Shown here: one piece after another, positions 1 to 64,000 of the stretch | Numbering within the stretch: the stretch's first letter is position 1 | Layout of the letters: each line of letters begins with the position of its first letter | Assembly (NCBI GenBank): GCA_964608985.1 | Contig: CAZSQU010000005.1 | Coordinates: forward strand, 7,463-71,462 | Source of the DNA: an uncultured Spirochaetales bacterium | GTDB taxonomy: Bacteria > Spirochaetota > GWE2-31-10 > CAYYKD01 | Length of the DNA stretch: 64,000 nucleotides | Reading direction: 5' to 3' | Notes under the pieces: model-generated | What the model was told of the DNA's origin: nothing | Databases searched by the model: none | Seen by the model: the letters and a program-made list of their open reading frames with translations, nothing else | Position numbers and translations under genes: made by a program

Positions 1-496
1 CGCCATTTATAAGCAGATGCTCAACTACTTTATCTTGAGGAATAGCAAATTTGACATGTGCCGGGAAAGTTGCGCCCCCGAGACCGACTATACCATAATC
101 CTTGATCTTCTGCATTATCTGTTCTCTGGATAGAGACCGCCAATCAAAAATAGAAAGCTGTTTACCCGATCTCTTGAACTCACCTTCAAGTTCGATAACA
201 ACCACCTGACTCTTCTTGCCGACACTTAAAAAAAGTTCATCTATTGCAACAACCGTTCCGGGTATAGATGAATGAACATTAGCAGAAACAAACCCGTTTG
301 CTTTAGCAATAAGCTCTCCCTCTTCTACCTTTTGGCCGACAGCAACAACGATCTCTGCCGGTGCCCCGATACTTTGTGAAATCGGTATATAAACTTTTAC
401 AGGGATATCCGCACTCTCAATTTTCTTATTTTTTGTTAAATACTTGAAACTTTCCGGATGGATGCCGGCATTACCAAACCCTTTTTTAAAAAACAT
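1..496 (-). CDS. rsxC: Rnf/Rsx electron transport complex subunit C, N-terminal part (runs off the window start)
   Basis: Not in the ORF track; translated by hand from ATG at 496: MFFKKGFGNAGIHPESFKYLT...VYIPISQSIGAPAEIVV...GFVSANVHSSIPGTV...GIVGLGGATFPAHVK...HLLING. These are RnfC N-terminal and FMN-binding motifs. The frame stays open to position 1. Confidence 0.92.
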   Translation of the reverse strand, partial: MFFKKGFGNAGIHPESFKYLTKNKKIESADIPVKVYIPISQSIGAPAEIVVAVGQKVEEGELIAKANGFVSANVHSSIPGTVVAIDELFLSVGKKSQVVVIELEGEFKRSGKQLSIFDWRSLSREQIMQKIKDYGIVGLGGATFPAHVKFAIPQDKVVEHLLING

Positions 497-522
497 TTGA
501 CTCGCCTTCTAATTTTTTTGAT

Positions 523-551
523 ATAATACAAAGATATTTTAAATGTGTCAA
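523..551 (-). promoter_or_regulatory. Putative sigma70 promoter of rsxC
   Basis: TTGACA-17 bp-TATTAT on the minus strand, 27 bp upstream of the ATG. Confidence 0.6.
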
Positions 552-702
552 TGTTATATTTACTAAAAAACAGATAATAATCGCAATAACTTTTCAGCAT
601 TCATTATTCATAAGAACCGTTCACACTGCATAATAATTGGCCCCTTAACAAATTTAAAAATCTGTTTTCACTCTCAATTTTTAACAATACTTGGCTGTTC
701 TG

Positions 703-793
703 TTGCTGATTATCTGCGAGTTACTTTATTTTGAGTTTCAAAATACCGCACCCCTTTGCTACCCAAAATGTTACTTCGCTTAGCTACGATTGT
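703..793 (-). mobile_element. Degenerate, internally deleted relic of the 172-bp MITE family
   Basis: TTGCTGATTATCtgCGAGTTACTttATTTT (703-732) and TACTTCGCTTaGCTACGATT (772-791) match the reverse complement of the elements at 32518 and 36609. The termini are eroded. Confidence 0.6.
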
Positions 794-912
794 TACATGG
801 TGCAAGTTATAATTCTTTATTATTTTAACTTTTTTATTACACTAAATTAACAAAGTTTTGCTATGTTTTTTTAAAATTACAATAAAAGCACTTGTAAATG
901 CCTCATTCTGTT

Positions 913-942
913 TGTAACCTTGAACTCTATCTGTAACCTTGA
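913..942. repeat. 11-bp direct repeat TGTAACCTTGA x2, candidate operator
   Basis: Exact copies at 913-923 and 932-942, plus a partial TGTAA at 893. They lie upstream of an extended -10 element. Confidence 0.55.
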
Positions 943-966
943 TCTTTTTTTTTGCAAATACTTCGT

Positions 967-975
967 TGCTATAAT
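967..975 (+). promoter_or_regulatory. Putative extended -10 promoter (TGnTATAAT) for the gene at 1159
   Basis: TGCTATAAT at 967-975. Confidence 0.4.
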
Positions 976-1158
976 ATTTATATAATATTAGGCACACAAA
1001 GTACCGTATAGCGTGAAGAATAAAAAAACCGGCATAATTGTCAACTTTAGCTTCCTGTTTATGCAAATATTGTCCTTGGTTACAATCTAAATCAGGTGTT
1101 AAAAAAGTGCTCTTTATTGATAATGAAATCAAATCGATAATAAAAAGGAGTATTATTA

Positions 1159-2742
1159 ATGAAAAAAAATGTATTTTTCCCCGTAATTTTATTGGTCGTA
1201 ACTTTTTTTCTCGGCTGCACTCTCGGTAATTCGGATGAAGATAAAAAAAACAATGATAAACCCGATGAACCTACCGAGCTTTCTAAGGTAACTCTTTATT
1301 TTACAAGCTTTAACTCACAGGAGTCCACTCTTGAAGTAGATGGCTTTAGAGTTTATGGTTATGGTGACGCCTCGCTTGATGTTGATGTTGAACCTGAGTA
1401 TATAACAGTATCAGATGATTCACTAACTGCATGGGTTACTTTGCAGGAGAATAACGGAATCGCAAAAATCAGTTTGTCAGGAACACCGCAAATAACAGAT
1501 ATCTTCCCGTTGGGATTTAAGGACTACAGCAGCGGAGACAACAAAATCGACGCAAATGACAAAGACGAGCTTTCAGGAACAGATAAAAGAAGTAACTATG
1601 ACAACCTCTATGGTATGTATCAACCTGATGCGATAGCTCATTATGAGTATAATGGATTAACCTATCTGTTGACTGCTAATGAGGGAGAAGCAAGAGAATG
1701 GGGACCATTTATTGATGAAGCTAGGGTTAAGGATATAACACTCGATCCAATCGCATTTCCGAATGCTGAAGATTTACAAGAAAATGGAATGATCGGCAGA
1801 CTCAATGTAACGACAAACATATTTTCAAGTACTGCAGTTACAACACACGACAAGCTTTATACATTCGGAGCAAGATCTTTTTCAGTATGGAACGGGACAA
1901 ACGGAGCACTGATTTGGGATAGCGGTGTTGATACAGAACAAAGAGCTGTCGATGCAGGAACTTATGATGACGGAAGAAGCGACAACAAGGGAGCAGAGCC
2001 GGAAGGAATTACAGTCGGTACTGTAGGCGATAAAGTTTTTGCTTTTGTTGGACTTGAAAGAGCAGATGCAGTGCTGATCTATGATATTACAAATCCGGTA
2101 AACCCAGTTTATTCTCAAACATTAACCCATCCGGACAACTCAGATGATGCACCTGAAGGATTATTATTTATCCCGGCTGTTAACAGCCCTTCAAGCAATC
2201 CGCTGCTAATCGTATCGAATGAAGAAAGTGCAACCGTATCAATATGGGAATCCAATTCAAGTGGCGTTTTTGCTCACAAGTCAACAATTCAATTAGATGG
2301 AGGCGTTGGAGCTGCAGAGATCTCCGCTTATTGTAAAACCACAAAAAAACTTTTTGTTGTTAACAACGGAATCGATAATCTTGCATCACAAATCGATATT
2401 ATTGATCTAACAAATATTGACTCGCCGACTGTCTTGTCACCGATTGTCACTACCGATTATGGGACCAATATAAACAGTGTGGCTATAAGAAACGGTCTTC
2501 TTGCTGTAGCATTAGAAGGAGCAAACAAAACTGATACAGGCAAGGCAGTTCTTTTCAAAACATCTGATTCTTCATTTGTCGGACAGATAGGAACAGGAGC
2601 TCAACCGGATATGATTACATTCAGCCCGGATGGAAAGTTCATTCTAACAGCAGATGAAGGTGAACCATCAGATGATTATTCAATCGATCCAAAAGGCTCG
2701 ATAACAGTAATAAGAATTCCTTCAAGCTTTTATTCAAATTAA
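1159..2742 (+). CDS. Choice-of-anchor I family (alkaline-phosphatase-associated beta-propeller) lipoprotein, circularly permuted
   Basis: Lipobox FFLGC. Family motifs EPEYITVS, AWVTLQENN, GMYQPDAIA, TANEGE, FGARSFS, SDNKGAEPEG, GLER, PEGLLFIPA, AAEISAY, NSVA, PDMITFSPDG and DEGEPSDDY..DPKGS are all present. Confidence 0.85.
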   Translation: MKKNVFFPVILLVVTFFLGCTLGNSDEDKKNNDKPDEPTELSKVTLYFTSFNSQESTLEVDGFRVYGYGDASLDVDVEPEYITVSDDSLTAWVTLQENNGIAKISLSGTPQITDIFPLGFKDYSSGDNKIDANDKDELSGTDKRSNYDNLYGMYQPDAIAHYEYNGLTYLLTANEGEAREWGPFIDEARVKDITLDPIAFPNAEDLQENGMIGRLNVTTNIFSSTAVTTHDKLYTFGARSFSVWNGTNGALIWDSGVDTEQRAVDAGTYDDGRSDNKGAEPEGITVGTVGDKVFAFVGLERADAVLIYDITNPVNPVYSQTLTHPDNSDDAPEGLLFIPAVNSPSSNPLLIVSNEESATVSIWESNSSGVFAHKSTIQLDGGVGAAEISAYCKTTKKLFVVNNGIDNLASQIDIIDLTNIDSPTVLSPIVTTDYGTNINSVAIRNGLLAVALEGANKTDTGKAVLFKTSDSSFVGQIGTGAQPDMITFSPDGKFILTADEGEPSDDYSIDPKGSITVIRIPSSFYSN

Positions 2743-2758
2743 CAGATCAAGGATTATA

Positions 2759-2792
2759 TTAAAGGGTTAATATCTTGTATTTAACCCTTTAA
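2759..2792. terminator. Likely bidirectional intrinsic terminator between convergent genes
   Basis: Inverted repeat TTAAAGGGTTAA ... TTAACCCTTTAA. Confidence 0.65.
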
Positions 2793-2891
2793 CAATAATT
2801 GCATAGCAAATCAAAAAAATCATCCATTTATATGAACATCTTTCTTAATCTATGGCACACCTAATCAATTACTTTTGAGTAATATATTTAT

Positions 2892-4610
2892 CTACCGGAT
2901 TATTACATTTATCCTATTGTCATTGTAATCTTCTACATTTATTGAACCGTGATTCTGTACAAATTCCATTACAACATCCGCATAAATCTTGTTCGTGTTG
3001 TAGCCGTTATCTTTATATGGTGTTAACATCCTATAATTATCTCCCCCATCAACCATAAAACTATTCGCCGCAACTCTGTATATCTTAGTTTTTCCGTCAG
3101 CATCTGTTATCTCAAAGGGCCTTCCGTCTGCAAACCTGATGTTATTTACAGTAAAATCTCTCAAAGCAGGCTTAACAATCAGATCCCAACGCAATCCGCT
3201 TGCCTGAAGAAACGATCCCCCGCCATGATTAGAAGCACCATGTACAACTGCTTCAACTATTACCGTTGCAGGGACATCAAGTATCCACATCGTATTTGAA
3301 AAAGGTACAATCCCAATAATGTCACCTCTGGTTACATCACCTTCCCTCATTCCGGCCCGCAAGCCACCGGCGTTTTGAAGAACAATATCTACACCAAGAA
3401 CCTCTTTAAATGCATCAACAACAAAATTTGCAACCGGTATATCGTCACTTCTGCTTATCGCTTTTTCAAATTCAAAATTCCCTCTTAAAACACCGATTTT
3501 CTCATTCTTAATAACCTCAACCCTTTCAACAAATGGTTTTATAATATTGATGATTTCTTGATCCTCGGTAATCGGGTACTCATATGGAAATAGATTACTG
3601 ACTTCGTATTCTCCATTTGCATTTGTTACATTAATGGGAATAATTGAACCGTTCACTTCGGTAAGATTGCCTCTTTTAAACACCATATCAACCCTTCCCA
3701 GATACTTCCCCCATTCACCGGCCTGTACAACCCATGTGTTTTTTATCTTTACCGGCTCCTCTATAAGAGTGTGTGTATCAGAACCGACAATAAGATCTAT
3801 ACCATTGACGATCTTTGCGAGATCCTCATCCCCCCAGCTCCTTTGATCTGCATCTTCCGTGAACTGTGATCTGTCGGCATAATACCCCAGATGTGTTAAG
3901 GCGATTACAACATCAACTTTTTCTTCTTCTCTTAATTTTTTAACTGTTCTGACAGCCACGGCAAAAGGGTCTCCGACTTCTACATTCACAACATTTTCAA
4001 GCTTAGTTGTTGTAACTATACTTGGTTTTACAACTGTAAATATGCCTACTCTGACACCGTTATATTCTCTTATCAAGTATTCATCAAAAATGAGCTGTCT
4101 GTCATTTAAAGGCACATCTCCTCCAATCGGAGTTTTATTTGTTTCTTCAACAAAATAGATATTTGAACCTAAAAAAGCGGTATTTGGAACCAGATTCTTA
4201 AGTGTAACAGTCAAGTGGTCAAAACCATAATCAAACTCATGATTGCCGATTGCAATAGCATCATAATTCATATAACCATAAGCCGCATAATCTATCTCAC
4301 CTTTATTGAGATTTGATTCAATTAATCCGCTTAAGATATCTCCTGCATCAAGAAGCAATACATTATCCACTTCGTCTCTTACCATATTAATAAGAGTTGA
4401 TCTTGCTGCTAATCCGCCCTGCCCCTTTTCTCCTAAAGCAAGCCCGTCACCGTAAGCATTGAATGATGTTGGGTGCCCATGGTAATCGTTTGTATGAAGA
4501 ACAGTAAGTTTAAATGTACCCTTTTCAAACGGAGACCTACTCTTCCCCGAACACCCTGTAACTAAAAACAATACAACTCCAAATAAAAATATTTTTAGAA
4601 AAACCTTCAT
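2892..4610 (-). CDS. ushA: UshA-like 5'-nucleotidase / UDP-sugar hydrolase lipoprotein
   Basis: Motifs HTNDYHG, DAGD, GNHEFDYG, THLG, QAGEWGKYLG, then the C-terminal domain NAGGLR, PFSN, SFLQASG, GGDNY. Lipobox LVTGC. Start moved to ATG 4610, which has an upstream AGGGG RBS. Confidence 0.88.
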   Translation of the reverse strand: MKVFLKIFLFGVVLFLVTGCSGKSRSPFEKGTFKLTVLHTNDYHGHPTSFNAYGDGLALGEKGQGGLAARSTLINMVRDEVDNVLLLDAGDILSGLIESNLNKGEIDYAAYGYMNYDAIAIGNHEFDYGFDHLTVTLKNLVPNTAFLGSNIYFVEETNKTPIGGDVPLNDRQLIFDEYLIREYNGVRVGIFTVVKPSIVTTTKLENVVNVEVGDPFAVAVRTVKKLREEEKVDVVIALTHLGYYADRSQFTEDADQRSWGDEDLAKIVNGIDLIVGSDTHTLIEEPVKIKNTWVVQAGEWGKYLGRVDMVFKRGNLTEVNGSIIPINVTNANGEYEVSNLFPYEYPITEDQEIINIIKPFVERVEVIKNEKIGVLRGNFEFEKAISRSDDIPVANFVVDAFKEVLGVDIVLQNAGGLRAGMREGDVTRGDIIGIVPFSNTMWILDVPATVIVEAVVHGASNHGGGSFLQASGLRWDLIVKPALRDFTVNNIRFADGRPFEITDADGKTKIYRVAANSFMVDGGDNYRMLTPYKDNGYNTNKIYADVVMEFVQNHGSINVEDYNDNRINVIIR

Positions 4611-4638
4611 AATACTAACCCCTTTAAATACAAAATAA

Positions 4639-4668
4639 TGATTAGGTGTCAGATACAACACCTAATCA
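4639..4668. terminator. Intergenic stem-loop (terminator or processing/stabilising hairpin)
   Basis: Perfect 11-bp inverted repeat TGATTAGGTGT-CAGATACA-ACACCTAATCA. Confidence 0.55.
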
Positions 4669-4696
4669 AAAAACAATAAATAATTATAGTAACCTG

Positions 4697-7390
4697 CTAC
4701 TCATAAACAATATCATCTATGTAAAAGTTATAAATACCTGAGCTTCCACCTCTTATAGTGAAAGGATATTCAGATGGTACAATAGTTCCGTCAAGTACCA
4801 ATGTTACCTTAATCCATTGTCCAAGAGTATCAAAACCTGTTGTATAGCTAGCTGATCCTCCTGCAGATATTGTTTCTGATGATAAATCACCCAGAACAAA
4901 GTATCTGTTTCCTGAAGATCCTCCAATCTGAACTACAAGACCTTTAGTGCCTGTCCCCTTAACATAAAAGCTTATTTTAGTGTATGATCCTTTAGAGTTT
5001 AAGTTAGAAGAACACTTGATCATATCACCATTAGATCCGCCCATTGTTTTAATAACTTGCAGACTTCTTGTGCCTGTAACTTTTTCGGTAGTTGAATAGC
5101 TAACAGATGTTACTCCTGTCGTTAGACCAATATCACTTTCCATATCTGAATTAGTAAATGCCAAAACAAGTACCGGCGGTTCACCATCGTTTATTGTCAA
5201 ACCTATATTTACAGTTTTTTCCGGTGCATCTCCTGTTACGGTTACCGTAGCAGTGTAACTACCCTCAGTTATCGTGTCCGGCACTCTATACTCATACGAA
5301 TAAACACCGTCTCCCGAAACTGCGTCACCATTTGTGCCGTCATCGTACATAACTTGTGTACCGCTTCCACCTATAGTTGATAGATTAATCTTAACGGCAG
5401 AAGCTGTTGCACCGTAAAGAGCTTGAACTTTTACACTGAACACAACATCCTCAGATAAATCAAGAACAGAAATTGAATTCGGTGTCGCCTTAGACTGACT
5501 TAAAACAAACTCAGGGTCTGGGTCGAGTAATTGAACGGTTAATTTATTTACACTCGCCATCAGAGTCCCGCCATCAGACTCACCTACTGCATAAACATCA
5601 TAACCGGCACCGGCAGTCAAACCTGAAGAAAATGTTGTTTTGTAACTATAATCCGGGGTATTGACCGTCTTGTATCCTTGAGACACAAGTGTTACTCCTC
5701 CATAGTTAACCCCGGCTTTAACTTCAGCCGTTGTAGGGGCAGTTGCGCCTGCATTAACTACTATAAAGTATATCTTACCCTTGCTTTGCTGTGCAACGAA
5801 ATACTCAAAAGTAGTTTTTGTTATATTGAGAGATTTTGGATGACCGGCAGTCCATTCCGGAGCGATCAAACTCGGAGCGGCAGTTTTAGCGCTTATTTTG
5901 ACCGGCGGATCGATACATGTACCGGCCTCATTGGTTGCAGTAACGAATATATCGTATTCTGTATCAGGTGTTAGATTTGAAAACGAAATATATTTATATA
6001 TATTTAAATTTGATTCACTAACAGTATAGTTTTTTCTAAAATCAGAGTTAAGCAGATCACCGCTTGCATCTTGCCCTGCTTTGACCTGAAGAGCTGAAGG
6101 CGGATTGGAATTCTTAGGCAACAATACGCCGTAAAATGCTCCTATCCTTTTAACAGCCATATTTACCCTTAGAGTCGTAGTGGTAGTATTTGAATCATCA
6201 AGTGCCGGAGGCATACCGGTACTCCATTCCTGAGGAGTATCATCAGCCGCAATTGTTGTTATTGATATTTTGTATGGCGGCGATATCAAAGTCGTTTCTG
6301 TATCGGCTGTAAAATAAAAATCGTATTCGGTTTCCGGTGTTAATGTTGAAAAAGTTAAATAATTATAAGTATTAACATTTTCAGACGATATTGTGTAGTT
6401 CCTTGCAAGACTTGACCCCAAAGTATTTCCTGATCCATCTTTTCCTTCTTTTATTTGTGCACTTGTTGGAGTTGTAGATCCTTTAGGGACAGCAACACCA
6501 TATATTTTACCTGCTTTCTGAACAGCAAGATAGGCCTTAACAATAGTTCCGGAAATGTCTTGATTATCTATCTTAGGTAAACTTCCAAGCGTCCACCCTT
6601 GTTGCGCTGCATTCAAAGTTGTAAATGAGATTTCTTGAGGATTAATCAAAGTAACGGGAGGTGTCTCCATATTTTCGGCTGTCACAACTAAGCGATACTC
6701 TGTTCCTGCGATCAACCCGGTTATTACCCCACTGTATGAAAGCACACCGGCCTGCGATGAACCTTTCTTGACTACATTAATACTTTCTGTAGAAGTACCG
6801 GATATAATAACATCAGAGCTCATATCATCACTTGTATTATCTGTTACTATGTAGTAGATCTTCCCTTTTTTATTAATATCACATCTAAAACCAAATCCTG
6901 TTTCAGATACCCCGTCAGACATCAACTCAGTTATATCCGGAGCAACAGTATCCAATAACGCTGTTTGAAAAGAAAGATTTGCCACAATCCCTTTATTTCC
7001 CGCATCATCCTGTCCAACAATAAAAAGTTCGTATTTAGTTTCCGGATTTAGAAACATACTCGAGACGGCAATCTCATAATAAATATTGGCACTCACTTGT
7101 TTGTTACCGAAAACAATCGCATTCTTCCCGATCTTAAGATCGTCAAAAGAAACACTTTCTGTTCCCTCAGAGTAAACCCCCCAATACACCTTACCTTTTT
7201 CGTTTAATTTACCTGCAATAACAAAACTTCTTCCTGTTATCTCATCAGTTGTGTTATCTACTGCAAAAGCGGGAGCTTTAGTGTCTTTTTTAAAAAACAA
7301 CCCGCCATCATCCGGCAAACTGCAGCCGGAAAAATAAACTAAACTCAAAACCACAATTGTTAGTATAACCGCAAAATTTTTTCTTCCCAT
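4697..7390 (-). CDS. Large surface lipoprotein: five Fn3-like modules, a choice-of-anchor X-like motif and a C-terminal jelly-roll-like domain
   Basis: Lipobox YFSGC. Repeated modules with GK(V/I)Y..V and L.P.T.Y motifs, three of which start WxxGxP. Contains YDDGTNGDAVSGDGVYS and ends NFYIDDIVYE. Confidence 0.7.
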   Translation of the reverse strand: MGRKNFAVILTIVVLSLVYFSGCSLPDDGGLFFKKDTKAPAFAVDNTTDEITGRSFVIAGKLNEKGKVYWGVYSEGTESVSFDDLKIGKNAIVFGNKQVSANIYYEIAVSSMFLNPETKYELFIVGQDDAGNKGIVANLSFQTALLDTVAPDITELMSDGVSETGFGFRCDINKKGKIYYIVTDNTSDDMSSDVIISGTSTESINVVKKGSSQAGVLSYSGVITGLIAGTEYRLVVTAENMETPPVTLINPQEISFTTLNAAQQGWTLGSLPKIDNQDISGTIVKAYLAVQKAGKIYGVAVPKGSTTPTSAQIKEGKDGSGNTLGSSLARNYTISSENVNTYNYLTFSTLTPETEYDFYFTADTETTLISPPYKISITTIAADDTPQEWSTGMPPALDDSNTTTTTLRVNMAVKRIGAFYGVLLPKNSNPPSALQVKAGQDASGDLLNSDFRKNYTVSESNLNIYKYISFSNLTPDTEYDIFVTATNEAGTCIDPPVKISAKTAAPSLIAPEWTAGHPKSLNITKTTFEYFVAQQSKGKIYFIVVNAGATAPTTAEVKAGVNYGGVTLVSQGYKTVNTPDYSYKTTFSSGLTAGAGYDVYAVGESDGGTLMASVNKLTVQLLDPDPEFVLSQSKATPNSISVLDLSEDVVFSVKVQALYGATASAVKINLSTIGGSGTQVMYDDGTNGDAVSGDGVYSYEYRVPDTITEGSYTATVTVTGDAPEKTVNIGLTINDGEPPVLVLAFTNSDMESDIGLTTGVTSVSYSTTEKVTGTRSLQVIKTMGGSNGDMIKCSSNLNSKGSYTKISFYVKGTGTKGLVVQIGGSSGNRYFVLGDLSSETISAGGSASYTTGFDTLGQWIKVTLVLDGTIVPSEYPFTIRGGSSGIYNFYIDDIVYE

Positions 7391-7414
7391 TTTCTAATCC
7401 TCCTTCTTATATAA

Positions 7415-7435
7415 CCCGCATAATGCAGGAAAATT
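7415..7435. mobile_element. Solo terminal repeat of the 172-bp MITE family
   Basis: CCCGCATaATGCAgGAAAATT matches the reverse-complemented right end of the 36609-36780 copy at 19/21. Confidence 0.5.
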
Positions 7436-7441
7436 AACCGA

Positions 7442-8599
7442 TTACCAGATAAGCTCTACCAAATCCGGTTTATCTATGAATGGATTTCTATTGTTTTGAT
7501 ACTCAAAAATCCTATCATTTCTTCTTTTCTCATAATCCGACACAGGATCATCCGAATGCCACTGTTTCAGGACACTCAGTATCCCGATAAAAGGAGCTGT
7601 ATCATTACCGACTATCTCATTAATTTCAAGATCAACAAAATCGTACCCGCCATTATTATCATAAGCTATTGCCATATAAAAAATTATTCTTGCGACATCT
7701 CCCTTATCCGCATCTCTCGGCTCCCAAGAATATGTTGCCGTTCGACAGCCGGTATCGGAAGAGTAACCGGAATAAGGCGAGCTGTCTATATATAACGAGC
7801 CGCCATCATTAAAATCGCGGTTATTTCTTGCACTGTTTACTGTTACATCACACGCTCTCAAGTTATGCGCATCTGTTCCGGGTCCGGTATCTGTTCCAAA
7901 ATCCCCATGCGATTTTGCCCAAACATGCTCTCTATTCCAACCGTCCGTATCTGTACCTGACTTGGTTTTTGGAATTGACCATCCGGTATATAACAGCAAG
8001 ACATTATCAGTATTATCAGGATCTTCATCAGCATATTTTAATATATTCCAGCATTGATCATAATCATATCGAATAAATCCGTCATTAATTATTCTATTCA
8101 GCTCATATCTAATCTCATCAACCGAGAGATCGACAATAGTTCTATAATAACCGTTAAATTGATCATTCAATGAAATATACTTCAAATAAATTGTCATTTT
8201 ATCAAAAATCGAATAATTTGACTCAATTGTTAATATTGCATCATCCTGACCTCCCGATACATTTTGATATTTAATGATAATTTCAGAAACTTCTCGCGGA
8301 TTAGTCTTAACAATTGTAAACTCATTGTTGTCAACACTGTAACATTCACTATTTACCCCGATAATAAAACTTACTTCAGAATTTGATTTATTATTGATAG
8401 TTAGAATATAACTCTCTGTATTCTCATCAAACGCAAGGTCACTGTTATTAGAAATTGCCCTGCCATTTGCACTGATATATATCAATCCCTCTTTCTTCTC
8501 CGGTTGAATTGTATAATCACCAAACCCCGCGTCAACGGGCTGATTACATGATACACAAAAAAATAGTACAATTACGATTAAAACAAAATTAATCCTCAT
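7442..8599 (-). CDS. Endonuclease I / Bsn-type extracellular nuclease lipoprotein
   Basis: WNREHVWAKSHGDFG, GTDAHNLR, VNSARNNRDF, WEPRDADKGDVAR, WHSDDPVS..EKRRN, QNNRNPFID. Lipobox CVSC. Start set to ATG 8599, overlapping the upstream stop. Confidence 0.92.
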   Translation of the reverse strand: MRINFVLIVIVLFFCVSCNQPVDAGFGDYTIQPEKKEGLIYISANGRAISNNSDLAFDENTESYILTINNKSNSEVSFIIGVNSECYSVDNNEFTIVKTNPREVSEIIIKYQNVSGGQDDAILTIESNYSIFDKMTIYLKYISLNDQFNGYYRTIVDLSVDEIRYELNRIINDGFIRYDYDQCWNILKYADEDPDNTDNVLLLYTGWSIPKTKSGTDTDGWNREHVWAKSHGDFGTDTGPGTDAHNLRACDVTVNSARNNRDFNDGGSLYIDSSPYSGYSSDTGCRTATYSWEPRDADKGDVARIIFYMAIAYDNNGGYDFVDLEINEIVGNDTAPFIGILSVLKQWHSDDPVSDYEKRRNDRIFEYQNNRNPFIDKPDLVELIW

Positions 8600-10352
8600 T
8601 ATTTTCAGTCTCAATAATAACTTCCGGCTGCTCAATTGTTAACGGCGCACTGCTATTGTCAACTGTTTGACTAATGTTAACAGGGTTAAATTTCACAACG
8701 GCAGATATCTCCCAGTTTGCAAGATTCATTATGTTTGTTGCCGTAACCATTTCATTTGTCGGATTAGCCCAATCCCATGAAATAACGGGGTTCCAAATAA
8801 CCGTCAATGTAAAATAGTCTTCTACCAATTCAAAATCAAGCTCCAGTTTAGGTGTTGCCTGTTGTAAAAAAGTTGCCGTGTTTAAAGGAATAAATGGTGC
8901 ACCGCTATTCGGATCAAAATTTATCGTATTCTGTATCGGATCAGTAGGAGACGAATAATTTGCGTTACCGGTTGTACCGTCAGTATATCTTCTGATGTTA
9001 TCCGGAATTTTTATTGAAGAATTTGCTATTCCATGATATATATTATAATCTGCTCCTAATGTTAATCTGACAACCTTAGGAAATTCGACTCTAAATTGAA
9101 CAGAAATCTCATGATCAAAAATAAAAGAATTGTAGTTAACCGTAATAAGCGGATCAGTAAAAGACTGATTAGCCCCATTTATTACATGATCCTCAGAATA
9201 TTGTGCTGTATATTGATTAAAATAAGCTGACATATTGAATATATAACCAAACTTCATCTGTACCTGACTTATAGGCCTGATCTCAATAAAAAATGGAACA
9301 TTGATATCGAGGTTAAGATCATAAGTATAATTATAAGTTGTTTTTTGTATGTTATAATCGCCTGAAACATGTCCTGCATAATCTGCATTATATTCTGTAA
9401 GTCTTTCATCAAATGACTCACTGAAATTTCTGTATCCGATCTTAAAGCCGAACCCCGGAATCAAACGAAATCTGTTAAAGCCCGTCAATGCAGGTACAAC
9501 TCTGTGTAGATCAAGTTCCATATCACTATAAATTTCATTTGCTACTCTGAAATATGTAAACTGTTCATTATTTTGCACTCTGTTTCTTATCTCGCCTGCG
9601 GTATTATTCTGAAAATAGTATTTATCCTCTAAGTAAGATACACCATTACCGTCAAAACCGGAATTCAAGATGCCGTTAGTATTAAGCACTACCACAGATT
9701 CAGATAACCCCGTACCATTTATATTGAATGAAATAATATCATAACCTTTTATACTGCTGAAAACCGGCGCCCCTATAAGTCCCTCCGTAAAACGGAAACC
9801 TATTCCTGCCTCAAGAAATCCGTATCCTGAAGAGGTATTTCCGCTTCTTTTATTTCCATTGAGTTCCCAATCAGTTATATTTAATAATCCGCCGGTATAA
9901 TTCAATTCATAATCATTCTTGGTTTCAGACAACTCATCAATATGGGTCCCTCCACCCAACATAAAATTTACTGCCGCCGAATCAGTAAGATTGTAGCCGA
10001 GATAGGCATATAATGAATTGTTTATAGCCGACCATTTATAACTATCAACTGTGTTCTTATAAATAATCTCCCCAAGATTATCATATGAAGTGTTATTGAA
10101 AGCATTGGTATAATCAAGTGTATTCATTATATTCGCTTTAATACAGAGAATAATATCATCATTAATCAAATAAGCATTACTTAAAACAAACTCAGGCGAA
10201 TAAGTTCCAACAGGACTAAATACAGTAAAATCAAATATAAAATTATCTATTATATTTACCAGATCAAGCCGATCTATTTTATCTTCCTCATCCCATCCGT
10301 AAAAGTTAATAGTCACAAACAAAATTAAAATCAGCATAATAATCTTCTTCAA
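8589..10352 (-). CDS. Hypothetical exported beta-strand-rich (putative outer-membrane) protein
   Basis: TTG start with an AAGGAG RBS and an SPI-type signal peptide. Many alternating-hydrophobic, aromatic-rich strands. No family recognised. Confidence 0.6.
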   Translation of the reverse strand: MKKIIMLILILFVTINFYGWDEEDKIDRLDLVNIIDNFIFDFTVFSPVGTYSPEFVLSNAYLINDDIILCIKANIMNTLDYTNAFNNTSYDNLGEIIYKNTVDSYKWSAINNSLYAYLGYNLTDSAAVNFMLGGGTHIDELSETKNDYELNYTGGLLNITDWELNGNKRSGNTSSGYGFLEAGIGFRFTEGLIGAPVFSSIKGYDIISFNINGTGLSESVVVLNTNGILNSGFDGNGVSYLEDKYYFQNNTAGEIRNRVQNNEQFTYFRVANEIYSDMELDLHRVVPALTGFNRFRLIPGFGFKIGYRNFSESFDERLTEYNADYAGHVSGDYNIQKTTYNYTYDLNLDINVPFFIEIRPISQVQMKFGYIFNMSAYFNQYTAQYSEDHVINGANQSFTDPLITVNYNSFIFDHEISVQFRVEFPKVVRLTLGADYNIYHGIANSSIKIPDNIRRYTDGTTGNANYSSPTDPIQNTINFDPNSGAPFIPLNTATFLQQATPKLELDFELVEDYFTLTVIWNPVISWDWANPTNEMVTATNIMNLANWEISAVVKFNPVNISQTVDNSSAPLTIEQPEVIIETENNED

Positions 10353-10377
10353 TTTCTTCTCCTTATTTTATATAAAA

Positions 10378-12564
10378 CTAAAATGTAAACCTCGCAATAA
10401 GTGGTTCATGGTCGCTAAAAGGCGAATTACTGCTTGAACTAAAATTAAATTCGCAATTAACTCTAACAACATCAAATTCAGGATTATTATTATTTAAGCC
10501 GTTAGAAATTAATATGTGATCAAGCACTTGAGAAATCCCGTTATGTATATAAGTATATCTTTCATTTATTGGTAATTTATCGATTAAACTATAAAGAATA
10601 TCCCCTTTTAATATTGTCAGCGTTTTAGAATATTGATAATCGTTATAATCCCCCAACAACACTACTTTCGCTTCTGAATCCATTGAAATTATCTTCGAAA
10701 AAAAATCATTTAAAACTGCTGCCTGACCCCACCTCTTCGTTTCTGATCCTCTGAATGGCGGCTGATATATCCCGTATTCCGGCGCATCACCTCTTTTGGA
10801 GCTTAAATGATTGATTGCAACAAAAATCTTTTCACCATTAAAAATAAATTCGGCAACCAAAGACTTCCTTGTACTAAGAAAGGAGTCACTCAAGGGTTCG
10901 ATTTGTCCAGGATTAGACGAAAGTGTTACTTCCCCGTTTTCCCTGATTACCTGCACTCCCTCATCTTCGCCCCCCCCTTCCTTTGAGACAAAATCAACCC
11001 TTTCTGAGTTATAAATAAAAGCGCATCTAATATTTGACCCCGGCTCTCCCCCGTCATAATTATATTCAGGACTCACATAACAAAAAGTGTAATTGTGACC
11101 TAAACCGGCAAACTCATTGATCTTAGAACATAGTTCTGTTAATGTTGCATCACTCGTTATTACTCCATCATCCATACTTCCGCTATCGTCCTGAATCTCA
11201 ACTAAACCAACTATATCAGGTGCTTCAAGATTATTGGCAATAATACCTGCTATTCCCCAAAATTTCTTTCGTAAATTATTGTTAACCGCCGGATCATAAC
11301 CGTAAATAGTAAAATTCTCCACATTAAAACTTGCAATCGTAAGTTTATCGGCATCACCGATTAATGTTGTTGACTCAGATGATAATACACCGGTAAATGC
11401 CGGCATCTCAGTAGCTCTAACCGTATAACTGCCCTTTGAATAATCAAGAATGCCGACAATTGAGCCTTCAGATGACATTCCGACTTTTAAAGTTGATGAT
11501 ATTGTTGCTGTCAGTTTTGAAATATTAATAACTGTCGTAACATGATCATTATAGCTCGATACAAGAGCACCACCCCGAACGGATCGATTAGTAATATGTT
11601 CTCCGTTATCAATAGCTACAAATATCTCAGAATAGCTTGTCGGACCGGTAATAACCGGCTTATCAATTTGAACCCTCATAAACTCTAAAGACTCATACAA
11701 ATCAATTGCATTATAATCCGGCTCTAAAACCCAATAATCATCATTGATCAAACCGTAATAATTATTGCCGACTATTTCATGGGGTACATTCCTACCGTTT
11801 TTACCAATAATTACGGGAGTAGGTAATTGATTGCCCGATGAAAGAATTTCTATTGAAGTAGCTCCCACACTCAGATTTGTTCTTGTGGCACTATCATAGG
11901 TTTTATAAGGCTCATCTGTAGTATAATCAACCTCTAAAACATATCCTTCCTTAATTATAATCAGATCTCCAACACTGCAATTAAAATCAATGCTTGTTAC
12001 TACTTTAACACCTTCTGAGGTTCTATTATCAAGATCATCAAACGGCGATTGTATAAACACATTTCTTATAATATCCTCATAGGTTTTAGGATCACTTGTT
12101 ATTTCGGTTCCTATAACAACACCTATTACATTGGTTACACGAAGGTTTTCATATGATGATTTATGACCTGTACCTTGTATCTCGCTGACTGAGATAACCC
12201 TTTCAGAAAAACTTCTATTGATTAATAGAAAGTCATAATCTGTTTTACTTGCAGATAGATCGATTAACGAGGTCATAGACTGCGGATAGATTACTTTACC
12301 TTCCCTATATGCCGAAATATTATAGTTGCCTTCTGCAAGATTATCTATGATATATTCTCCATTTTCGTTAGTAAAAACCCGCTTTTCGTTATCGCCGCTT
12401 AGACTTACAAGAACGCCGGAAATCGGATCTCCGCTTAAATCTGTAATAATGCCGCTTATTTGATAGACACCGCTTTCATAATTCCTTATATTTACCTTAA
12501 AAACCTGTTCCACCTGACAAGAGAATAGTATAATAATAAACAATCCAATAAACTTAATATTCAT
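10378..12564 (-). CDS. Endonuclease/exonuclease/phosphatase (EEP) family nuclease lipoprotein with Ig-like and OB-like N-terminal domains
   Basis: ISEIQG-like OB start VSEIQGTGHKS. Catalytic motifs SFNVENF, VEIQD, NHLSSK, GDYND, LDHIL, SDHEP. Lipobox ILFSC. ATG 12564 has a GGAG RBS. Confidence 0.88.
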   Translation of the reverse strand: MNIKFIGLFIIILFSCQVEQVFKVNIRNYESGVYQISGIITDLSGDPISGVLVSLSGDNEKRVFTNENGEYIIDNLAEGNYNISAYREGKVIYPQSMTSLIDLSASKTDYDFLLINRSFSERVISVSEIQGTGHKSSYENLRVTNVIGVVIGTEITSDPKTYEDIIRNVFIQSPFDDLDNRTSEGVKVVTSIDFNCSVGDLIIIKEGYVLEVDYTTDEPYKTYDSATRTNLSVGATSIEILSSGNQLPTPVIIGKNGRNVPHEIVGNNYYGLINDDYWVLEPDYNAIDLYESLEFMRVQIDKPVITGPTSYSEIFVAIDNGEHITNRSVRGGALVSSYNDHVTTVINISKLTATISSTLKVGMSSEGSIVGILDYSKGSYTVRATEMPAFTGVLSSESTTLIGDADKLTIASFNVENFTIYGYDPAVNNNLRKKFWGIAGIIANNLEAPDIVGLVEIQDDSGSMDDGVITSDATLTELCSKINEFAGLGHNYTFCYVSPEYNYDGGEPGSNIRCAFIYNSERVDFVSKEGGGEDEGVQVIRENGEVTLSSNPGQIEPLSDSFLSTRKSLVAEFIFNGEKIFVAINHLSSKRGDAPEYGIYQPPFRGSETKRWGQAAVLNDFFSKIISMDSEAKVVLLGDYNDYQYSKTLTILKGDILYSLIDKLPINERYTYIHNGISQVLDHILISNGLNNNNPEFDVVRVNCEFNFSSSSNSPFSDHEPLIARFTF

Positions 12565-12577
12565 ATTACTCTCCATG

Positions 12578-15500
12578 CTATGGATCAAAACTATGTCTGC
12601 CGAGATCAAAAAAAGCATCTTTTATAGCTTGAGACCACTCTTCATTGTTCCTGGGATCTCTGTTTCCGCTATTTGACGGGGACATAACCGTATCTTTCCT
12701 AATAAAAGTTTTATCCTTACCAAAAACCACCCCGCCACCGACACCTATCATATCTATCATTATACCATTCTTAAATAATGCGACCTGATCATTACCGCTG
12801 AACCCCAGAACTCCTGAACTCGAAGTTGAATATAATGCATCGGCAAGAGCCTGCATCCTCGGATCACAATCGGATCTGTTACTACATGCAACAAAAACAT
12901 CTCCGTGATTTAAATTGCCGCTTAAATTCTGAATTACGGTAAATAATCCTGAACCGTTCGAATCCCTTCTTAATGAATAATCTGAAAGATCAACAGTACT
13001 ACCGGTAAAATTTGCTATTTCAATCACCTTGTTATACCCACCACCCTCAATATATTCAGAAATAAAAAGATCTGTTGCTGTATATTGACTGTCTGCACGG
13101 GTCGTTTCTGTATATAAATTTATTCCTCCCGAAATCCCGCCATAAATGTATTCGGGATACAATGCAATCCGGTATTGACTATTTGGCAGTAATCCCTCAA
13201 TTACCCCCACAACATCCTCACCTGCATTTACAGCAAAAAACCCGTGAGATTCGTAAGCATAGCCATTTGCAGCTTTTCCGGATCGTACACTTTCTACCGT
13301 AAAGACATCTGTATGGGAATCGGCTGCATAAAAAACAAGTGCATCTGTGTCAAGCAGTAAATTCAGCTTAATTTTAGTTTTTTTGGACTCAAAAATCGGA
13401 TAACCGACATCCCATGTCGGAACAACCGATTCTACACCGCCTGACCTGAATTTAAATACACCGATAATAGGATCGTGATCAGTCGGTCTCATAAAAGACG
13501 AATAATCAGAGCAAGTGTGTATTATATCAAAATATTCTAATTTACTAAGCATACCGGATGAAACCAGCATATTATCAAGAATCTGTGAATTTCCTTCATA
13601 ATTATATGAATATCTGCGCTGTAATGGAACTTTATATATCAGATTAGTCAGTCCAACATCTTCAAACACCCTGAGCGCCGGAGAAAAATGAAAATCATTA
13701 AAATCGCCGAGTGATATTATATTTGCTCCGGGGTCCATATTCAAAATTTCTCGGATAAAATCAGCAACAACTCGTGATTGTTCAATTCTTGTAACTTCCG
13801 ATCCTCTCTCCGGAGGCTGATACCTGCCTTGCAAGGGATCATCTCCCCCTTTTGCCGTAAGATGATTTACTATTACAAAAACCTTTTCCCCCATAAACTC
13901 AAATTCACAAGCCAGAGATTTTCGCGTACGGTTAAATACCTCATTTAAAGGTTCAATACGCCCGGGATTAATCGAAAGTGCCGGTTTCCCGTTTCTAAAA
14001 ACCAGATCAACATTCTCTGTCGATACTCTATTCACAAATCCCGGATCAGATAAAAGCTCCTCATCATTCGGGCTGTCCACAAATCGGACCCGTTTAGTAT
14101 TGAACAATACTACATTTCTAATATTACCCCCCGGCTCTCCCCCTTCTGAATTATAGATCGGATTTATCTGTCTGTAATCATAAAAACAACTATCTGTATC
14201 AACAAAAGAATGAATTGCATCAATAAGATCATCTAAAGTATTATTACAGTCAACAACGCCGTCATCAAGATTCCCCGAATTATCCTGCACCTCAATTAAC
14301 GAAATTATATCGGGTGACCTAAGATTATAGGAAATTATCGATGCTATATCCTTTGTTTTATCATAACTGCCGTTTGGTGCAGAAGATGAAGGGTGATTCT
14401 CAACATTAAACGAGCAAACGGTCAACATTCCGTCTGATCGTGTATGACCGGAAACTTCGCGGCTAAAAATCGATCTTCTTTCAGAATAATTCTCAACGGC
14501 CAGCAATTTATATCTCTCATAGTCATAACAGATTATTCCTTTAACATTTGATTCAAATCTATCCCCCACCTTAACATGAGGACTTTGAATAAACCTGTCC
14601 GAAACGGCAATATTAAACGGATTTGCAGTTATATAATCTTCGCCAACCAAAACGCCCCCGTTTACTGTTTTTATTCCATTGTAACCGTTATCCGGGGCAA
14701 TATAAAAAGCTCCATAATCATCAACACCACCGGTAACGACAGAATCAACCACCTCTACCAGCATTCCTTCAATCGACTCAAAAAAGTCAATAGCATTCTC
14801 ATCAGGTCTTAGGAAATGCTCTATACTGCCCGCATCATTACCCTGTAAATTTGAAGGATAATAGTTCAAAGGAATTTTTCTAAAGTTCTCACCTATCTTT
14901 ACAGGATCAGGGAGCGGAAAGCCCGTTCCGATTTTTACTATTTCTGTAGTAGAAGCCCTTATTGTAGTAACAGGCAAATTCTCTGAATAGGTTGATCCCC
15001 CCGGAGTGTTTTCGATAGACTCCTCAATCACACCCGACTTAATTACCAGTAAATCACCGACAGAAAAAACATCACCTGTGACAAGATAAGAAGAATTAAG
15101 TCGAATCCCTTCTGATGTTGCAATATCATAGTCAGGAAACGGATTGGCAATATAAACTACCTGATACTCATCATTATCTACATCTGTTCCAAAATACACC
15201 GCCACAACAACACCAAAAACATTATTTACCTCAAGCCCATTATAGATTGATTGTGCTCTGTTACCTTGAATTTCTGAAATTGTCTTAAATTCACCATTAA
15301 ACCCGGTATATATCTCATCGTACTCATAACAATAAAAATCTATGTTATTAGAATCCTCATTTATTGTTATTGTGTTGTATCCACTCTGCAATAACGACAC
15401 AACTCCTTCTTTAATATGTGTCAATGTATAACTTCCGTTTGGAATGTTTTCAAAGGAAAACTCTCCTGAGCCATCCACAGTGGATTGAGCAGTTATGCGC

Positions 15501-15679
15501 CCATTTAATAAAACAGTTCCACCGATAACCGGCGTCCCGCCGGTATATAATTCAGCATTCCCGGAAATATTGAAAGTTTTATCAGATCCTTTTTTGGGTT
15601 TATATATCAAATTATCATTGCAGCCGATTAAGACAAAGAATGTTATAAGATATAAAAATAATAATTTATTTAAAGCCAT
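12578..15679 (-). CDS. EEP family extracellular nuclease lipoprotein with an Fn3-like module and C-terminal lamin-tail domain (ExeM/Xds-like architecture)
   Basis: ISEIQG, SFNVENH, IEVQD, NHLTAK, GDFND, LDNML, TDHDP. Lamin-tail motif FISEYIEG..YNKVIEIANFTG..VDLS.Y. Lipobox LIGC. Confidence 0.88.
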   Translation of the reverse strand: MALNKLLFLYLITFFVLIGCNDNLIYKPKKGSDKTFNISGNAELYTGGTPVIGGTVLLNGRITAQSTVDGSGEFSFENIPNGSYTLTHIKEGVVSLLQSGYNTITINEDSNNIDFYCYEYDEIYTGFNGEFKTISEIQGNRAQSIYNGLEVNNVFGVVVAVYFGTDVDNDEYQVVYIANPFPDYDIATSEGIRLNSSYLVTGDVFSVGDLLVIKSGVIEESIENTPGGSTYSENLPVTTIRASTTEIVKIGTGFPLPDPVKIGENFRKIPLNYYPSNLQGNDAGSIEHFLRPDENAIDFFESIEGMLVEVVDSVVTGGVDDYGAFYIAPDNGYNGIKTVNGGVLVGEDYITANPFNIAVSDRFIQSPHVKVGDRFESNVKGIICYDYERYKLLAVENYSERRSIFSREVSGHTRSDGMLTVCSFNVENHPSSSAPNGSYDKTKDIASIISYNLRSPDIISLIEVQDNSGNLDDGVVDCNNTLDDLIDAIHSFVDTDSCFYDYRQINPIYNSEGGEPGGNIRNVVLFNTKRVRFVDSPNDEELLSDPGFVNRVSTENVDLVFRNGKPALSINPGRIEPLNEVFNRTRKSLACEFEFMGEKVFVIVNHLTAKGGDDPLQGRYQPPERGSEVTRIEQSRVVADFIREILNMDPGANIISLGDFNDFHFSPALRVFEDVGLTNLIYKVPLQRRYSYNYEGNSQILDNMLVSSGMLSKLEYFDIIHTCSDYSSFMRPTDHDPIIGVFKFRSGGVESVVPTWDVGYPIFESKKTKIKLNLLLDTDALVFYAADSHTDVFTVESVRSGKAANGYAYESHGFFAVNAGEDVVGVIEGLLPNSQYRIALYPEYIYGGISGGINLYTETTRADSQYTATDLFISEYIEGGGYNKVIEIANFTGSTVDLSDYSLRRDSNGSGLFTVIQNLSGNLNHGDVFVACSNRSDCDPRMQALADALYSTSSSGVLGFSGNDQVALFKNGIMIDMIGVGGGVVFGKDKTFIRKDTVMSPSNSGNRDPRNNEEWSQAIKDAFFDLGRHSFDP

Positions 15680-15803
15680 AAGCAAACTTATAATTGATTA
15701 AAGTTAAGAAATTTTAAATAATTGGTTAATTTTAACACACGCAACTGTAAAAATAAATTTACCCCTGTTCAATGTTGACAAACTCTTATAAAATTGATTA
15801 TAT

Positions 15804-16754
15804 GTGGCCATGTTAAATTCAACAATTAAGATAAAGCCGGTTTTTTTCTATCTATTAATAATTGTAGGGATGTTTTTCTGGGGGATGTCATTTATATGGG
15901 TTAAAATAATGTATAAATATTACGGACCATTTACCGTAATAACCCTTAGAATGGCATTATCAGTCCTATTAATGTTTTTTATTGACCTTATTTTCAGGCA
16001 AAATGAAAAAATTGCATTAAAAGACATTAAATATTTTGCTCTTGTCGCTTTTTTTGAACCCTTTATGTATTTTGTTTTTGAGGGATTCGGCATAAAACTG
16101 GTTTCTTCAACTGTTGCCGCAGTTATTGTCGGAACAATACCTCTGTTTAGTCCTGTTTTTGCATTCCTGCTTTATAAAGAAAAGCTTTCAATTTACGGTT
16201 TTATCGGCATGATTATCTCGTTTGCCGGCGTCTGCATCATGGTTTTGGACAGAAATATGAATTTTATCTACTCTAAAGCAGGCATTGCATTGATGTTTGG
16301 AGCGGTTTTTTCGACTGTATTCTATGTTCTTGTCATTAAAAAAATCGGCGTGAGATACAAACCCTTAACTATAATTAAATATCAAAATCTTATTGGTCTT
16401 ATATATTTTATACCGTTTTTTGCCGTCATTGAGTTAAAACAGTCATTAACTGTCGCTTTTAACTTTGAAATGATTACAACACTTCTATTACTTGCCGTTT
16501 TCCCATCAACACTCTCATTTATTGCGTTTAACATTTCTATCAATAGAATAGGCATCGGCAAATCAAATTTGTTTACCAATTTAATTCCTGTTTTTAGTGC
16601 TGTATTTTCATTCCTTCTGCTCGGCGAACAGTTCGATCTCAAGAAAATTATTTCAATTATAATCATAATCAGCGGTGTATCACTGGCACAGATAAACTTT
16701 AAGAAAAAAGCGACGATTTTATCCGAAAAAATTAATATGACTGCTAATAAATAG
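15804..16754 (+). CDS. DMT/EamA family transporter
   Basis: About 10 TM segments in two repeats; FWGMSF, FEGFGIK, NLIPVFS. The start could be ATG 15810. Confidence 0.88.
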   Translation: MAMLNSTIKIKPVFFYLLIIVGMFFWGMSFIWVKIMYKYYGPFTVITLRMALSVLLMFFIDLIFRQNEKIALKDIKYFALVAFFEPFMYFVFEGFGIKLVSSTVAAVIVGTIPLFSPVFAFLLYKEKLSIYGFIGMIISFAGVCIMVLDRNMNFIYSKAGIALMFGAVFSTVFYVLVIKKIGVRYKPLTIIKYQNLIGLIYFIPFFAVIELKQSLTVAFNFEMITTLLLLAVFPSTLSFIAFNISINRIGIGKSNLFTNLIPVFSAVFSFLLLGEQFDLKKIISIIIIISGVSLAQINFKKKATILSEKINMTANK

Positions 16755-16821
16755 TGTTTGATATTCTTTAGTTAAAGTGTTATTAATTAAAAATTCACAT
16801 AATAACTCCGGAGGCTTAACT

Positions 16822-19800
16822 ATGAATCTTGGCATTGATATCGGTTCTCAAAATATATATTGGACGGTCATTGATAAAAAATCGATTGTTAAAAGCGGCT
16901 CAATCGCTCACGCCGGTAATATAAACGGCTCTTTAATCCGGATTATTGAAGAACTTAAAGAGTATTTAAACCATGATTCTAAATTCGGTATAACAGGTTC
17001 TGTTGACATATCAGGGATAAGAACCATTGATTCTATTCTCTCCGGTGTGGAAGCAAACCGATTTCTCGGTACGGGCTGTAATTATATACTTTCGGTGGGT
17101 TGTGAAAGATACTATTTGATAACACTTGACGATAACGGCAACTATGTTGAACACACATCAAACCCGATATGCGCCTCCGGAACGGGAAGTTTTATAGATC
17201 AGCAGGCAGAGAGAATAGGGATAACAACAGCAAAATTATCAGAAATAGCAGACGGTTTCAAAGGTAAAACCCCGACAATCGCAACAAGATGCGCGGTTTT
17301 TGCAAAATCTGATATTATTCATGCTCAAGCTAAAGGTTACAGTAAAGAATCAATAGTTACCGGTTTATGTGAAGGTATGTCACACAGTATCATTGATAAT
17401 CTTTTAAAATCAAAAGATATAACCGGCAATATTCTATTTATAGGCGGTGTAAGCCGTAACGCAAAAATAAGAGCAGAGATCGAAAAAACAATCAACAGAA
17501 ATCTTTTTACAATAGAAGAATCAGCAATATTCAACTCAGTCGGAGCTGCAATTCTTGCAGATCAAAAAGCGGCTGATTTCAAGAGTATTATTGCAGGAAT
17601 AAACAAAAAAAGAGAGAAACGCCCGCCGGTAAGTCTCGAGAATGACAATTATCCGGATTTTGATTCGGATAAAATGGAAGTTATTAATGGCGTAGAAATA
17701 TTCTATTATGAAAACACAGACGCCCCCGCTTATGATATCCACCTTGGAATTGACATCGGTTCTACAAGCACCAAAATGGTTGCATTCTCAAACAACAAGA
17801 TAATTACCGGATTCTACACCAGAACTGCCGGTGAACCGCTTAAAGCCGTAAAAAAAATATTTGATGAGTTTAACAAGGTTTTTGAAGGTAAAAAAATTAA
17901 TATCCTCGGCACAGGCACTACCGGTTCGGGACGAAAACTCATTAAAACTGTTTTAAATACTGACATTGAACTGAATGAGATAACAGCCCATGCTAACGGA
18001 GCTGTGTTTATTGACCCTAAAGTTGACACAATTTTTGAAATTGGCGGTCAGGATTCCAAATACACTTTCCTAAGGGATGGTCAGGTTGTAAACTCGGCAA
18101 TGAACTTTGTTTGCGCAGCAGGGACAGGCTCCTTTATTGAGGAGCAGGCAAAAAGACTCAACATTACTCTCGACGAGATATCATCAATGGCCGAAAACAG
18201 CAGCGCACCTTACACATCAGACCGCTGTACGGTTTATATGGAAAGAGACCTGAATATTTATATGTCTGAGGGCTTTTCTAAAAATGAGATAATCACCGGT
18301 GTACTTCACAGTGTCAGGGATAACTACCTTTCAAAGGTGGTCGGAAAGTCACAAATAGGTAACAGAATATTTTTTCAAGGTGCAACTGCCAGAAACAGAG
18401 CGCTTGTTTCTGTTTTCAGGAATGATCTTAACAAAGATATAATTGTATCTAAGTATTGTCATCTTACGGGTGCTTTGGGAGTTTGCATTGAACTTCAAAA
18501 AAAAGGCTTCAAAAAAAGTTTATTCAGCGGAACAGATTTCACATTTACCGAAGCATACGAGGTTTGCTCACTCTGTACAAACAGGTGTGATATTACAATC
18601 TATGATGTAAACGGTAAAAAATCGGGTTGGGGTTATAAATGCGGACGGGAGTATGATGATAAAAAATTCGTTAAACACGATACCCGTTCCGATCTTGAAA
18701 AATCCTATTTTGATGTATTTAATATAAAAGGTCTTGTAAACAAATACAAAGGCGCAAAAACAATCGGTATTCCATACACACTTTATATAACTGAGTATTT
18801 TTATCTGTTTGCAGAAATGTTCAGCGAATTGGGGTACAATATAAAGCTTTTATTTTCAAATGAACATATTGTAAAAGCCGGAAAAAAATTAATTAATTCC
18901 GATTTCTGTCTGCCTATGATAGCTACTCACGGATTGGTTTCAACACTTGCTTCAATGAATACAGATTATATATTCTTTCCGGCATTTATTAACGGAGATG
19001 CCCCGCTTACCGAGCCGGATGACCACGATGAGTTGTTTTATAATAAAGTCCGCGATGCTTATTACTGTTATTACTCGGAATACGCTCCGACGGTAGTCAA
19101 CAATCTCCGCTCACTTTCAATTAAGGATAAACTTATCTCCCCGAAGATGAAATTTTATAATAAAACCGCTGATGAGATTGGGGAATATCTATCGGATTAT
19201 TTAAGTAACGGGTTCGGCTTTGATAAGGACTCAACAAAAAAAGCTTTTATCAAAGGTTACGACCTTTTTGACAAGGGAAGAAAAAGCTGGCTGAATTATG
19301 GCTTAAACAAAGCAAATTCAAAAAAACCAAAGATCCTTCTCATAGGAAGACCTTACGCTATCCTTGAACCGCATATTAATCTCGGTTTACCGGCAAGATT
19401 TGAAGAGCTCGGTTATGAAGTAATATATCAATCTATGATAGATGAACAGGATAAACCGGTATCCGGAAGACTCGGTCAAAAGATGCACTGGTATTACGGC
19501 AGAGAGATAATTAATGGAATCAACTACGCAATTAATCAACCGGATGTTTTTCCGGTTTTCCTATCGTGTTTCAGATGCAGTCCGGATGCTTACCTTATAT
19601 CGTATCTTAAAGAAATAATGGAAAAAAACAAACGCCCTTACCTCATTATGCAGCTTGATGAACACAGTAACGATGCCGGCTACATGACAAGAATCGAAGC
19701 GGCATCCGATACATTTATCAATTATCTTAATTCTGATAACAAAACTCGTGTTGTTGTAAAAGAACCGGATTATAAGAATTCACCTATGACAAAGGATTTG

Positions 19801-20940
19801 AATATACTTATGCCATATCTCGGTCCGGTAATATCTGAACTTCAAACTGCGGTTTATAACAGTTTCGGTTACAAGGCGTTCTTAATGCCGCTTGATCAAA
19901 AAATGATACTTAGCGGTTCAAAATTCACAACAGGCGGTGAATGTCTGCCGAATGCCGCTATTATCGGATCAATAATCGATATTTTAACCAAAAACAAACT
20001 TGATCCTGCTAAAACAATCGTTTATATGCCGACGGTATGTATGGGTTGTAATTTTAATCAGTATTCAATCCTCATAGAACTTGCGCTCGAAAAAGCCGGA
20101 TATGGCGATATAAAGATCTCGAATGCTAATACACTCAGACAACATGATGAACTTCCAAAGGAATTAAATGTTAACCTGCTCGATGTAAATATATTAGGCT
20201 CGATACTGCTTAAACTATATTACAGATACCGTGCAAATGAGTCTGTTAAAGGGGACACAGAAAAGGCGTTAGCACAAACATTTGAAATCATCAAAGAAGA
20301 GCTTAAAACCGGTAAACCATTGACTTCATGCGCTATCAAAATCAAGGAATTATTTGGATCTATCAAATTAAAAGACACGAAAAGACCCCGAATTGCAGTT
20401 ATAGGCGATCTATATTCAAAATACAACACGGTTTTGAACCAAGATATTTACACGATGATTGAAGACCTCGGCGGTGAAGTGAGAATACCTTCATTTACAG
20501 AAACCGTACTCCACTTCCTCGACGCAGACTCAAGGGAGAACGGGCTTGACTCTAAATACAAACGCGGTCTTGTTTTATTTGAGAAACGGTATGAAAGAAT
20601 ATTCAGTGATCTTCTGCCGGATGATAATGAGCCGTCACAGGATGAATGTGCAGATCTAATTAAAGAAAACGGAATTGAACACTACATTGCCGGGGAAACA
20701 ACGATGAATCTCGGCCGCGCACTTCATTACATTAAACACAAAAGAGCGGATGCAATAGTCCACCTCAATCCTGTATTCTGTTGTCCGGGGGTTGTATCAG
20801 CGGCGATTTTCAGAAAAATTCAACATGATACAGGGTTTCCGATTATTGACCTGTTTTATGACGGCAATAACAAACCAAATAGTCAGATAATTCCCCAAAT
20901 GCACTACCTTAATCAAAAGATCTCAGGCGGAACAACATAA
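16822..20940 (+). CDS. CoA-substrate-specific enzyme activase fusion (2x BadF/BcrAD ATPase, DUF2229 and HGD-D-like domains)
   Basis: GIDIGS twice, CASGTGSF / CAAGTGSF, RCAVFA / RCTVYM, EIGGQDSK, CFRCSPD, DEHSNDAGYMTRIEA. ATG 16822 follows a GGAGG RBS. Confidence 0.85.
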   Translation: MNLGIDIGSQNIYWTVIDKKSIVKSGSIAHAGNINGSLIRIIEELKEYLNHDSKFGITGSVDISGIRTIDSILSGVEANRFLGTGCNYILSVGCERYYLITLDDNGNYVEHTSNPICASGTGSFIDQQAERIGITTAKLSEIADGFKGKTPTIATRCAVFAKSDIIHAQAKGYSKESIVTGLCEGMSHSIIDNLLKSKDITGNILFIGGVSRNAKIRAEIEKTINRNLFTIEESAIFNSVGAAILADQKAADFKSIIAGINKKREKRPPVSLENDNYPDFDSDKMEVINGVEIFYYENTDAPAYDIHLGIDIGSTSTKMVAFSNNKIITGFYTRTAGEPLKAVKKIFDEFNKVFEGKKINILGTGTTGSGRKLIKTVLNTDIELNEITAHANGAVFIDPKVDTIFEIGGQDSKYTFLRDGQVVNSAMNFVCAAGTGSFIEEQAKRLNITLDEISSMAENSSAPYTSDRCTVYMERDLNIYMSEGFSKNEIITGVLHSVRDNYLSKVVGKSQIGNRIFFQGATARNRALVSVFRNDLNKDIIVSKYCHLTGALGVCIELQKKGFKKSLFSGTDFTFTEAYEVCSLCTNRCDITIYDVNGKKSGWGYKCGREYDDKKFVKHDTRSDLEKSYFDVFNIKGLVNKYKGAKTIGIPYTLYITEYFYLFAEMFSELGYNIKLLFSNEHIVKAGKKLINSDFCLPMIATHGLVSTLASMNTDYIFFPAFINGDAPLTEPDDHDELFYNKVRDAYYCYYSEYAPTVVNNLRSLSIKDKLISPKMKFYNKTADEIGEYLSDYLSNGFGFDKDSTKKAFIKGYDLFDKGRKSWLNYGLNKANSKKPKILLIGRPYAILEPHINLGLPARFEELGYEVIYQSMIDEQDKPVSGRLGQKMHWYYGREIINGINYAINQPDVFPVFLSCFRCSPDAYLISYLKEIMEKNKRPYLIMQLDEHSNDAGYMTRIEAASDTFINYLNSDNKTRVVVKEPDYKNSPMTKDLNILMPYLGPVISELQTAVYNSFGYKAFLMPLDQKMILSGSKFTTGGECLPNAAIIGSIIDILTKNKLDPAKTIVYMPTVCMGCNFNQYSILIELALEKAGYGDIKISNANTLRQHDELPKELNVNLLDVNILGSILLKLYYRYRANESVKGDTEKALAQTFEIIKEELKTGKPLTSCAIKIKELFGSIKLKDTKRPRIAVIGDLYSKYNTVLNQDIYTMIEDLGGEVRIPSFTETVLHFLDADSRENGLDSKYKRGLVLFEKRYERIFSDLLPDDNEPSQDECADLIKENGIEHYIAGETTMNLGRALHYIKHKRADAIVHLNPVFCCPGVVSAAIFRKIQHDTGFPIIDLFYDGNNKPNSQIIPQMHYLNQKISGGTT

Positions 20941-21444
20941 ATGCTCGATCAATTCTTAAATCTAAGAGTCGGTAACGGTTACGATATTCATAAACTTGAA
21001 ACCGGAAGACGGTTTATCCTGGGCGGAATAGACATTCCCAATGAAAAAGGGTTTGTTGCGCACTCAGACGGAGATGTACTGATCCATTCAATAATTGACG
21101 CGCTTTTGGGGGCAGCCGGTATGGGTAATATCGGCTTACTCTATCCTGACACTGATCAGAAATATAAAAACGCTGATTCGACTGTTTTGCTGAAGGACAC
21201 AATCAACCGTATATCTTCAGAAGGGTTTATAATTATTAATATTGATACAAGTGTTATTTGCCAGAAACCGAAATTATCGCCATATATCGATCAAATCGGA
21301 CAATCTCTTTCAATACTTACCGGTTTAGACGCCGGTTTAATATCAATAAAGCCCCGAACCAAAGAAGGTATTGACGGTACAGGCGAAGAAAGGTCTGTCG
21401 AGGTTTATTCAACCGTACTTTTGTTCAAGAATAATTTGAAATGA
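20941..21444 (+). CDS. ispF: 2-C-methyl-D-erythritol 2,4-cyclodiphosphate synthase
   Basis: RVGNGYDIH, AHSDGDVLIHSIIDALLGA..GNIG..YPDTD. Confidence 0.95.
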   Translation: MLDQFLNLRVGNGYDIHKLETGRRFILGGIDIPNEKGFVAHSDGDVLIHSIIDALLGAAGMGNIGLLYPDTDQKYKNADSTVLLKDTINRISSEGFIIINIDTSVICQKPKLSPYIDQIGQSLSILTGLDAGLISIKPRTKEGIDGTGEERSVEVYSTVLLFKNNLK

Positions 21445-21455
21445 GGAAAATTTAA

Positions 21456-22556
21456 ATGAAAAAACAAAACTATTTTATTCTATTATTATCAGTTCTATCA
21501 TATTGTCTATTTATAACGGCTGATATCGTTACCGGAAACCGTATTCTTGCAGGCGCAATATCTGTATCTTTTATTTTACTCAGGGTTATAGTTCAATTAA
21601 TTACTTTTAAAAGGTTTGATAAATTCTTCATATCGGATATAATTCTTATAGTCGGTGGTTCGATTGCTTCATTATCATTGGAAAACACACCTTACAATAT
21701 GATCAGACCCGCAATAATCCCCGTTGTTTGGATAATTATTTTGTCATTTATTGCATTGTCTTCTAAAGTTATTATATTTGCCGCAAAAAAGTATGCCTCA
21801 TTGTTCGTTTTGAGCGAAGATGATATCAGAAACGGTCAATTAAACTCATTACTGCTCGTTCCTTTTATTGTAATATATATACTTCTGCTTGTTTATCTCT
21901 CTCTTGGAATAGAGCTTATTATATGGAAAATAGTTGCCGCTTCTTCAATCTACCCGTTGATTATTCTGCCGCTTGTGTTGTCAGTTTGGTTTCAACGGCT
22001 TAGAAACAAGGCGTTTATCAAGAAGTATAAGGATTCTGAGTGGTTTCCGGTTGTAGATCACGAAGGTAAAATAATCGGCAAATCCCCCAGAGAGGTATGC
22101 CATTCGGGAAGCATGATTCTTCATCCGGTTGTTCATATTCACATCTTAAATACAGACCGTAAACTGTTACTTCAAAAGAGATCGATTAATAAGGATATTC
22201 AACCCGGTAAATGGGACACATCAGTAGGCGGACATATATCCTCCGGGGAAGAGTTGATGAATGCCGTAAAAAGGGAAGCTAAAGAGGAACTTGGTATAAC
22301 AATCAATGAAAAATACCTCATACCTATTAAAAAATACATTTATGAATCTGAAATAGAAAGAGAGTTGGTTTTTTCTTTTATTTATATAACAAATGACTCA
22401 ATAAAGACAGATCCCGTTGAGATAGATGATGCGAGATTCTTTACCGAAAACGAGACAAATGACATCGTTCTCAGAGACTTAACCACTCCAAACTTTATTG
22501 AAGAGTTTAAACTTCTAAAATCATCAGAATTAAAAGTTTTTGATAATATCGTTTAA
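21456..22556 (+). CDS. Membrane-anchored NUDIX hydrolase (IDI/YfcD-like fold)
   Basis: About six N-terminal TM segments, then HPVVHIH, LLQKRS..KDIQPGKWDTSVGGH and the Nudix box GE...AVKREAKEELG. Confidence 0.8.
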   Translation: MKKQNYFILLLSVLSYCLFITADIVTGNRILAGAISVSFILLRVIVQLITFKRFDKFFISDIILIVGGSIASLSLENTPYNMIRPAIIPVVWIIILSFIALSSKVIIFAAKKYASLFVLSEDDIRNGQLNSLLLVPFIVIYILLLVYLSLGIELIIWKIVAASSIYPLIILPLVLSVWFQRLRNKAFIKKYKDSEWFPVVDHEGKIIGKSPREVCHSGSMILHPVVHIHILNTDRKLLLQKRSINKDIQPGKWDTSVGGHISSGEELMNAVKREAKEELGITINEKYLIPIKKYIYESEIERELVFSFIYITNDSIKTDPVEIDDARFFTENETNDIVLRDLTTPNFIEEFKLLKSSELKVFDNIV

Positions 22557-22661
22557 TTTAAAAAAAACTTTAATAAATTTCAAGATAATAAATCGCTTCG
22601 ACGAAACTTAATAAACCTGCCGGAAACTGACAGCCGGTTTGTTTATGGAGGCGGAGCTGAA

Positions 22662-23573
22662 ATGAAGAAACTTCTATTATCAACAATTATATTGCTATCG
22701 GTTGTTAATATTTTTCCTGATGACTTTATAACAATTACAATTCAGCCCAACCAATCTTTGTGGTCAATCGCAAGAGCAAACAATATAACTGTTGACAGAC
22801 TTATAAGGTACAACAATATTACAGATGTCAGTAGAATAATAGCAGGAACAATAATTAAGATCCCGCTAACCAACAATCCCCACACTCACACTATTCAAAA
22901 AGGGGAAACAATGTGGAGTATATCAAGGAGATACAATATACCTATTGCAGATATACTTTCATTTAACAATATAAGAAATGAACAGGAGATAAGGGAGGGT
23001 GTTGTATTAAGGTTATCAGCAGACACACAGGCAACAAATACCACATCATATACGGTTCAGAGGGGTGATACCCTATACAGTTTGTCAAGAAGACACGGAT
23101 TGACACCAAGTGAACTTTTGAACATAAACAACCTTACTGCAGAAACCCCTTTAAGGACCGGACAAGTTATCCTTGTCAAACCGCTCTCAGAATCGCTTGA
23201 AACTATTGATATTGCGATGCCTCTAAACGGAGAGATTAGAGAGTTTTCATCAGCACATTTTAAAGGGATAGGGATTTACTGCACCGGATCAACAGATATC
23301 AAAGCCGCCGCAACAGGTGTTGTTTCGCTTGTCGAAATTATCCCGGGTTATGGTCTAACGGTATTTATCAGAAGCAATAACGGAATTATTACTACCTATG
23401 CGTCTTTATCATCTGCTAATGTTTCTGCAGGAACAACAGTAACACGAGGTCAAGTTATCGGCGTATCAGGTAATATACGAAGATTTAACAGGCAGGGCAT
23501 AGTTTTCAGTGTATATAATCCCGGTAAAAACATACGATACGATGAAGCAACAGGCAGATTTGTTGTTTTGTAG
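22662..23573 (+). CDS. 3x LysM plus degenerate M23 (LytM) domain protein, NlpD-like
   Basis: Signal peptide and three LysM repeats (IQPNQSLWSIA, IQKGETMWSIS, VQRGDTLYSLS). C-terminal M23-like IKAAATGVV..GYGLTV..TYASL..V.RGQVIG lacks the Zn ligands. Confidence 0.85.
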   Translation: MKKLLLSTIILLSVVNIFPDDFITITIQPNQSLWSIARANNITVDRLIRYNNITDVSRIIAGTIIKIPLTNNPHTHTIQKGETMWSISRRYNIPIADILSFNNIRNEQEIREGVVLRLSADTQATNTTSYTVQRGDTLYSLSRRHGLTPSELLNINNLTAETPLRTGQVILVKPLSESLETIDIAMPLNGEIREFSSAHFKGIGIYCTGSTDIKAAATGVVSLVEIIPGYGLTVFIRSNNGIITTYASLSSANVSAGTTVTRGQVIGVSGNIRRFNRQGIVFSVYNPGKNIRYDEATGRFVVL

Positions 23574-23655
23574 TATTATACTATTCTGTTTACATAATTC
23601 CAAATAAGTGATAAAAACTATGTAATTAACTCAATAATTTATATGGGGGATTATA

Positions 23656-25029
23656 ATGGATTTTATCATTGTTGCCTGTCTCGGTCTTATTTTTTTAATT
23701 AACTTAATAATTTTACTTCGAACACTAATAAAATCTTCAAGCGAAAATGAGATCAAGTCTTTAATTAACCGCTTTAATCTCCTTGAAAACAGCTTTAAGC
23801 ACTCGGAAACGGTCTCGAGGGAAGAATTTGGAAGAAGCAGATCAGAATTGGCCGGTTCATTTACAAATTTTCAAGGGATTTTTGATCAGAGACTTAATAC
23901 GATTGATGTAAGAATCAATAACAGCGCAAAAGAAAACCGGACAGAACTTACTAATGCCCTTAAATCATTTGAGGAACAGTTTGGAATGAGCGTAAAGGGT
24001 TTTAATGAGATACAACAACAGAAATTTACTGAGCTTATACAGAAACAAAATGAATTAACAAAAAACACAGAAACAAAACTTGAAAAACTCCGCGAAACAA
24101 TCGAATCAAGACTGATGGCAATACAGAACGATAACAACATAAAACTCGAAAAAATGCGTGAAACAGTTGATGAAAAACTTCACAAAACACTTGAAGAACG
24201 GCTCACTCAAAGTTTTGAAAGTGTAACTAAACATTTAATGGATGTCCAAAAAGGTTTAAGTGAGATGAAGACCCTTGCCGATGATGTCGGGGGCTTGAAA
24301 AAAGTATTAACAAATGTCAAGCAAAGGGGCGTTTTGGGAGAGGCGCAACTCGGAGCATTACTCGATCAGTTTCTTACAAAAGAGCAGTTTGATATTAATG
24401 TAAGAGTCAAACCAAAATCAAAAGAGAATGTTGAATATGCTGTAAAACTCCCCGGAACCGAAGAAAACGGGCATATATGGCTTCCGATAGACTCCAAATT
24501 CCCGATTGAGAACTATTCACGGCTCAATGATGCTTATTCACAAGGGGAAAAATCAGAGATAGAAAAATGCGCTAAAGCATTAGAACAGGATTTTATTAAA
24601 GAAGCTCGCGAAATAAAAGAAAAATACATTGAACCGCCTTACACCACCGATTTCGGACTTATGTTTCTCCCTTTTGAAAGCTTATATGCAGAAGCACTCC
24701 GTTTAAACCTGTTTGAGAAAATCCAAAAAGAATTTAAGGTTACAATCGTCGGCCCTACAACACTAACTGCATTTCTAAACAGTCTTCAGGTTGGTTTTAA
24801 AACGCTTGCTATCAGTAAGCAATCAAGCGAGGTTTGGCGTGTTCTCGGCGCCGTCAAATCGGAGTTCGGCAAATTCGGAGATTCACTTGAAGCTGTTCAA
24901 AAAAACCTTGATTCTGCCTCAAATAAACTCACTGAGGTCACAAACAGGTCTAAGCAGATGGAAAAGAAACTGGATAAAGTTACAACTATGCCATCAGAAG
25001 AAGCCGTTAAATTAATTGAAGATCAGTAA
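23656..25029 (+). CDS. rmuC: DNA recombination protein RmuC
   Basis: N-terminal TM and coiled coil; VKQRGVLGE, LPIDSKFP, TTDFGLMFLPFE, VGPTTL..LNSLQVGF. Confidence 0.93.
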   Translation: MDFIIVACLGLIFLINLIILLRTLIKSSSENEIKSLINRFNLLENSFKHSETVSREEFGRSRSELAGSFTNFQGIFDQRLNTIDVRINNSAKENRTELTNALKSFEEQFGMSVKGFNEIQQQKFTELIQKQNELTKNTETKLEKLRETIESRLMAIQNDNNIKLEKMRETVDEKLHKTLEERLTQSFESVTKHLMDVQKGLSEMKTLADDVGGLKKVLTNVKQRGVLGEAQLGALLDQFLTKEQFDINVRVKPKSKENVEYAVKLPGTEENGHIWLPIDSKFPIENYSRLNDAYSQGEKSEIEKCAKALEQDFIKEAREIKEKYIEPPYTTDFGLMFLPFESLYAEALRLNLFEKIQKEFKVTIVGPTTLTAFLNSLQVGFKTLAISKQSSEVWRVLGAVKSEFGKFGDSLEAVQKNLDSASNKLTEVTNRSKQMEKKLDKVTTMPSEEAVKLIEDQ

Positions 25030-25041
25030 AAAATATAATTG

Positions 25042-25069
25042 TTGACTAAATTAATCTAAATAGTATAAT
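25042..25069 (+). promoter_or_regulatory. Putative sigma70 promoter of pyk
   Basis: TTGACT-16 bp-TATAAT, followed by a GAGGA RBS. Confidence 0.6.
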
Positions 25070-25091
25070 AACTATTATACGAGGAATTAAT

Positions 25092-26534
25092 ATGAATAAA
25101 TTTACCAAAATAATTGCCACGCTAGGTCCTGTTTCGTCAAGTTATGATACAATTCTTGAAATGGTTAACGAAGGTGCAGATGTTTTTAGAATGAATTTCT
25201 CACACGGCAGTTTTGATGATCATTATGAAGTCTTGAAAAATGTTATTCAAGTTCGAAAGGATACCGGCAAACATGTTTCTGTTTTTATGGACCTTCAGGG
25301 ACCAAAAATAAGGATTGGTAAACTTGAATCAGATTTCATCGATCTTATTGAAGGACAAGAATTCATCGTAACCACTGAAGATATGATTGGCAAAGACAAT
25401 ATGGTTTCTATTGATTATACTAATCTACATAATGAGGCTGTCCCCGGCAATAAAATCCTAATTGATGACGGGAATATCGAGCTTGAGGTACTAAGAATAA
25501 GCGGTAAAAAAATATATACCAAAGTACTTAACGGTGGACATCTCAAGCAAAGAAAAGGGGTTAATCTCCCTTACATCAAACTTGAAAAGCTTTCATCTGT
25601 TACAGAAAAAGACATTAAAGACCTTGAATTTGCTTATCTGCATGACCTTGACTTTGTCGCCTTATCTTTTGTCAGAACTGCTGCAGATGTAACCCATCTC
25701 AAAAACATAATGATGCAGAAGTATGGCAAGATAATTCCTGTTATAGCTAAAATTGAGACACCTCAAGCTGTTGATGATATTGATAATATTCTCGATGTTG
25801 CAGATGCCGTTATGGTTGCAAGAGGGGATCTTGGTGTTGAAACATCAACAGAGGAGCTGCCCCTTGCTCAAAAAAAGATTATTAACAGATGCAATCTTCG
25901 CGGCATACCGGTTATAACAGCCACACAAATGCTTGATTCGATGATATACAACCCACGCCCGACAAGAGCGGAAGCAAACGATGTTGCAAATTCTATAATG
26001 GACGGAACAGATGCTGTAATGCTTTCAGGGGAAACAACCGTTGGTAAATACCCCATTGAAGCAATAAGGGTTATGAAAAAAATTGCCCTAAAAATTGAAC
26101 AAAGTGAATTGTACATTTCAAAATTTTACAGGTACAGACTGTTTCTATCTGATCTGAGTAACACATCGGGCGTTTCTGTAAGCGAAGCTGTGGGGCTTTC
26201 TGCAGTCGAACTTGCCGAAAAAATCAAAGCAAAATTAATTGTAAGTTTTACGATAAGCGGCGGTACTGCCCGACTTGTAGCTAAGTACAGGCCAAACATA
26301 CCCATAATTGCATTTAGTCCGATTATTAACATGGCTCAAAAACTTTCACTCGTTTGGGGGGTAACGCCGCTCGAAATCGATGATATTTCATCTGTAGATG
26401 AATTACTTGAAGCGGCAAAGGTTCAGCTAAAAAACCGCAAACTTGTCCAGCCCGGCGATAAGGTTGTTATCACTGCCGGCGTACCGGTAGGGTGGACAGG
26501 TAAAACTAATATGATAAAAGTTGTTGTTATTTAG
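25092..26534 (+). CDS. pyk: Pyruvate kinase
   Basis: TKIIATLGP, RMNFSHG, DLQGPKIR, MVARGDLG, ATQMLDSM..PRPTRAEANDV, MLSGET. Confidence 0.98.
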   Translation: MNKFTKIIATLGPVSSSYDTILEMVNEGADVFRMNFSHGSFDDHYEVLKNVIQVRKDTGKHVSVFMDLQGPKIRIGKLESDFIDLIEGQEFIVTTEDMIGKDNMVSIDYTNLHNEAVPGNKILIDDGNIELEVLRISGKKIYTKVLNGGHLKQRKGVNLPYIKLEKLSSVTEKDIKDLEFAYLHDLDFVALSFVRTAADVTHLKNIMMQKYGKIIPVIAKIETPQAVDDIDNILDVADAVMVARGDLGVETSTEELPLAQKKIINRCNLRGIPVITATQMLDSMIYNPRPTRAEANDVANSIMDGTDAVMLSGETTVGKYPIEAIRVMKKIALKIEQSELYISKFYRYRLFLSDLSNTSGVSVSEAVGLSAVELAEKIKAKLIVSFTISGGTARLVAKYRPNIPIIAFSPIINMAQKLSLVWGVTPLEIDDISSVDELLEAAKVQLKNRKLVQPGDKVVITAGVPVGWTGKTNMIKVVVI

Positions 26535-26541
26535 ATCTCCT

Positions 26542-26722
26542 GAGGCTCTTGCAAAAATAAATTTTGAATTTTTGCGAAGCATATTTTTTTGGAAAACAAG
26601 GAAAAATGTGGCAAATAAACGCAGAATAATCACTTTATTTGAGTATTCTTTGCCGTATTTTGACGCATGTTTAAAAAATAAAAGATCAAGCAAAAAACTA
26701 AAGGGGTTTTTGCAAGAGCCTC
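26542..26722. mobile_element. 181-bp MITE with 16-bp terminal inverted repeats and TCCT target duplication
   Basis: GAGGCTCTTGCAAAAA (26542-26557) and TTTTTGCAAGAGCCTC (26707-26722) are perfect inverted repeats. TCCT flanks both sides (26538-41, 26723-26). No transposase. Confidence 0.85.
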
Positions 26723-26763
26723 TCCTAATTGAATTTTTTATTTTAACTTAATGAGGGTTAATA

Positions 26764-27990
26764 ATGGAGCAAAACATTTATTTAGCACGGCATCCGATCC
26801 TTGATAAATACAATCGTATATTTGCTTATGAACTTTTATACAGAAGTGAGACCGGTAATATCTTCCCCGGAATTGACGGCGATGTAGCATCCCGTTCACT
26901 TTTACATAGATTACTTATGGATTTCGGCATTAAGAGAATTTCAGGCGGAAAGCCGGTTTTTATCAATTTTACAGAATCCTACCTTATGGATGACTCAATA
27001 TTGTTATTACCTCCTGAGCATGTCGTACTTGAGATACTTGAGACCGCAGAACCCACTCCGGAGCTTCTCTCAAGGTGTAGATTCCTTCAAGAAAAAGGTT
27101 ATAAATTTGCACTTGATGATTTTGAGTGGAACGAGAAATGGATACCTTTTTTTGAGGTTGTGAACTTTGTAAAAGTTGATTTCATCCTTGTTAAGGATAA
27201 AGAACGCGGCGAGATACTAAAAAGAATAAAGAATAAACAAATATTCTTTATTGCAGAAAAGGTTGAAAACAATCAGGACTTTATTGAGGCAAAACAGTTA
27301 AACTACCACTTTTTTCAAGGATTTTTCTTTTGTAAACCATCTATACTGACAACTAAAAAAATTCCTGAAAACAGACTCAACTATTTTCAAGTTTTACAAG
27401 AGATAAACAAACCTGATTTTTCTTTTGATGCGCTTGAAATCTATTTTAAAAGAGATCTTTCGCTAACATACAAACTGCTTAAATTCATTAATTCATCATA
27501 CTTCAATCTTCCTAATAAAGTAACATCAATAAAAAGTTCATTAACACTTCTTGGCTATCAAACATTAAGAAAATGGGTTACTCTATTGGCTCTTGATTCA
27601 CTTATTGACAATAAACCACAGGAATTAATAAGAATCTCACTTACAAGAGCGCTTTTTTGCGAGGCTATCGGCAGGTTGATAGAAAAAAAGAACTCCACAG
27701 ACAACTATTTTTTAACCGGATTATTTTCGCTGATCGATGCAATACTTGACAAAAGTCGAGATGATATTTTTTCTGAGATTTCTGTTGATCCGATAATAAT
27801 AAACACACTTAATGCCGAGAAAACAGTAATCACGCCGGTTCTTGAGCTCTCGATATCAATGGAACAGGGAGAGTTTGAACTTGCGGGGGTATTGGCACAA
27901 AACAAAGGCCTCGATAAAAAATTAGTTATTGAGACCTTTCTGAGTTCAATGATGATAGCTGACTCACTTATAGAAAGCTCTGAATGTTGA
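26764..27990 (+). CDS. EAL plus HDOD domain protein (YuxH/PdeH-like)
   Basis: ARHPILD, AYELLYR, FINF, LEILE, ALDDF, AEKVE, FQGFFF, then HDOD-type DLSLTYKLLKFINS. Confidence 0.9.
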   Translation: MEQNIYLARHPILDKYNRIFAYELLYRSETGNIFPGIDGDVASRSLLHRLLMDFGIKRISGGKPVFINFTESYLMDDSILLLPPEHVVLEILETAEPTPELLSRCRFLQEKGYKFALDDFEWNEKWIPFFEVVNFVKVDFILVKDKERGEILKRIKNKQIFFIAEKVENNQDFIEAKQLNYHFFQGFFFCKPSILTTKKIPENRLNYFQVLQEINKPDFSFDALEIYFKRDLSLTYKLLKFINSSYFNLPNKVTSIKSSLTLLGYQTLRKWVTLLALDSLIDNKPQELIRISLTRALFCEAIGRLIEKKNSTDNYFLTGLFSLIDAILDKSRDDIFSEISVDPIIINTLNAEKTVITPVLELSISMEQGEFELAGVLAQNKGLDKKLVIETFLSSMMIADSLIESSEC

Positions 27991-27992
27991 TA

Positions 27993-29174
27993 CTAAAAAT
28001 TGATTTCATGACCGAGCCGCTCTTTCTTGGTACGGAGATACTTTTCATTTTCCTTAAAAACACAAATTTTACCCTCATATCTTCTTACTTTTAAACCGTG
28101 TCTTTCAAGTGTAGATTTTTTATGGGGATTATTACTGTGAAGATGAACATTGATGAATCCGTTTTCCTTTAGAATCCATGCCGCCTGATGAAAATCCCTT
28201 TCGTCGGGTTCGTGTCCAAGCTCAATATTGGCATCTACCGTATCAAAATTATGATTCTGTTGAAGGTGATATGCTTTGATCTTTTCACTAAGCCCTATAC
28301 CCCGCCCCTCCTGTCTCAGGTAAACAATCGCTCCTTTACCGTCACGACCAATTGTACTCAAAGCATCGTGAAGCTGTGAATAACAATCGCACGACCTTGA
28401 CATCAGAACATCTCCGGTAAAACATTCCGAATGAATTCTTACAATCCCATCTTTATAATCGCCCATACTTAAAAAGATATGCTCTTTATCACTGTAAAGC
28501 TCTTTATATATTGCGATATCGAACTCACCGTAATCGGTCTTAAGTTTAGCCGAGCTTGCTTTAATAACATTCTTAACAGATAATTTTTGATGATCAATTA
28601 TTTCTTTAATTGTAAAGAATGGCAAACCTCTTTTTTTTGCAAAATTCATTGCCTCTTCTCTGTTGTACATATTACCGTCTGATTTAATCATTTCACAAAT
28701 CAAAGCGGCTTTAGCAAGTCCCGCCTGTTCGCATAAAGCAACACTTGCTTCGGTATGCCCTCGTCTTTGGAGAACACCGCCCTCTCTTGCAATCAACGGA
28801 AAAAGGTGTCCGGGTGTAATGAAGTCTTTTAATGTGGTTTCAGAATCGATCAATTCTTTAGCCGTAACACATCTTTCGTAAGGTGATATGCCGGTTTTTA
28901 CTTTTCTGGAGTCAACCGACAGGGTAAATGCTGTTGAATAAAGGTCGGTTCTGTTTGACGACATTAGCGGAAAACCTTTTTGATGTGCAATCTCAGGTGA
29001 AAGTGAGGCGCATAATAGCCCTTTTGCCTCGGATATCATAAGATTAATTGTTTGTTCATCGCAAAGGGCTATCGGCGATATAATATCCGCTTCATTCTCC
29101 CTTTTTTCATCATCAAAAACTACCGCCGGCTTGCCTTGTTTAAATAACTCAAGCATCTCATTATATTTTTTCAT
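27993..29174 (-). CDS. ribBA: Bifunctional DHBP synthase / GTP cyclohydrolase II
   Basis: DDEKRENEAD, PGHLFPL, RRGHTEA, RIHSECFTGD..S.SCDC, RQEGRGIGL. Confidence 0.97.
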   Translation of the reverse strand: MKKYNEMLELFKQGKPAVVFDDEKRENEADIISPIALCDEQTINLMISEAKGLLCASLSPEIAHQKGFPLMSSNRTDLYSTAFTLSVDSRKVKTGISPYERCVTAKELIDSETTLKDFITPGHLFPLIAREGGVLQRRGHTEASVALCEQAGLAKAALICEMIKSDGNMYNREEAMNFAKKRGLPFFTIKEIIDHQKLSVKNVIKASSAKLKTDYGEFDIAIYKELYSDKEHIFLSMGDYKDGIVRIHSECFTGDVLMSRSCDCYSQLHDALSTIGRDGKGAIVYLRQEGRGIGLSEKIKAYHLQQNHNFDTVDANIELGHEPDERDFHQAAWILKENGFINVHLHSNNPHKKSTLERHGLKVRRYEGKICVFKENEKYLRTKKERLGHEINF

Positions 29175-29763
29175 TGTAAGCTCCGTTTTGTATAATATGG
29201 TTTATATATCTTGCAAAGAGATCCACTTCAATATGAACCTCGCTATATACTGATTTTGCATGCAGGTTGGTTTCATTGTAGGTTTGCGGAATTATCGTTA
29301 CCGTAAAACTTGTCGTCATAACATCTGCTATTGTAAGGGAGATTCCGTCAACTGTCACTGATCCCTTAGGAATTATCATTGCTCGGTATTCCTTCGGATA
29401 GCTTATTTCAATATGATGATCCTGACCGTTGCGGTTAATTGAAATAATTCTTGCCGTATAATCAACATGACCTGTAACGATATGCCCGCCAAATCGCCCT
29501 TGAGAAGACATAGCTCTCTCAAGGTTAACCTTTTCACCGGTTTTAATACCGCCGTGTTTTAATCGGGAAATATTATTGGTTGTATCTGAGATATGAAATG
29601 ATAATATATTACCTGCAATTGCTGTAATTGTCAAACAAACGCCGTTAACTGCGATCGAATCTCCGATTTTGGAACTATCAATAACCTTTTCGCAGTTAAT
29701 CTTAATTGTTCCGCTGTTTATAGAACTGACTGTTCCAACCTCTTCTACAATCCCTGTAAACAT
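29161..29763 (-). CDS. ribE: Riboflavin synthase (alpha chain)
   Basis: MFTGIVEE, GDSIAVNGVCLT, VNLERA, GGHIVTGHVD, KGSVTVDGISLT. Confidence 0.97.
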   Translation of the reverse strand: MFTGIVEEVGTVSSINSGTIKINCEKVIDSSKIGDSIAVNGVCLTITAIAGNILSFHISDTTNNISRLKHGGIKTGEKVNLERAMSSQGRFGGHIVTGHVDYTARIISINRNGQDHHIEISYPKEYRAMIIPKGSVTVDGISLTIADVMTTSFTVTIIPQTYNETNLHAKSVYSEVHIEVDLFARYINHIIQNGAYNEKI

Positions 29764-30794
29764 AATGGTTCCCCTTTATAAAGATCGAGCATAATGTCAC
29801 CATCAACATTTTCAATTTTATTTATAGCAAAGCTTTCAATCATAGAAGGATTGTCGATTGACAAATTTCTTACTGCCGGTAACGCATCTGCTCCAAAGAA
29901 TCCCGTTTTATAAAAAACAAATAATCTGTCAACAAGTCCGCTTTTGATAAATTCCGTGTAAACACCTGAACCGCCTTCTATGAGAATAGAACAAATTTCA
30001 TTCTTAATGCAGAATTCGTAAAATTCTTCTTTGTTATTAAGTAACTTACTGTTAACGGTAAATATCTCTCCCGGGTTATTAGAAATATTGAATTTTGAAA
30101 AATAATCGTTATTTTGATTAGTAAAAATTATCTTCTTAATCGGTTTTGACTCAAAGCCGGCTATACGGCAATTTAACTGCGGGTTATCCTTAATAACAGT
30201 ATTGTGTCCTACAGCAATAGCGCTGACTGTTCTTCTTATTTTGTGAACGAATTCACGGGACTTATCACATGATATCCACTTAGAAACTGATTGACTTGAT
30301 GCAATCCTTCCGTCTAAACTCATAGCTGTTTTCATTATTATGTATGGTTTACCGGTTTTTTTATAATGAAAAAAAATTGAATTCAGCTCTACTGCTTCTT
30401 TCTCAAGAACGCCCGTTACAACCTCGATCTTATTGTTCTTCAGTTTGTTTATACCGGAACCCATGACCCTTTTATCAGGATCAACCGCCGCTATAACTAC
30501 CTTGTTTATACCGGCTTCAATAATCGCATCAGTACATGGCGGCGTTCTGCCGTGATGATTGCATGGTTCAAGAGTCACGAATAATGTTGCACCGGCAAGC
30601 TGATTTTTGCTTAGTTTATTAATAGCATCCCGCTCGGCATGATCTGATCCGAGCTTGCTGTGGTAACCTGTTGATAAAACATTGCCGTCCTTAACAATCA
30701 CTGCCCCGACCATCGGGTTAGGAAAAGTAAAACCGAGCCCTTTAACGGCCTCTTTTAACGCAATATTCATAAAGTAGTTGTATTCTGTTGACAT
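29745..30794 (-). CDS. ribD: Riboflavin biosynthesis deaminase/reductase
   Basis: PNPMVGAVIV, HAE, VTLEPCNHHGRTPPC, KTAMSLDGRIA, IEGG. Confidence 0.97.
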   Translation of the reverse strand: MSTEYNYFMNIALKEAVKGLGFTFPNPMVGAVIVKDGNVLSTGYHSKLGSDHAERDAINKLSKNQLAGATLFVTLEPCNHHGRTPPCTDAIIEAGINKVVIAAVDPDKRVMGSGINKLKNNKIEVVTGVLEKEAVELNSIFFHYKKTGKPYIIMKTAMSLDGRIASSQSVSKWISCDKSREFVHKIRRTVSAIAVGHNTVIKDNPQLNCRIAGFESKPIKKIIFTNQNNDYFSKFNISNNPGEIFTVNSKLLNNKEEFYEFCIKNEICSILIEGGSGVYTEFIKSGLVDRLFVFYKTGFFGADALPAVRNLSIDNPSMIESFAINKIENVDGDIMLDLYKGEPLCLQGL

Positions 30795-30858
30795 AATAAA
30801 CCCTATCGTTACAGGGATATTATTTTTTGAGACTGCATTTAATTAAATAGCAGATAAC

Positions 30859-30968
30859 ACCTTCTCTCATCCGGACTCTACCGTCGGCACCGGAGTTACA
30901 CCGGTTCAACCATTATGGCTCGCGGGCTTTAACCGCCGGTAAGGATTTGCACCTACCCCTGAAGGAAT
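30859..30968 (-). promoter_or_regulatory. FMN riboswitch (RFN element)
   Basis: The minus strand reads CTTCAGGGGTAGGTGCAAATCCTTACCGGCGGTTAAAGCCCGCGAGCC...GAACCGGTGTAACTCCGGTGCCGACGGTAGAGTCCGGATGAGAGAAG. This matches the RFN consensus and lies directly upstream of ribD. Confidence 0.97.
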
Positions 30969-31015
30969 GGTGATAAAATAACAATTTTTTAGAATAAAGT
31001 AAAGTAAAAATCAAT

Positions 31016-31039
31016 AAAAAAAAGCTGCCCGAAGGCAGC
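31016..31039 (-). terminator. Rho-independent terminator of the RTX lipoprotein gene
   Basis: GCTGCC-TTCG-GGCAGC followed by T8 on the minus strand. Confidence 0.9.
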
Positions 31040-31058
31040 CCGTATTGAAATTAAACTA

Positions 31059-32414
31059 CTAGTTGATCTTCATTGTATATGTACCTTTTGTTGAGGTAAC
31101 AATCTTAATATAAGTGAATGAATCAAGAGCTGTAAAAGTTCTGTATGATGCCGTGTCATCTGTATAAACATAAGTGCCACCAACAAAACTGATTGCAGTT
31201 GTTCCGTTAGATCTGTAAGCATATATCTTTGATTTTGCAGTCAATGATGAAGTTGAGTAATAATCTTGTGCATTACAAACATAGCTTGTACTTGCAGAAG
31301 AAGGAATCTTAAACCATACTGCCTGACCGCTTGTAGTTGTTGTTCCGTTATAAGTTGCACCTACCGCAAGTTCAATCGCTGTTGCCGCTGTTGCACCGTT
31401 GTTAGCTGAGCTGGAAGAAGAACTTGATGATGAACTTGAACTTGATGATGAAGATGATGAACTTGAGCTTCCGCCGTTAGGATTAGAAGATTTAAGTATA
31501 TCAAGACCTACAACCACACCGTCAGCAAATCTTACTTGCTCAATCTCATAAATTGCGTTCGAATAAAAGTTTATTACTTTAATTTTGTTGCTTGAGTTGT
31601 AAGTGATTATCAAATCGTATCCGCTTTTTGATATAACAGCTTGATTTCTGTTAAGGTTAGCAAATATTATTGCATCAACACCGGCTTCTTCTTGAACATA
31701 ATCATATCCAAATGATGTTCCTGTAAAAATGTATTTATCATTACCGATACCGCCGTAAAGATCGTCGTTACCTGCGCCGCCGTCTATTTGATCATTTCCT
31801 TCTTTACCATAAAGTTTGTCTGATCCTGCTTCGCCAAGAATAACTCCGTTATACCAGTTTGCAGAATAATCAACGCTTAATGCTCTTTTACCGTCTGTAA
31901 ATGTATCAGCATTTGCAGTTCCAAGGAAAGCAAATTTACCTTCTCTTGCACCGGTTCCCATATTATTCCATATATAGTTTCTATCCCAGAATTCTCCGTT
32001 AGCAAACTCGATACCTTGAAGTCTTGTAAGATAATTATCTTCTCCGCCTTCAGATTCAACAAACTCAGCTCTGTTATTCGCTGATATTACATTGAAATAG
32101 TAGCCGCCTGACATTGACATATAGATCTGGTTACTGTTAAGGTTTGTTAATTTTATAACGATAGGTCCTGATGCGAAAACATTCTTGTTTCCTTCTGTAT
32201 CGCTCCAAGTTACAACTGTAGGTTCGCTTCTCAATCCGGTAAAGTTTTCAAAAGCTACTCCGTCAATAGTAACAGTGCCTTCTGAATATACTATTGATTG
32301 CGGTTTGTACTTATCTGATGTATCATTGCCGTTTTTAATAACAAGAGCGTTTGTACAACCGATTAAAAACGATGCCATTGCCAATAAACCCAAAAACTTC
32401 TTTACTTTCTTCAT
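31059..32414 (-). CDS. Lipoprotein with RTX (haemolysin-type) Ca-binding repeats, a Ser-rich linker and a C-terminal beta-sandwich domain
   Basis: Lipobox FLIGC. Nonapeptides GEAGSDKLY, GKEGNDQID, GGAGNDDLY, GGIGNDKYI; IEFANG..W and IEQVRFADG motifs; poly-Ser tract. Confidence 0.8.
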   Translation of the reverse strand: MKKVKKFLGLLAMASFLIGCTNALVIKNGNDTSDKYKPQSIVYSEGTVTIDGVAFENFTGLRSEPTVVTWSDTEGNKNVFASGPIVIKLTNLNSNQIYMSMSGGYYFNVISANNRAEFVESEGGEDNYLTRLQGIEFANGEFWDRNYIWNNMGTGAREGKFAFLGTANADTFTDGKRALSVDYSANWYNGVILGEAGSDKLYGKEGNDQIDGGAGNDDLYGGIGNDKYIFTGTSFGYDYVQEEAGVDAIIFANLNRNQAVISKSGYDLIITYNSSNKIKVINFYSNAIYEIEQVRFADGVVVGLDILKSSNPNGGSSSSSSSSSSSSSSSSSSSSSANNGATAATAIELAVGATYNGTTTTSGQAVWFKIPSSASTSYVCNAQDYYSTSSLTAKSKIYAYRSNGTTAISFVGGTYVYTDDTASYRTFTALDSFTYIKIVTSTKGTYTMKIN

Positions 32415-32517
32415 TTCTTTTCTCCAAAACTTTTTTATTTATTACTACTTATGTAGTGACTACTATATAATATATTACAATTAATTTGTCAATACTAATT
32501 TTTTATAATTTCATTAA

Positions 32518-32689
32518 CCCGCGTTATGCACGATAATCGTAGCGAAGCGAAGTAGATTGTTGATTAGCTTAGAGTTATGAAGATTTGAGACTCGCAGCAT
32601 AGTAACACTATGTGAGAATCGAAAATCGAGTAACTCGTGGATAATCAGCAAGATACGAGATCCAGTAGAATTTTCGTGCGTAATGCGGG
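32518..32689. mobile_element. 172-bp MITE, copy 1, TTAA target duplication
   Basis: Terminal inverted repeats CCCGCGTTATGCACGA / TCGTGCGTAATGCGGG with TTAA on both flanks. Differs from the 36609-36780 copy at 6 of 172 positions. Confidence 0.88.
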
Positions 32690-32818
32690 TTAAGTTTTTT
32701 GGGAAATCAATCTCAAGTTGTTGTTGTCCGACCTTATTGTACTTATTTTTACCTCCGTCAAAACTGGATAACCAAAATAGCATAGTTATCCGGTTGATGG
32801 GGCCATTATAAGCTGCAT

Positions 32819-33562
32819 TTATGTTTTATATATACTGTTAAAAAGATAAAGACCATGCGGAGGAGCAATCCCCGGTGCAAGCTGTCTGGATTTACCGCTA
32901 AGGATGGCTTTCATATCGTCAGGTGTAATTGTGCCGAGACCGGATTCAATAAGACAAGATGTAATAATCCTAACCATATTATACAAAAACCCGTCACCTG
33001 TAAATAGAATCTTGATAATGCCTTCTTCTTTAGAAATGTTGATATCATATATTGTTTTAATGGTATTCTTGTTCTTTGATTTTAAGTTAGTAAAACTTCT
33101 ATAGTCCATTTTACCCACGAGAACGCCGGCAGATTGGTTCATCTTTGTTATAGATAAGACTTCCGGTATATGGTATTGATACTTACGACTAAAAACCGAA
33201 TGAATCGGGTTATTATCTATTATATACAGATATTGTTTTTTAACAATATTATATCTTGCGTGAAACCGATCATCAACAACCTCAGCAGATTTAACTACTA
33301 TGTCCTTAGGCAAATACTTATAGCAGTAATCGATTATTGACTGCGAAACAAAATTTTTATCAGTTTTAAAGTGGGCAACTTGATTTAATGCATGCACACC
33401 GGCATCTGTCCTCCCGCTTCCGATAAGATTAACAGATTCACCCGACATTACACTCAAAACCGATTCAATTTTAGCTTGTATCGTATTATCTGTATCGCCG
33501 AGTCTTTGCCAACCGTTATATCTGGTACCGTCATATTCTATGTTTATCTTTGTATTCTGCAT
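32819..33562 (-). CDS. truA: tRNA pseudouridine(38-40) synthase
   Basis: IEYDGTRYNGWQ, GSGRTDAGVHA, FHARY, GDGFLYNMVR, APPHGLYL. Confidence 0.96.
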   Translation of the reverse strand: MQNTKINIEYDGTRYNGWQRLGDTDNTIQAKIESVLSVMSGESVNLIGSGRTDAGVHALNQVAHFKTDKNFVSQSIIDYCYKYLPKDIVVKSAEVVDDRFHARYNIVKKQYLYIIDNNPIHSVFSRKYQYHIPEVLSITKMNQSAGVLVGKMDYRSFTNLKSKNKNTIKTIYDINISKEEGIIKILFTGDGFLYNMVRIITSCLIESGLGTITPDDMKAILSGKSRQLAPGIAPPHGLYLFNSIYKT

Positions 33563-34332
33563 TTTTCTCTCTTTATAATTAAATATATCAATGAATAAAT
33601 TATTGAAACAGCATAAGCGATGAGTAATCCGGCGACCACCCCAAACAATGGGAAAGTAAAGGACACCATAAATGAAAAAATAATCAACGAAAACAATCCT
33701 GAAGGTACATTCTTGATAATTGAATTAGCATCTTCCCTTGTATAAGTTAGGTCAATAATTAAAAGAAGCGGGAACAATGTTGACGGGAATGCAGTAAAAA
33801 GACCGGCAAGTCTTGGCGTTGTATATTTTGATATTAGAATTACACTAATAATAATTGTTGATGCAATTATTGATCTGAATATAAGAGCAATCAAAGTCAA
33901 CGGCTTTCTTGCACTAATAACAGAGGTTTTTATGTTTCTAAATAACAATACAAATCCTAAACAAAAGATTACCGACATTAAAACAGCACCTGCGCGATTA
34001 AAACTTATCATATTTAAAATGATAACTGTTAATGAATAAAAGAGAAAACCTGCGGCAGTTGATAATATTGTTGACAGTATTCTGCTTTTTAACCTGACAA
34101 GATAGAATCCAAGCAAAAAAAACTGGAGACTTATTATTCCTGTAATATTGTAAATAGCTACTTCACCTGCGCGGACCGCACTCTGCTCAAAACCGATAAA
34201 AAATAGTGTGATAGCCGTTCCGGTAGGAAAGCCAGAAAAAAAACCGGCAATACGCGGTCCCGATCTTTCTGCAATATACGAAAGAATCAATACGACCAAT
34301 ATTGAAACGGCTATCTTTATAATAATCAGCAT
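33544..34332 (-). CDS. Hypothetical polytopic membrane protein
   Basis: About 8 TM segments with an internally repeated GPRIAGFFSGFP / TPRLAGLFTAFP motif. ATG 34332 has a GGAG RBS. Confidence 0.7.
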   Translation of the reverse strand: MLIIIKIAVSILVVLILSYIAERSGPRIAGFFSGFPTGTAITLFFIGFEQSAVRAGEVAIYNITGIISLQFFLLGFYLVRLKSRILSTILSTAAGFLFYSLTVIILNMISFNRAGAVLMSVIFCLGFVLLFRNIKTSVISARKPLTLIALIFRSIIASTIIISVILISKYTTPRLAGLFTAFPSTLFPLLLIIDLTYTREDANSIIKNVPSGLFSLIIFSFMVSFTFPLFGVVAGLLIAYAVSIIYSLIYLIIKREKCRIQR

Positions 34333-34350
34333 TACTTCTCCATGAATCAA

Positions 34351-35829
34351 TTACTCAACAACCCGCATTACGGGTATCTGATTGTAATCCCCAAGGAGAC
34401 CGGAAAAAACATCATTGTTATATAATCCGTAAACCATGTTAGGTTCAAGGTGAACGATAGCTCTTAAACAGTCAACCCCGGAAGTGATCGGCACAAAAAT
34501 TGAACCGGATTGTGCAGTATATGATTCTTTTTCACCCATATCAACTATATGCCTTCCGGCGTACCGGTTATTAACCTGATCAAATTCAGTTTCTATCTCA
34601 TCAATCGAACATATCTCAACAATAAAGTCCCTTGGCGAATCTAAAACCTCAAAGAATATGTTATGTGCCTCAAGAAACGGCTTAAATACTGATGCCGCTT
34701 CTGAAACGATGATATAACCGGCCGGACGGGTAACACTGTTTTTAATAATTAGCGTATCCATTACATTAGGCGTTTCTATGGCAATCTCATTTTTATCAAA
34801 ATCAAGTACCATTACTGTTTGCACGGAATTATCAGTGTCCCCCCAAAAATAGTTTACCGGAATATAATCGGGTATCTCGGCAGTTCTTAATTTTTGTGCC
34901 AAATCTTTGCATTTAATCAGGAAAGGATTATCGTTAAGCAAAAGATCAAAAAGTGTCCTGTAAGCGGCAATCCTCCTGTCAATATCCCCTTCTGCCAATT
35001 CGGGATCATCGATACGCCCTGCTTCAATAATCAACGAAACAGCCCCGTATGATCCGATCCCGTTTCTTGCATCGTCAACATCAGTTGTGCTCGGTCTCAT
35101 CTCTTCAGGCGGCGGTCCGCCTACCATATACCTTGTAAAATTAAACCCGTATTGCTTCATTTGTCCTGTCTGATTATTTATCCACTCCAATCCGGCATTA
35201 TAAATCTCTGTTGAGAAAACAGGGTTATTTGTAATATCCATTGTTATATCTGGCCATTCAATAAACCCCAAATTATCGTAATCACCCGAATTTCTTCCGA
35301 ATTCGTGGCAATCAACTGCAATATCCGGCTTAATATTATTTACGATCGAATATAATGTTTGTGTCTCTATCTGTGATAGTAATCGATGATCACGATTAAG
35401 ATCGGTGTTGTTGGCATTTCTCCTTTGGTTGTTTTCACCGCCGTCCGGATTCAGCGCAGGGATAATATAAAGATCAACTAAAGGATTAAGCATTTCGGGA
35501 TTCTCCGATATGTCTGCAATTAAATTAACAAGAGCATCCTTACCTGAAACCTCATTTCCATGCTGCATTCCTACAAGGAGAACTTTTACCTGTGAATTTG
35601 AAATACCGCGGTTGAGATTTACAAGAAAAACACTACGGCCCGTAGAAGTCTCGCACGCCTTAGAAACTGTAATTATCGGATTTGATGACACGCGGTTTAG
35701 TATGGCTTCAGTATCATTGTAGCTGATCATACCATTTTTATTAATAGGCAGATTTACCGTTTTGCATCCTGTTAATAATGAACTTATTATTATTGACATT
35801 ATAAGTGTGATGGTTCTATATCTCATCAT
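34351..35829 (-). CDS. M14 family zinc carboxypeptidase lipoprotein
   Basis: Lipobox LLTGC; QHGNE (HxxE), NPDG..RRNANNTDLNRD, DCHE. The start is ATG 35829 or 35826 after GGGAGGA. Confidence 0.85.
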   Translation of the reverse strand: MMRYRTITLIMSIIISSLLTGCKTVNLPINKNGMISYNDTEAILNRVSSNPIITVSKACETSTGRSVFLVNLNRGISNSQVKVLLVGMQHGNEVSGKDALVNLIADISENPEMLNPLVDLYIIPALNPDGGENNQRRNANNTDLNRDHRLLSQIETQTLYSIVNNIKPDIAVDCHEFGRNSGDYDNLGFIEWPDITMDITNNPVFSTEIYNAGLEWINNQTGQMKQYGFNFTRYMVGGPPPEEMRPSTTDVDDARNGIGSYGAVSLIIEAGRIDDPELAEGDIDRRIAAYRTLFDLLLNDNPFLIKCKDLAQKLRTAEIPDYIPVNYFWGDTDNSVQTVMVLDFDKNEIAIETPNVMDTLIIKNSVTRPAGYIIVSEAASVFKPFLEAHNIFFEVLDSPRDFIVEICSIDEIETEFDQVNNRYAGRHIVDMGEKESYTAQSGSIFVPITSGVDCLRAIVHLEPNMVYGLYNNDVFSGLLGDYNQIPVMRVVE

Positions 35830-36002
35830 TCCTCCCAAAAATTTGTTTTTACTATAAGACAAGAAATAATAACAGTAAAGAAAAAAACAATAAACAAAAC
35901 TTCATTTACAAAACCAATAAATATTTTAGACAATTTAAGATTTACATATCAGTTCAAATATAATAAAATGCACAAAAATTAAAAACCTCAAAGGAAAAAC
36001 CC

Positions 36003-36608
36003 ATGTATATCGATCTGACAATGGAAGTAAGTAAACGAACCCCTGTTTTCCCCGGGAACCCGGGTATGGATTTGACTCCTGTTAATACACTTGAGAATGA
36101 GGGATGGCTGACTAACAGAATTTCAATAAACACACATTTTGCAACACATATAGATGCACCATGTCACATGATCAAAGGAGCAAAAAAACTCGATGATTAT
36201 CCGATAGAATACTTTATCGGCAGCGCTATGATAGTTACAGTAAAAGATAAAATTTTTATTGAGCCCGAGGATTTTGAGGTGCCTCAGAATCACCCTCCAT
36301 TTATCTTTTTCAGAACTGATTACTCCCGTAAATGGCTTGACAGTGACTATTTTGATAATAATCCTGTTATTACAGAAGCAACTGCAAATAAAATCGTTCA
36401 ATGCGGCTTTAGATTAGTGGGAATTGATTCTTTTACACCCGATAACGCGCCTTACACAGTTCATAAGATACTCTTTAGAAACGGGATACTGATACTTGAA
36501 AACCTTATGAACCTCGACAAAGTCCCAAACGGCGCAAAAATAATTATAGCACCGTTAAAATTAACTGATTCGGAAGGTGCACCGGTAAGAGTTATCGCAG
36601 AGTTTTAG
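36003..36608 (+). CDS. Cyclase family metal-dependent hydrolase (KynB-like)
   Basis: VFPGNP, HFATHIDAPCH, VGIDSF, VHKILF, ILENL, EGAPVRVIA. Confidence 0.9.
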   Translation: MYIDLTMEVSKRTPVFPGNPGMDLTPVNTLENEGWLTNRISINTHFATHIDAPCHMIKGAKKLDDYPIEYFIGSAMIVTVKDKIFIEPEDFEVPQNHPPFIFFRTDYSRKWLDSDYFDNNPVITEATANKIVQCGFRLVGIDSFTPDNAPYTVHKILFRNGILILENLMNLDKVPNGAKIIIAPLKLTDSEGAPVRVIAEF

Positions 36609-36780
36609 CCCGCATTATGCATGATAATCGTAGCGAAGCGAAGTAGATTGTTGATTAGCTTAGAGTTAAGAAGATTTGAGACTCGCAGCATAGTAACACT
36701 ATGTGAGAATCGAAAATCGAGTAACTCGTGGATAATCAGCAAGATACGAGCTGCAGTAGAATTTTCGTGCATAATGCGGG
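36609..36780. mobile_element. 172-bp MITE, copy 2, TTAG target duplication at the cyclase stop codon
   Basis: Terminal inverted repeats CCCGCATTATGCATGA / TCGTGCATAATGCGGG with TTAG on both flanks. The left TTAG contains the TAG stop. Confidence 0.88.
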
Positions 36781-36818
36781 TTAGCGCACCCCTTGTAGGT
36801 GTATATAGAATTTAATAT

Positions 36819-36847
36819 TGGACAATTACAATAAATTTTTGTATAGT
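36819..36847 (+). promoter_or_regulatory. Putative sigma70 promoter of purF
   Basis: TGGACA-17 bp-TATAGT, then an AGGAG RBS. Confidence 0.5.
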
Positions 36848-36876
36848 GATTTTTTATCTTTCAGGAGCTTAACAGT

Positions 36877-38238
36877 ATGTTTGATATCGAAGAAAAATGC
36901 GGGATTTTTGGGATGACTCTTGACAATCCGTCAGACCAGACAATTTATAATATCCACCTCGGCTTGTTTGCTTTACAACATCGCGGACAGGAAAGCTGTG
37001 GACTTGCGTACTCTGACGGAGATCATATTGAAGTCATCAAAGCAAAAGGGCTTGTTTCCGGTGATTTTTATAAGATGATACCATCAGGTGTAAGCACCAA
37101 AACCGCAATAGGCCATGTTAGGTATTCTACAAGCGGCGGATCAAATCTGGTTAATGCACAACCGCTGGTATTTACTTCAAACAAAGGTGAACTCGCAATT
37201 GCCCACAACGGCAATATACCACGCTCCGAATTGATCAAGAATGAAATGATTAAAGCCGGTTCGATCTTTCAGACAACTTCTGATACAGAGATACTGATAC
37301 ACTCTATGTCAATGAAACAGGAAACTGATTTTGAGACAGCATTGATAAGCTCATTAAAGACATTAAAAGGCGCTTATTCTATCTTGATGATTAACAAAGA
37401 AAAAATTTACTGTTTTAGAGATGTAAACGGTTTTAGACCTTTGTCGTATGGTGAGATAGATGGAGGAATGGTTTTTGCTTCAGAAACAACTGCTCTTGAT
37501 CTTATAGGAGCCAAAAATGTCAAAGAAGTAAATCCGGGGGAATTAATTATAGCAAAAGGCAGAGAGGTTACCGTTAAACAATATGCCACAGCCGAAAACA
37601 TAAGACAATGTGTGTTTGAACTGATATATTTTTCAAGACCGGATTCAATAGTGTTCGGCGAATCGGTTCATCAGGTAAGACTTAAGATGGGCGCTGAACT
37701 TTCACACCTCATCAATAAAAAAATTGATATGGTATTGCCTGTCCCCGATTCCGGCAACTCAGCCGCTTTGGGTTTTTCTGCAGAATCGGGTATTACATTT
37801 GATTTTGGTTTGATCCGCAACCACTATACCGGCCGCACATTTATCAAGCCCGGACAAAACAAACGCAAAGAATCTGTAAGAATAAAACTTAATCCGATAA
37901 GATCTGTTATTGAAGGCAAAGTTCTTGCCGTTATTGACGATTCGCTTGTTCGCGGTACAACCTCATCAAAAATTGTTCAAATACTGAAGGAAGCCGGCGC
38001 CAAAGAAGTACATATGTTCCTAACCAGTCCGGAGATTAAGTACAGCTGTTTTTACGGAATCGATACCCCTTCCCGAGAAGAGCTGATATCATCGGCAAAT
38101 TCACCGGCGCAGATTGCCGGTATAATCGGAGCTGATTCGGTAAGTTTCCTGCCGGTCAGCAAACTAAAAAGCTGTCTAAAGAATCCGTCAGATTTCTGTT
38201 ATGCTTGTTTTACGGGCGATTATCCGACTGAGGTCTGA
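36877..38238 (+). CDS. purF: Amidophosphoribosyltransferase
   Basis: EKCGIFG, LQHRGQES, GHVRYST, AHNG, CVFELIYFSRPDS, PVPDSG, DDSLVRGTT. Confidence 0.98.
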   Translation: MFDIEEKCGIFGMTLDNPSDQTIYNIHLGLFALQHRGQESCGLAYSDGDHIEVIKAKGLVSGDFYKMIPSGVSTKTAIGHVRYSTSGGSNLVNAQPLVFTSNKGELAIAHNGNIPRSELIKNEMIKAGSIFQTTSDTEILIHSMSMKQETDFETALISSLKTLKGAYSILMINKEKIYCFRDVNGFRPLSYGEIDGGMVFASETTALDLIGAKNVKEVNPGELIIAKGREVTVKQYATAENIRQCVFELIYFSRPDSIVFGESVHQVRLKMGAELSHLINKKIDMVLPVPDSGNSAALGFSAESGITFDFGLIRNHYTGRTFIKPGQNKRKESVRIKLNPIRSVIEGKVLAVIDDSLVRGTTSSKIVQILKEAGAKEVHMFLTSPEIKYSCFYGIDTPSREELISSANSPAQIAGIIGADSVSFLPVSKLKSCLKNPSDFCYACFTGDYPTEV

Positions 38239-39599
38239 TCTTCTGTTTTAATAGGCAATAAAACCGTAACAATAGTGAATTCACCTTCTTTTGAACTTAT
38301 CGATACAACTCCGTCAAGCAGATGAGCAAACCCCTTAACTATTGTAAGCCCTATTCCCAGACCATCGTGCTTTCGTGTTGAGCTGCTGTCGGCCTGCATA
38401 AAGTGATCAAAGATCATACCAAGCTTATCATCGGGTATTCCTATTCCGTTATCTTTAATTGTGAAACGATAAAAACCCTCATTTCGTTCTCTATGTAGGT
38501 CACATTTTAGAATAACTGTACCGTTGTGAGTAAACTTAATAGAATTTGAGATTATCTGCTCTAATATTACCCTGACTTTTTCCCTGTCACAGAATATAAT
38601 ATCCGGAAAATCATCTGATTGTTCAATAATCAAATTATTACCTGAAATCGCGATCTTTTGTTTAAATTTCTCAGTTATCTGTATGAATAATTCCTTGACA
38701 ATGATCTTTGTATATAAATTAGTCCCGCTGAAATTCTTCAGATTAACAATTGACAACAGATCAGAAAACATTTCAAGGAGACTGTTTGCCGAATTACTTA
38801 TTACATTAACAAATTCATTTTGTTCTTTCGTAAGATTTTCTGCCTTCAATATCTCTGCGAATCCTACAATCGAATTTAAAGGTGTTTTGATCTCGTGACT
38901 AAGTACAGACAGGAAATGCGACTTTGCTTTTTCCGATTCGGTTGCCCTGTTTTTTGTATATTCAAGCATTTTATAATCAAGTTTTAGTTTCTCCATTAGT
39001 TTTTCCTGATCTGCAAAAGCACGCTTTACATTATTTAACAGCGTGAAAACACCAAAACTAAAAAAAGCAACAAGTATAAGAAGCGAGATAATAAAAAACA
39101 TAGAAAATACATCCTGGATACAACACCCCTTTATTTTAATAATTGTAACAATTATTGAGGTTATCACAGGCAAAATAGATGCAACAATAATCTGATACGC
39201 ATGAACAGCAAGCCAGCCGATCATCAAAACAGATGATATTGCAATAATATAAGGAAAATAAACAGGCATATGAAGATCTAAAAATGGGATATAACCTGCA
39301 CTTGTTAAGAATGTAATCACTGTAATAAAAGTATTGTTAAATACAAACAGTAAATCAACAGACAATCTGTAATATCCTGAAACCGTCAGAATAATTGATA
39401 CTATAACAATTAAAAACACCAATGCAATCAACAGTAAACCAAAGGGTTTTGGATAGAATATATTTACTATAAACATAAACAAATCTGCAAACAATATAAT
39501 TATTGAAGCGATTATTGAGTTATTAATCCTTTTAACCTGCACGGAATCGTTAAGATTGTATTTCCTGTGAATGAAACTGTAAGTTGTATTTATATTCAT
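38220..39599 (-). CDS. Membrane-bound sensor histidine kinase (orphan)
   Basis: About six TM segments; SHEIKTPLNSI, NSIKFT, DNGIGI, FMQAD, GLGIGL. Confidence 0.9.
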   Translation of the reverse strand: MNINTTYSFIHRKYNLNDSVQVKRINNSIIASIIILFADLFMFIVNIFYPKPFGLLLIALVFLIVIVSIILTVSGYYRLSVDLLFVFNNTFITVITFLTSAGYIPFLDLHMPVYFPYIIAISSVLMIGWLAVHAYQIIVASILPVITSIIVTIIKIKGCCIQDVFSMFFIISLLILVAFFSFGVFTLLNNVKRAFADQEKLMEKLKLDYKMLEYTKNRATESEKAKSHFLSVLSHEIKTPLNSIVGFAEILKAENLTKEQNEFVNVISNSANSLLEMFSDLLSIVNLKNFSGTNLYTKIIVKELFIQITEKFKQKIAISGNNLIIEQSDDFPDIIFCDREKVRVILEQIISNSIKFTHNGTVILKCDLHRERNEGFYRFTIKDNGIGIPDDKLGMIFDHFMQADSSSTRKHDGLGIGLTIVKGFAHLLDGVVSISSKEGEFTIVTVLLPIKTEDQTSVG

Positions 39600-39707
39600 A
39601 AATTAATGATATATCATAATAAAATAAAAAAAAAAATAATTATTATTTGAATATTATCTCAAAATGTCATAAAATAATTATCTTAACTTGATGGTTTAAT
39701 CAAAGAG

Positions 39708-41696
39708 GTGTCTATGGCAACAGTTAATTTCTACAAAAAAGTTCTAAACGAATTTGATGACCCTTTAATATTCTCAAAACTCGGTTCTGATTCTATTGAT
39801 ACCATCAGAAGTTATTTTAATGATAAATTAACAGAGCAAAAGAAAAAAGACTCGGGTAATCTTGTAAAAGTCGCTGTTACAGCATTATCACTCCTTGCGG
39901 CTCTTGCCATTCTTTCGGGTATAACCCTAGTGGTGGTAAATTTTAATTGGGAAATGTTTACGGATAAAGTTAAAACGATTCTTTCATACATTCTGCTTGC
40001 CGCGGCGCAGATTATTGGCGGAGTAATACTTTACAAAAAAAGTAAAAGCGTATTATATAGAGAGATCGGCGGTATTATTGTGTCATTTATGTTTGGTGTA
40101 GTTATATATTTTATAGGTCAGATCTACCAGCTGCCATCAAATGAGCAGATGTTTTTATTAATATGGGCTATATCAACAATCGCAGTTGCATACATTATGA
40201 ACAGTATAAGTGCGGTAGTTCTCTACCTTGTGTTAATTATTCTATGCAGTCTGACTTTTCAATACCAAAAAAGTGTCGGTGCGGTAGTCTATCCGCTTCT
40301 TTTACTGATTGTGCCTTTTTATATAATCAACTACCGTCAAAGATCGGTATTGAGGGTGAGATTTCTCGACTATTCGATTATAATTGCTCTTGTTGTAAGT
40401 GTCGGCATAGCGATTGAAAAAGCCATCCCCGGTCTATGGATTGTAGTATATTCTTCAATGTTTTCATGTTTTTATATTGTAGGGACTTTATTTGGAAAAA
40501 GCAAAGAATCAACACCGTATTTCAGCAGTTTGGGACGATTCCTTAATTCACCATACAGATGGGCAGGAGTTGCCGGTGTTGCAGTAATGGGGGGCATATT
40601 ATCATTTGTTTGGCCTTTTGAAAACATCGGCTGGCATTTTATAAGAACAAATGAAGGTTATAATCTCGCAGGTACGATACCTGATATATTATTTGCAACA
40701 ATATTACCTTTGTTATCCCTTGCCGGAGCTGTTATAACACTGCCTATTGATAAATTCAGCAAGTTTTTTAAGTCCGAAGAATCCGGTGGAATTATTCTCA
40801 ACAATAAACCGGTTATCAACCCCATTGTTTCATTTTTTGGATTTGCAGTAGCTATATTCTATCTCGTAATTGCAGGTGTCAGCGGCAGAGAACACACAAT
40901 AATGGCAATTAATACGGCAATACTTACATTTTCCATATTACTCAGTGTTTACGGCACTACAATTGGTCTTTTAAAAAACAATCAATTCACAGGATACATT
41001 TCCATGTTATATGGTCTGATAGTTTTCATGCTTTACAGTGCAATAAGGATTGAAAGTTATGATTCCGGATCAATAATGATCGCCGGCGGTTCAGTTTTTT
41101 GTGTGCTTTTTTATATTGTTACAATTTTCTATAAATCAAAATCCGATACACAAAAAAATAAATTGTTGGGGTTTATCAGCGGTTTATCCATATTTGCCCT
41201 TGTTTCTTTATTCTATACGCTTTCATACGGCGAACTATGGGATTGGAGTGAAACCCGACACAATATTGGTAATCCTGTTCTAATGATTATTGATTTTGTA
41301 ATAACAGCGGCTCTTGGAGGGGCAGCACTTTACCTGACAAATCATCTAAAGAAAAACGGAGTACAATTAATATCAAAATCTATTAGTTTTGCAGGGGTTT
41401 TTGTTCTTTTTATTATTCTATTGATAGAAGCCGCAAGCCCTCCGGCTTTTTTTACGGGCATATTAATGCTATTATATCTGATATATATCGGCGTTGATTC
41501 ATTCCTTTACGGTTATAAACACAAATCTATACCTGCAATATTTTTTTCCTCCTTATTGTTACTTATGGTAATACTGTCAAGATTTCTGATCGTAGAACTC
41601 GGCAATATTCTCATCAACGGGATTGTATTGATTCTGCTCGGCTGCGCATTCGTTACGGTAAATATTATATTTATCAAAAAGATTAAAAGAGGTTAA
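39708..41696 (+). CDS. DUF2157-like polytopic membrane protein
   Basis: GITLVVVNFNW..F.DKVK, FIGQIYQL, then many TM segments. Paired with a GDYXXLXY gene as is typical. Confidence 0.75.
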   Translation: MSMATVNFYKKVLNEFDDPLIFSKLGSDSIDTIRSYFNDKLTEQKKKDSGNLVKVAVTALSLLAALAILSGITLVVVNFNWEMFTDKVKTILSYILLAAAQIIGGVILYKKSKSVLYREIGGIIVSFMFGVVIYFIGQIYQLPSNEQMFLLIWAISTIAVAYIMNSISAVVLYLVLIILCSLTFQYQKSVGAVVYPLLLLIVPFYIINYRQRSVLRVRFLDYSIIIALVVSVGIAIEKAIPGLWIVVYSSMFSCFYIVGTLFGKSKESTPYFSSLGRFLNSPYRWAGVAGVAVMGGILSFVWPFENIGWHFIRTNEGYNLAGTIPDILFATILPLLSLAGAVITLPIDKFSKFFKSEESGGIILNNKPVINPIVSFFGFAVAIFYLVIAGVSGREHTIMAINTAILTFSILLSVYGTTIGLLKNNQFTGYISMLYGLIVFMLYSAIRIESYDSGSIMIAGGSVFCVLFYIVTIFYKSKSDTQKNKLLGFISGLSIFALVSLFYTLSYGELWDWSETRHNIGNPVLMIIDFVITAALGGAALYLTNHLKKNGVQLISKSISFAGVFVLFIILLIEAASPPAFFTGILMLLYLIYIGVDSFLYGYKHKSIPAIFFSSLLLLMVILSRFLIVELGNILINGIVLILLGCAFVTVNIIFIKKIKRG

Positions 41697-41701
41697 TCAT
41701 T

Positions 41702-42289
41702 ATGAATATAGATTTGATAAAAAAAATCGGTTTTGTGTTAATTGCAGTTATGCAGTTTGCTGTAGTCGGGTATCTTACATACAAGGGCGTTGCTTCAGGT
41801 ACGGAAGTAGCAGTCGAGTGTGAATTATATGATCCGTATCACCCGCTACAAGGCAGATACTTAGCCCTTGAGTTTCCGATTCAAAATATACAAATCAGAG
41901 ACTATATATCACTTGCACAATCCGATCTTACTGACGATATTCAAAAACAATATATTGACAAGGTTTTCGTAATACTTGATCAAGAAACCGGCGGTATTGA
42001 AGATGTTCAATTATTCAAGCCTGATTATACCGATCTTTTTATTATCGGTGAAAGGCCGGCAATCTATGGTAATTATATAAGAGTTTTTTATCCCTTTGAT
42101 AAGTTTTTCGTACAAGAGAATTATGCGCAACCGGCAGAAAAAATCTTATCAGAAAGGAGAAACAGCCGGATACTTTTGCACCTTTCTGTCAGAAACGGTT
42201 ATGCAAGATCAACTAAAATAACAGTTGACGGAGTTGATTTGATCGATCTGATTAAAGCAGAACTTGTTCTTGCAAAAGAAGATAAATAA
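41702..42289 (+). CDS. GDYXXLXY domain protein
   Basis: N-terminal TM; DPYHPLQGRYLALEF; YPFDKFFVQE. Confidence 0.8.
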   Translation: MNIDLIKKIGFVLIAVMQFAVVGYLTYKGVASGTEVAVECELYDPYHPLQGRYLALEFPIQNIQIRDYISLAQSDLTDDIQKQYIDKVFVILDQETGGIEDVQLFKPDYTDLFIIGERPAIYGNYIRVFYPFDKFFVQENYAQPAEKILSERRNSRILLHLSVRNGYARSTKITVDGVDLIDLIKAELVLAKEDK

Positions 42290-42349
42290 GAAATATTTTA
42301 ATGTTAAGCACACTTCAATTATTGTCGATACATAATCGGGAGTTTGTTT

Positions 42350-43444
42350 ATGAAGAAAACTATCAATTTATTTATTCTTATACTTTCTTGTTCAATGCTA
42401 TCGGCACAGCCGCAGATAAGAGTTGCCGAACAGGATAATGAGATAAGAGGGAGCAGTTTCCTTCCGCTTTCTTTAAATAACCGATGGGTGTTAGAAACCG
42501 ATAACGCCTATGAAAACTCCGGTTTTCCTCAAGTGATCTCATGGCATCTGGGACAGATAGTTAAAATCACAGATCCTCAATACAATATCAACAATCATAC
42601 AGCATATAAGATTACACCCGCCGAAGGTGAAAACAGTGAGGTGTATTTTATTGAACATGATGGCTTCATCTGTTCATATCAGCCGGATATTGATGGCAAG
42701 TATTTTATAGAACGGCTTGTACCTATCAATCCGTTTCTCGGCGATATATGGATCTCAAAAGGACTTCAATATACTGTTGTTGAGGTTGATGCGAATTTCT
42801 TAAAAATTCAATTCTCAAATGAGATACTTCTCGATATGACAGCACCTTCAAATGAGGTAAAAAGCGGATATGTAATCTATGCGCACGGCTTTGGGTTCTA
42901 TGAGCTTTTCTATTACAATGCAACAGATAATCAACAGCATTTTGCAACATATATTATCAATCAACAAGGATCAGATGTAGCAAGAAGAACAACACCTCGA
43001 GTTGATCAGAACGACTCCAATAATCAATCGAGTTCATCAAGTTCAAGTACACGGTCAAGCTCGTCGAGTTCATCATCAAGCTCAGTTTCAAGATCAAGTT
43101 CATCGAGTTCATCATCAAGTTCAGTTTCAAGATCAAGTTCATCAAGCTCGTCTTCAAGTATTACAACGGCGAATAATAACCCTGCTGAAACAACAGATAT
43201 ACGAACTATAACCCGATTAACACAGGGCAAATCATATATTCAACTTGGTGCTTTCAGGAATATGGCAAATGCAGCTAACCTTCTCGATAACGCGAGAAGC
43301 AGAGGGTTTGAGGTTGTTGCTTGGAGGGACACAGACGGAATGATCAAAATACTTATAGAAACAACACCGGACAGAGCAAGAGCTATGCTTGACCGAGCAA
43401 AGAATGCCATTAGTTCCGGCGCTTTTTTGAGGCAAATGAGATGA
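42350..43444 (+). CDS. Exported SPOR-domain protein with a Ser-rich linker
   Basis: Signal peptide ending LSAQ; C-terminal YIQLGAFRNMANA; poly-Ser linker. Confidence 0.8.
   Translation: MKKTINLFILILSCSMLSAQPQIRVAEQDNEIRGSSFLPLSLNNRWVLETDNAYENSGFPQVISWHLGQIVKITDPQYNINNHTAYKITPAEGENSEVYFIEHDGFICSYQPDIDGKYFIERLVPINPFLGDIWISKGLQYTVVEVDANFLKIQFSNEILLDMTAPSNEVKSGYVIYAHGFGFYELFYYNATDNQQHFATYIINQQGSDVARRTTPRVDQNDSNNQSSSSSSSTRSSSSSSSSSSVSRSSSSSSSSSSVSRSSSSSSSSSITTANNNPAETTDIRTITRLTQGKSYIQLGAFRNMANAANLLDNARSRGFEVVAWRDTDGMIKILIETTPDRARAMLDRAKNAISSGAFLRQMR
43064..43141 (+). repeat. 39-bp tandem duplication in the Ser-rich linker
   Basis: TCGAGTTCATCATCAAG(C/T)TCAGTTTCAAGATCAAGTTCA twice, with one mismatch. 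Confidence 0.8.
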
Positions 43445-43701
43445 TATTTGAATTAATAATGATTGCTTGTTTTGGAATATCATGGCCTGTTGCTATATTT
43501 AAAACAATCCGTGTTAAGAGCGTTAAAGGTGTAAGCATATTTTTTTTATCTTTAATACTGATTGGTTACATCTCAGGTATTATTTATAAATTTTTTTTTA
43601 ACTACGATGCCGTTATATACCTTTATTGTTTAAATGGGGTATTTGTTTTTATCCAGATCATTTTATACTTTAAATACAGGAAGAGATCAACAGATAGTTA
43701 G
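43441..43701 (+). CDS. Small PQ-loop/SemiSWEET-like membrane protein
   Basis: Three TM segments; FGISWP..K..R.KSVKGVS..FL. ATGA overlap with the upstream gene. Confidence 0.7.
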   Translation: MIFELIMIACFGISWPVAIFKTIRVKSVKGVSIFFLSLILIGYISGIIYKFFFNYDAVIYLYCLNGVFVFIQIILYFKYRKRSTDS

Positions 43702-44144
43702 ATCCACGGATTATTCGGATCTAAGTAATGTATGATCTCATCATCTTTAAAGAAGATACCTATCTCTCTTGCTGCTGATTCAACTCCGTCAGATGTATGA
43801 ATGATATTCTTACCGGTGTGCATAGAATAATCACCCCGTATTGTTCCCGGTATAGCATCTTCAATCTTTGTTGGCCCCGCCATTTTGCGAACAATACTGA
43901 TACATTGATCACCTTCAAGAACAAGCAATATCACAGGGCTTGAGATGATATAGTCAACCAATTCTTTATAAAACGGCTTCCCGTTGTGTTCGGCATAATG
44001 GCGCTGTGCCTGATCCAAAGAGACCGTGCTTAATTTTAGGCCAACCATCTTTAGACCTTTCGTTTCAAACCTCGATATAATCTCTCCTACAATTGCCCTT
44101 TGAAGACATCCGGGTTTTAGTATTACAAGTGTTTTTTCTATCAT
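43698..44144 (-). CDS. ndk: Nucleoside diphosphate kinase
   Basis: KTLVILKP, GEIISRFE.KGL, HY.EH.GKPFY, PGTIRGD, NIIHTSD. Confidence 0.97.
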   Translation of the reverse strand: MIEKTLVILKPGCLQRAIVGEIISRFETKGLKMVGLKLSTVSLDQAQRHYAEHNGKPFYKELVDYIISSPVILLVLEGDQCISIVRKMAGPTKIEDAIPGTIRGDYSMHTGKNIIHTSDGVESAAREIGIFFKDDEIIHYLDPNNPWI

Positions 44145-44212
44145 CTTTCCCCCTAATTTTAATTAACTAATACACGATAACATAAGAGAAATATTTTTGC
44201 AACATAATTCAT

Positions 44213-45322
44213 TCACTCAGGTACTATAGGGTACTCTACAAAAAATGTTGTACCGGCATTTTGTGAGGTAATAAATGAAACTAACCCTTTAAGGTATTTC
44301 TCTGTCAGAAGTTTTATACTGTAAGTACCTAGCCCTCTATCAGCACCCTTTGTAGAAAAAGACCGCTTAAATATCTGAAGCTGTATGTCTTTGGGTATAT
44401 ACCCCTCATTGAAAACAGAGAATTTAATTTTGTTATCCTCTGATTTTGATACATTGATTTCAATTTTTGCTCCGATATCGGTAGCTTCGATAGCATTCTT
44501 AATTATATTCTCAAGTACTCTTCTGATCAATGAATAATCTGATATAAAATCTATGCTTTCTGCCTTTGAATTAATTGATATCTTCCGCCTTAACCCTGAT
44601 TTACTTGCCATGTGCGGTTTAATTACATCAGATATAAGTTTAAGGGAATTTATCATCGATTTACTTACAATAAGTTGATTGTCTTCTGCGGCGACAAGCT
44701 GTTTTTGTGACATTATTTCATCGATCATGTGGTTGTAAATGGTTGAAGACTGTCTAAGATACTCACGGGTTTCTTCAAGTGTAGAAGACCGCATTGCAAT
44801 CTCAAGGAACCCTTTTAAGCCTGAAGCGGTATTAATTATGTCATGAAAAAATATTCTTTCAAGGGCAATTTTCCTCTTTTCTGAACTTATATCTTTAAGA
44901 AACAAAAAAATCGCTTTTCTATCATTCATCATCACTGGCTTTGAATATACCTTAAAGTCATAAGAGACCATATAATTTCCGATCTTTGCTGAGGTTATTC
45001 GGCACTCCTGTTCATTCTCAAAAAGCTCTAAGGCTGCTTTAATAGAATGATTTGCACCGCATTTTGTACAAAACTCAGTTGTTCCACAAGTATGAGAATT
45101 ATGGCATGTATGAATACACGAGAATAATTGACCAAATTTTAAGTTTATTATCTGTTCAAGTGATTCATATTCGAGATAGTCCAATAAGAACCTGTTTGCA
45201 GTAATAACCTCGGATTTGTCACTAAGAATAATTACAGCTTCGGGGAGCATATCAATTATTTTATTTACATCAACACTTGAGAGATACACAGGTTTTTCGT
45301 TAAGTTTTTTACTACTGCTCAT
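44213..45322 (-). CDS. Cytoplasmic PAS-like sensor histidine kinase with a Cys-rich motif (orphan)
   Basis: IIDMLPEAVIIL..AN; CIHTCHNSHTCGTTEFCTKCG; FFHDIINTA; NAIEA; FSTKG.DRGLGTY. Confidence 0.85.
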   Translation of the reverse strand: MSSSKKLNEKPVYLSSVDVNKIIDMLPEAVIILSDKSEVITANRFLLDYLEYESLEQIINLKFGQLFSCIHTCHNSHTCGTTEFCTKCGANHSIKAALELFENEQECRITSAKIGNYMVSYDFKVYSKPVMMNDRKAIFLFLKDISSEKRKIALERIFFHDIINTASGLKGFLEIAMRSSTLEETREYLRQSSTIYNHMIDEIMSQKQLVAAEDNQLIVSKSMINSLKLISDVIKPHMASKSGLRRKISINSKAESIDFISDYSLIRRVLENIIKNAIEATDIGAKIEINVSKSEDNKIKFSVFNEGYIPKDIQLQIFKRSFSTKGADRGLGTYSIKLLTEKYLKGLVSFITSQNAGTTFFVEYPIVPE

Positions 45323-45333
45323 AAATACCTCTG

Positions 45334-46806
45334 CTATAATTGTGCTTTTATTTTTTCAAGAATAAGTTCTGTTGCTTTTACCGGATTTGCCTTGCCTTTA
45401 CTCATTTTCATCACTTGTCCCATCAGGAATTTAAGTGCGTTGTCCTTGCCGTTGTTATAGTCTGTAATTGATTTCGGGTTCTCTTTTAAAATAGCTTCAA
45501 CTATGCCGGAGAGTTCATCAACATTATCAGATACAACAAGATTATCTTCTTTTATTATAACATCGGGAGCAATGCCGGTAGCGACCATCTTTTCTAAAAC
45601 CTGTTTTGCAAGCCATGAGCTTAGAATCCCTTCTCCGGTAAGATCAGCAAGATGGCCGAGATGCTGAGGATTAATACTTAGACCTGCAATTGTTGTTTCT
45701 TTTTGTTTGATTATTGCATTGATCTCAGTTAATATCATATTTGCAGCTTTTTTGTAATTTTTGGTGTATTTCGCAACTTCCTCAAAAAAATCTGCTGTTT
45801 CAATACTGCCGGTTAATCCGAAAACATCATACTCGGTAATTGAGTATTGTTTAAGCATTCTTTCCCGTCTTTCAAGGGGCAGTTCAATCAAGCGGGTCTT
45901 GGCTTCATTTATCATATCATCTGTTACGGTAAAATAAGGCAGATCAGGCTCAGGAAAGTATCTGTAATCCGACTCACCCTCTTTTGTTCTTTGAAAAAGT
46001 GTTATCTCATTTACATCATCCCAACCGCGGGTTATCTTGTTCTTGCCGTTGTTAGTAATCCCTTCTTTTGAGTATTGATCGACCTGTCTGATTATTTCAT
46101 ATTCGATAGCTTTCTTTACATTTTTAAAAGAATTCATGTTTTTGATTTCTGTAATCGGGGTATTTACCTCAGAACCGCTATCTGTCGGTATCATCATACT
46201 TATATTTGCATCACATCTTATACTTCCCTCTTCCATGTTACAGTCGGAGATTCCAAGATAAATAAATATTTCTTTTAAAGCATTAAGATATCTGACGGCA
46301 TCATCACTATTTCTCAAATCCGGCTCTGATACTATCTCAAGTAAAGGCGCACCACAACGGTTATAATCAACATAACTGTTCCCAGTGCCATCCTCTAGGT
46401 GTATCAGTTTTCCGGCGTCCTCTTCCATGTGAATACGGGTTATGCCGACAAATTTTTCATTGTTATTTTCGTCTTTGAATTTTACTTTACCGCCTACACA
46501 CAGCGGTTTATCGTATTGGCTGATTTGATAGCCTTTTGTAAGGTCTGGATATGCATAATTCTTCCTGTCAAATTTGGTCAGCAAAGTTATATCAGAGCTG
46601 AAAGCAAGGCCGGCAAGTATTCCGCTCTTCAACAACTCAATATTTAAAACAGGCATTGCTCCCGGCATACCGAGACAAACCGGACACACCCTTGTGTTAG
46701 GGTTACCGCCATACCTGTTTTCGCATCTGCAAAATGCTTTACTTTTTGTGTTTAATTGTATATGAACTTCAAGCCCGATAATCGGGTATGGTTTTGCACT
46801 ATTCAT
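45334..46806 (-). CDS. gatB: Asp-tRNA(Asn)/Glu-tRNA(Gln) amidotransferase subunit B
   Basis: IGLEVHIQL, CPVCLGMPG, FDRKNY.YPDL.KGYQISQ, HMEEDAGK, DYNRCGAPLLEIVSEPD, YRYFPEPDL. Confidence 0.98.
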   Translation of the reverse strand: MNSAKPYPIIGLEVHIQLNTKSKAFCRCENRYGGNPNTRVCPVCLGMPGAMPVLNIELLKSGILAGLAFSSDITLLTKFDRKNYAYPDLTKGYQISQYDKPLCVGGKVKFKDENNNEKFVGITRIHMEEDAGKLIHLEDGTGNSYVDYNRCGAPLLEIVSEPDLRNSDDAVRYLNALKEIFIYLGISDCNMEEGSIRCDANISMMIPTDSGSEVNTPITEIKNMNSFKNVKKAIEYEIIRQVDQYSKEGITNNGKNKITRGWDDVNEITLFQRTKEGESDYRYFPEPDLPYFTVTDDMINEAKTRLIELPLERRERMLKQYSITEYDVFGLTGSIETADFFEEVAKYTKNYKKAANMILTEINAIIKQKETTIAGLSINPQHLGHLADLTGEGILSSWLAKQVLEKMVATGIAPDVIIKEDNLVVSDNVDELSGIVEAILKENPKSITDYNNGKDNALKFLMGQVMKMSKGKANPVKATELILEKIKAQL

Positions 46807-47037
46807 GAAACTAACTCCAAAGAGAATAAATCGGAGATATAATACATAAATTATTACTTTTTTACAAGATTTAATTTATTAATCATTTAATTATACTTGA
46901 TTATTTTAGCTTGAAGTTTTAATATATTGTATTATTAAAGATAAGTATTATTACTTTCATCCTTCAAACTAAGCTTTTGAATGCCGATAATTTAGAGATT
47001 GTATGGAAAATGTTTCTTAATAATTATGGAGTTTATT

Positions 47038-48564
47038 ATGCCGCGTAAATTTTTATTTGTTTTAACCTTTTGTTTTTTTACCGGTTTTGTATTCGGTGCT
47101 GCAGGAGATTACGATCTTTCAGTTTTTTTTACATCTAATCTTATGGGGCGAATGCAGCCGTTTACGGTTGATGAAAACCCGAATCAAGGTGGACTTCCTG
47201 CAATTGCTACAATTATCCAGCAAAGGCGTACTGACAAACCAAATAGGGTTATCGTTGTCGATACAGGCAATCAACTGGGAAGCTCATCAGACACTATTCT
47301 GTTAGAAGGCAAAGTTGAATCAACAGCAATGAACGCTGTCGGTTATAATGTCGCCGGCACTGGATACACAGATATACAAATATCACTGGAATTATTCGGC
47401 AAATACAACAATACAGTTGAACACTATATGCTTTCTGCCAATATTATTGATAAAACAGAAGAGATGCCTATCGCCGATCTATCAAATGTTTATACGGCAG
47501 GCGGGTGGAATGGTATAAAAATCGGTTTTTTTTCATTAATATCTGAAGAAGCAACACAAATGATCAGCGCCCGAACCAGATCGCAGGTAGAAATAACCGA
47601 CCCGCTTGAGGCAGCAAAAGTCGCTGTTGAACAACTTAAATCAAAAGGAGCCGTAGTAATTATCGCTCTTACCAATATTGGCGTTACAAGAACAAACGGA
47701 CTAAACGCAATGCAGTTAGCACAAGAAATCCCGGAGATAAATATAATTATCGACGGCTATGATAATGTAAAATCAGACACCCCTATAATGTCAGGAGATA
47801 CAAGAATAATTCAATCAGCAAGTTACGGGCTTTATCTTGGTGAAATAGGTTTAATGATATCACAAAACCAAATCACAGGTTTTGAACTGACACAACACCC
47901 CATTAATTACTATCGGGAGAATGCTGAACCTATTGCTCAAAATGTTACCGTTGCATCATCCATAACTCAGGCCATTAACAGAAGATCAATGGTTACAAGA
48001 AGATTTGTCGGCTGGCTTCGCAAAGGACAACTTTCAAACGAGGGTATCAGAGATGGTGAAACCCCATTAGGCAATCTGATTTGCGATGCAATGGTTGATC
48101 TTACCGGAGCCGATGTTGCTTTTCAGAATGCCGGCGGAATTGGAGTTGGTAATTTCAGAAGTGCAGCAATACTAAGAGACTCATTAAACGATCTAATAAA
48201 ATACGATAATACAATGTATATACTCGAAATGACCGGATCACAACTCATTGACACCTTGAAATTCTCAATGAAAAGAATCGGATATGGCCCGTTTCTACAG
48301 GTCGGCGGTATCAGATTCAAGTACTCACGATCAACCGAAGAGATAGCAGAACTTACAGTTGCAGGTCAGCCTGTCGATACTAATGCTATATATAAAGTTG
48401 CAGTCAATTCATGGCTAAAGCAGGGTGGTGACGGCTACGGTTTTTTACAGAATTTAACTGCGAACGAGCTTAGTTTACACCACAGAGAGGCGGTTTACAA
48501 CTATATTCAGATAAAGGGTGGAATATCAGCAGAGATCGACGGAAGAATAACGATTACGGAATAG
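47038..48564 (+). CDS. UshA-fold protein lacking the catalytic metal ligands (pseudo-5'-nucleotidase)
   Basis: SPI signal and full two-domain UshA layout (GETPLGNLICDAM, NAGG, FLQVGG, GGDGY). The motifs read FTSNLM, DTGN, GYTD, TNIG, DGYDN. ATG 47038 has a GGAG RBS. Confidence 0.85.
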   Translation: MPRKFLFVLTFCFFTGFVFGAAGDYDLSVFFTSNLMGRMQPFTVDENPNQGGLPAIATIIQQRRTDKPNRVIVVDTGNQLGSSSDTILLEGKVESTAMNAVGYNVAGTGYTDIQISLELFGKYNNTVEHYMLSANIIDKTEEMPIADLSNVYTAGGWNGIKIGFFSLISEEATQMISARTRSQVEITDPLEAAKVAVEQLKSKGAVVIIALTNIGVTRTNGLNAMQLAQEIPEINIIIDGYDNVKSDTPIMSGDTRIIQSASYGLYLGEIGLMISQNQITGFELTQHPINYYRENAEPIAQNVTVASSITQAINRRSMVTRRFVGWLRKGQLSNEGIRDGETPLGNLICDAMVDLTGADVAFQNAGGIGVGNFRSAAILRDSLNDLIKYDNTMYILEMTGSQLIDTLKFSMKRIGYGPFLQVGGIRFKYSRSTEEIAELTVAGQPVDTNAIYKVAVNSWLKQGGDGYGFLQNLTANELSLHHREAVYNYIQIKGGISAEIDGRITITE

Positions 48565-48585
48565 AGTTATAACCCGACTTGATGT

Positions 48586-49701
48586 TTAGAAAATTGTTAT
48601 TCTATTTCTTCCCTCAATTTTTGACTTATAGAGCGCATTATCGGCTTTCTTTAAAATCTCATCGATATAGAGCGAGTCTGCGTCCTGATGGATAAAAGTC
48701 AAACCAAGACTGATTGTTATTGACATGATATAATCTTCATAAACAAACTGTTCTTTTTCTATGTTTTTGCGTATTCTATCCATAACCAGAACAGCTTCGG
48801 GGATTCTCGTTTGAACAAGTAATACACCGAATTCTTCACCACCGTACCGTGCCGCAATATCAGACTCTCTAAGACAAGCTTTTATTATAGAAGCAACTGA
48901 CCTGATAACCTTATCTCCGGCTTTATGCCCGTATTTATTATTTACATCTCTAAAATTATCAATATCAATCAGCGCTACCGTACAACAATTTTTGTACCTT
49001 TTGATTCGTGATATCTCCTCAAACAGCCTTTTTACAAAGTAAGAATAGTTATACATACGAGTTTTTAAGTCCATAATAGCCCGTTTATAATGTATTATAT
49101 TTTGTAAAGCGATAGAAGTGTAACTTATAATGGTGTTAATAAAAGTTATATCATTTCCGTTATACTCACCGGATACAACTTTGTCACCGAGAATTATCAT
49201 CCCATAAAGCTCATTCTGCCCCATCATCGGAACAATAATCTTAGGCGATACAGGAATAAAAGGATTAATAAGGGCAGGGTCTTTAGCTATATACTTGAAA
49301 GCTTCAAATGTCATAGCTGTTTGTGTTATTTTAAAAATATCATTGTATCTTGCGATTGATTTTACTTCAATAATTGCATCTGCCGGCTTAAGATTTTTAT
49401 AAAAAATCGTACTTACCGTATTTGAATCAAGGTCCTCTTGTGAAACAAACCCAATAAATGAAGGGATGAACTTGTCCATAAGGATTTGTGATACCATTCT
49501 TGCAAGCGACTCAACAGAATCACAATTGATAATATCTATTGATTCTTGAACGATCTTTTTATAAAGCTTGACCTCATCATCAAGATTACTAATTCTTTTA
49601 AACAAACCGCTTTTTTCAAGCTGATCATAGTTATTAAAAATAAATTCATCTGCGAGGGCTGTTTCTTCCCCACCATCATCTATTTTCAAGTAAGCCACCA
49701 A
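48586..49701 (-). CDS. GAF-like plus GGDEF diguanylate cyclase
   Basis: IDIDNFRDVNNKYGHKAGD, I-site RESD, RYGGEEF. No TM segment. Confidence 0.92.
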   Translation of the reverse strand: MVAYLKIDDGGEETALADEFIFNNYDQLEKSGLFKRISNLDDEVKLYKKIVQESIDIINCDSVESLARMVSQILMDKFIPSFIGFVSQEDLDSNTVSTIFYKNLKPADAIIEVKSIARYNDIFKITQTAMTFEAFKYIAKDPALINPFIPVSPKIIVPMMGQNELYGMIILGDKVVSGEYNGNDITFINTIISYTSIALQNIIHYKRAIMDLKTRMYNYSYFVKRLFEEISRIKRYKNCCTVALIDIDNFRDVNNKYGHKAGDKVIRSVASIIKACLRESDIAARYGGEEFGVLLVQTRIPEAVLVMDRIRKNIEKEQFVYEDYIMSITISLGLTFIHQDADSLYIDEILKKADNALYKSKIEGRNRITIF

Positions 49702-49758
49702 TCCCTACGAAATAATTAAGAGGCAAACCAAGAATCACATACTAAAACAGAAAAATCA

Positions 49759-50145
49759 TTAGTCAATTATCAGACGGGTTACATTAAATTTATCAATCAT
49801 CTCCTGACTGGTTACTGTAAGACTTCTAATATATGGCCTGTTTTCAACATCTACAGGTATATATAATCTTAGTTTAAAGGGCTCTAAATTCTTTAGAATA
49901 ACATTCATCTGCGGTGCAATAGTATCATCCGCATTAACCCTCACAACAACACCCCTTGAGAAAAAGTGTGTAGGAAGATACAGCTCTTTTTCTGTAGAGC
50001 CAACTGAATAATGTATAATCCAGCCATACAAAGTAGTAGTAATCCTATTTATAGAATAATTTACCGAAGTAAATGTATCCTGTTGCTGTTGTCCGTATAA
50101 AGACATCCCCGTTAAAACCATAAATAATACTATTAATCTTTTCAT
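49759..50145 (-). CDS. Small exported hypothetical protein
   Basis: SPI signal MKRLIVLFMVLTGMSLYG and a GGAGG RBS. Confidence 0.65.
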   Translation of the reverse strand: MKRLIVLFMVLTGMSLYGQQQQDTFTSVNYSINRITTTLYGWIIHYSVGSTEKELYLPTHFFSRGVVVRVNADDTIAPQMNVILKNLEPFKLRLYIPVDVENRPYIRSLTVTSQEMIDKFNVTRLIID

Positions 50146-50346
50146 TATATCCTCCAAGTCAAACTGCTCTCTTTATTATTACAGAGTATAATATAATTAT
50201 AATCGTATAAAATCAATATAAAATACAAATTTTATCAAAATATTTTTTAAATCTTCTAAGTATATTAGATAAACTTATTGATTATATTTTAAATTATTGT
50301 AGAATACGATCAATCTTTGTTATTTATTTTAAATATGGAGTCTTTT

Positions 50347-52209
50347 ATGTTAAAAACAATTCGTTCAAAGATAATTATGTCATTTTTACTGATTCTAACA
50401 ACACTAATAATATCAAACGCTTTTTATATTTATCATATAATCAAGTTAAACCGCGAAAGCATTGATGAATTAGACCGCTCAATCAGAACAAGCTACGATA
50501 ATATGATCAAAAACAATGTGGCCGTTGCAGTAAGCATGCTCAATCGAATTCACAAACAGCATATCGATGGTGAGATATCGCTTGCCGAAGCAAAACTCAG
50601 AGGGACAACTCTATTAAGAGATCTGCGATTCGGCGAAAATAACGGCTTATATTTCTGGGCCGACACTTCTGACGGAACAAATGTTGTACTTTACGGCAAT
50701 GTAAATGTTGAAGGTAAAAACCGTTATAATCTTCAGGATGCAAAGGGACAATATCTCGTTCAAAACATCATCAAAAACGCAAAACTCCCCGGCGGTGGTT
50801 TTACTGACTACTGGTTCCCAAGACTCGGTCAGGACATTCCTTTACCAAAAAGAGGTTTTTCTTTGTATTTTGAACCATTTGATTGGGTTGTGGGTACAGG
50901 CGAATATATAGACTTTATTGATAATGATATTCTTGTCAAAACAAAAATCCTACAAAACAATTCGACTAAAACAATTATTACAGTAATCGGGATAAGCGTT
51001 ATTTTTCTTATTTTTTCATTGATTGTTGCATTTATCACAATGAGATCCTTCAATCGAAGGGTGTCAGCAATAACACATCTGTCTTGCGATCTTGCTTCGG
51101 GAGAAGGTGATCTTACAATCACTCTTGATGACTCTGATAGAGATGAACTCGGCATCATAGCCGCATATCTGAATACTGCTTTAAAAAAAATCCGCGAAAT
51201 GATTATTACTATTAAGGAAGAATCATCATCTCTCAGACAAGCATCTGAGATTTTTCAAGTAAATATAATTGAAACTTCATCATCAATGACTGAAATTTCG
51301 GCAAACATTAATAACTCCGGTAATCAAACCAAACAACAAAAAGAGATAGCAGAAAACACAATTATGATTTTCAATAACTATTCCGATAAATTATTGGATT
51401 TTAATTCTAATCTTAATAAACAGCTTGATGCAATAAAAAAAGTAACCAAATCAGTAGATATACTTACAAGAAGTATAACTAGTGAAAGAGAAACAGTACT
51501 TGGAAGCACCGATATTGTTGAATCAATGCAGAATGCATCGCAAGACGGTAAAAAGAGCATAACAAGTGTTTATGATCTTGTTATAAATATAACAAAAGAT
51601 TCTGAAGCACTTATTGATGCAGTTAAAGTTATTGAAGGAATAGCGTCTCAAACTAATCTTCTTGCGATGAACGCCTCTATTGAAGCGGCTCATGCCGGCG
51701 AATACGGGAAAGGGTTTTCGGTTGTTGCAGGAGAAATAAGAAAACTGTCGGAAAACACTAATAATGAAAGCCGTACAATAACATCAACTCTTCAAAATCT
51801 GAAGGATTCAATAAAACTTGTAAATGACTCCATGTCCAAAGCAGGCAAAGGTTTTGAGCAAATCTACAAACTCTCTTGCGATGTCTCCGATGTTTTTACC
51901 AAAATCAGCGATGGTGTTGAGGATCAATATAACAGCAGTCAAGAAACAGATGTTCTAATTAAAGATATTGAAAAAATGGCAGATAACATCTCAAACAACT
52001 CCATATCTATGTCTGCCATAAATCTAGAACTATCAGGCATGTTGACAACATTAAACAACACAACCAGCATGATTAACAACGCTATGGATGAGATATCAAT
52101 AGGAGCAACAGAGATTAATAATTCCTTAAATAACATTAATAATGAAACTGATAAAAACAATCAATCAATAAAATCACTATTTGAAACGGTAAAACTATTT
52201 AAAACATAG
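50347..52209 (+). CDS. Methyl-accepting chemotaxis protein (Cache sensor, HAMP)
   Basis: Two TM segments; YFWAD..GTN, DAKG.YLV, PKRGFSLYFEPFDWVVGTG; HAMP DELG; TNLLAMNASIEAAHAGEYGKGFSVVAGEIRKLSE. Confidence 0.95.
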   Translation: MLKTIRSKIIMSFLLILTTLIISNAFYIYHIIKLNRESIDELDRSIRTSYDNMIKNNVAVAVSMLNRIHKQHIDGEISLAEAKLRGTTLLRDLRFGENNGLYFWADTSDGTNVVLYGNVNVEGKNRYNLQDAKGQYLVQNIIKNAKLPGGGFTDYWFPRLGQDIPLPKRGFSLYFEPFDWVVGTGEYIDFIDNDILVKTKILQNNSTKTIITVIGISVIFLIFSLIVAFITMRSFNRRVSAITHLSCDLASGEGDLTITLDDSDRDELGIIAAYLNTALKKIREMIITIKEESSSLRQASEIFQVNIIETSSSMTEISANINNSGNQTKQQKEIAENTIMIFNNYSDKLLDFNSNLNKQLDAIKKVTKSVDILTRSITSERETVLGSTDIVESMQNASQDGKKSITSVYDLVINITKDSEALIDAVKVIEGIASQTNLLAMNASIEAAHAGEYGKGFSVVAGEIRKLSENTNNESRTITSTLQNLKDSIKLVNDSMSKAGKGFEQIYKLSCDVSDVFTKISDGVEDQYNSSQETDVLIKDIEKMADNISNNSISMSAINLELSGMLTTLNNTTSMINNAMDEISIGATEINNSLNNINNETDKNNQSIKSLFETVKLFKT

Positions 52210-52295
52210 TTTTGTTTTTTGATAGCATTTTTTTATTGCCAACTTAAAATATTAATGATAAATATATTTAAAAACATACACAAAAGGATAACAAA

Positions 52296-52985
52296 ATGAA
52301 GAAAGTCTATTTATTTATTGTTTATTTATTATTTTCCGGTATATTAATGTTTGGTCAGATTGTCGATTTTACACCGGAAGAACCGTTAAACAACTTTACA
52401 CAGAGATTTCTGTTTTTTGATATAAACGGCAACTCTCAAGGTTTTTTCACTCTCCAATCAACTGACACAACAACCGGCATCAATACTAAACACAAAAGAA
52501 GATTGACGGTAACCGACAATCTTTTTGAACCATATAACAACCTAATACCTCACGATCTGGTTTTGGATTATAAAATAGCTATGTCTAAGTATAATAATCC
52601 GCCTCGTACTGCCTTTGCAATTATTGCAGGAATTACTTATCCCGCTTTTTTTCTCTATTTTTCGGGAAGTATTGTAGCAGGAGTATTTTCTAATTTTGTT
52701 TATTCGGGTTATTTTGGTTCAACACTTAGTCTCGGATCAGCAATAGCTTACTTTATACCGGCCTTAACTGCTACAATGATGTTAATCTCACTAAGTATAG
52801 CCCTTGGGATATTTGCAATAATTAATCTTGTGACGGCAATTATCTGCACATATATGTATAACACTATTCAAACGGTTTATGAGATTAAACTATTAAGAAT
52901 TAAACAAGAGATTATTAATCGTGCAAATTCCCGTATTAATAGCAGTATAGGATTTCAAACCAATATTTTTGGGATAAGACTTTAG
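52296..52985 (+). CDS. Hypothetical membrane protein
   Basis: Signal peptide plus 2-3 long hydrophobic segments and an AAGGA RBS. No family recognised. Confidence 0.65.
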   Translation: MKKVYLFIVYLLFSGILMFGQIVDFTPEEPLNNFTQRFLFFDINGNSQGFFTLQSTDTTTGINTKHKRRLTVTDNLFEPYNNLIPHDLVLDYKIAMSKYNNPPRTAFAIIAGITYPAFFLYFSGSIVAGVFSNFVYSGYFGSTLSLGSAIAYFIPALTATMMLISLSIALGIFAIINLVTAIICTYMYNTIQTVYEIKLLRIKQEIINRANSRINSSIGFQTNIFGIRL

Positions 52986-53082
52986 AACGAAATTATATTA
53001 TAAAATTAACATATTATCAATTGATTAAATTATAATAAAGTTGTAGTATCCTCAATAATTCATAACATTTAAGGAGTATCTG

Positions 53083-54393
53083 ATGAATCCTATAGCTCAA
53101 GAATTAAATGACAAAATTCAGTCAAATTCACCTGTATTTTACAGCTTCCTAACACCATTCGGCAAAGAAATTCACATGCCTAAAGGAATTTTGAAACAAG
53201 GTGCCGAAGCTAATGCCAAAGCAAATAAATTTAACGCAACAATCGGTATTGCTAAAGAAGGAAAAGGACCAATGTTTCTTCCTTCTATTAAGAAATATTT
53301 TTCTGATGATCTTGACCCGAATAAAATTTTTAATTACGCCCCACCTACCGGAATTCCGGGACTTAGAGAAGTTTGGCGTGATAAAATGCTGGTTGATAAT
53401 CCATCAATAAAAGGTAAAACCTCGATATCTATGCCGGTTGTAACAAGCGGCTTGACACACGGTATTGCTATTGTAGGGGATCTTTTTGCAGGAAAAGATG
53501 ATGATATTATAATACCCGATATGCTTTGGGACAACTACCCGTTAATCCTTGAAACAAGAAACGGATCTAAGATCAGAACATTTCAAACATTTAACGATGA
53601 CTTAAAAGGATTTAATGTAAAGGGACTTGATCAAGTAATAACCGCTTCCAAAAAAGATAAGGTTATGGTACTCTTGAACTTCCCTAACAACCCGTCCGGC
53701 TACACACCGACACTCAAAGAAACAGATGAAATCGTTTCTGTATTAAAAAAACACGCTGAAACAAAAAAAATCATACTTGTTAGTGACGATTCATATTTTG
53801 GTTTGTTATTTGATGACAATGGATTACCTGAAACGATTTTCGCAAGAGTAGCAGGAATACACAAAAACATAGCGGCAATAAAACTTGACGGCTTTACTAA
53901 AGAATTCTATGCATGGGGATTCAGAGTTGGTTTTATCACTTTTGCTGATTATAATATGAATGCGGACAGCTATCTTGCCCTTGAAACCAAAGTTGCAGGT
54001 TGTATCAGAAGTGTGCTTTCCAACTGTTCACTTCCCGGACAATCAATACTTGCAGAAGCACTTAAAGGTGAGGACTACAAAGCTGAAAAAGTTCAAAAAT
54101 TTAATATAATGAAAGAAAGAGCAATGAAATGCCGTGAGGTAGTTTATAACTCAAAATACTCATCCAGCTGGGATGTTTATCCGTTTAATTCGGGATATTT
54201 TATGTGTGTACGCCTTAAAAATAAAGTGAATTCCGATAAATTCAGAGTCTTTTTACTCGAGAATTACGGTGTAGGAACAATTGCACTCGGCGAATCTGAC
54301 CTTAGAGTTGCCTTCAGTTGTCTTGATGTTTCACAAGTTCAAGAAATATTTGATATTATACACAATGCCTTTCAGGAATTTATTAAAAAGTAA
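53083..54393 (+). CDS. PLP-dependent aminotransferase class I/II
   Basis: NATIG, NFPNNPSGYTP, DDSYFG, KLDGFTKE..WGFRVGF (PLP lysine). Confidence 0.9.
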   Translation: MNPIAQELNDKIQSNSPVFYSFLTPFGKEIHMPKGILKQGAEANAKANKFNATIGIAKEGKGPMFLPSIKKYFSDDLDPNKIFNYAPPTGIPGLREVWRDKMLVDNPSIKGKTSISMPVVTSGLTHGIAIVGDLFAGKDDDIIIPDMLWDNYPLILETRNGSKIRTFQTFNDDLKGFNVKGLDQVITASKKDKVMVLLNFPNNPSGYTPTLKETDEIVSVLKKHAETKKIILVSDDSYFGLLFDDNGLPETIFARVAGIHKNIAAIKLDGFTKEFYAWGFRVGFITFADYNMNADSYLALETKVAGCIRSVLSNCSLPGQSILAEALKGEDYKAEKVQKFNIMKERAMKCREVVYNSKYSSSWDVYPFNSGYFMCVRLKNKVNSDKFRVFLLENYGVGTIALGESDLRVAFSCLDVSQVQEIFDIIHNAFQEFIKK

Positions 54394-54408
54394 TAATCTT
54401 CCAATTAT

Positions 54409-54435
54409 AAAGCGGGTTTTTATCAAACCCGCTTT
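54409..54435. terminator. Bidirectional intrinsic terminator
   Basis: AAAGCGGGTTT-TTATC-AAACCCGCTTT between convergent genes. Confidence 0.85.
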
Positions 54436-54450
54436 TATTATAAAACCGCA

Positions 54451-55644
54451 TTATTCTTCGAGGATGAAGATATCAACTCGCCGATTCCTCGCGCGCCCCT
54501 CTTCAGTATTGTTGTCGGCTATCGGCTCTCTTCCCCCGACTCCGGTGTATGAGCTGCGGTCTGTATTTATTGCATTAAGACCTGAAAGATAATCAAGAAC
54601 AGCTTTAGCCCTGTCAAATGAAAGTGCAGTTCTACCCAGTTCGGTTCCGAGATCCGTTGTGTGTCCGACTATCATAACACCGCGATCCATATATCTCTTT
54701 AGAATTTCCGCGATCATTTCGAGACGCTCTTTTTCGGTATCCCTCAGAAATGATGAATCTGCTTCAAACAATATATTCTCAAGTGTTATTCTGACACCTC
54801 TCTCATCAATATTAACCGTGGTATCTTCTATACCATTATTTGTAAGATCTTCCTGAATATCGGTAATCATATCTTCTTTGTTCATCAGTTCAATCTCATT
54901 CCATAATCTCGTTCCACCGTCTTTAAATTCATGTTTATTGCCATCTACGGTTATAATATAGTGTCTTTGGTAATTCTCCTGTATCCGAGTTCCTTTAGCA
55001 ATATCAAAAAAACAAGCTGTATATGACACTCCTATTATTGACTGAATTCTGCGATCAATATTAAATCTACCGTCATTTACAATGTTAATCTCAAATTGGT
55101 AGTCTATCTGAGCTACTTCTATACCCTCATGTTCAAATACTCGAACCAATTTATGGGTAACTGTAATCGGATAAACCGAAGGGTTTTTTTCATTAAAAAA
55201 GTCCTGCACCTCAAACCCGTTAGCAGTCCATGAATCTCCAACATTGACCGGATTTGAAGGTAGAAATGGAATATTCCGTAGTGTAGGCAATAGCATATTG
55301 TTTCGTATGACCAAAACACCATTATTGTCTTTTTTATAATCTATTGAATAGTTATCAACTATTCTACGGACATCATTTTGATAGATTGAATTTGTACTGT
55401 AAATATAATTAGTATCTTGAATATTACAGAAATTACCGCTTAAAGCACCATAATTTCTTACCGTTCTATACTCTTGAGTATAATCGGTCTGATAAACAGA
55501 GTTAACAAATATCTGCCCCTCAATATCACATTCTATGCTTTGCCTTGAGTCAGGTGTATATTTAAATTGAAGTAGTGTTTGAGAATATAAAAGATTAGAA
55601 AAAGAAAATGCAACTAATATAATAAAAGCTCTAATATAATCCAT
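54451..55644 (-). CDS. OmpA/MotB C-terminal domain protein (peptidoglycan-binding)
   Basis: Signal peptide; ILFEADSS.L, IVGHT, LSFDRAKAV..YL, PIADN.TEEGRARNRRVDI. Confidence 0.9.
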   Translation of the reverse strand: MDYIRAFIILVAFSFSNLLYSQTLLQFKYTPDSRQSIECDIEGQIFVNSVYQTDYTQEYRTVRNYGALSGNFCNIQDTNYIYSTNSIYQNDVRRIVDNYSIDYKKDNNGVLVIRNNMLLPTLRNIPFLPSNPVNVGDSWTANGFEVQDFFNEKNPSVYPITVTHKLVRVFEHEGIEVAQIDYQFEINIVNDGRFNIDRRIQSIIGVSYTACFFDIAKGTRIQENYQRHYIITVDGNKHEFKDGGTRLWNEIELMNKEDMITDIQEDLTNNGIEDTTVNIDERGVRITLENILFEADSSFLRDTEKERLEMIAEILKRYMDRGVMIVGHTTDLGTELGRTALSFDRAKAVLDYLSGLNAINTDRSSYTGVGGREPIADNNTEEGRARNRRVDIFILEE

Positions 55645-55684
55645 ATTAAAGCTTCGGAATAATTCAAAAATACTTTAGTGATTA

Positions 55685-55954
55685 TTAATCAAAATCGTAA
55701 CTTTTTTCTACCATCATTTTAACGCCGGCAATAGCTTCATTCTCATCCGGTCCATCAGCAGTGATCTCAACCTCAGTTCCCTTGAACAATTCAAGAATTA
55801 TCAACTGAAGAACATCTCTTGCATTAGCTTTTGCTGTTCCGTTATTGATAGTAACAGACGACTTGTACTTTCCTGCCTCTTTTGCAATCTCTGCAGAAGG
55901 TCTTGCGTGAATACCTCTAACATTGTTTATAATTGCTTTCTGTGTAATACTCAT
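55685..55954 (-). CDS. ptsH: HPr family phosphocarrier protein with Asp at the Ser46 position
   Basis: GIHARPSA (His15 motif) and ADGPDENEAI. The Ser46 motif reads NARDVL. Confidence 0.9.
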   Translation of the reverse strand: MSITQKAIINNVRGIHARPSAEIAKEAGKYKSSVTINNGTAKANARDVLQLIILELFKGTEVEITADGPDENEAIAGVKMMVEKSYDFD

Positions 55955-56070
55955 GGTTCCTCATATTAAGATTAATACCTTACAATACACAATATTAATA
56001 ACAAAATAACTAATTTTTATCAATATATTAAATCTAATTTTATATTTTTTAATTAATTATTATCTATCTA

Positions 56071-56099
56071 TTGACGAAATTAAATATTAGTGTTATATT
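56071..56099 (+). promoter_or_regulatory. Putative sigma70 promoter with no downstream ORF
   Basis: TTGACG-17 bp-TATATT with TG at the extended -10 position. Confidence 0.4.
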
Positions 56100-56140
56100 T
56101 ACTATCGTAGTAGTAATAAGTAAAAACGCAATTTTTAATT

Positions 56141-56174
56141 AAAAATAGGGATCTGACCAATCCCTATTTTTTTT
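56141..56174. terminator. Intrinsic terminator overlapping the DUF748 stop codon
   Basis: AAAAATAGGGA-TCTGACCAA-TCCCTATTTTT, with T tracts on both strands. Confidence 0.75.
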
Positions 56175-59100
56175 CTGCCGGCGTGACAATACAAAGATTA
56201 TGTGAAATGTTACTAAGGTTAATGTTTCTATATATATCATGATCTGTTCTTATAATAATTCTATTTTCATTTATGCTAAAAAACTCAATAATTATCTCTT
56301 TAATAAAAGCAGATCGCCTGTTTACAAATGATGCTACATCAGAATGGTCCGGCGTTATATTGTTAACAATCCTCAATCTTAATTGATTGTTATCTAATTG
56401 ACTGTAATCAAAATCCAAATTAAGGTGCCTGTATATATCGAGTAATCTGCTCCGCTCATCTGTCACTGCAACAGAATATCGGCCATATAACTCATTAAAT
56501 ACCGAGTCTTTAAGGCCGGCCATATCGATTGCCTGATCAAAATATGACTCTATTATAATCAAGGAATCCTGAGAATCAAATTCAGAAAGCACCCTCGATG
56601 AAAATATCCCGTCTGTATTTAGTAATTTATCTGAACCGGCAGGAAAAATAATCATATCATAAAAGTTTTTCTTGGTATATCCGGCATTACCCGCACTAAC
56701 CCCTGTTGTATTACTCAAAGCATTCACAAAAAGATCAAAAAACGATTTCTTATAGTCAACAGACACGCCGCCGTTAGTGCCGTTAACATCGATATCCAAC
56801 CTTATAAACCCCCTTGGGTCCCGAACATTTCGTAATAATTGATCAAGATTAATGTTCCCCGTAACCCTGACTGCTGATAAATCTTTTAGAGTTATCGCCG
56901 AGTTTACACTAAATCCGCCGTTTGAAATATCGGCAACACTTGAAATATCACAGCTACCGCCTGTAATCCTATTGCCTGTATATTTCTGAATATATCTGTT
57001 CAATTCAACGGCAATAAGATCCTTTATTTGAATATCGATTTTACTATTGCCGGGTCTTATATTACCTGACAAATTGACCGTTGAAACCCCCTCAAATACA
57101 CCATTGAGACTGATGGTGCCGTTACTGTTAACCTCTGACGGTAAATTCCTAATGTTTCCGCTGATGCGCTCAATAGTGTAAACTGCTTGAGGTACCATAG
57201 ACCGGTCTGTAATATTTATAATACCATCCGAAAAAACCACTTCGTTAACAGTTATCTTGTTGTCAATCGAGGGCAAACGGGCCTCGTTATTAAACGGCTC
57301 AAGGAAACCGCAAACAACAAATCGATTATCACTTTTGATAGAACTGTTTAATAAGGGGGTTGTAACAGTCAAATTATCAATAAAAACATCAACCGGAAAC
57401 ATATTAAGTCTTTTAACAGAAGCACTTATACCTTCTGACCGAAATACCATTTCATCATTAACCCGTAAAATCGGCTGATAGAGAGAAATATCAGTGATAA
57501 GGTTTAATTTGAGCCCGTTCATTAATGATATGCTCCCCTTTATATCTGCTTCTATAGAATTACATGTAAAATTAAATACATTTCCTCCAGTTACATTTTT
57601 TGAGCTTACATCAGTAATCACAAGCATCTGGTCTATAATGATCTCTTTCTTGATATCACTAAAGATAAACCCGAAACTATAACCATTCTGAGAAATAGGG
57701 AGTTCAAAACTTAAACCTTCGGCTGCATTATCGCCTGTACGGAAACTATCAATCATCATAGATCCGATATTGATACCGTTATTTTCAAGTGATCTTATAT
57801 CCGCTTCGATTGTCTTTATTATTGCCGGACTACTTGAGGTTTTAAACTCCAAATCATTACATCGTAATCTACCCCCAAACAGATATTCATCATCTGTTAT
57901 CGTCAGAGCACCGTCAGTCAAAGAAATGACTCCTCTGTTTATCACAGGAAAACGATCTTGTAACATAATAAATCCATCAGTATTACATCTGTCAATATTT
58001 AGACTCTTTAACTCAAGATATTTTCTGTTTTTATCATAAACCCCTTCTAACACTAACCTGTCTATATTATCAGAGCGGCAGTCAATACTGAATTTGAGCT
58101 CGCTACTATCAGGAAAGTTGAAACCTGACACGCTTGAATCCTTGATTACTATTATAGTGCTATATCCGCTAATACTATCTTTGAAGTTAAGCCATAGGTT
58201 GTTTATTGAAATGTCACTAACTCCATATCCATAGCCTGTATAAAGATTTTGCTGAGTTGCCTCTTGATATTCATAAAACAAAGTGCCGCTATTAATTATA
58301 ATATTGCCGATATTGATATCCCGCTCTTTAATATTAACAGATAAATTATCAACCCTTGCATTGAGTTCTCTTGCAAGCACACTATTCTTATTCCCGTCAA
58401 ATATACCGAGATTGGATAGCCGCAAATCACCGCTAATAATCCAGTTTGAATAATTCTTGCGTGTCTTATAGTTTATTGATAAATTACCTGATACTGTACC
58501 GGCTGTGATTCTATATCTGAAATTAAGATTAAAAAGTCTATATATATCGAGTAACCTGAATCTGCTTAGATCTACAAGGAAATTAATAGAAAAACCATCA
58601 TCATCTGCTGTTGTTCTCCCGTCTATCTCAAATGAATTTCCAAGTAATGACCCGGATATCTTTGGAGCAACTTCAAGATTGCCGCTATAAACCCCGGGGA
58701 TAGTTAGAGATAGATTATCTATAATATCGAGACCTTTATCGGAAAAAACCCTTCCGCCCGTGAGATTAATGTCTTCTACGAAAAAATTCTTTATTAAAGA
58801 ATTAAAACTTCCCGATGATACTTGAGTTTTAAAAAACTCCGGCAGTACAAAACTACCCGTCTCTGTTTCAGTAACCCTCAATGAAGGATTGGTACAACTG
58901 AACGACAAAACCCTTAACTCTCTTTTTTGAATAAGCGCAAGTATGTCAAATGAGCCATCTATACTATCAGCTGTCAGAAAAACATCGTCTTCTTTCAAAC
59001 CGAATCGGAGGTCTTTTACGGTGATGCGGGCTTTTATAAGATCAATTTTTAATTCACTATAATAAATATATCTGTCAAACCTGTCGGCAAGTATTGAAGG

Positions 59101-59205
59101 CAGATGTTTATATATATAATAAGTGCCGATTGTCAGAACTAAAGCTGTTAAAGCAATAAAAGAGATCAAAGAAATAATTATTTTTCTAATAAATGGTTTC
59201 TTCAT
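56164..59205 (-). CDS. DUF748/AsmA-like envelope-spanning protein
   Basis: Single N-terminal TM, repeated beta-taco-like segments, L.RY..KYTG..I..G, DIDVNGT, and a C-terminal IIFPAGSD OmpA-like remnant. Confidence 0.7.
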   Translation of the reverse strand: MKKPFIRKIIISLISFIALTALVLTIGTYYIYKHLPSILADRFDRYIYYSELKIDLIKARITVKDLRFGLKEDDVFLTADSIDGSFDILALIQKRELRVLSFSCTNPSLRVTETETGSFVLPEFFKTQVSSGSFNSLIKNFFVEDINLTGGRVFSDKGLDIIDNLSLTIPGVYSGNLEVAPKISGSLLGNSFEIDGRTTADDDGFSINFLVDLSRFRLLDIYRLFNLNFRYRITAGTVSGNLSINYKTRKNYSNWIISGDLRLSNLGIFDGNKNSVLARELNARVDNLSVNIKERDINIGNIIINSGTLFYEYQEATQQNLYTGYGYGVSDISINNLWLNFKDSISGYSTIIVIKDSSVSGFNFPDSSELKFSIDCRSDNIDRLVLEGVYDKNRKYLELKSLNIDRCNTDGFIMLQDRFPVINRGVISLTDGALTITDDEYLFGGRLRCNDLEFKTSSSPAIIKTIEADIRSLENNGINIGSMMIDSFRTGDNAAEGLSFELPISQNGYSFGFIFSDIKKEIIIDQMLVITDVSSKNVTGGNVFNFTCNSIEADIKGSISLMNGLKLNLITDISLYQPILRVNDEMVFRSEGISASVKRLNMFPVDVFIDNLTVTTPLLNSSIKSDNRFVVCGFLEPFNNEARLPSIDNKITVNEVVFSDGIINITDRSMVPQAVYTIERISGNIRNLPSEVNSNGTISLNGVFEGVSTVNLSGNIRPGNSKIDIQIKDLIAVELNRYIQKYTGNRITGGSCDISSVADISNGGFSVNSAITLKDLSAVRVTGNINLDQLLRNVRDPRGFIRLDIDVNGTNGGVSVDYKKSFFDLFVNALSNTTGVSAGNAGYTKKNFYDMIIFPAGSDKLLNTDGIFSSRVLSEFDSQDSLIIIESYFDQAIDMAGLKDSVFNELYGRYSVAVTDERSRLLDIYRHLNLDFDYSQLDNNQLRLRIVNNITPDHSDVASFVNRRSAFIKEIIIEFFSINENRIIIRTDHDIYRNINLSNISHNLCIVTPAEKK

Positions 59206-59240
59206 TATTAATCCAATTAAAAATTATTCAAAAATATTGA

Positions 59241-59256
59241 TTTTTGTAAGAGCCTC
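59241..59256. mobile_element. Solo terminal repeat of the 181-bp MITE family
   Basis: TTTTTGtAAGAGCCTC matches the terminal repeat at 26707-26722 at 15/16 and abuts the HD-GYP stop codon. Confidence 0.5.
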
Positions 59257-61074
59257 TTAAATTATTTTATTTTCCTGAACAGATTGAAATGATTCGTCAA
59301 ATTTTTTATTGTATTCATAGAAAATATCAACTAGAACCGGATCAAAATGGCGCGATTTCTCATGGAGAATGATATTTATTGCCTGATAATGGTCAAATGG
59401 CTTCTTATATGGACGCCTTATCCTTAACGCATCATAAACATCAGCTATTGCAAGGATTCTTGCTGAAAGCGGAATCTCAAATTCCTTTTTACCATAAGGG
59501 TAACCATGGCCGTTCCATTTCTCGTGGTGATTACCGGCAAGCGCGGCGGCTAAAACAAGAAATGTTTTGTTCTTAGACATTCTTGTAACACTGCTTAGTT
59601 TTTGGAAACCGAGATCGGTATGAGACTGCATGTAAACATACTCATCTTTTGTCAATTTATCCGGCTTCTTTAAAACATCATCAGAGATTCCAACTTTGCC
59701 CAGATCATGAAGAGATGCACTATAAATTAAGTCCCGAACATATTCTTTATCAACAATATGATAGTCTGTCGCTTCAGACAATCCGTTTGTAAGTATAAGT
59801 TTATTTAGTTCCCCTGATTCTTTTTTGTTCAACAACGCCTCAGCAAGCACCTTAGTATATATCGTTACCCTTTCCTGATGTGCGGAGGTTTCAATATCTC
59901 TGAGTCTTGATATCTGTTGGAGGGTTATCAATATCTCTTTTTGGAATTCCTGAAACTCAAAGTCGCCAATCAAAACAACCTCACTCATTTTAAAAATTGA
60001 TTTAAGGAGATTACGGACTATAAAATTAAGTGTACCGTCACTATCAAAAATGTTCTCGGTCGGATCTGTAAGTATAATAAACCCCAAACAAATACTTCTG
60101 TATTTACGACTATTGAGGTTGATCAGCTCATTATAAAGCTCTTCATTCAAACTTCTGAATTTCATCTCAATAACATCATCTGTCAAAAGCAATATATTAT
60201 TAACCATATAAGCCGACAGTATATTTGCTTCATCAACATAGCCGGCAGTTCGTATTTTTTCTAAATAACTATCAAAATCAGATATATTTGCCGCCCCAAG
60301 GGTAAATATCGGGGCTCCGTAGTATTCTACCCCCGCTTGCTTAACCCTGCAAAATTCTTCATTAATCATATCCTTCTTTAAAAGGATCTTTTCGATAACA
60401 GGTTTTAAAAATTTTTTATTATGGTTGAGTTTGTTAAAATTAAATGTAGAAAGGTTGTTGTAAATTTTCTCACAGAGATCTTTACCCATAATAGCAAGGA
60501 GTTTAGTCCAAATATCGGTAATAATGTCACTTGCCGAATTACCTTCGACAATCGCCTTCCGATAGCCAATCTTTAAATCATGAACATCTGCATTATCTAT
60601 TACATGGCCATATATCGCAGAGTATTTTACAAGCTCATCATAATTGTCATCTCGAAGATACTTTGAATACCTGTCAAATATATATTTTGACAATGTGTAT
60701 TCATCCCCGAATATTGACTCAATAAAATCATCAACCATTGTTACAACATAAATTTTACGGAAATAATTCGTCGATATGTAGTGGGTTATTAAACTGTTAA
60801 TCTTCTGGTATATCTTTGTTTTAATCTTAGTATTATTAATTATCTCACGCTCGATCTCGTTAAGGTGCTGAATCATAAACTCAGTAATCACCCTTCTTGT
60901 GTTACTCTCAACAAGTTTATCCTTTTGACTTGCGTTCTCGGTGTATAATCCAACGAGTTCTATACCGGCATCATTCAGTAATGAGTTGATTTCTTCTGGT
61001 GTTTTTCCTGAATTTTTTATTTTATTAATTGAATTCAATATATCTATAGCCACTTTGCTCTCACTATCCCCCAT
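59257..61074 (-). CDS. HD-GYP domain cyclic-dinucleotide phosphodiesterase
   Basis: RDIETSAHQERV, LHDLGKVGI, LKKPDKLT, HHEKWNGHGYP, IPLSARILAIADVYDAL...RPYK, HFDP. Confidence 0.92.
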   Translation of the reverse strand: MGDSESKVAIDILNSINKIKNSGKTPEEINSLLNDAGIELVGLYTENASQKDKLVESNTRRVITEFMIQHLNEIEREIINNTKIKTKIYQKINSLITHYISTNYFRKIYVVTMVDDFIESIFGDEYTLSKYIFDRYSKYLRDDNYDELVKYSAIYGHVIDNADVHDLKIGYRKAIVEGNSASDIITDIWTKLLAIMGKDLCEKIYNNLSTFNFNKLNHNKKFLKPVIEKILLKKDMINEEFCRVKQAGVEYYGAPIFTLGAANISDFDSYLEKIRTAGYVDEANILSAYMVNNILLLTDDVIEMKFRSLNEELYNELINLNSRKYRSICLGFIILTDPTENIFDSDGTLNFIVRNLLKSIFKMSEVVLIGDFEFQEFQKEILITLQQISRLRDIETSAHQERVTIYTKVLAEALLNKKESGELNKLILTNGLSEATDYHIVDKEYVRDLIYSASLHDLGKVGISDDVLKKPDKLTKDEYVYMQSHTDLGFQKLSSVTRMSKNKTFLVLAAALAGNHHEKWNGHGYPYGKKEFEIPLSARILAIADVYDALRIRRPYKKPFDHYQAINIILHEKSRHFDPVLVDIFYEYNKKFDESFQSVQENKII

Positions 61075-61177
61075 AACACCCCGATAATTACTTTATGATA
61101 TACAATAATATATTATAATATTTAATTATTATCAAGGGTTGATCATATAAAGTTTATTATCGGAATTTCAATTTTAA

Positions 61178-63319
61178 TTACTTAATACTGCCCTCTATAA
61201 AATTTAAACCGAGTCCGATGTTAATCGCAAAAGAGGGCTTTTGTTGAAGAGTATCTATATAAAAAACAAAATCAAAGTCTGTCCATAAATATTCAAATAT
61301 TTTTAACTTTAAAACACTCAAAATCTCAAAAGCAAAATTAAATCGGGAATCCTTCTGTTGAGATAAAACAGCAAGAAAATAGAAATTAAGATATGTGTTA
61401 AAAACAACTATTCCGCGGTAATCTATTGGGAGAAATGCCTGTATTTTACCGCCAATATTACCGGGTTGATCGACATTTAAAGGAAAAATATCAAAGACTA
61501 CACTCTCTCCAATAAAAAACCCAAACGGAAGATGGTGTCTGACCCCGGATTCGGGCATCAGTTTTAAAAATAATTTTGTGTCTCCATGTGTAATGTCATC
61601 TACAAAATAAAATTTTAGATTCTCTATTGCAAATCTTACATAAGGGGAACAATACCTAAAAAAATACTCGTAGGAGATACTCATCGATAATTTATCATTA
61701 TTATAATCAAAAACCACTCCGCCGTCTATAGGATCAATTTTCCACAAAAGCTCATAAAAAACCTTTAACCGGATACTTAGTAAATGATAGCTGTTTTTCC
61801 ATTCCGAATAAAGATTTGCTGATATTTTTAAAGAATGCTGAGGCACAAAACCGCTAAATTTTTTATTGGACGGATAAAACTCATAGTTATACCCGACACT
61901 ACCGTCATATCTAAAACCAAGATCCACCATATATTTCCAGTACAACGCAGGATTAATTGCAATAATATCGGCAGAATTGATCCGGTCTTCCCTTTGAATA
62001 TATTTAGTCACCTCATCTCTCAGTAAATAAACCGGAAATACAAAATCAAGACGGCGCGCTTCTATAAACTGTGTAAAACCGTCTCCTCCTTTTAAAAGAA
62101 AATCATTTACGGCAATCAGATATATCTCAGAATCAACAATATCTCTTCCGTTTATCGTCATATCCGGTCTGACACCGGAATAAAAGATTGTCTTTTCTCC
62201 AAGAGATTCACGGGCTATGCCTGCTCTAATAACCGACTTCAGCCTTGAACCGCTTATCTGAAGTGTGATAATCTCACTATCATATTTTAAAAGCTCAAAT
62301 AAGTTGTCCTCAGTTATAACCTCACTTAAAATCTGATTCTCAATCGCACCTGTGTTAATAAATGCGGCTTCAACATTGTATTTCTCCCGTATAACTTTCA
62401 ATACAAGATCAACAATCCTTATCTTTCCGTCAGTAGTTCCTATCTCTTCTGATTTTTCGGAATTATAGCGTAGATTTACATCTGAAATAATTCTTCTCAC
62501 CTGAGTTAATCTATTAACTAAACTCACGGACTGTTGATTCATATTTAAATTTATTTCAACCGGATACCTTACAATTTCTGTTCTCACGCACGGCACCCCG
62601 TCCATATCAAGTATCCCGATCTCAACCCTAAGATTCAGGTAACTATCGGGGCGCGCAATATAAAGCCCCCTGTTATCAATTGTGTTGTAACTTGCAACCG
62701 CAGAATTACCCCCCGCAAATATGTAATTGATCTCTTTTACATTTTCTAAGAGCGCGAGAGCTTTGTCAACATCAAGTCTTGCCAGACAGATTATTATTGA
62801 ACAACCGCTTTCCTTAAGAATTGACACTGTTGTTTTTGCAGATAAAATAGCCGGCTCTTCGATATGGGGTTCAGTTATACGGCCTTCAAACTCACTTACA
62901 GAAAAAACTCCGACCTTTACACCGTTATACTCAACAATCTTATAACCTTCAAATTGAATACCTTCTGCCTTAATATTTGATGAGATAAAACTAAAATAAC
63001 TTTGATCAATTAAATGTCCGAGCCTTTCTATACCATAGCCGAATTCCTGATTACCCACACAAACCCCTGAATATCCGAGCGCGTTCATAAGATCAACAGG
63101 CAACTGCCCCTCCGTATAGGCAGCGAGTTTAGAACGCCCTAAAATATTCCCGGTATCAAAGTAAAATGCGTTATAACCATTTCCATCAGCAAGACTTTGT
63201 GCATATTTGTTAATAATATCTGTTTCATTCCCAAAAGAATATCCGGTAATATTGATATTGAATACCTATGAGTGAAGGCTGGTAGTAAACAACAACAAAA
63301 TTAGTAGTAATCTGTTCAA
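61178..63319 (-). pseudogene. Catalytically degenerate UshA-fold domain fused to a predicted beta-barrel; reading frame broken by a single TAG at codon 18
   Basis: AGGAG RBS then TTG 63319 encodes MNRLLLILLLFTTSLHS*VFNINITGY...DTGNILG..., in frame with the tracked ORF from 63103. Motifs GNQEFGYG, AGGNS, KGGDGF. The C-terminal ~250 aa are amphipathic beta-strands. Confidence 0.75.
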
Positions 63320-63338
63320 ATCCGGCTCCTTTTATGCT

Positions 63339-64000
63339 TTAAAACCGTTCGATCTTGTAACCGACACCCAACTCAAACTCATTAACCGGCTGACCGTCTT
63401 GAATACCTGATGACCAGAAATTCAAGGAATGCTTAAATGACACCTCAAATCCGTTTCGGCTGAACTTCAATGTATTTATAAACTTATGAGCTGTATGATA
63501 TGAAGATTCATTTGCGTAAGTATAATATTCAAAGCCGTAACCGGTTTCAAGCTGCAAACCTTTAAAACCGTCCCAATAGATCATTAGTGCCAGCCTGTTA
63601 TAAGTATATTGATTTTTTAAATCGTTTTCTAAAGGATTACCCGTAAGAATGAAACTAAATGTATTTCTGCAAATCAGTCCTACCCGGATACGATTGTCTA
63701 TGAAGTTCATAAAGCCGAATTTTAATAAGAATTGATTCCTGATCCGCAAACCCGGCATCGGACCGGCAGGTGTCACACTTCTTAATATTGAAACAAGATT
63801 CATATCGATCACAAAAAGATATATCGGGAAAAGGGGCAATACAATTGTTTGGCTTGTGTAACCCCCGATCATCGCAGTAAAATCCTCATTAGCAAACCGG
63901 TTGTTGTTAAAAACAGCCGCAGGACCGAAATCTATAAACAAAAAAAACGCAGGTTTATTTATAACAGGAATATATGGAGTAAACACAAATGATATTCCGC
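63339..64000 (-). CDS. C-terminal part of a predicted outer-membrane beta-barrel protein (runs off the window end)
   Basis: The frame is open to 64000. Amphipathic strands end in FELGVGYKIERF, a beta-signal-like C-terminal Phe motif. Confidence 0.65.
   Translation of the reverse strand, partial: GISFVFTPYIPVINKPAFFLFIDFGPAAVFNNNRFANEDFTAMIGGYTSQTIVLPLFPIYLFVIDMNLVSILRSVTPAGPMPGLRIRNQFLLKFGFMNFIDNRIRVGLICRNTFSFILTGNPLENDLKNQYTYNRLALMIYWDGFKGLQLETGYGFEYYTYANESSYHTAHKFINTLKFSRNGFEVSFKHSLNFWSSGIQDGQPVNEFELGVGYKIERF

Follow-up and report, generated by a model that had tools for sequence, protein, structure and literature searches.

The window, by which we mean the whole 64,000-nucleotide stretch of DNA analyzed here, carries six co-directional genes on its minus strand between positions 2892 and 15679, separated by intergenic gaps of 13, 25, −11, 51, and 86 nt and flanked by one convergent and one divergent gene. 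An earlier, sequence-only reading of this DNA had described a seven-gene locus made up of these six genes and the convergent neighbor; all seven ORFs are present at the coordinates it gave, and the tight packing that it reported for the minus-strand genes (spacing of −11 to 86 nt) is confirmed. The features of the region are listed below.

1159–2742, plus strand: choice-of-anchor I lipoprotein, MSP130-family seven-bladed propeller (Pfam, NCBIfam); convergent neighbor
2892–4610, minus strand: UshA-like 5′-nucleotidase lipoprotein, 572 aa (Metallophos and 5_nucleotid_C)
4639–4668, minus strand: hairpin (13-bp stem, T-rich tail) located in the 86-nt spacer that precedes the nucleotidase gene
4697–7390, minus strand: multi-Fn3 lipoprotein, 897 aa (Fn3-like repeats and choice-of-anchor X domain)
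7442–8599, minus strand: lipoprotein endonuclease I, 385 aa (Endonuclease_1)
8589–10352, minus strand: predicted outer-membrane beta-barrel, 582–587 aa (no Pfam or NCBIfam match; AlphaFold2 model)
10378–12564, minus strand: lipoprotein nuclease 2, 728 aa (CarboxypepD_reg and EEP)
12578–15679, minus strand: lipoprotein nuclease 1, 1033 aa (CarboxypepD_reg, EEP, and LTD)
15680–15803, no strand assigned: divergent intergenic region, putative operon promoter site (sequence reading)
15804–16754, plus strand: EamA/DMT-family membrane transporter (PF00892); divergent neighbor

Six of the seven products carry lipoboxes (FLGC, VTGC, FSGC, CVSC, LFSC, and LIGC), as had been proposed; these, like the signal peptide of the barrel protein, were read by eye. 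The operon promoter should lie within 15680–15803, where an extended −10-like element, TGTTAAAAT, was likewise picked out by eye; a promoter scan of the region gave a signal no higher than in shuffled controls, and the total of terminator-like sites in the region was also no higher than in shuffled controls. The hairpin at 4639–4668 could function in attenuation or in RNA stability and is offered as a lead. Lying ahead of the nucleotidase gene, it was counted against a single-transcript reading of the locus.

Nucleases, Fn3 lipoprotein, and nucleotidase

The two EEP proteins share 35% identity (BLASTP) and align through the same EEP motifs, with FNVEN, (V/I)E(I/V)QD, NHL, GD(Y/F)ND, and (S/T)DH(E/D)P kept in both. 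Nuclease 1 consists of a lipobox (LIGC), a CarboxypepD_reg-like domain, an OB-like region, the EEP domain, an Ig/Fn3-like domain, and a C-terminal LTD, and nuclease 2 of a lipobox (LFSC), a CarboxypepD_reg domain, an OB-like region, and the EEP domain, so that lipoprotein signal peptides are found on both proteins and the LTD in nuclease 1 only. Their EEP domains match the Pfam models Exo_endo_phos_3 and Exo_endo_phos above cut-offs, with E values in nuclease 1 of 1.2e-9 for Exo_endo_phos_3 and 4.5e-13 for LTD. The NCBIfam models are matched only under their curated cut-offs: nuclease 1 matches ExeM/NucH with an E value of 1.3e-26, and the scores are 110 and 94 bits against a cut-off of 300 for NF033681 (ExeM_NucH_DNase) and 93 bits against a cut-off of 1300 for NF033680 (ExeM), making the pair divergent relatives rather than members by NCBI's threshold. 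Residues 160 to 728 of nuclease 2 align with Streptococcus pyogenes SpnA (PDB 9sf9, also 9sf8; E 1e-84). The closest relative of nuclease 2 (P0004, 42% identity) comes from a syntenic locus, and orthologues of nuclease 1 occupy the same position in four loci (L005, L008, L009, and L011). We infer that the pair are ExeM/Xds/SpnA-type nucleases with putative activity, Ca2+/Mg2+-dependent in that family, on both DNA and RNA.

The endonuclease I gene shares its first 11 nt with the end of the barrel gene and encodes an N-terminal Ig-like domain followed by Endonuclease_1 (PF04231; E 8.5e-35, 121 bits against a cut-off of 25, model positions 5–234 of 235). The protein retains the EH dyad, and its DxHNL...VNxxRxN and NPF blocks can be aligned with those of Vvn (PDB 1oup); these blocks, together with the motif set of the two EEP proteins, bear out the earlier statement that the catalytic motifs of all three nucleases are intact. 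Because the protein scores only 22 bits with the Escherichia coli EndA equivalog model, against a cut-off of 372, we treat it as a member of the PF04231 family and not as an EndA orthologue. The 897-aa lipoprotein encoded next contains approximately six Fn3-like repeats (weak matches), a choice_anch_X domain, and a C-terminal beta-sandwich-like domain, and may be a surface binding or scaffold protein.

The last gene of the array encodes a protein with the lipobox VTGC and both domains of the 5′-nucleotidase family, Metallophos (E 3.4e-12) and 5_nucleotid_C (E 4.6e-23), in which the DYHG, GDILSG, and GNHE motifs are kept. It matches the UshA equivalog model NF007109 over its full length with 270 bits, short of the cut-off of 600, and is therefore named UshA-like, not UshA. 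Two further paralogues are encoded in the window, and among the three only the locus nucleotidase has the DxHG/GDxxxG/GNHE set and is thus catalytically intact by motif.

The barrel family and its genomic neighborhoods

The beta-rich exported protein encoded at 8589–10352 had been called an orphan. That label does not hold, as the protein has a family, although a rare one: 1.84 billion proteins yielded 26 representatives. The three named genomes with a family member all belong to Spirochaetota, which, with the 64% identity of GatB to Spirochaetes MAGs, upholds the assignment of this DNA to a spirochaete. Pfam, NCBIfam, and PDB sequence searches with the barrel protein and 11 relatives returned no match, and none of the 12 family members matched a Pfam barrel family at E values up to 10. 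The true start of the gene is likely the TTG at 10352, which gives a 587-aa product beginning MKKII... in agreement with the homologues, rather than the ATG at 10337 of the public gene call (582 aa), which disagrees with them. The protein opens with a cysteine-free signal peptide followed by a WDEEDKI motif, and contains a conserved TNI(L/M)NLANW helix. Its last strand ends in KF, followed by a 32-aa acidic tail; the family terminus reads ...NLANWxxSxV(V/I)KF, with that Phe as the very last residue in two members. Outer-membrane proteins usually carry a C-terminal Phe as their assembly signal.

The AlphaFold2 model (pLDDT 85, pTM 0.80) is an all-beta meander of approximately 17 long strands, where an even number would be expected, and an independent model of one relative has the same strand pattern. 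Each long strand holds a stretch of approximately 10 residues with alternating hydrophobicity. All Foldseek matches in the PDB are outer-membrane barrels, with a probability of 1.0 and TM-scores of 0.2 to 0.29, low values that extend the support to the fold class only. With a Sec signal, a confident all-beta meander, barrel matches, and a C-terminal aromatic residue, the product is predicted to be an outer-membrane-type beta-barrel at the level of fold class. It is net acidic (60 D+E, 30 K+R), which is unlike what would be expected of a simple anion channel. Distant paralogues adjoin MgtE pairs and a Na/Pi cotransporter, surroundings that fit a family of channels.

Conserved synteny, which the sequence-only reading had put forward as a check, is found: in a small sample of approximately eight independent contigs, all metagenomic, the gene order recurs at 28 to 42% protein identity, and the arrangement is thus more than chance. 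In all six loci with a readable upstream flank, the gene just 5′ of the barrel encodes an EEP nuclease, and in five of these six, wherever the flank is long enough, two EEP genes precede it; lipoboxes are present on all EEP proteins of the related loci and on none of the barrels. In five loci (L005, L007, L008, L012, and L015) and in the proteins P0123, P0124, P0125, P0126, and P0130, the barrel is fused at its C terminus to a Metallophos/5_nucleotid_C nucleotidase. Compared with these fused domains, the locus nucleotidase scores 222 to 225 bits and the other two paralogues in the window 152 to 170 and 51 to 78 bits; by sequence, the domain fused to the barrel in relatives corresponds to the locus nucleotidase, which is encoded separately here. 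Two related loci (L009 and L011) have no nucleotidase nearby, and their barrels stand alone, as in this window. In L009, L010, and L020, counted here as one relative, the gene just after the barrel encodes a CNT nucleoside transporter. Endonuclease I and the Fn3 protein are both kept in one related locus, from a Spirochaetota MAG. The endonuclease I orthologue, 47% identical, lies directly 3′ of the barrel–nucleotidase fusion in Spirochaetota MAG PPR_0589, and the homologue of the Fn3 lipoprotein in L012 (33 to 36% identity, E 3e-93) has the same relative position. The conserved core is two EEP nucleases, the barrel, and usually a nucleotidase.

The flanking genes stand apart from this core. 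The choice-of-anchor I gene is a clear family member (442 bits against a cut-off of 300 for NF038117; E 2e-102 for PF22494) of a family whose function in bacteria is still unassigned (PMC11878542). The EamA gene matches PF00892 (E 1.5e-44) and, among NCBIfam models, exporter-type models only, far under their cut-offs. Neither gene occurs in any of the other barrel loci, so adjacency is the basis for their membership and for the suggestion of nucleoside import by EamA. The sequence-only reading had included the former in the locus and proposed the latter as importer; these proposals are not supported, and we consider it doubtful that either gene belongs to the system.

A putative nucleic acid–scavenging operon and its alternatives

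The reading that we favor, with a probability of roughly 0.6, is that the locus is a nucleic acid–scavenging operon in which the barrel serves as an outer-membrane conduit coupled to a periplasmic nucleotidase. That the barrel in relatives follows the EEP nucleases and is often fused to a nucleotidase is what suggests a self-contained machine for feeding on environmental DNA and RNA, and the comparative loci agree with the earlier central claim that one operon-like unit brings together endo- and exonucleases, a nucleotidase, and, possibly, a pore and a binding protein. Judged by family and motifs, the three lipid-anchored nucleases, comprising the two ExeM/Xds/SpnA-type EEP paralogues (one with an LTD) and a sugar-nonspecific endonuclease I, would degrade DNA and RNA at the cell envelope to oligo- and mononucleotides, while the multi-Fn3 lipoprotein might hold the polymer. 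The products would then traverse the outer membrane through the barrel and on the periplasmic side would meet the 5′-nucleotidase, which is fused to the barrel in most relatives and is a separate lipoprotein here. Nucleosides and phosphate would pass on to inner-membrane carriers; a CNT/NupC-type carrier is encoded in the operon of one relative, and no inner-membrane nucleoside or phosphate importer was identified in the locus of this organism. The phosphatases UshA, CpdB, and PhoX act in the periplasm, and in OmpA-type proteins the domain that follows the last barrel strand is periplasmic. We infer the membrane side of each enzyme, the substrate of the barrel, and the physiological purpose, which could be nucleoside salvage or the provision of phosphorus, nitrogen, or carbon.

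The fusion to a nucleotidase and the position after the EEP nucleases give the barrel family, hitherto unannotated, a testable function. Somewhat short of even odds, in our estimate, is the narrower proposal that the family constitutes a new (oligo)nucleotide channel physically coupled to a periplasmic 5′-nucleotidase. We know of no channel–nucleotidase fusion described to date; an enzyme-coupled nucleotide channel would represent a new type of outer-membrane channel–enzyme pairing, and its gene could help to track spirochaetes that feed on DNA in metagenomic data. Sediments and sludge store much phosphorus, nitrogen, and carbon as extracellular DNA and RNA, yet the bacteria that consume these polymers, and the machinery they use, are poorly known; our findings suggest that certain free-living spirochaetes possess a compact and self-contained apparatus for feeding on them.

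The barrel might instead be a surface anchor or translocon, not an uptake channel, which displays the nucleotidase and may also flip the lipoprotein nucleases outward. Slam of Neisseria is encoded beside its lipoprotein substrates, and Slam, intimin, and invasin all have an outer-membrane barrel beside or N-terminal to the surface protein served; type Ve (inverse) autotransporters thread a C-terminal passenger outward. The barrel studied here always adjoins lipoprotein genes, every EEP protein has a lipobox, the fused enzyme is C-terminal to the barrel as in the type Ve arrangement, and Gram-positive SpnA-type nucleases and 5′-nucleotidases do work at the cell surface. Yet no family member matches the Pfam models of Slam (DUF560) or inverse autotransporters, and the barrel has neither a TPR nor a LysM periplasmic domain; with approximately 17 long strands it is much larger, far above the 12 strands of type Ve barrels. 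A pure autotransporter would also leave the standalone barrels, in this window, L009, and L011, without cargo, and the distant paralogues adjoin ion and phosphate transporters rather than lipoproteins. We consider this reading unlikely, and more doubtful still its family-wide form, a spirochaete-specific translocon that brings the adjoining lipoprotein nucleases to the cell surface along with the nucleotidase, whether fused or lipidated. We know of no export machinery for spirochaete surface lipoproteins; a lipoprotein translocon would bear on that open question of spirochaete cell biology as its first candidate.

A role in the matrix or in competition rather than nutrition, that is, trimming of biofilm eDNA, escape from DNA traps, or production of (deoxy)adenosine, with the barrel as an unrelated co-transcribed porin, has precedents in Shewanella ExeM, Vibrio Xds/Dns, and streptococcal SpnA/S5nA. 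ExeM is cell-associated and needed for normal biofilm (PMC6085458), Xds and Dns control biofilm eDNA (PMC6746945), and SpnA is a virulence nuclease (PMC13601614). We nonetheless rate such a role as decidedly unlikely: the barrel–nucleotidase fusion in five loci and the CNT importer in one relative point to capture of the breakdown products, and the source of the contigs is not hosts but the environment, with metagenomes that include activated sludge. Nutritional and matrix or competition purposes can coexist.

Some bacteria use EndA enzymes of the endonuclease I type in transformation. DNA uptake for natural transformation, with the barrel passing strands and the nucleases processing incoming DNA, is nevertheless very improbable here: ddbBCD is homologous to a Riemerella transformation module of nuclease and outer-membrane transporter (PMC12478041), but DdbC/DdbD homology is absent at the locus, ComEA, ComEC, DprA, and pilus genes were not found in or near it within the window, and a barrel-fused 5′-nucleotidase and in-operon nucleoside transporter would destroy genetic information.

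Comparison with known systems

The favored reading, nucleic acid scavenging, has its nearest counterpart in ddbABCDEF, a PUL-like DNA-utilization locus of Bacteroidales with a TonB-dependent transporter (Sharan et al., PNAS 2025, PMC12478041). Each unites in one locus multiple nucleases, either secreted or lipoproteins, with a component for transport across the outer membrane and a further, possibly binding, lipoprotein, and both aim PUL-like logic at DNA. They differ in that ddb has the TonB-dependent DdbC and its DUF5689 partner DdbD, neither of which is found in the spirochaete locus, where searches for a TonB-dependent receptor or DUF5689 gave no match; the membrane component here belongs to an unrelated barrel family without a Pfam model; the 5′-nucleotidase, often fused to the barrel in the spirochaete module, is absent from ddb; and the host phylum is a different one, here Spirochaetota. 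The locus is analogous, not homologous, to ddb loci, and the feeding apparatus suggested for spirochaetes would be built unlike the TonB-dependent one. The statement that the locus has no SusC/SusD or TonB receptor is correct, with no such domain in any of its genes; the SusC-like and SusD-like pair that defines a PUL is missing, and the barrel has no plug domain. The novelty of the arrangement has to be qualified, as a PUL-like locus for DNA utilization has been known from Bacteroidales since 2025 (PMC12478041).

The component enzymes have relatives in the eDNA-degradation systems of Vibrio cholerae (Xds, Dns, UshA, CpdB, and PhoX) and of Shewanella (ExeM, ExeS, and EndA), which share the EEP+LTD, endonuclease I, and UshA families (PMC4714964, PMC6085458, and PMC6746945) and the progression from DNA to nucleotides to nucleosides and phosphate. 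Use of eDNA by Vibrio requires secreted nucleases together with UshA, CpdB, and PhoX (PMC4714964). In ExeM the LTD is N-terminal and the anchor is of the GlyGly-CTERM type (PMC6085458), whereas nuclease 1 has a C-terminal LTD and an N-terminal lipid. No dedicated outer-membrane protein is known for the Vibrio and Shewanella systems. The spirochaete genes sit in one operon-like unit, whereas the eDNA-degradation genes of Vibrio and Shewanella are dispersed.

In E. coli, the Tsx channel, periplasmic UshA, and the NupC (CNT) carrier follow one another in the order of flow proposed here. Tsx is 12-stranded, passes nucleosides and not nucleotides, and has no sequence or Pfam relation to the barrel family. 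Among solved structures, SpnA (9sf9/9sf8) comes closest to the EEP proteins, over approximately 570 residues, and in S. pyogenes this cell-anchored EEP nuclease acts jointly with a surface 5′-nucleotidase, S5nA; both are LPXTG wall-anchored virulence factors of a Gram-positive organism, without an outer membrane, a barrel, or an operon.

Gene content and assignments

The sequence-only reading had described six tightly packed minus-strand genes and a convergent choice-of-anchor I gene, and the ORF list confirms this arrangement, with six co-directional genes on the minus strand between 2892 and 15685, flanked by 1159-2742 (+) on one side and by the divergent EamA gene at 15804-16754 (+) on the other. 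With the likeliest start codons, the intergenic gaps within the run are 13, 25, -11, 51, and 86 nt. Promoter and terminator scans gave counts not above those of shuffled controls and are thus not counted as operon evidence.

Genes of the run and the convergent flank, with profile matches
1159-2742 (+), choice-of-anchor I protein (Pfam E 2e-102; NCBIfam 442 bits against a cut-off of 300)
2892-4610 (-), nucleotidase (Metallophos and 5_nucleotid_C; best NCBIfam model UshA, 270 bits against a cut-off of 600)
4697-7390 (-), 897-aa protein (Fn3-like repeats and a choice-of-anchor X domain)
7442-8599 (-), endonuclease I (Endonuclease_1, E 8.5e-35)
8589-10352 (-), 587-aa beta-rich protein, without any family among Pfam and NCBIfam profiles
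10378-12564 (-), EEP nuclease 2 (CarboxypepD_reg and EEP)
12578-15679 (-), EEP nuclease 1, first in the operon (CarboxypepD_reg, EEP, and a C-terminal lamin-tail domain, LTD, E 4.5e-13)

Lipobox-like cysteines were read by eye in six of the seven products (FLGC, VTGC, FSGC, CVSC, LFSC, and LIGC), in agreement with the earlier count, and the beta-rich protein was likewise seen to carry a signal peptide without cysteine; its public gene call (582 aa) starts at a later ATG than the 587-aa ORF. The two EEP proteins are paralogues (35% identical) in which the motifs FNVEN, (V/I)E(I/V)QD, NHL, GD(Y/F)ND, and DH(E/D)P are intact, and residues 160 to 728 of the 728-aa nuclease 2 align with Streptococcus pyogenes nuclease A, SpnA (PDB 9sf9/9sf8; E 1e-84). 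The EH dyad is present in endonuclease I, as are the blocks aligning with Vvn, so that all three nucleases keep their catalytic motifs, as had been proposed. For ExeM/NucH and UshA, the locus proteins score below the curated cut-offs of NCBIfam. The domain of nuclease 1 between EEP and LTD (13075-13450, -) shows weak similarity to one of the Fn3-like repeats in the 897-aa lipoprotein at 4697-7390 (-) (E 0.016), a sequence likeness that hints at a module shared by the two proteins.

The nucleotidase at 2892-4610 retains DYHG, GDILSG, and GNHE and is the only one of three 5'-nucleotidase-like genes in the window to harbor the metallophosphatase motifs. The second such gene, 46999-48564 (+), encodes a 521-aa secreted protein that has the C-terminal domain and none of these motifs and may bind nucleotides or nucleosides without catalysis. 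The third, 61178-63320 (-), has a degenerate motif (GNQE for GNHE, no DxH), is seen by Pfam only as 5_nucleotid_C, and ends in a beta-rich region of ~290 aa, which hhalign, with the gene taken as 61178-63103, did not relate to the family of the beta-rich protein of the locus. Its frame runs upstream to an in-frame TAG at ~63266-63268, directly after the signal-peptide-like LNRLLLILLLFTTSLHS; this stop may reflect a nonsense mutation or an assembly error, or may be read through.

The predicted barrel family and its nucleotidase fusions

The beta-rich protein at 8589-10352, hereafter the barrel after its predicted fold, had been taken for an orphan. A word-index search with it returned only one relative, at 27% identity, and an exhaustive HMMER search found 26 family members among 1.84 billion representative proteins, which rules out orphan status. 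The three best HMMER matches (35-41% identity, 1071-1086 aa) carry the barrel domain from residue 1 to ~560, followed by Metallophos and 5_nucleotid_C, and two shorter matches are fragments of the same architecture. This repeated fusion provides a Rosetta-stone link to the nucleotidase gene of the window, which lies three genes downstream of the barrel gene. Among the three 5'-nucleotidase-like genes, similarity to the fused nucleotidase domains is highest for the locus nucleotidase (222-225 bits versus 152-170 and 51-78 for the other two). A 13-bp hairpin just upstream of the nucleotidase gene (4639-4668) has the 11-mer TGATTAGGTGT in both arms, and the 11-mer recurs on the same strand at 2857-2867, just downstream of the gene; this repeat could mark a relocation of a gene that is barrel-fused in relatives, but an equal count in 4 of 100 shuffles makes a chance match possible, and we do not take it as such a mark.

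A Pfam search with a 12-sequence barrel alignment gave no family for any member, even at E up to 10, and no matches came from an NCBIfam search or from a sequence comparison of the family profile with the PDB. An AlphaFold2 model built on a 25-sequence alignment (pLDDT 85, pTM 0.80) predicts ~17 beta elements, many of 20 to 29 residues, in simple up-and-down order, and in a second model, built for the fusion P0123, the barrel half shows the same strand pattern. The top Foldseek matches in the PDB are all outer-membrane barrels (PfeA, Fiu, OprC, BtuB, and FrpB; probability 1.0), with TM-scores of only 0.2 to 0.29 to generic TonB-receptor barrels, and thus the fold class is supported and no specific structural relative is indicated. 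In every member, a (W/Y)D(E/D)ED motif comes after the cysteine-free signal peptide. Conservation is highest at TN(I/L)(L/M)NLANW, ahead of a last strand ending in KF, and two members stop exactly at this Phe, a C-terminal Phe being the usual assembly signal of outer-membrane proteins. Furthermore, each long strand shows alternating hydrophobicity over ~10 residues. From the models and these features, we conclude that the former orphan is a predicted outer-membrane beta-barrel of an undescribed family, with the caution that the protein is net acidic; a literature search found no paper on this locus or barrel family.

Conserved gene order and proposed pathway

Gene orders were established by look-ups of the relatives' contigs and a tblastn census of all fetched loci, which are metagenomic and are designated by L numbers.

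Gene order at the window locus and related loci
Window: EEP-LTD, EEP, barrel, endonuclease I, Fn3 protein, nucleotidase
L005 and L006: EEP-LTD, EEP-LTD, barrel::nucleotidase fusion
L008: EEP-LTD (1034 aa), EEP (735 aa), barrel::nucleotidase fusion
L007: EEP (cut by the contig end), barrel::nucleotidase fusion
L009, L016, and L010: HTH regulator, EEP-LTD, EEP, barrel, CNT nucleoside transporter, LTD protein
L011: EEP-LTD, EEP, barrel
L012 (Spirochaetota MAG PPR_0589; upstream cut): barrel::nucleotidase fusion, endonuclease I, homologue of the 897-aa Fn3 protein
L015 (activated sludge; upstream cut): barrel::nucleotidase fusion

The search for conserved synteny that the sequence-only reading had suggested reveals an EEP nuclease directly 5' of the barrel gene in all six loci with a readable upstream flank, and two EEPs upstream in five of the six. 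Gene gaps across the loci range from -17 to 114 nt, and a lipobox is found in every EEP and in no barrel of the loci compared. Because protein identity between loci is only 28-42%, it is the gene order that is conserved, rather than one contig being shared by recent common descent. In L012, endonuclease I is 47% identical to that of the window, and the Fn3 homologue shares 33-36% identity (E 3e-93). A partial gene after the L008 fusion, considered as a further endonuclease I, proved to encode an Ig-like protein. Small secreted proteins without a Pfam family follow the fusion in L005 (10548-10919) and L007 (5524-5766) and have no counterpart in the window.

Choice-of-anchor I and EamA are found in none of the other barrel loci by the tblastn census, and we therefore set the boundaries of the system at 2892-15679. 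The conserved core is EEP-LTD, EEP, and barrel, usually with the nucleotidase; endonuclease I and the Fn3 protein, which recur in at least one other spirochaete, count as accessories. Thus the core of the earlier interpretation stands, carried by the conserved module and the fusion, and its edges are corrected: membership of choice-of-anchor I is not supported, nor is that of EamA, which had been offered as a nucleoside importer and matches only exporter-type NCBIfam models, far under their cut-offs. One relative has a CNT/NupC-type carrier instead of EamA.

Our best reading, to which we assign a probability of about 0.6, is nucleic-acid scavenging with the barrel as conduit. DNA and RNA would be degraded at the envelope by the lipid-anchored nucleases, and the breakdown products would cross the outer membrane through the barrel. 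A 5'-nucleotidase at the periplasmic C-terminus of the barrel, tethered covalently in the fused relatives and presumably by its lipid anchor in the window, would release nucleosides and phosphate for import by inner-membrane carriers. That nucleic acids are broken down and the products captured is the sturdier part, and we consider it probable; passage of the products through the barrel, coupled to the nucleotidase, is a tentative assignment, held at slightly under even odds. Bacterial outer-membrane barrels have their two termini on the periplasmic side, as OmpA with its C-terminal domain illustrates, and the nucleotidase is accordingly placed in the periplasm, in agreement with UshA, which is periplasmic in E. 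coli and Vibrio. Alternatively, the barrel might, as an anchor or a translocon, bring the nucleotidase, the neighboring lipoprotein nucleases, or both of these to the cell surface, a reading that we regard as unlikely. Somewhat less likely still is a locus serving biofilm or competition instead of nutrition, a role compatible with scavenging. A DNA-uptake route for transformation is very improbable.

Distant barrel paralogues (23-28% identity; L014/L018, L004, and L013) lack adjoining nucleases. The L014/L018 paralogue (L018 9947-11506) is encoded immediately after two genes for MgtE Mg2+ transporters, that of L004 (1718-3367) is divergent from a Na/Pi cotransporter gene, and that of L013 (9914-11545) sits amid signalling genes (CHASE2 and histidine-kinase). 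The position of paralogues beside transporters of ions and of phosphate is consistent with a family of channels, perhaps one general to spirochaetes when taken in its wider extent. In the GTDB species set, the family occurs in three genomes, all Spirochaetota, a sensitivity-limited census, since only one peptide pattern served as query in the GTDB and metagenome scans and few loci came back.

The extracellular DNA pathways of Vibrio and Shewanella comprise the same enzyme set (PMC4714964, PMC6085458, PMC6746945), whereas the spirochaete genes lie in one predicted operon. ExeM has an N-terminal LTD and a GlyGly-CTERM anchor, in contrast to the C-terminal LTD and lipid anchor of the spirochaete nuclease (PMC6085458). 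A PUL-like locus for DNA utilisation already has a precedent in Bacteroides ddbABCDEF, which encodes three nucleases, the TonB-dependent transporter DdbC, its DUF5689 partner DdbD, and an extra lipoprotein (PMC12478041). The spirochaete locus is analogous and not homologous to ddb: it has no TonB-dependent receptor, as the sequence-only reading had noted, and no DUF5689, and it has another barrel family and an integrated nucleotidase. Three things are new here: the conserved module of nucleases and barrel, the fusion of barrel and nucleotidase, and a structural assignment for the protein once taken for an orphan. We read the locus as one for nucleic-acid utilisation with a new predicted membrane component.

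Neighboring genes and source organism

The choice-of-anchor I protein found no relative in a PDB sequence search. Its domain belongs to the MSP130 family and folds as a Ca-binding seven-bladed propeller, for which no bacterial function has been established (PMC11878542), and so no claim that the protein is a phosphatase can be made.

The same locus is also present on an 84-kb JGI metagenome contig (sample 3300020048) and in ENA (ERZ27262927) and Logan assemblies. GatB of the window is 64% identical to those of 'Spirochaetes bacterium GWD1_27_9' and 'GWF1_31_7', followed by further Spirochaetota and Spirochaetales MAGs; these matches identify the organism as an uncultured member of the Spirochaetota, consistent with the probable spirochaete first proposed. 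G+C is even across the window (0.33-0.39).

Elsewhere in the window, 16777-20940 (+), directly after EamA, encodes a 1387-aa BcrAD_BadFG ATPase fused to DUF2229 (activase-like). An FMN riboswitch at 30855-30970 (-) scores 112 bits, above the Rfam gathering score, and precedes a run of minus-strand genes whose last member (27993-29174) is RibBA-like, as identified by eye. Finally, long poly-serine tracts occur in two secreted proteins, 31059-32414 (-) and 42344-43444 (+), one of which is a lipoprotein with RTX calcium-binding repeats.

Follow-up and report, generated by a model that had tools for sequence, protein, structure and literature searches.

A catalytically degenerate 5′-nucleotidase module joined to a predicted outer-membrane β-barrel in an uncultured Spirochaetales bacterium

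The UshA or 5′-nucleotidase family, which includes Escherichia coli UshA, E. coli c4898 (3IVD), the Thermus thermophilus protein 2Z1A, human CD73, NadN and SoxB, is built on a two-domain clamshell and, to our knowledge, pseudoenzymes based on this fold have barely been described. Soluble domains joined to an outer-membrane barrel occur in several other systems. BamA and TamA have N-terminal periplasmic POTRA domains followed by a C-terminal barrel, with 16 strands in the Omp85 barrel, and the Tpr/MOSP proteins of Treponema are spirochaete outer-membrane proteins with a soluble, N-terminal periplasmic part and a C-terminal barrel. In type Va autotransporters (EspP, Hbp, BrkA, NalP, AIDA-I), a β-domain barrel of ~12 strands and about 250–300 aa follows a secreted N-terminal domain. 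Tsx, a nucleoside-specific channel, is a 12-strand barrel without a tethered binding domain. We know of few outer-membrane proteins from spirochaetes.

The gene described here is located in a 64,000-nucleotide stretch of DNA from an uncultured Spirochaetales bacterium, the window, and would encode a signal peptide, a 5′-nucleotidase clamshell and a C-terminal all-β domain with the features of a small barrel. A literature search found no outer-membrane protein with a 5′-nucleotidase-fold pseudoenzyme module; the fusion of a dead 5′-nucleotidase to a barrel is an undescribed design and the gene is very rare. As in the UshA family, both clamshell domains are present, and the NDFxxxGGDGF loop and the pair of aromatic positions for base stacking are retained, but six of the seven metal ligands, the His-Asp dyad (in this copy) and the Arg of the GGIR motif are missing, and the 255-aa barrel-like tail is present in no characterised member. 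The type Va proteins also have a C-terminal barrel of similar size and strand number, whereas the “passenger” here is a globular α/β clamshell that precedes the barrel without a spacer. A soluble N-terminal part, inferred to be periplasmic, and a C-terminal barrel are shared with BamA/TamA and Tpr/MOSP, although there is no sequence or domain kinship, a dead enzyme fold makes up the periplasmic part and the barrel is smaller than that of Omp85 proteins (about 12 versus 16 strands). Tsx is similar in size, strand number and richness in aromatic residues, and a nucleoside theme is possibly common to both; sequence similarity to Tsx was not detected, and the Pfam Channel_Tsx family gave no score with the tails at E values up to 10. 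The best explanation for the locus, to which we assign a probability of roughly 0.45, is an envelope protein consisting of a signal peptide, a dead clamshell and a ~12-strand barrel, in which the clamshell is a tethered binder of a nucleoside-like ligand.

Gene organization, distribution and the in-frame TAG

The features of the locus are listed in Table 1. The AAGGAG motif is positioned within the 19-nt gap between the stop codon of the upstream gene and the fused gene. The signal peptide was called by eye, and an equivalent hydrophobic N-terminus is present in all three orthologs. This call, together with matches in Pfam, NCBIfam, the PDB and Foldseek, bears out the signal peptide and both UshA domains identified in the initial annotation, and the ~250 aa of amphipathic β-strands reported there correspond to the C-terminal 255-residue β domain.

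Table 1. Features of the fused gene and its upstream neighbour (window coordinates; strand positions are residue numbers)
Feature	Coordinates	Strand	Extent and basis
Fused gene	61178-63319	minus	713 codons including in-frame TAG at codon 18
Ribosome-binding site, AAGGAG	63326..63331	minus	6 nt 5′ of the TTG start; read directly from sequence
Codons 1-17, predicted Sec signal peptide MNRLLLILLLFTTSLHS	63269..63319	minus	translation; ortholog N-termini
In-frame TAG, codon 18	63266..63268	minus	at predicted signal-peptide cleavage region
N-domain, metallophosphoesterase-like, 5′-nucleotidase fold	62555..63265	minus	residues about 19-255; NCBIfam, PDB, alignments, Foldseek
5′-nucleotidase C-terminal (substrate-binding) domain	61949..62434	minus	residues about 296-457; Pfam PF02872, 3IVD alignment
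All-β domain, predicted 12-strand outer-membrane barrel	61181..61945	minus	residues 459-713, 255 aa
Predicted strands 1-6			459-474, 495-508, 511-528, 535-556, 560-574, 584-597
Predicted strands 7-12			601-614, 623-634, 637-652, 660-676, 680-690, 697-710
TAA stop codon of fused gene	61178..61180	minus	sequence
Upstream co-oriented gene, 3′ part	63339..64000	minus	347 aa in full contig; runs off window

An exhaustive profile search (HMMER) with the tail identified four proteins among 1.84 billion representative proteins. The four proteins recovered by this search are 636–719 aa in length, the family being put at 690–720 aa, and have the same architecture, with the tail at the C-terminus. Within the Spirochaetota the fusion is present in 3 of the 401 genomes searched, all from one order, and this phylum-wide search added no further member. 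Word-indexed searches, whether run with the whole protein, the P0011 tail or a profile of the four sequences, recovered nothing but the query and ordinary nucleotidases; the family is detected solely by exhaustive HMMER and whole-genome searches. The full-length orthologs are 35–40% identical and have no internal stops. Other proteins carry this fusion and have likewise lost catalytic motifs, so the initial description of a dead nucleotidase fused to a barrel stands up to this comparison.

Neighbouring genes differ at all four loci, with no conserved neighbour or partner gene, and a nucleotide-related gene context is absent at three of them. The protein encoded immediately upstream begins with a signal peptide and has the C-terminus ...GVGYKIERF, and on these sequence features is possibly an outer-membrane protein, although it has no Pfam match. 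Its gene is not kept beside the orthologs of the fusion, the upstream proteins at this locus and at the P0011 locus are mutually unrelated, and its ortholog in a same-genus genome (G001) is on a different contig, without the fusion gene. The fused gene is missing from a same-genus genome and broken here, and is therefore dispensable. The proposed tie to the nuclease locus found no support, as the fused gene and the barrel of the nuclease operon co-occur in this genome only.

Two of the three orthologs have a Gln codon (CAA or CAG) where the TAG aligns, and the initial annotation had proposed reading the TAG as Gln. There is no basis for this in the genetic code. Of the 42 long ORFs in the window, 16 end in TAG, as do 346 of the 1,479 long frames in the genome, and a tRNA with the anticodon CUA is not among the 36 tRNAs found, a set that is incomplete. 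With TAG a common stop and no suppressor tRNA found, recoding as either Gln or pyrrolysine was rejected. As TAG is a normal stop, the product of the copy as assembled is limited to a peptide of 17 residues or a fragment that lacks the signal peptide. Past the TAG, the gene shows no extra decay, and private changes at otherwise conserved sites number 41 here versus 44, 35 and 45 in the other members; in the absence of any excess of private substitutions, relaxed selection in this copy was also rejected. The allele was most likely inactivated very recently.

Alternatively, although this is unlikely, the TAG may not inactivate the gene. It might stem from an error in consensus or assembly, might represent a minority allele that the assembler fixed, or might be read through at a useful rate, and the full 713-aa protein would then be made. 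An intact ribosome-binding site, start codon and signal peptide, 695 intact downstream codons, the ordinary number of private substitutions and the Gln at the aligned codon in two orthologs are all consistent with this, but TAG is frequent as a genuine stop, the incomplete set of 36 tRNAs contains no suppressor, and the gene is wholly missing from a same-genus genome, as fits ongoing loss. Also against it, a second assembly (ENA ERZ27262927 k141_166913) carries this TAG, although this is not an independent population because the two are 100% identical over 5.8 kb.

A degenerate 5′-nucleotidase module

The only Pfam family above threshold in the fused protein is 5_nucleotid_C (PF02872; E 1.3e-15, residues 300–418), which corresponds to the C-domain, and the N-domain has no match to Pfam Metallophos. 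The N-domain does match the UshA, SoxB and NadN models of NCBIfam, all with scores far under their cut-offs (64.9 bits versus 1646 for the best; 45.6 versus 600 for UshA), and none of the curated cut-offs of the equivalogs UshA, SoxB, NadN, CpdB and UshA_like_PCGU is reached. Sequence matches to the N-domain in the PDB are 3IVD, 2Z1A and CD73, and with the full-length model Foldseek returned CD73 (E 3e-15), 2Z1A, NadN and SoxB.

All five motif changes listed in the initial annotation are confirmed by alignment. The DxH of motif I is absent (TGYS, within NINITGYSFG, versus NDxHG), motif II is DTGN where DAGD is expected, and motifs III (GNQEFG versus GNHEFD), IV (ARLD, within LARLD, versus LSHLG) and V (GGNSA versus GGHSH) are altered. 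The catalytic His and the partner Asp of the His-Asp dyad are both missing from GNQEFG and, of the seven metal ligands, only the motif III Asn remains in this copy. The loss of the His is private to this copy, the three orthologs retaining NHEFD or HHEFD, whereas motifs I, IV and V are missing in all four family members. Judged from these sequences, a dimetal centre cannot form in the clamshell, and its identification as a non-catalytic 5′-nucleotidase module is supported.

The substrate-binding domain retains more of its site. Y346, F407 and G411-G412-D413-G414 are invariant in the four-sequence alignment and, with reference to the UshA and CD73 structures, we take Y346 and F407 to be the base-stacking aromatics, D413 to be the ribose-binding Asp and the Arg of GGIR to be the phosphate-binding residue. 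In the four members E, S, S or D stands in place of this Arg (Glu in the copy described here), and loss of the Arg makes a nucleoside a likelier ligand than a nucleotide. The conservation of NDFLLxGGDGF may, however, be structural and not ligand-related.

Dead 5′-nucleotidase paralogs that stand alone occur commonly in this spirochaete order. In a tree of nucleotidase modules the fused clade is on a long branch, and as the tree does not settle how this clade and the stand-alone paralogs are related, a Pro-Phe to Lys-Tyr change that they share is not claimed as a sign of common descent.

With stand-alone dead paralogs common in the order, non-enzymatic roles of the fold are locally established, and the clamshell of the fused protein could be a ligand-free, periplasmic module for protein-protein or cell-wall contacts within a scaffold that the barrel simply anchors in the outer membrane. 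We consider this improbable. Total loss of the metal site and of the phosphate-binding Arg, and the lack of a nucleotide-related context at three of the four loci, are as a scaffold would predict, but neither the base-stacking aromatics nor the ribose Asp varies in the family. Conservation of the barrel, which is at least as high as that of the soluble part (45–47% versus 33–34% identity in two orthologs), and the 11 invariant charged residues on its polar, lumen face also exceed the needs of a passive anchor.

The C-terminal β domain

Phe, Tyr and Trp account for 21% of residues 459–713, and the mean period-2 hydrophobic moment of this tail is 1.27, versus 0.79 and 0.85 in the two soluble domains. 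An alignment of only four sequences divides the tail into 12 amphipathic strands of 11–22 residues, most with dyad hydrophobicity (alternating hydrophobic and polar faces). Five gap-free, invariant turns of 2–3 residues alternate with six indel-bearing loops of 6–20 residues. The AF2 model of the tail has 11 long strands but low confidence (pLDDT 51.6, and under 60 for the greater part of the tail), as does the full-length model (pLDDT 46.6). A Foldseek search with the tail model ranked 12-strand autotransporter β-domains first, and every one of the top 50 matches is an outer-membrane barrel, with TM-scores of just 0.23–0.34. With a model of this low confidence and fold matches to barrels only, the tail did not fail as a barrel, and the fused barrel proposed in the initial annotation is not contradicted.

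No Pfam family matches any of the four tails at E values up to 10, a PDB sequence search with the tail gave no match, and hhalign comparisons of the tail with the upstream 347-aa protein and with the nuclease-operon protein gave probabilities of 0.2 or less. The four proteins end ...GLNFIEGSIK, ...VSFLNGTINM, ...LSFFIGTIKK and ...ISIFYGRTSR, and the terminal aromatic of the classical outer-membrane β-signal is absent, the F of the copy described here being located 7 residues from the end. Hallmarks of an outer-membrane β-barrel, covalently joined to the clamshell, are supported, the tail is probably a 12-strand outer-membrane barrel and, as far as sequence comparison reaches, it is a previously unclassified family of small barrels. 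Such a family would be relevant to spirochaete outer-membrane biology.

That the tail is instead a soluble, β-rich domain, for example a sandwich, solenoid or carrier domain, in a protein that is periplasmic or secreted as a whole, is quite unlikely. A pLDDT below 60 across most of the tail, the lack of a match to any outer-membrane protein family and the missing terminal aromatic would be expected of such a domain; the strict way in which tight, invariant turns alternate with loops that carry indels across 12 strands, together with dyad hydrophobicity and aromatic richness, is, however, typical of transmembrane barrels, and all 50 of the best fold matches are outer-membrane barrels.

Topology and proposed function

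The C-terminus of a canonical 5′-nucleotidase (...GRITITE, from a paralog in the window) aligns to ...IAINPA of the fused protein, immediately before the LYWKY of strand 1, so that the barrel begins no more than 2 residues after the last strand of the nucleotidase fold. A pore-spanning linker helix is absent; in the models, the only nearby helix (residues 430–443) belongs to the nucleotidase C-domain, of which it is the last. Because the barrel follows the last nucleotidase strand without a linker helix, the clamshell is most likely periplasmic and not a passenger at the cell surface. The tight, invariant turns would mark the periplasmic side of the barrel and, as strand 1 adjoins the nucleotidase fold, the clamshell would hang from the periplasmic rim, as POTRA domains do in BamA. 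Type V, autotransporter-like display, in which the barrel would act as a translocator for the dead nucleotidase and leave it on the surface to bind nucleosides or fragments of nucleic acid as a receptor or adhesin, is quite unlikely, for although the order of signal peptide, passenger and C-terminal barrel of about 255 aa fits type Va and the top Foldseek matches are the β-domains of EspP, Hbp, BrkA, AIDA-I and NalP, the TM-scores are low, the N-terminal helix of the model belongs to the nucleotidase domain, strand 1 directly follows that domain with no pore-spanning linker, none of the four tails matches Pfam Autotransporter (PF03797) at E = 10 and the C-terminal aromatic is missing.

Our best guess for the function is a nucleoside-type binding module tethered at a small channel. 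The module would bind a nucleoside-like ligand without hydrolysing it, positioned at the inner opening of a channel with a charged lumen and a Tsx-like size, and could there capture or sense incoming substances. Were nucleosides bound at the mouth of the module's own barrel, this would provide a simple, TonB-independent route to directional passive diffusion across the outer membrane. The importance of the locus itself is limited, with four known members, a dispensable gene and no conserved context to guide functional work.

A genome from the same order (G018) also encodes a 5′-nucleotidase fold covalently joined to a β-rich, outer-membrane-type protein. In this case a homolog of the nuclease-operon protein (window positions 8589–10352) is joined to a canonical enzyme, the barrel comes first and the two barrel families are unrelated (hhalign probability 0.1). 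Although fused in the opposite order, the G018 protein is likewise expected to have its nucleotidase at the periplasmic terminus of the barrel. A bolder and doubtful proposal is that the family described here is a new class of outer-membrane uptake device, a small nucleoside-selective channel with a covalently tethered, non-hydrolytic binding domain of 5′-nucleotidase origin at its periplasmic exit that functions as a ratchet or ligand-operated gate. If so, the two fusions together would point to a recurrent, unrecognised coupling of outer-membrane passage to the periplasmic capture of nucleic-acid breakdown products. Unlike the dead clamshell, the G018 nucleotidase retains every catalytic motif (NDTHG, DAGD, GNHEF, THMG, GHTH and GGGIR).

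The fused 5′-nucleotidase module

An exhaustive profile search of 1.84 billion representative proteins with the C-terminal tail of the fusion protein identified four proteins, each with E < 1e-48: this copy, two encoded in MAGs of the same order and one from a JGI metagenome. They are 636-719 aa in length, and the tail is C-terminal in each. In whole-genome searches the fusion gene was found in 3 of 20 genomes of the order, from three different families, and in 3 of the 401 Spirochaetota genomes searched; the same-genus genome has none. As a domain combination the fusion is real, rare and undescribed, its architecture is well supported, and a literature search found no paper on a dead nucleotidase-barrel fusion.

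Features of the fusion locus and of related loci
Feature	Position	Strand	Description
Fusion gene	61178-63319	-	single frame, 713 codons, one internal TAG
In-frame TAG, codon 18	63266-63268	-	from translation
Upstream gene, 347 aa	63339-64000 (full gene 3659-4702 of L001, the same contig)	-	signal peptide
HD-GYP protein (605 aa), then DUF748 protein (1013 aa)	56164-61074	-	
Stand-alone dead 5′-nucleotidase paralog, 521 aa	46999-48564	+	passes PF02872
Nuclease operon	2892-15685	-	co-oriented block
Unannotated beta-rich protein, 587 aa	8589-10352	-	in nuclease operon
G018 fusion (another genome of the order)	L040 (G018:C191), whole locus	+	open frame >843 aa, both ends at contig ends

Both 5′-nucleotidase-fold domains are encoded downstream of the TAG. 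The C-domain (residues 300-418) exceeds the Pfam 5_nucleotid_C threshold (E 1.3e-15), and the N-domain is matched by the UshA, SoxB, NadN and CpdB NCBIfam models, with every score far under cut-off, and by the PDB sequences of 3IVD, 2Z1A and CD73. A low-confidence full-length model recovered CD73, 2Z1A, NadN and SoxB in Foldseek. These matches agree with the initial annotation of both UshA domains.

When aligned with active relatives, motifs I to V, canonically NDxHG, DAGD, GNHEFD, SHLG and GGHSH, read NINITGYSFG, DTGN, GNQEFG, ARLD and GGNSA in this copy, which bears out all of the substitutions first noticed by eye; one of seven metal ligands, the motif III Asn, is left. Homologs with the same fusion, proposed at the outset as a check, exist and likewise lack motifs I, IV and V, which are lost in all four members. 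The reported loss of the catalytic His holds for this copy but not as a family trait: (N/H)HEFD persists in all three orthologs, so the His-Asp dyad has been lost in this copy alone. The fused module is thus predicted to be catalytically dead. Across the four members E, S, S or D stands in for the GGIR Arg, and Y346 (where Pro-Phe is replaced by Lys-Tyr), F407 and G411-G412-D413-G414 are invariant. From UshA and CD73 structures, we take Y346 and F407 to be the two base-stacking positions and D413 the ribose-binding Asp, and as these are invariant, the nucleoside part of the pocket looks preserved, with the phosphate and metal part gone.

We infer that the family members would be outer-membrane proteins in which a periplasmic, non-catalytic clamshell may bind a nucleoside-like ligand, at the periplasmic opening of a small barrel whose lumen is charged, and so function in capture, sensing or gating. 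A main rival to such binding is that the clamshell is a ligand-less scaffold.

The C-terminal tail and its membrane topology

Neither Pfam (E up to 10) nor a PDB sequence search gives a match to residues 459-713. Phe, Tyr and Trp constitute 21% of this tail, and its period-2 hydrophobic moment exceeds that of the soluble domains. Alignment of the four sequences resolves 12 strands, most with a hydrophobic and a polar face, in line with the amphipathic strands first noticed after the clamshell, and 11 invariant charged residues are located on the polar faces. The S2-S3, S4-S5, S6-S7, S8-S9 and S10-S11 connections have 2-3 residues in all four sequences and zero gap columns, and the six alternate connections have 6-20 residues with indels in each. 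Outer-membrane proteins typically have tight periplasmic turns, variable external loops and both barrel termini in the periplasm, and the alternation in the tail follows this standard pattern. AF2 modelling of the tail alone gave 11 long strands at low confidence (pLDDT 51.6), and the best 50 Foldseek matches to this model were all outer-membrane barrels, with TM-scores of only 0.23-0.34. None of the four proteins ends in an aromatic residue, which counts against a barrel and favours a second main rival, that the tail is a non-membrane domain. We consider an outer-membrane barrel likely (probability ~0.8).

The leading Foldseek matches are the 12-strand autotransporter domains of EspP, Hbp and BrkA, consistent with a third main rival, autotransporter-like display of the nucleotidase module. 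Autotransporters are, however, defined by a pore-spanning helix, and there is no room for one in the fusion protein, as the usual end of the nucleotidase domain (in the window paralog, ...IDGRITITE-stop) aligns to ...IIAINPA, directly followed by LYWKY of strand 1; Pfam PF03797 also has no match in the tail. Attached at the N-terminus of strand 1, the module would lie on the tight-turn side, in the periplasm.

The in-frame TAG

The 19 nt gap between the upstream gene and the fusion gene holds an AAGGAG site, 6 nt ahead of the TTG start. Codons 1-17, MNRLLLILLLFTTSLHS, resemble a Sec signal peptide, and the earliest start codon after the TAG would give a 641-aa product lacking it. Reading the TAG as Gln had been proposed, but such recoding is not supported: TAG is a normal stop, terminating 16 of the window's 42 long ORFs and, genome-wide, 346 of 1479 long frames, and no tRNA-CUA was detected among the 36 tRNAs of an incomplete set. 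The aligned codon encodes Gln in two orthologs (CAA, CAG) but not in the fourth member. The same TAG is present in a second assembly (ENA ERZ27262927) that, being 100% identical over 5833 bp, does not represent an independent population. At otherwise conserved sites, this copy has 41 private changes and the others 44, 35 and 45, and so there is no excess. A very recent nonsense allele of a dispensable gene is the most economical reading; error, polymorphism or read-through at this codon is less likely. That this copy is broken, and that its context offers no clue to function, lowers the significance of the locus.

Paralogs, a second fusion and neighbouring genes

In the stand-alone paralog the motifs are FFTSNLMG, DTGN, GYTDI, LTNIG and DGYDN, with the GGIR Arg replaced by Gly. 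Relatives of ~515 aa with the same losses are present in many genomes of the order, and a nucleotidase-module tree leaves their placement relative to the fused clade unsettled.

The nuclease operon resembles a locus for scavenging extracellular nucleic acids: besides the 587-aa beta-rich protein it encodes two EEP-type nucleases, of which one carries a lamin-tail domain, as well as an Endonuclease I protein, a protein of 897 aa containing Fn3, and an intact 5′-nucleotidase (Metallophos plus 5_nucleotid_C). The suggestion that the fusion gene complements this locus gains no support from gene distribution, as the fusion gene and the operon barrel occur together only in the source genome. In the G018 frame, a homolog of the 587-aa protein is joined to a 5′-nucleotidase with all catalytic motifs intact, so that the barrel comes first and the nucleotidase is of the active type, whereas the fusion gene has the opposite order and a dead nucleotidase. 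Together, the two indicate that 5′-nucleotidase folds have been joined to unrelated outer-membrane-type barrels at least twice in the order.

No neighbour gene is conserved across all four family loci, and the neighbours differ at each. At the JBJKSS010000001 ortholog locus (L015), there is a 41-nt overlap (3464-3504) between the fusion gene's 3′ end and a same-strand gene for a 434-aa solute-binding-protein-like product, counted from the first ATG of the longest ORF, the real start of which may be further downstream. On the metagenomic contig with the fourth member (L020), a T6SS Hcp homolog (10222-10734, +) is the next gene downstream and a 506-aa TPR-like protein is encoded upstream; neither is beside the other members. 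The 347-aa upstream protein has a classical outer-membrane-protein ending, ...GVGYKIERF, and no Pfam or NCBIfam match. Homologs of this protein (58% identity) and of the HD-GYP neighbour (80% identity) are on separate contigs in the same-genus genome, the former at an unrelated locus, the latter also followed by a co-oriented open frame. Synteny breaks exactly upstream of the HD-GYP gene, the site of the fusion gene in the source genome.
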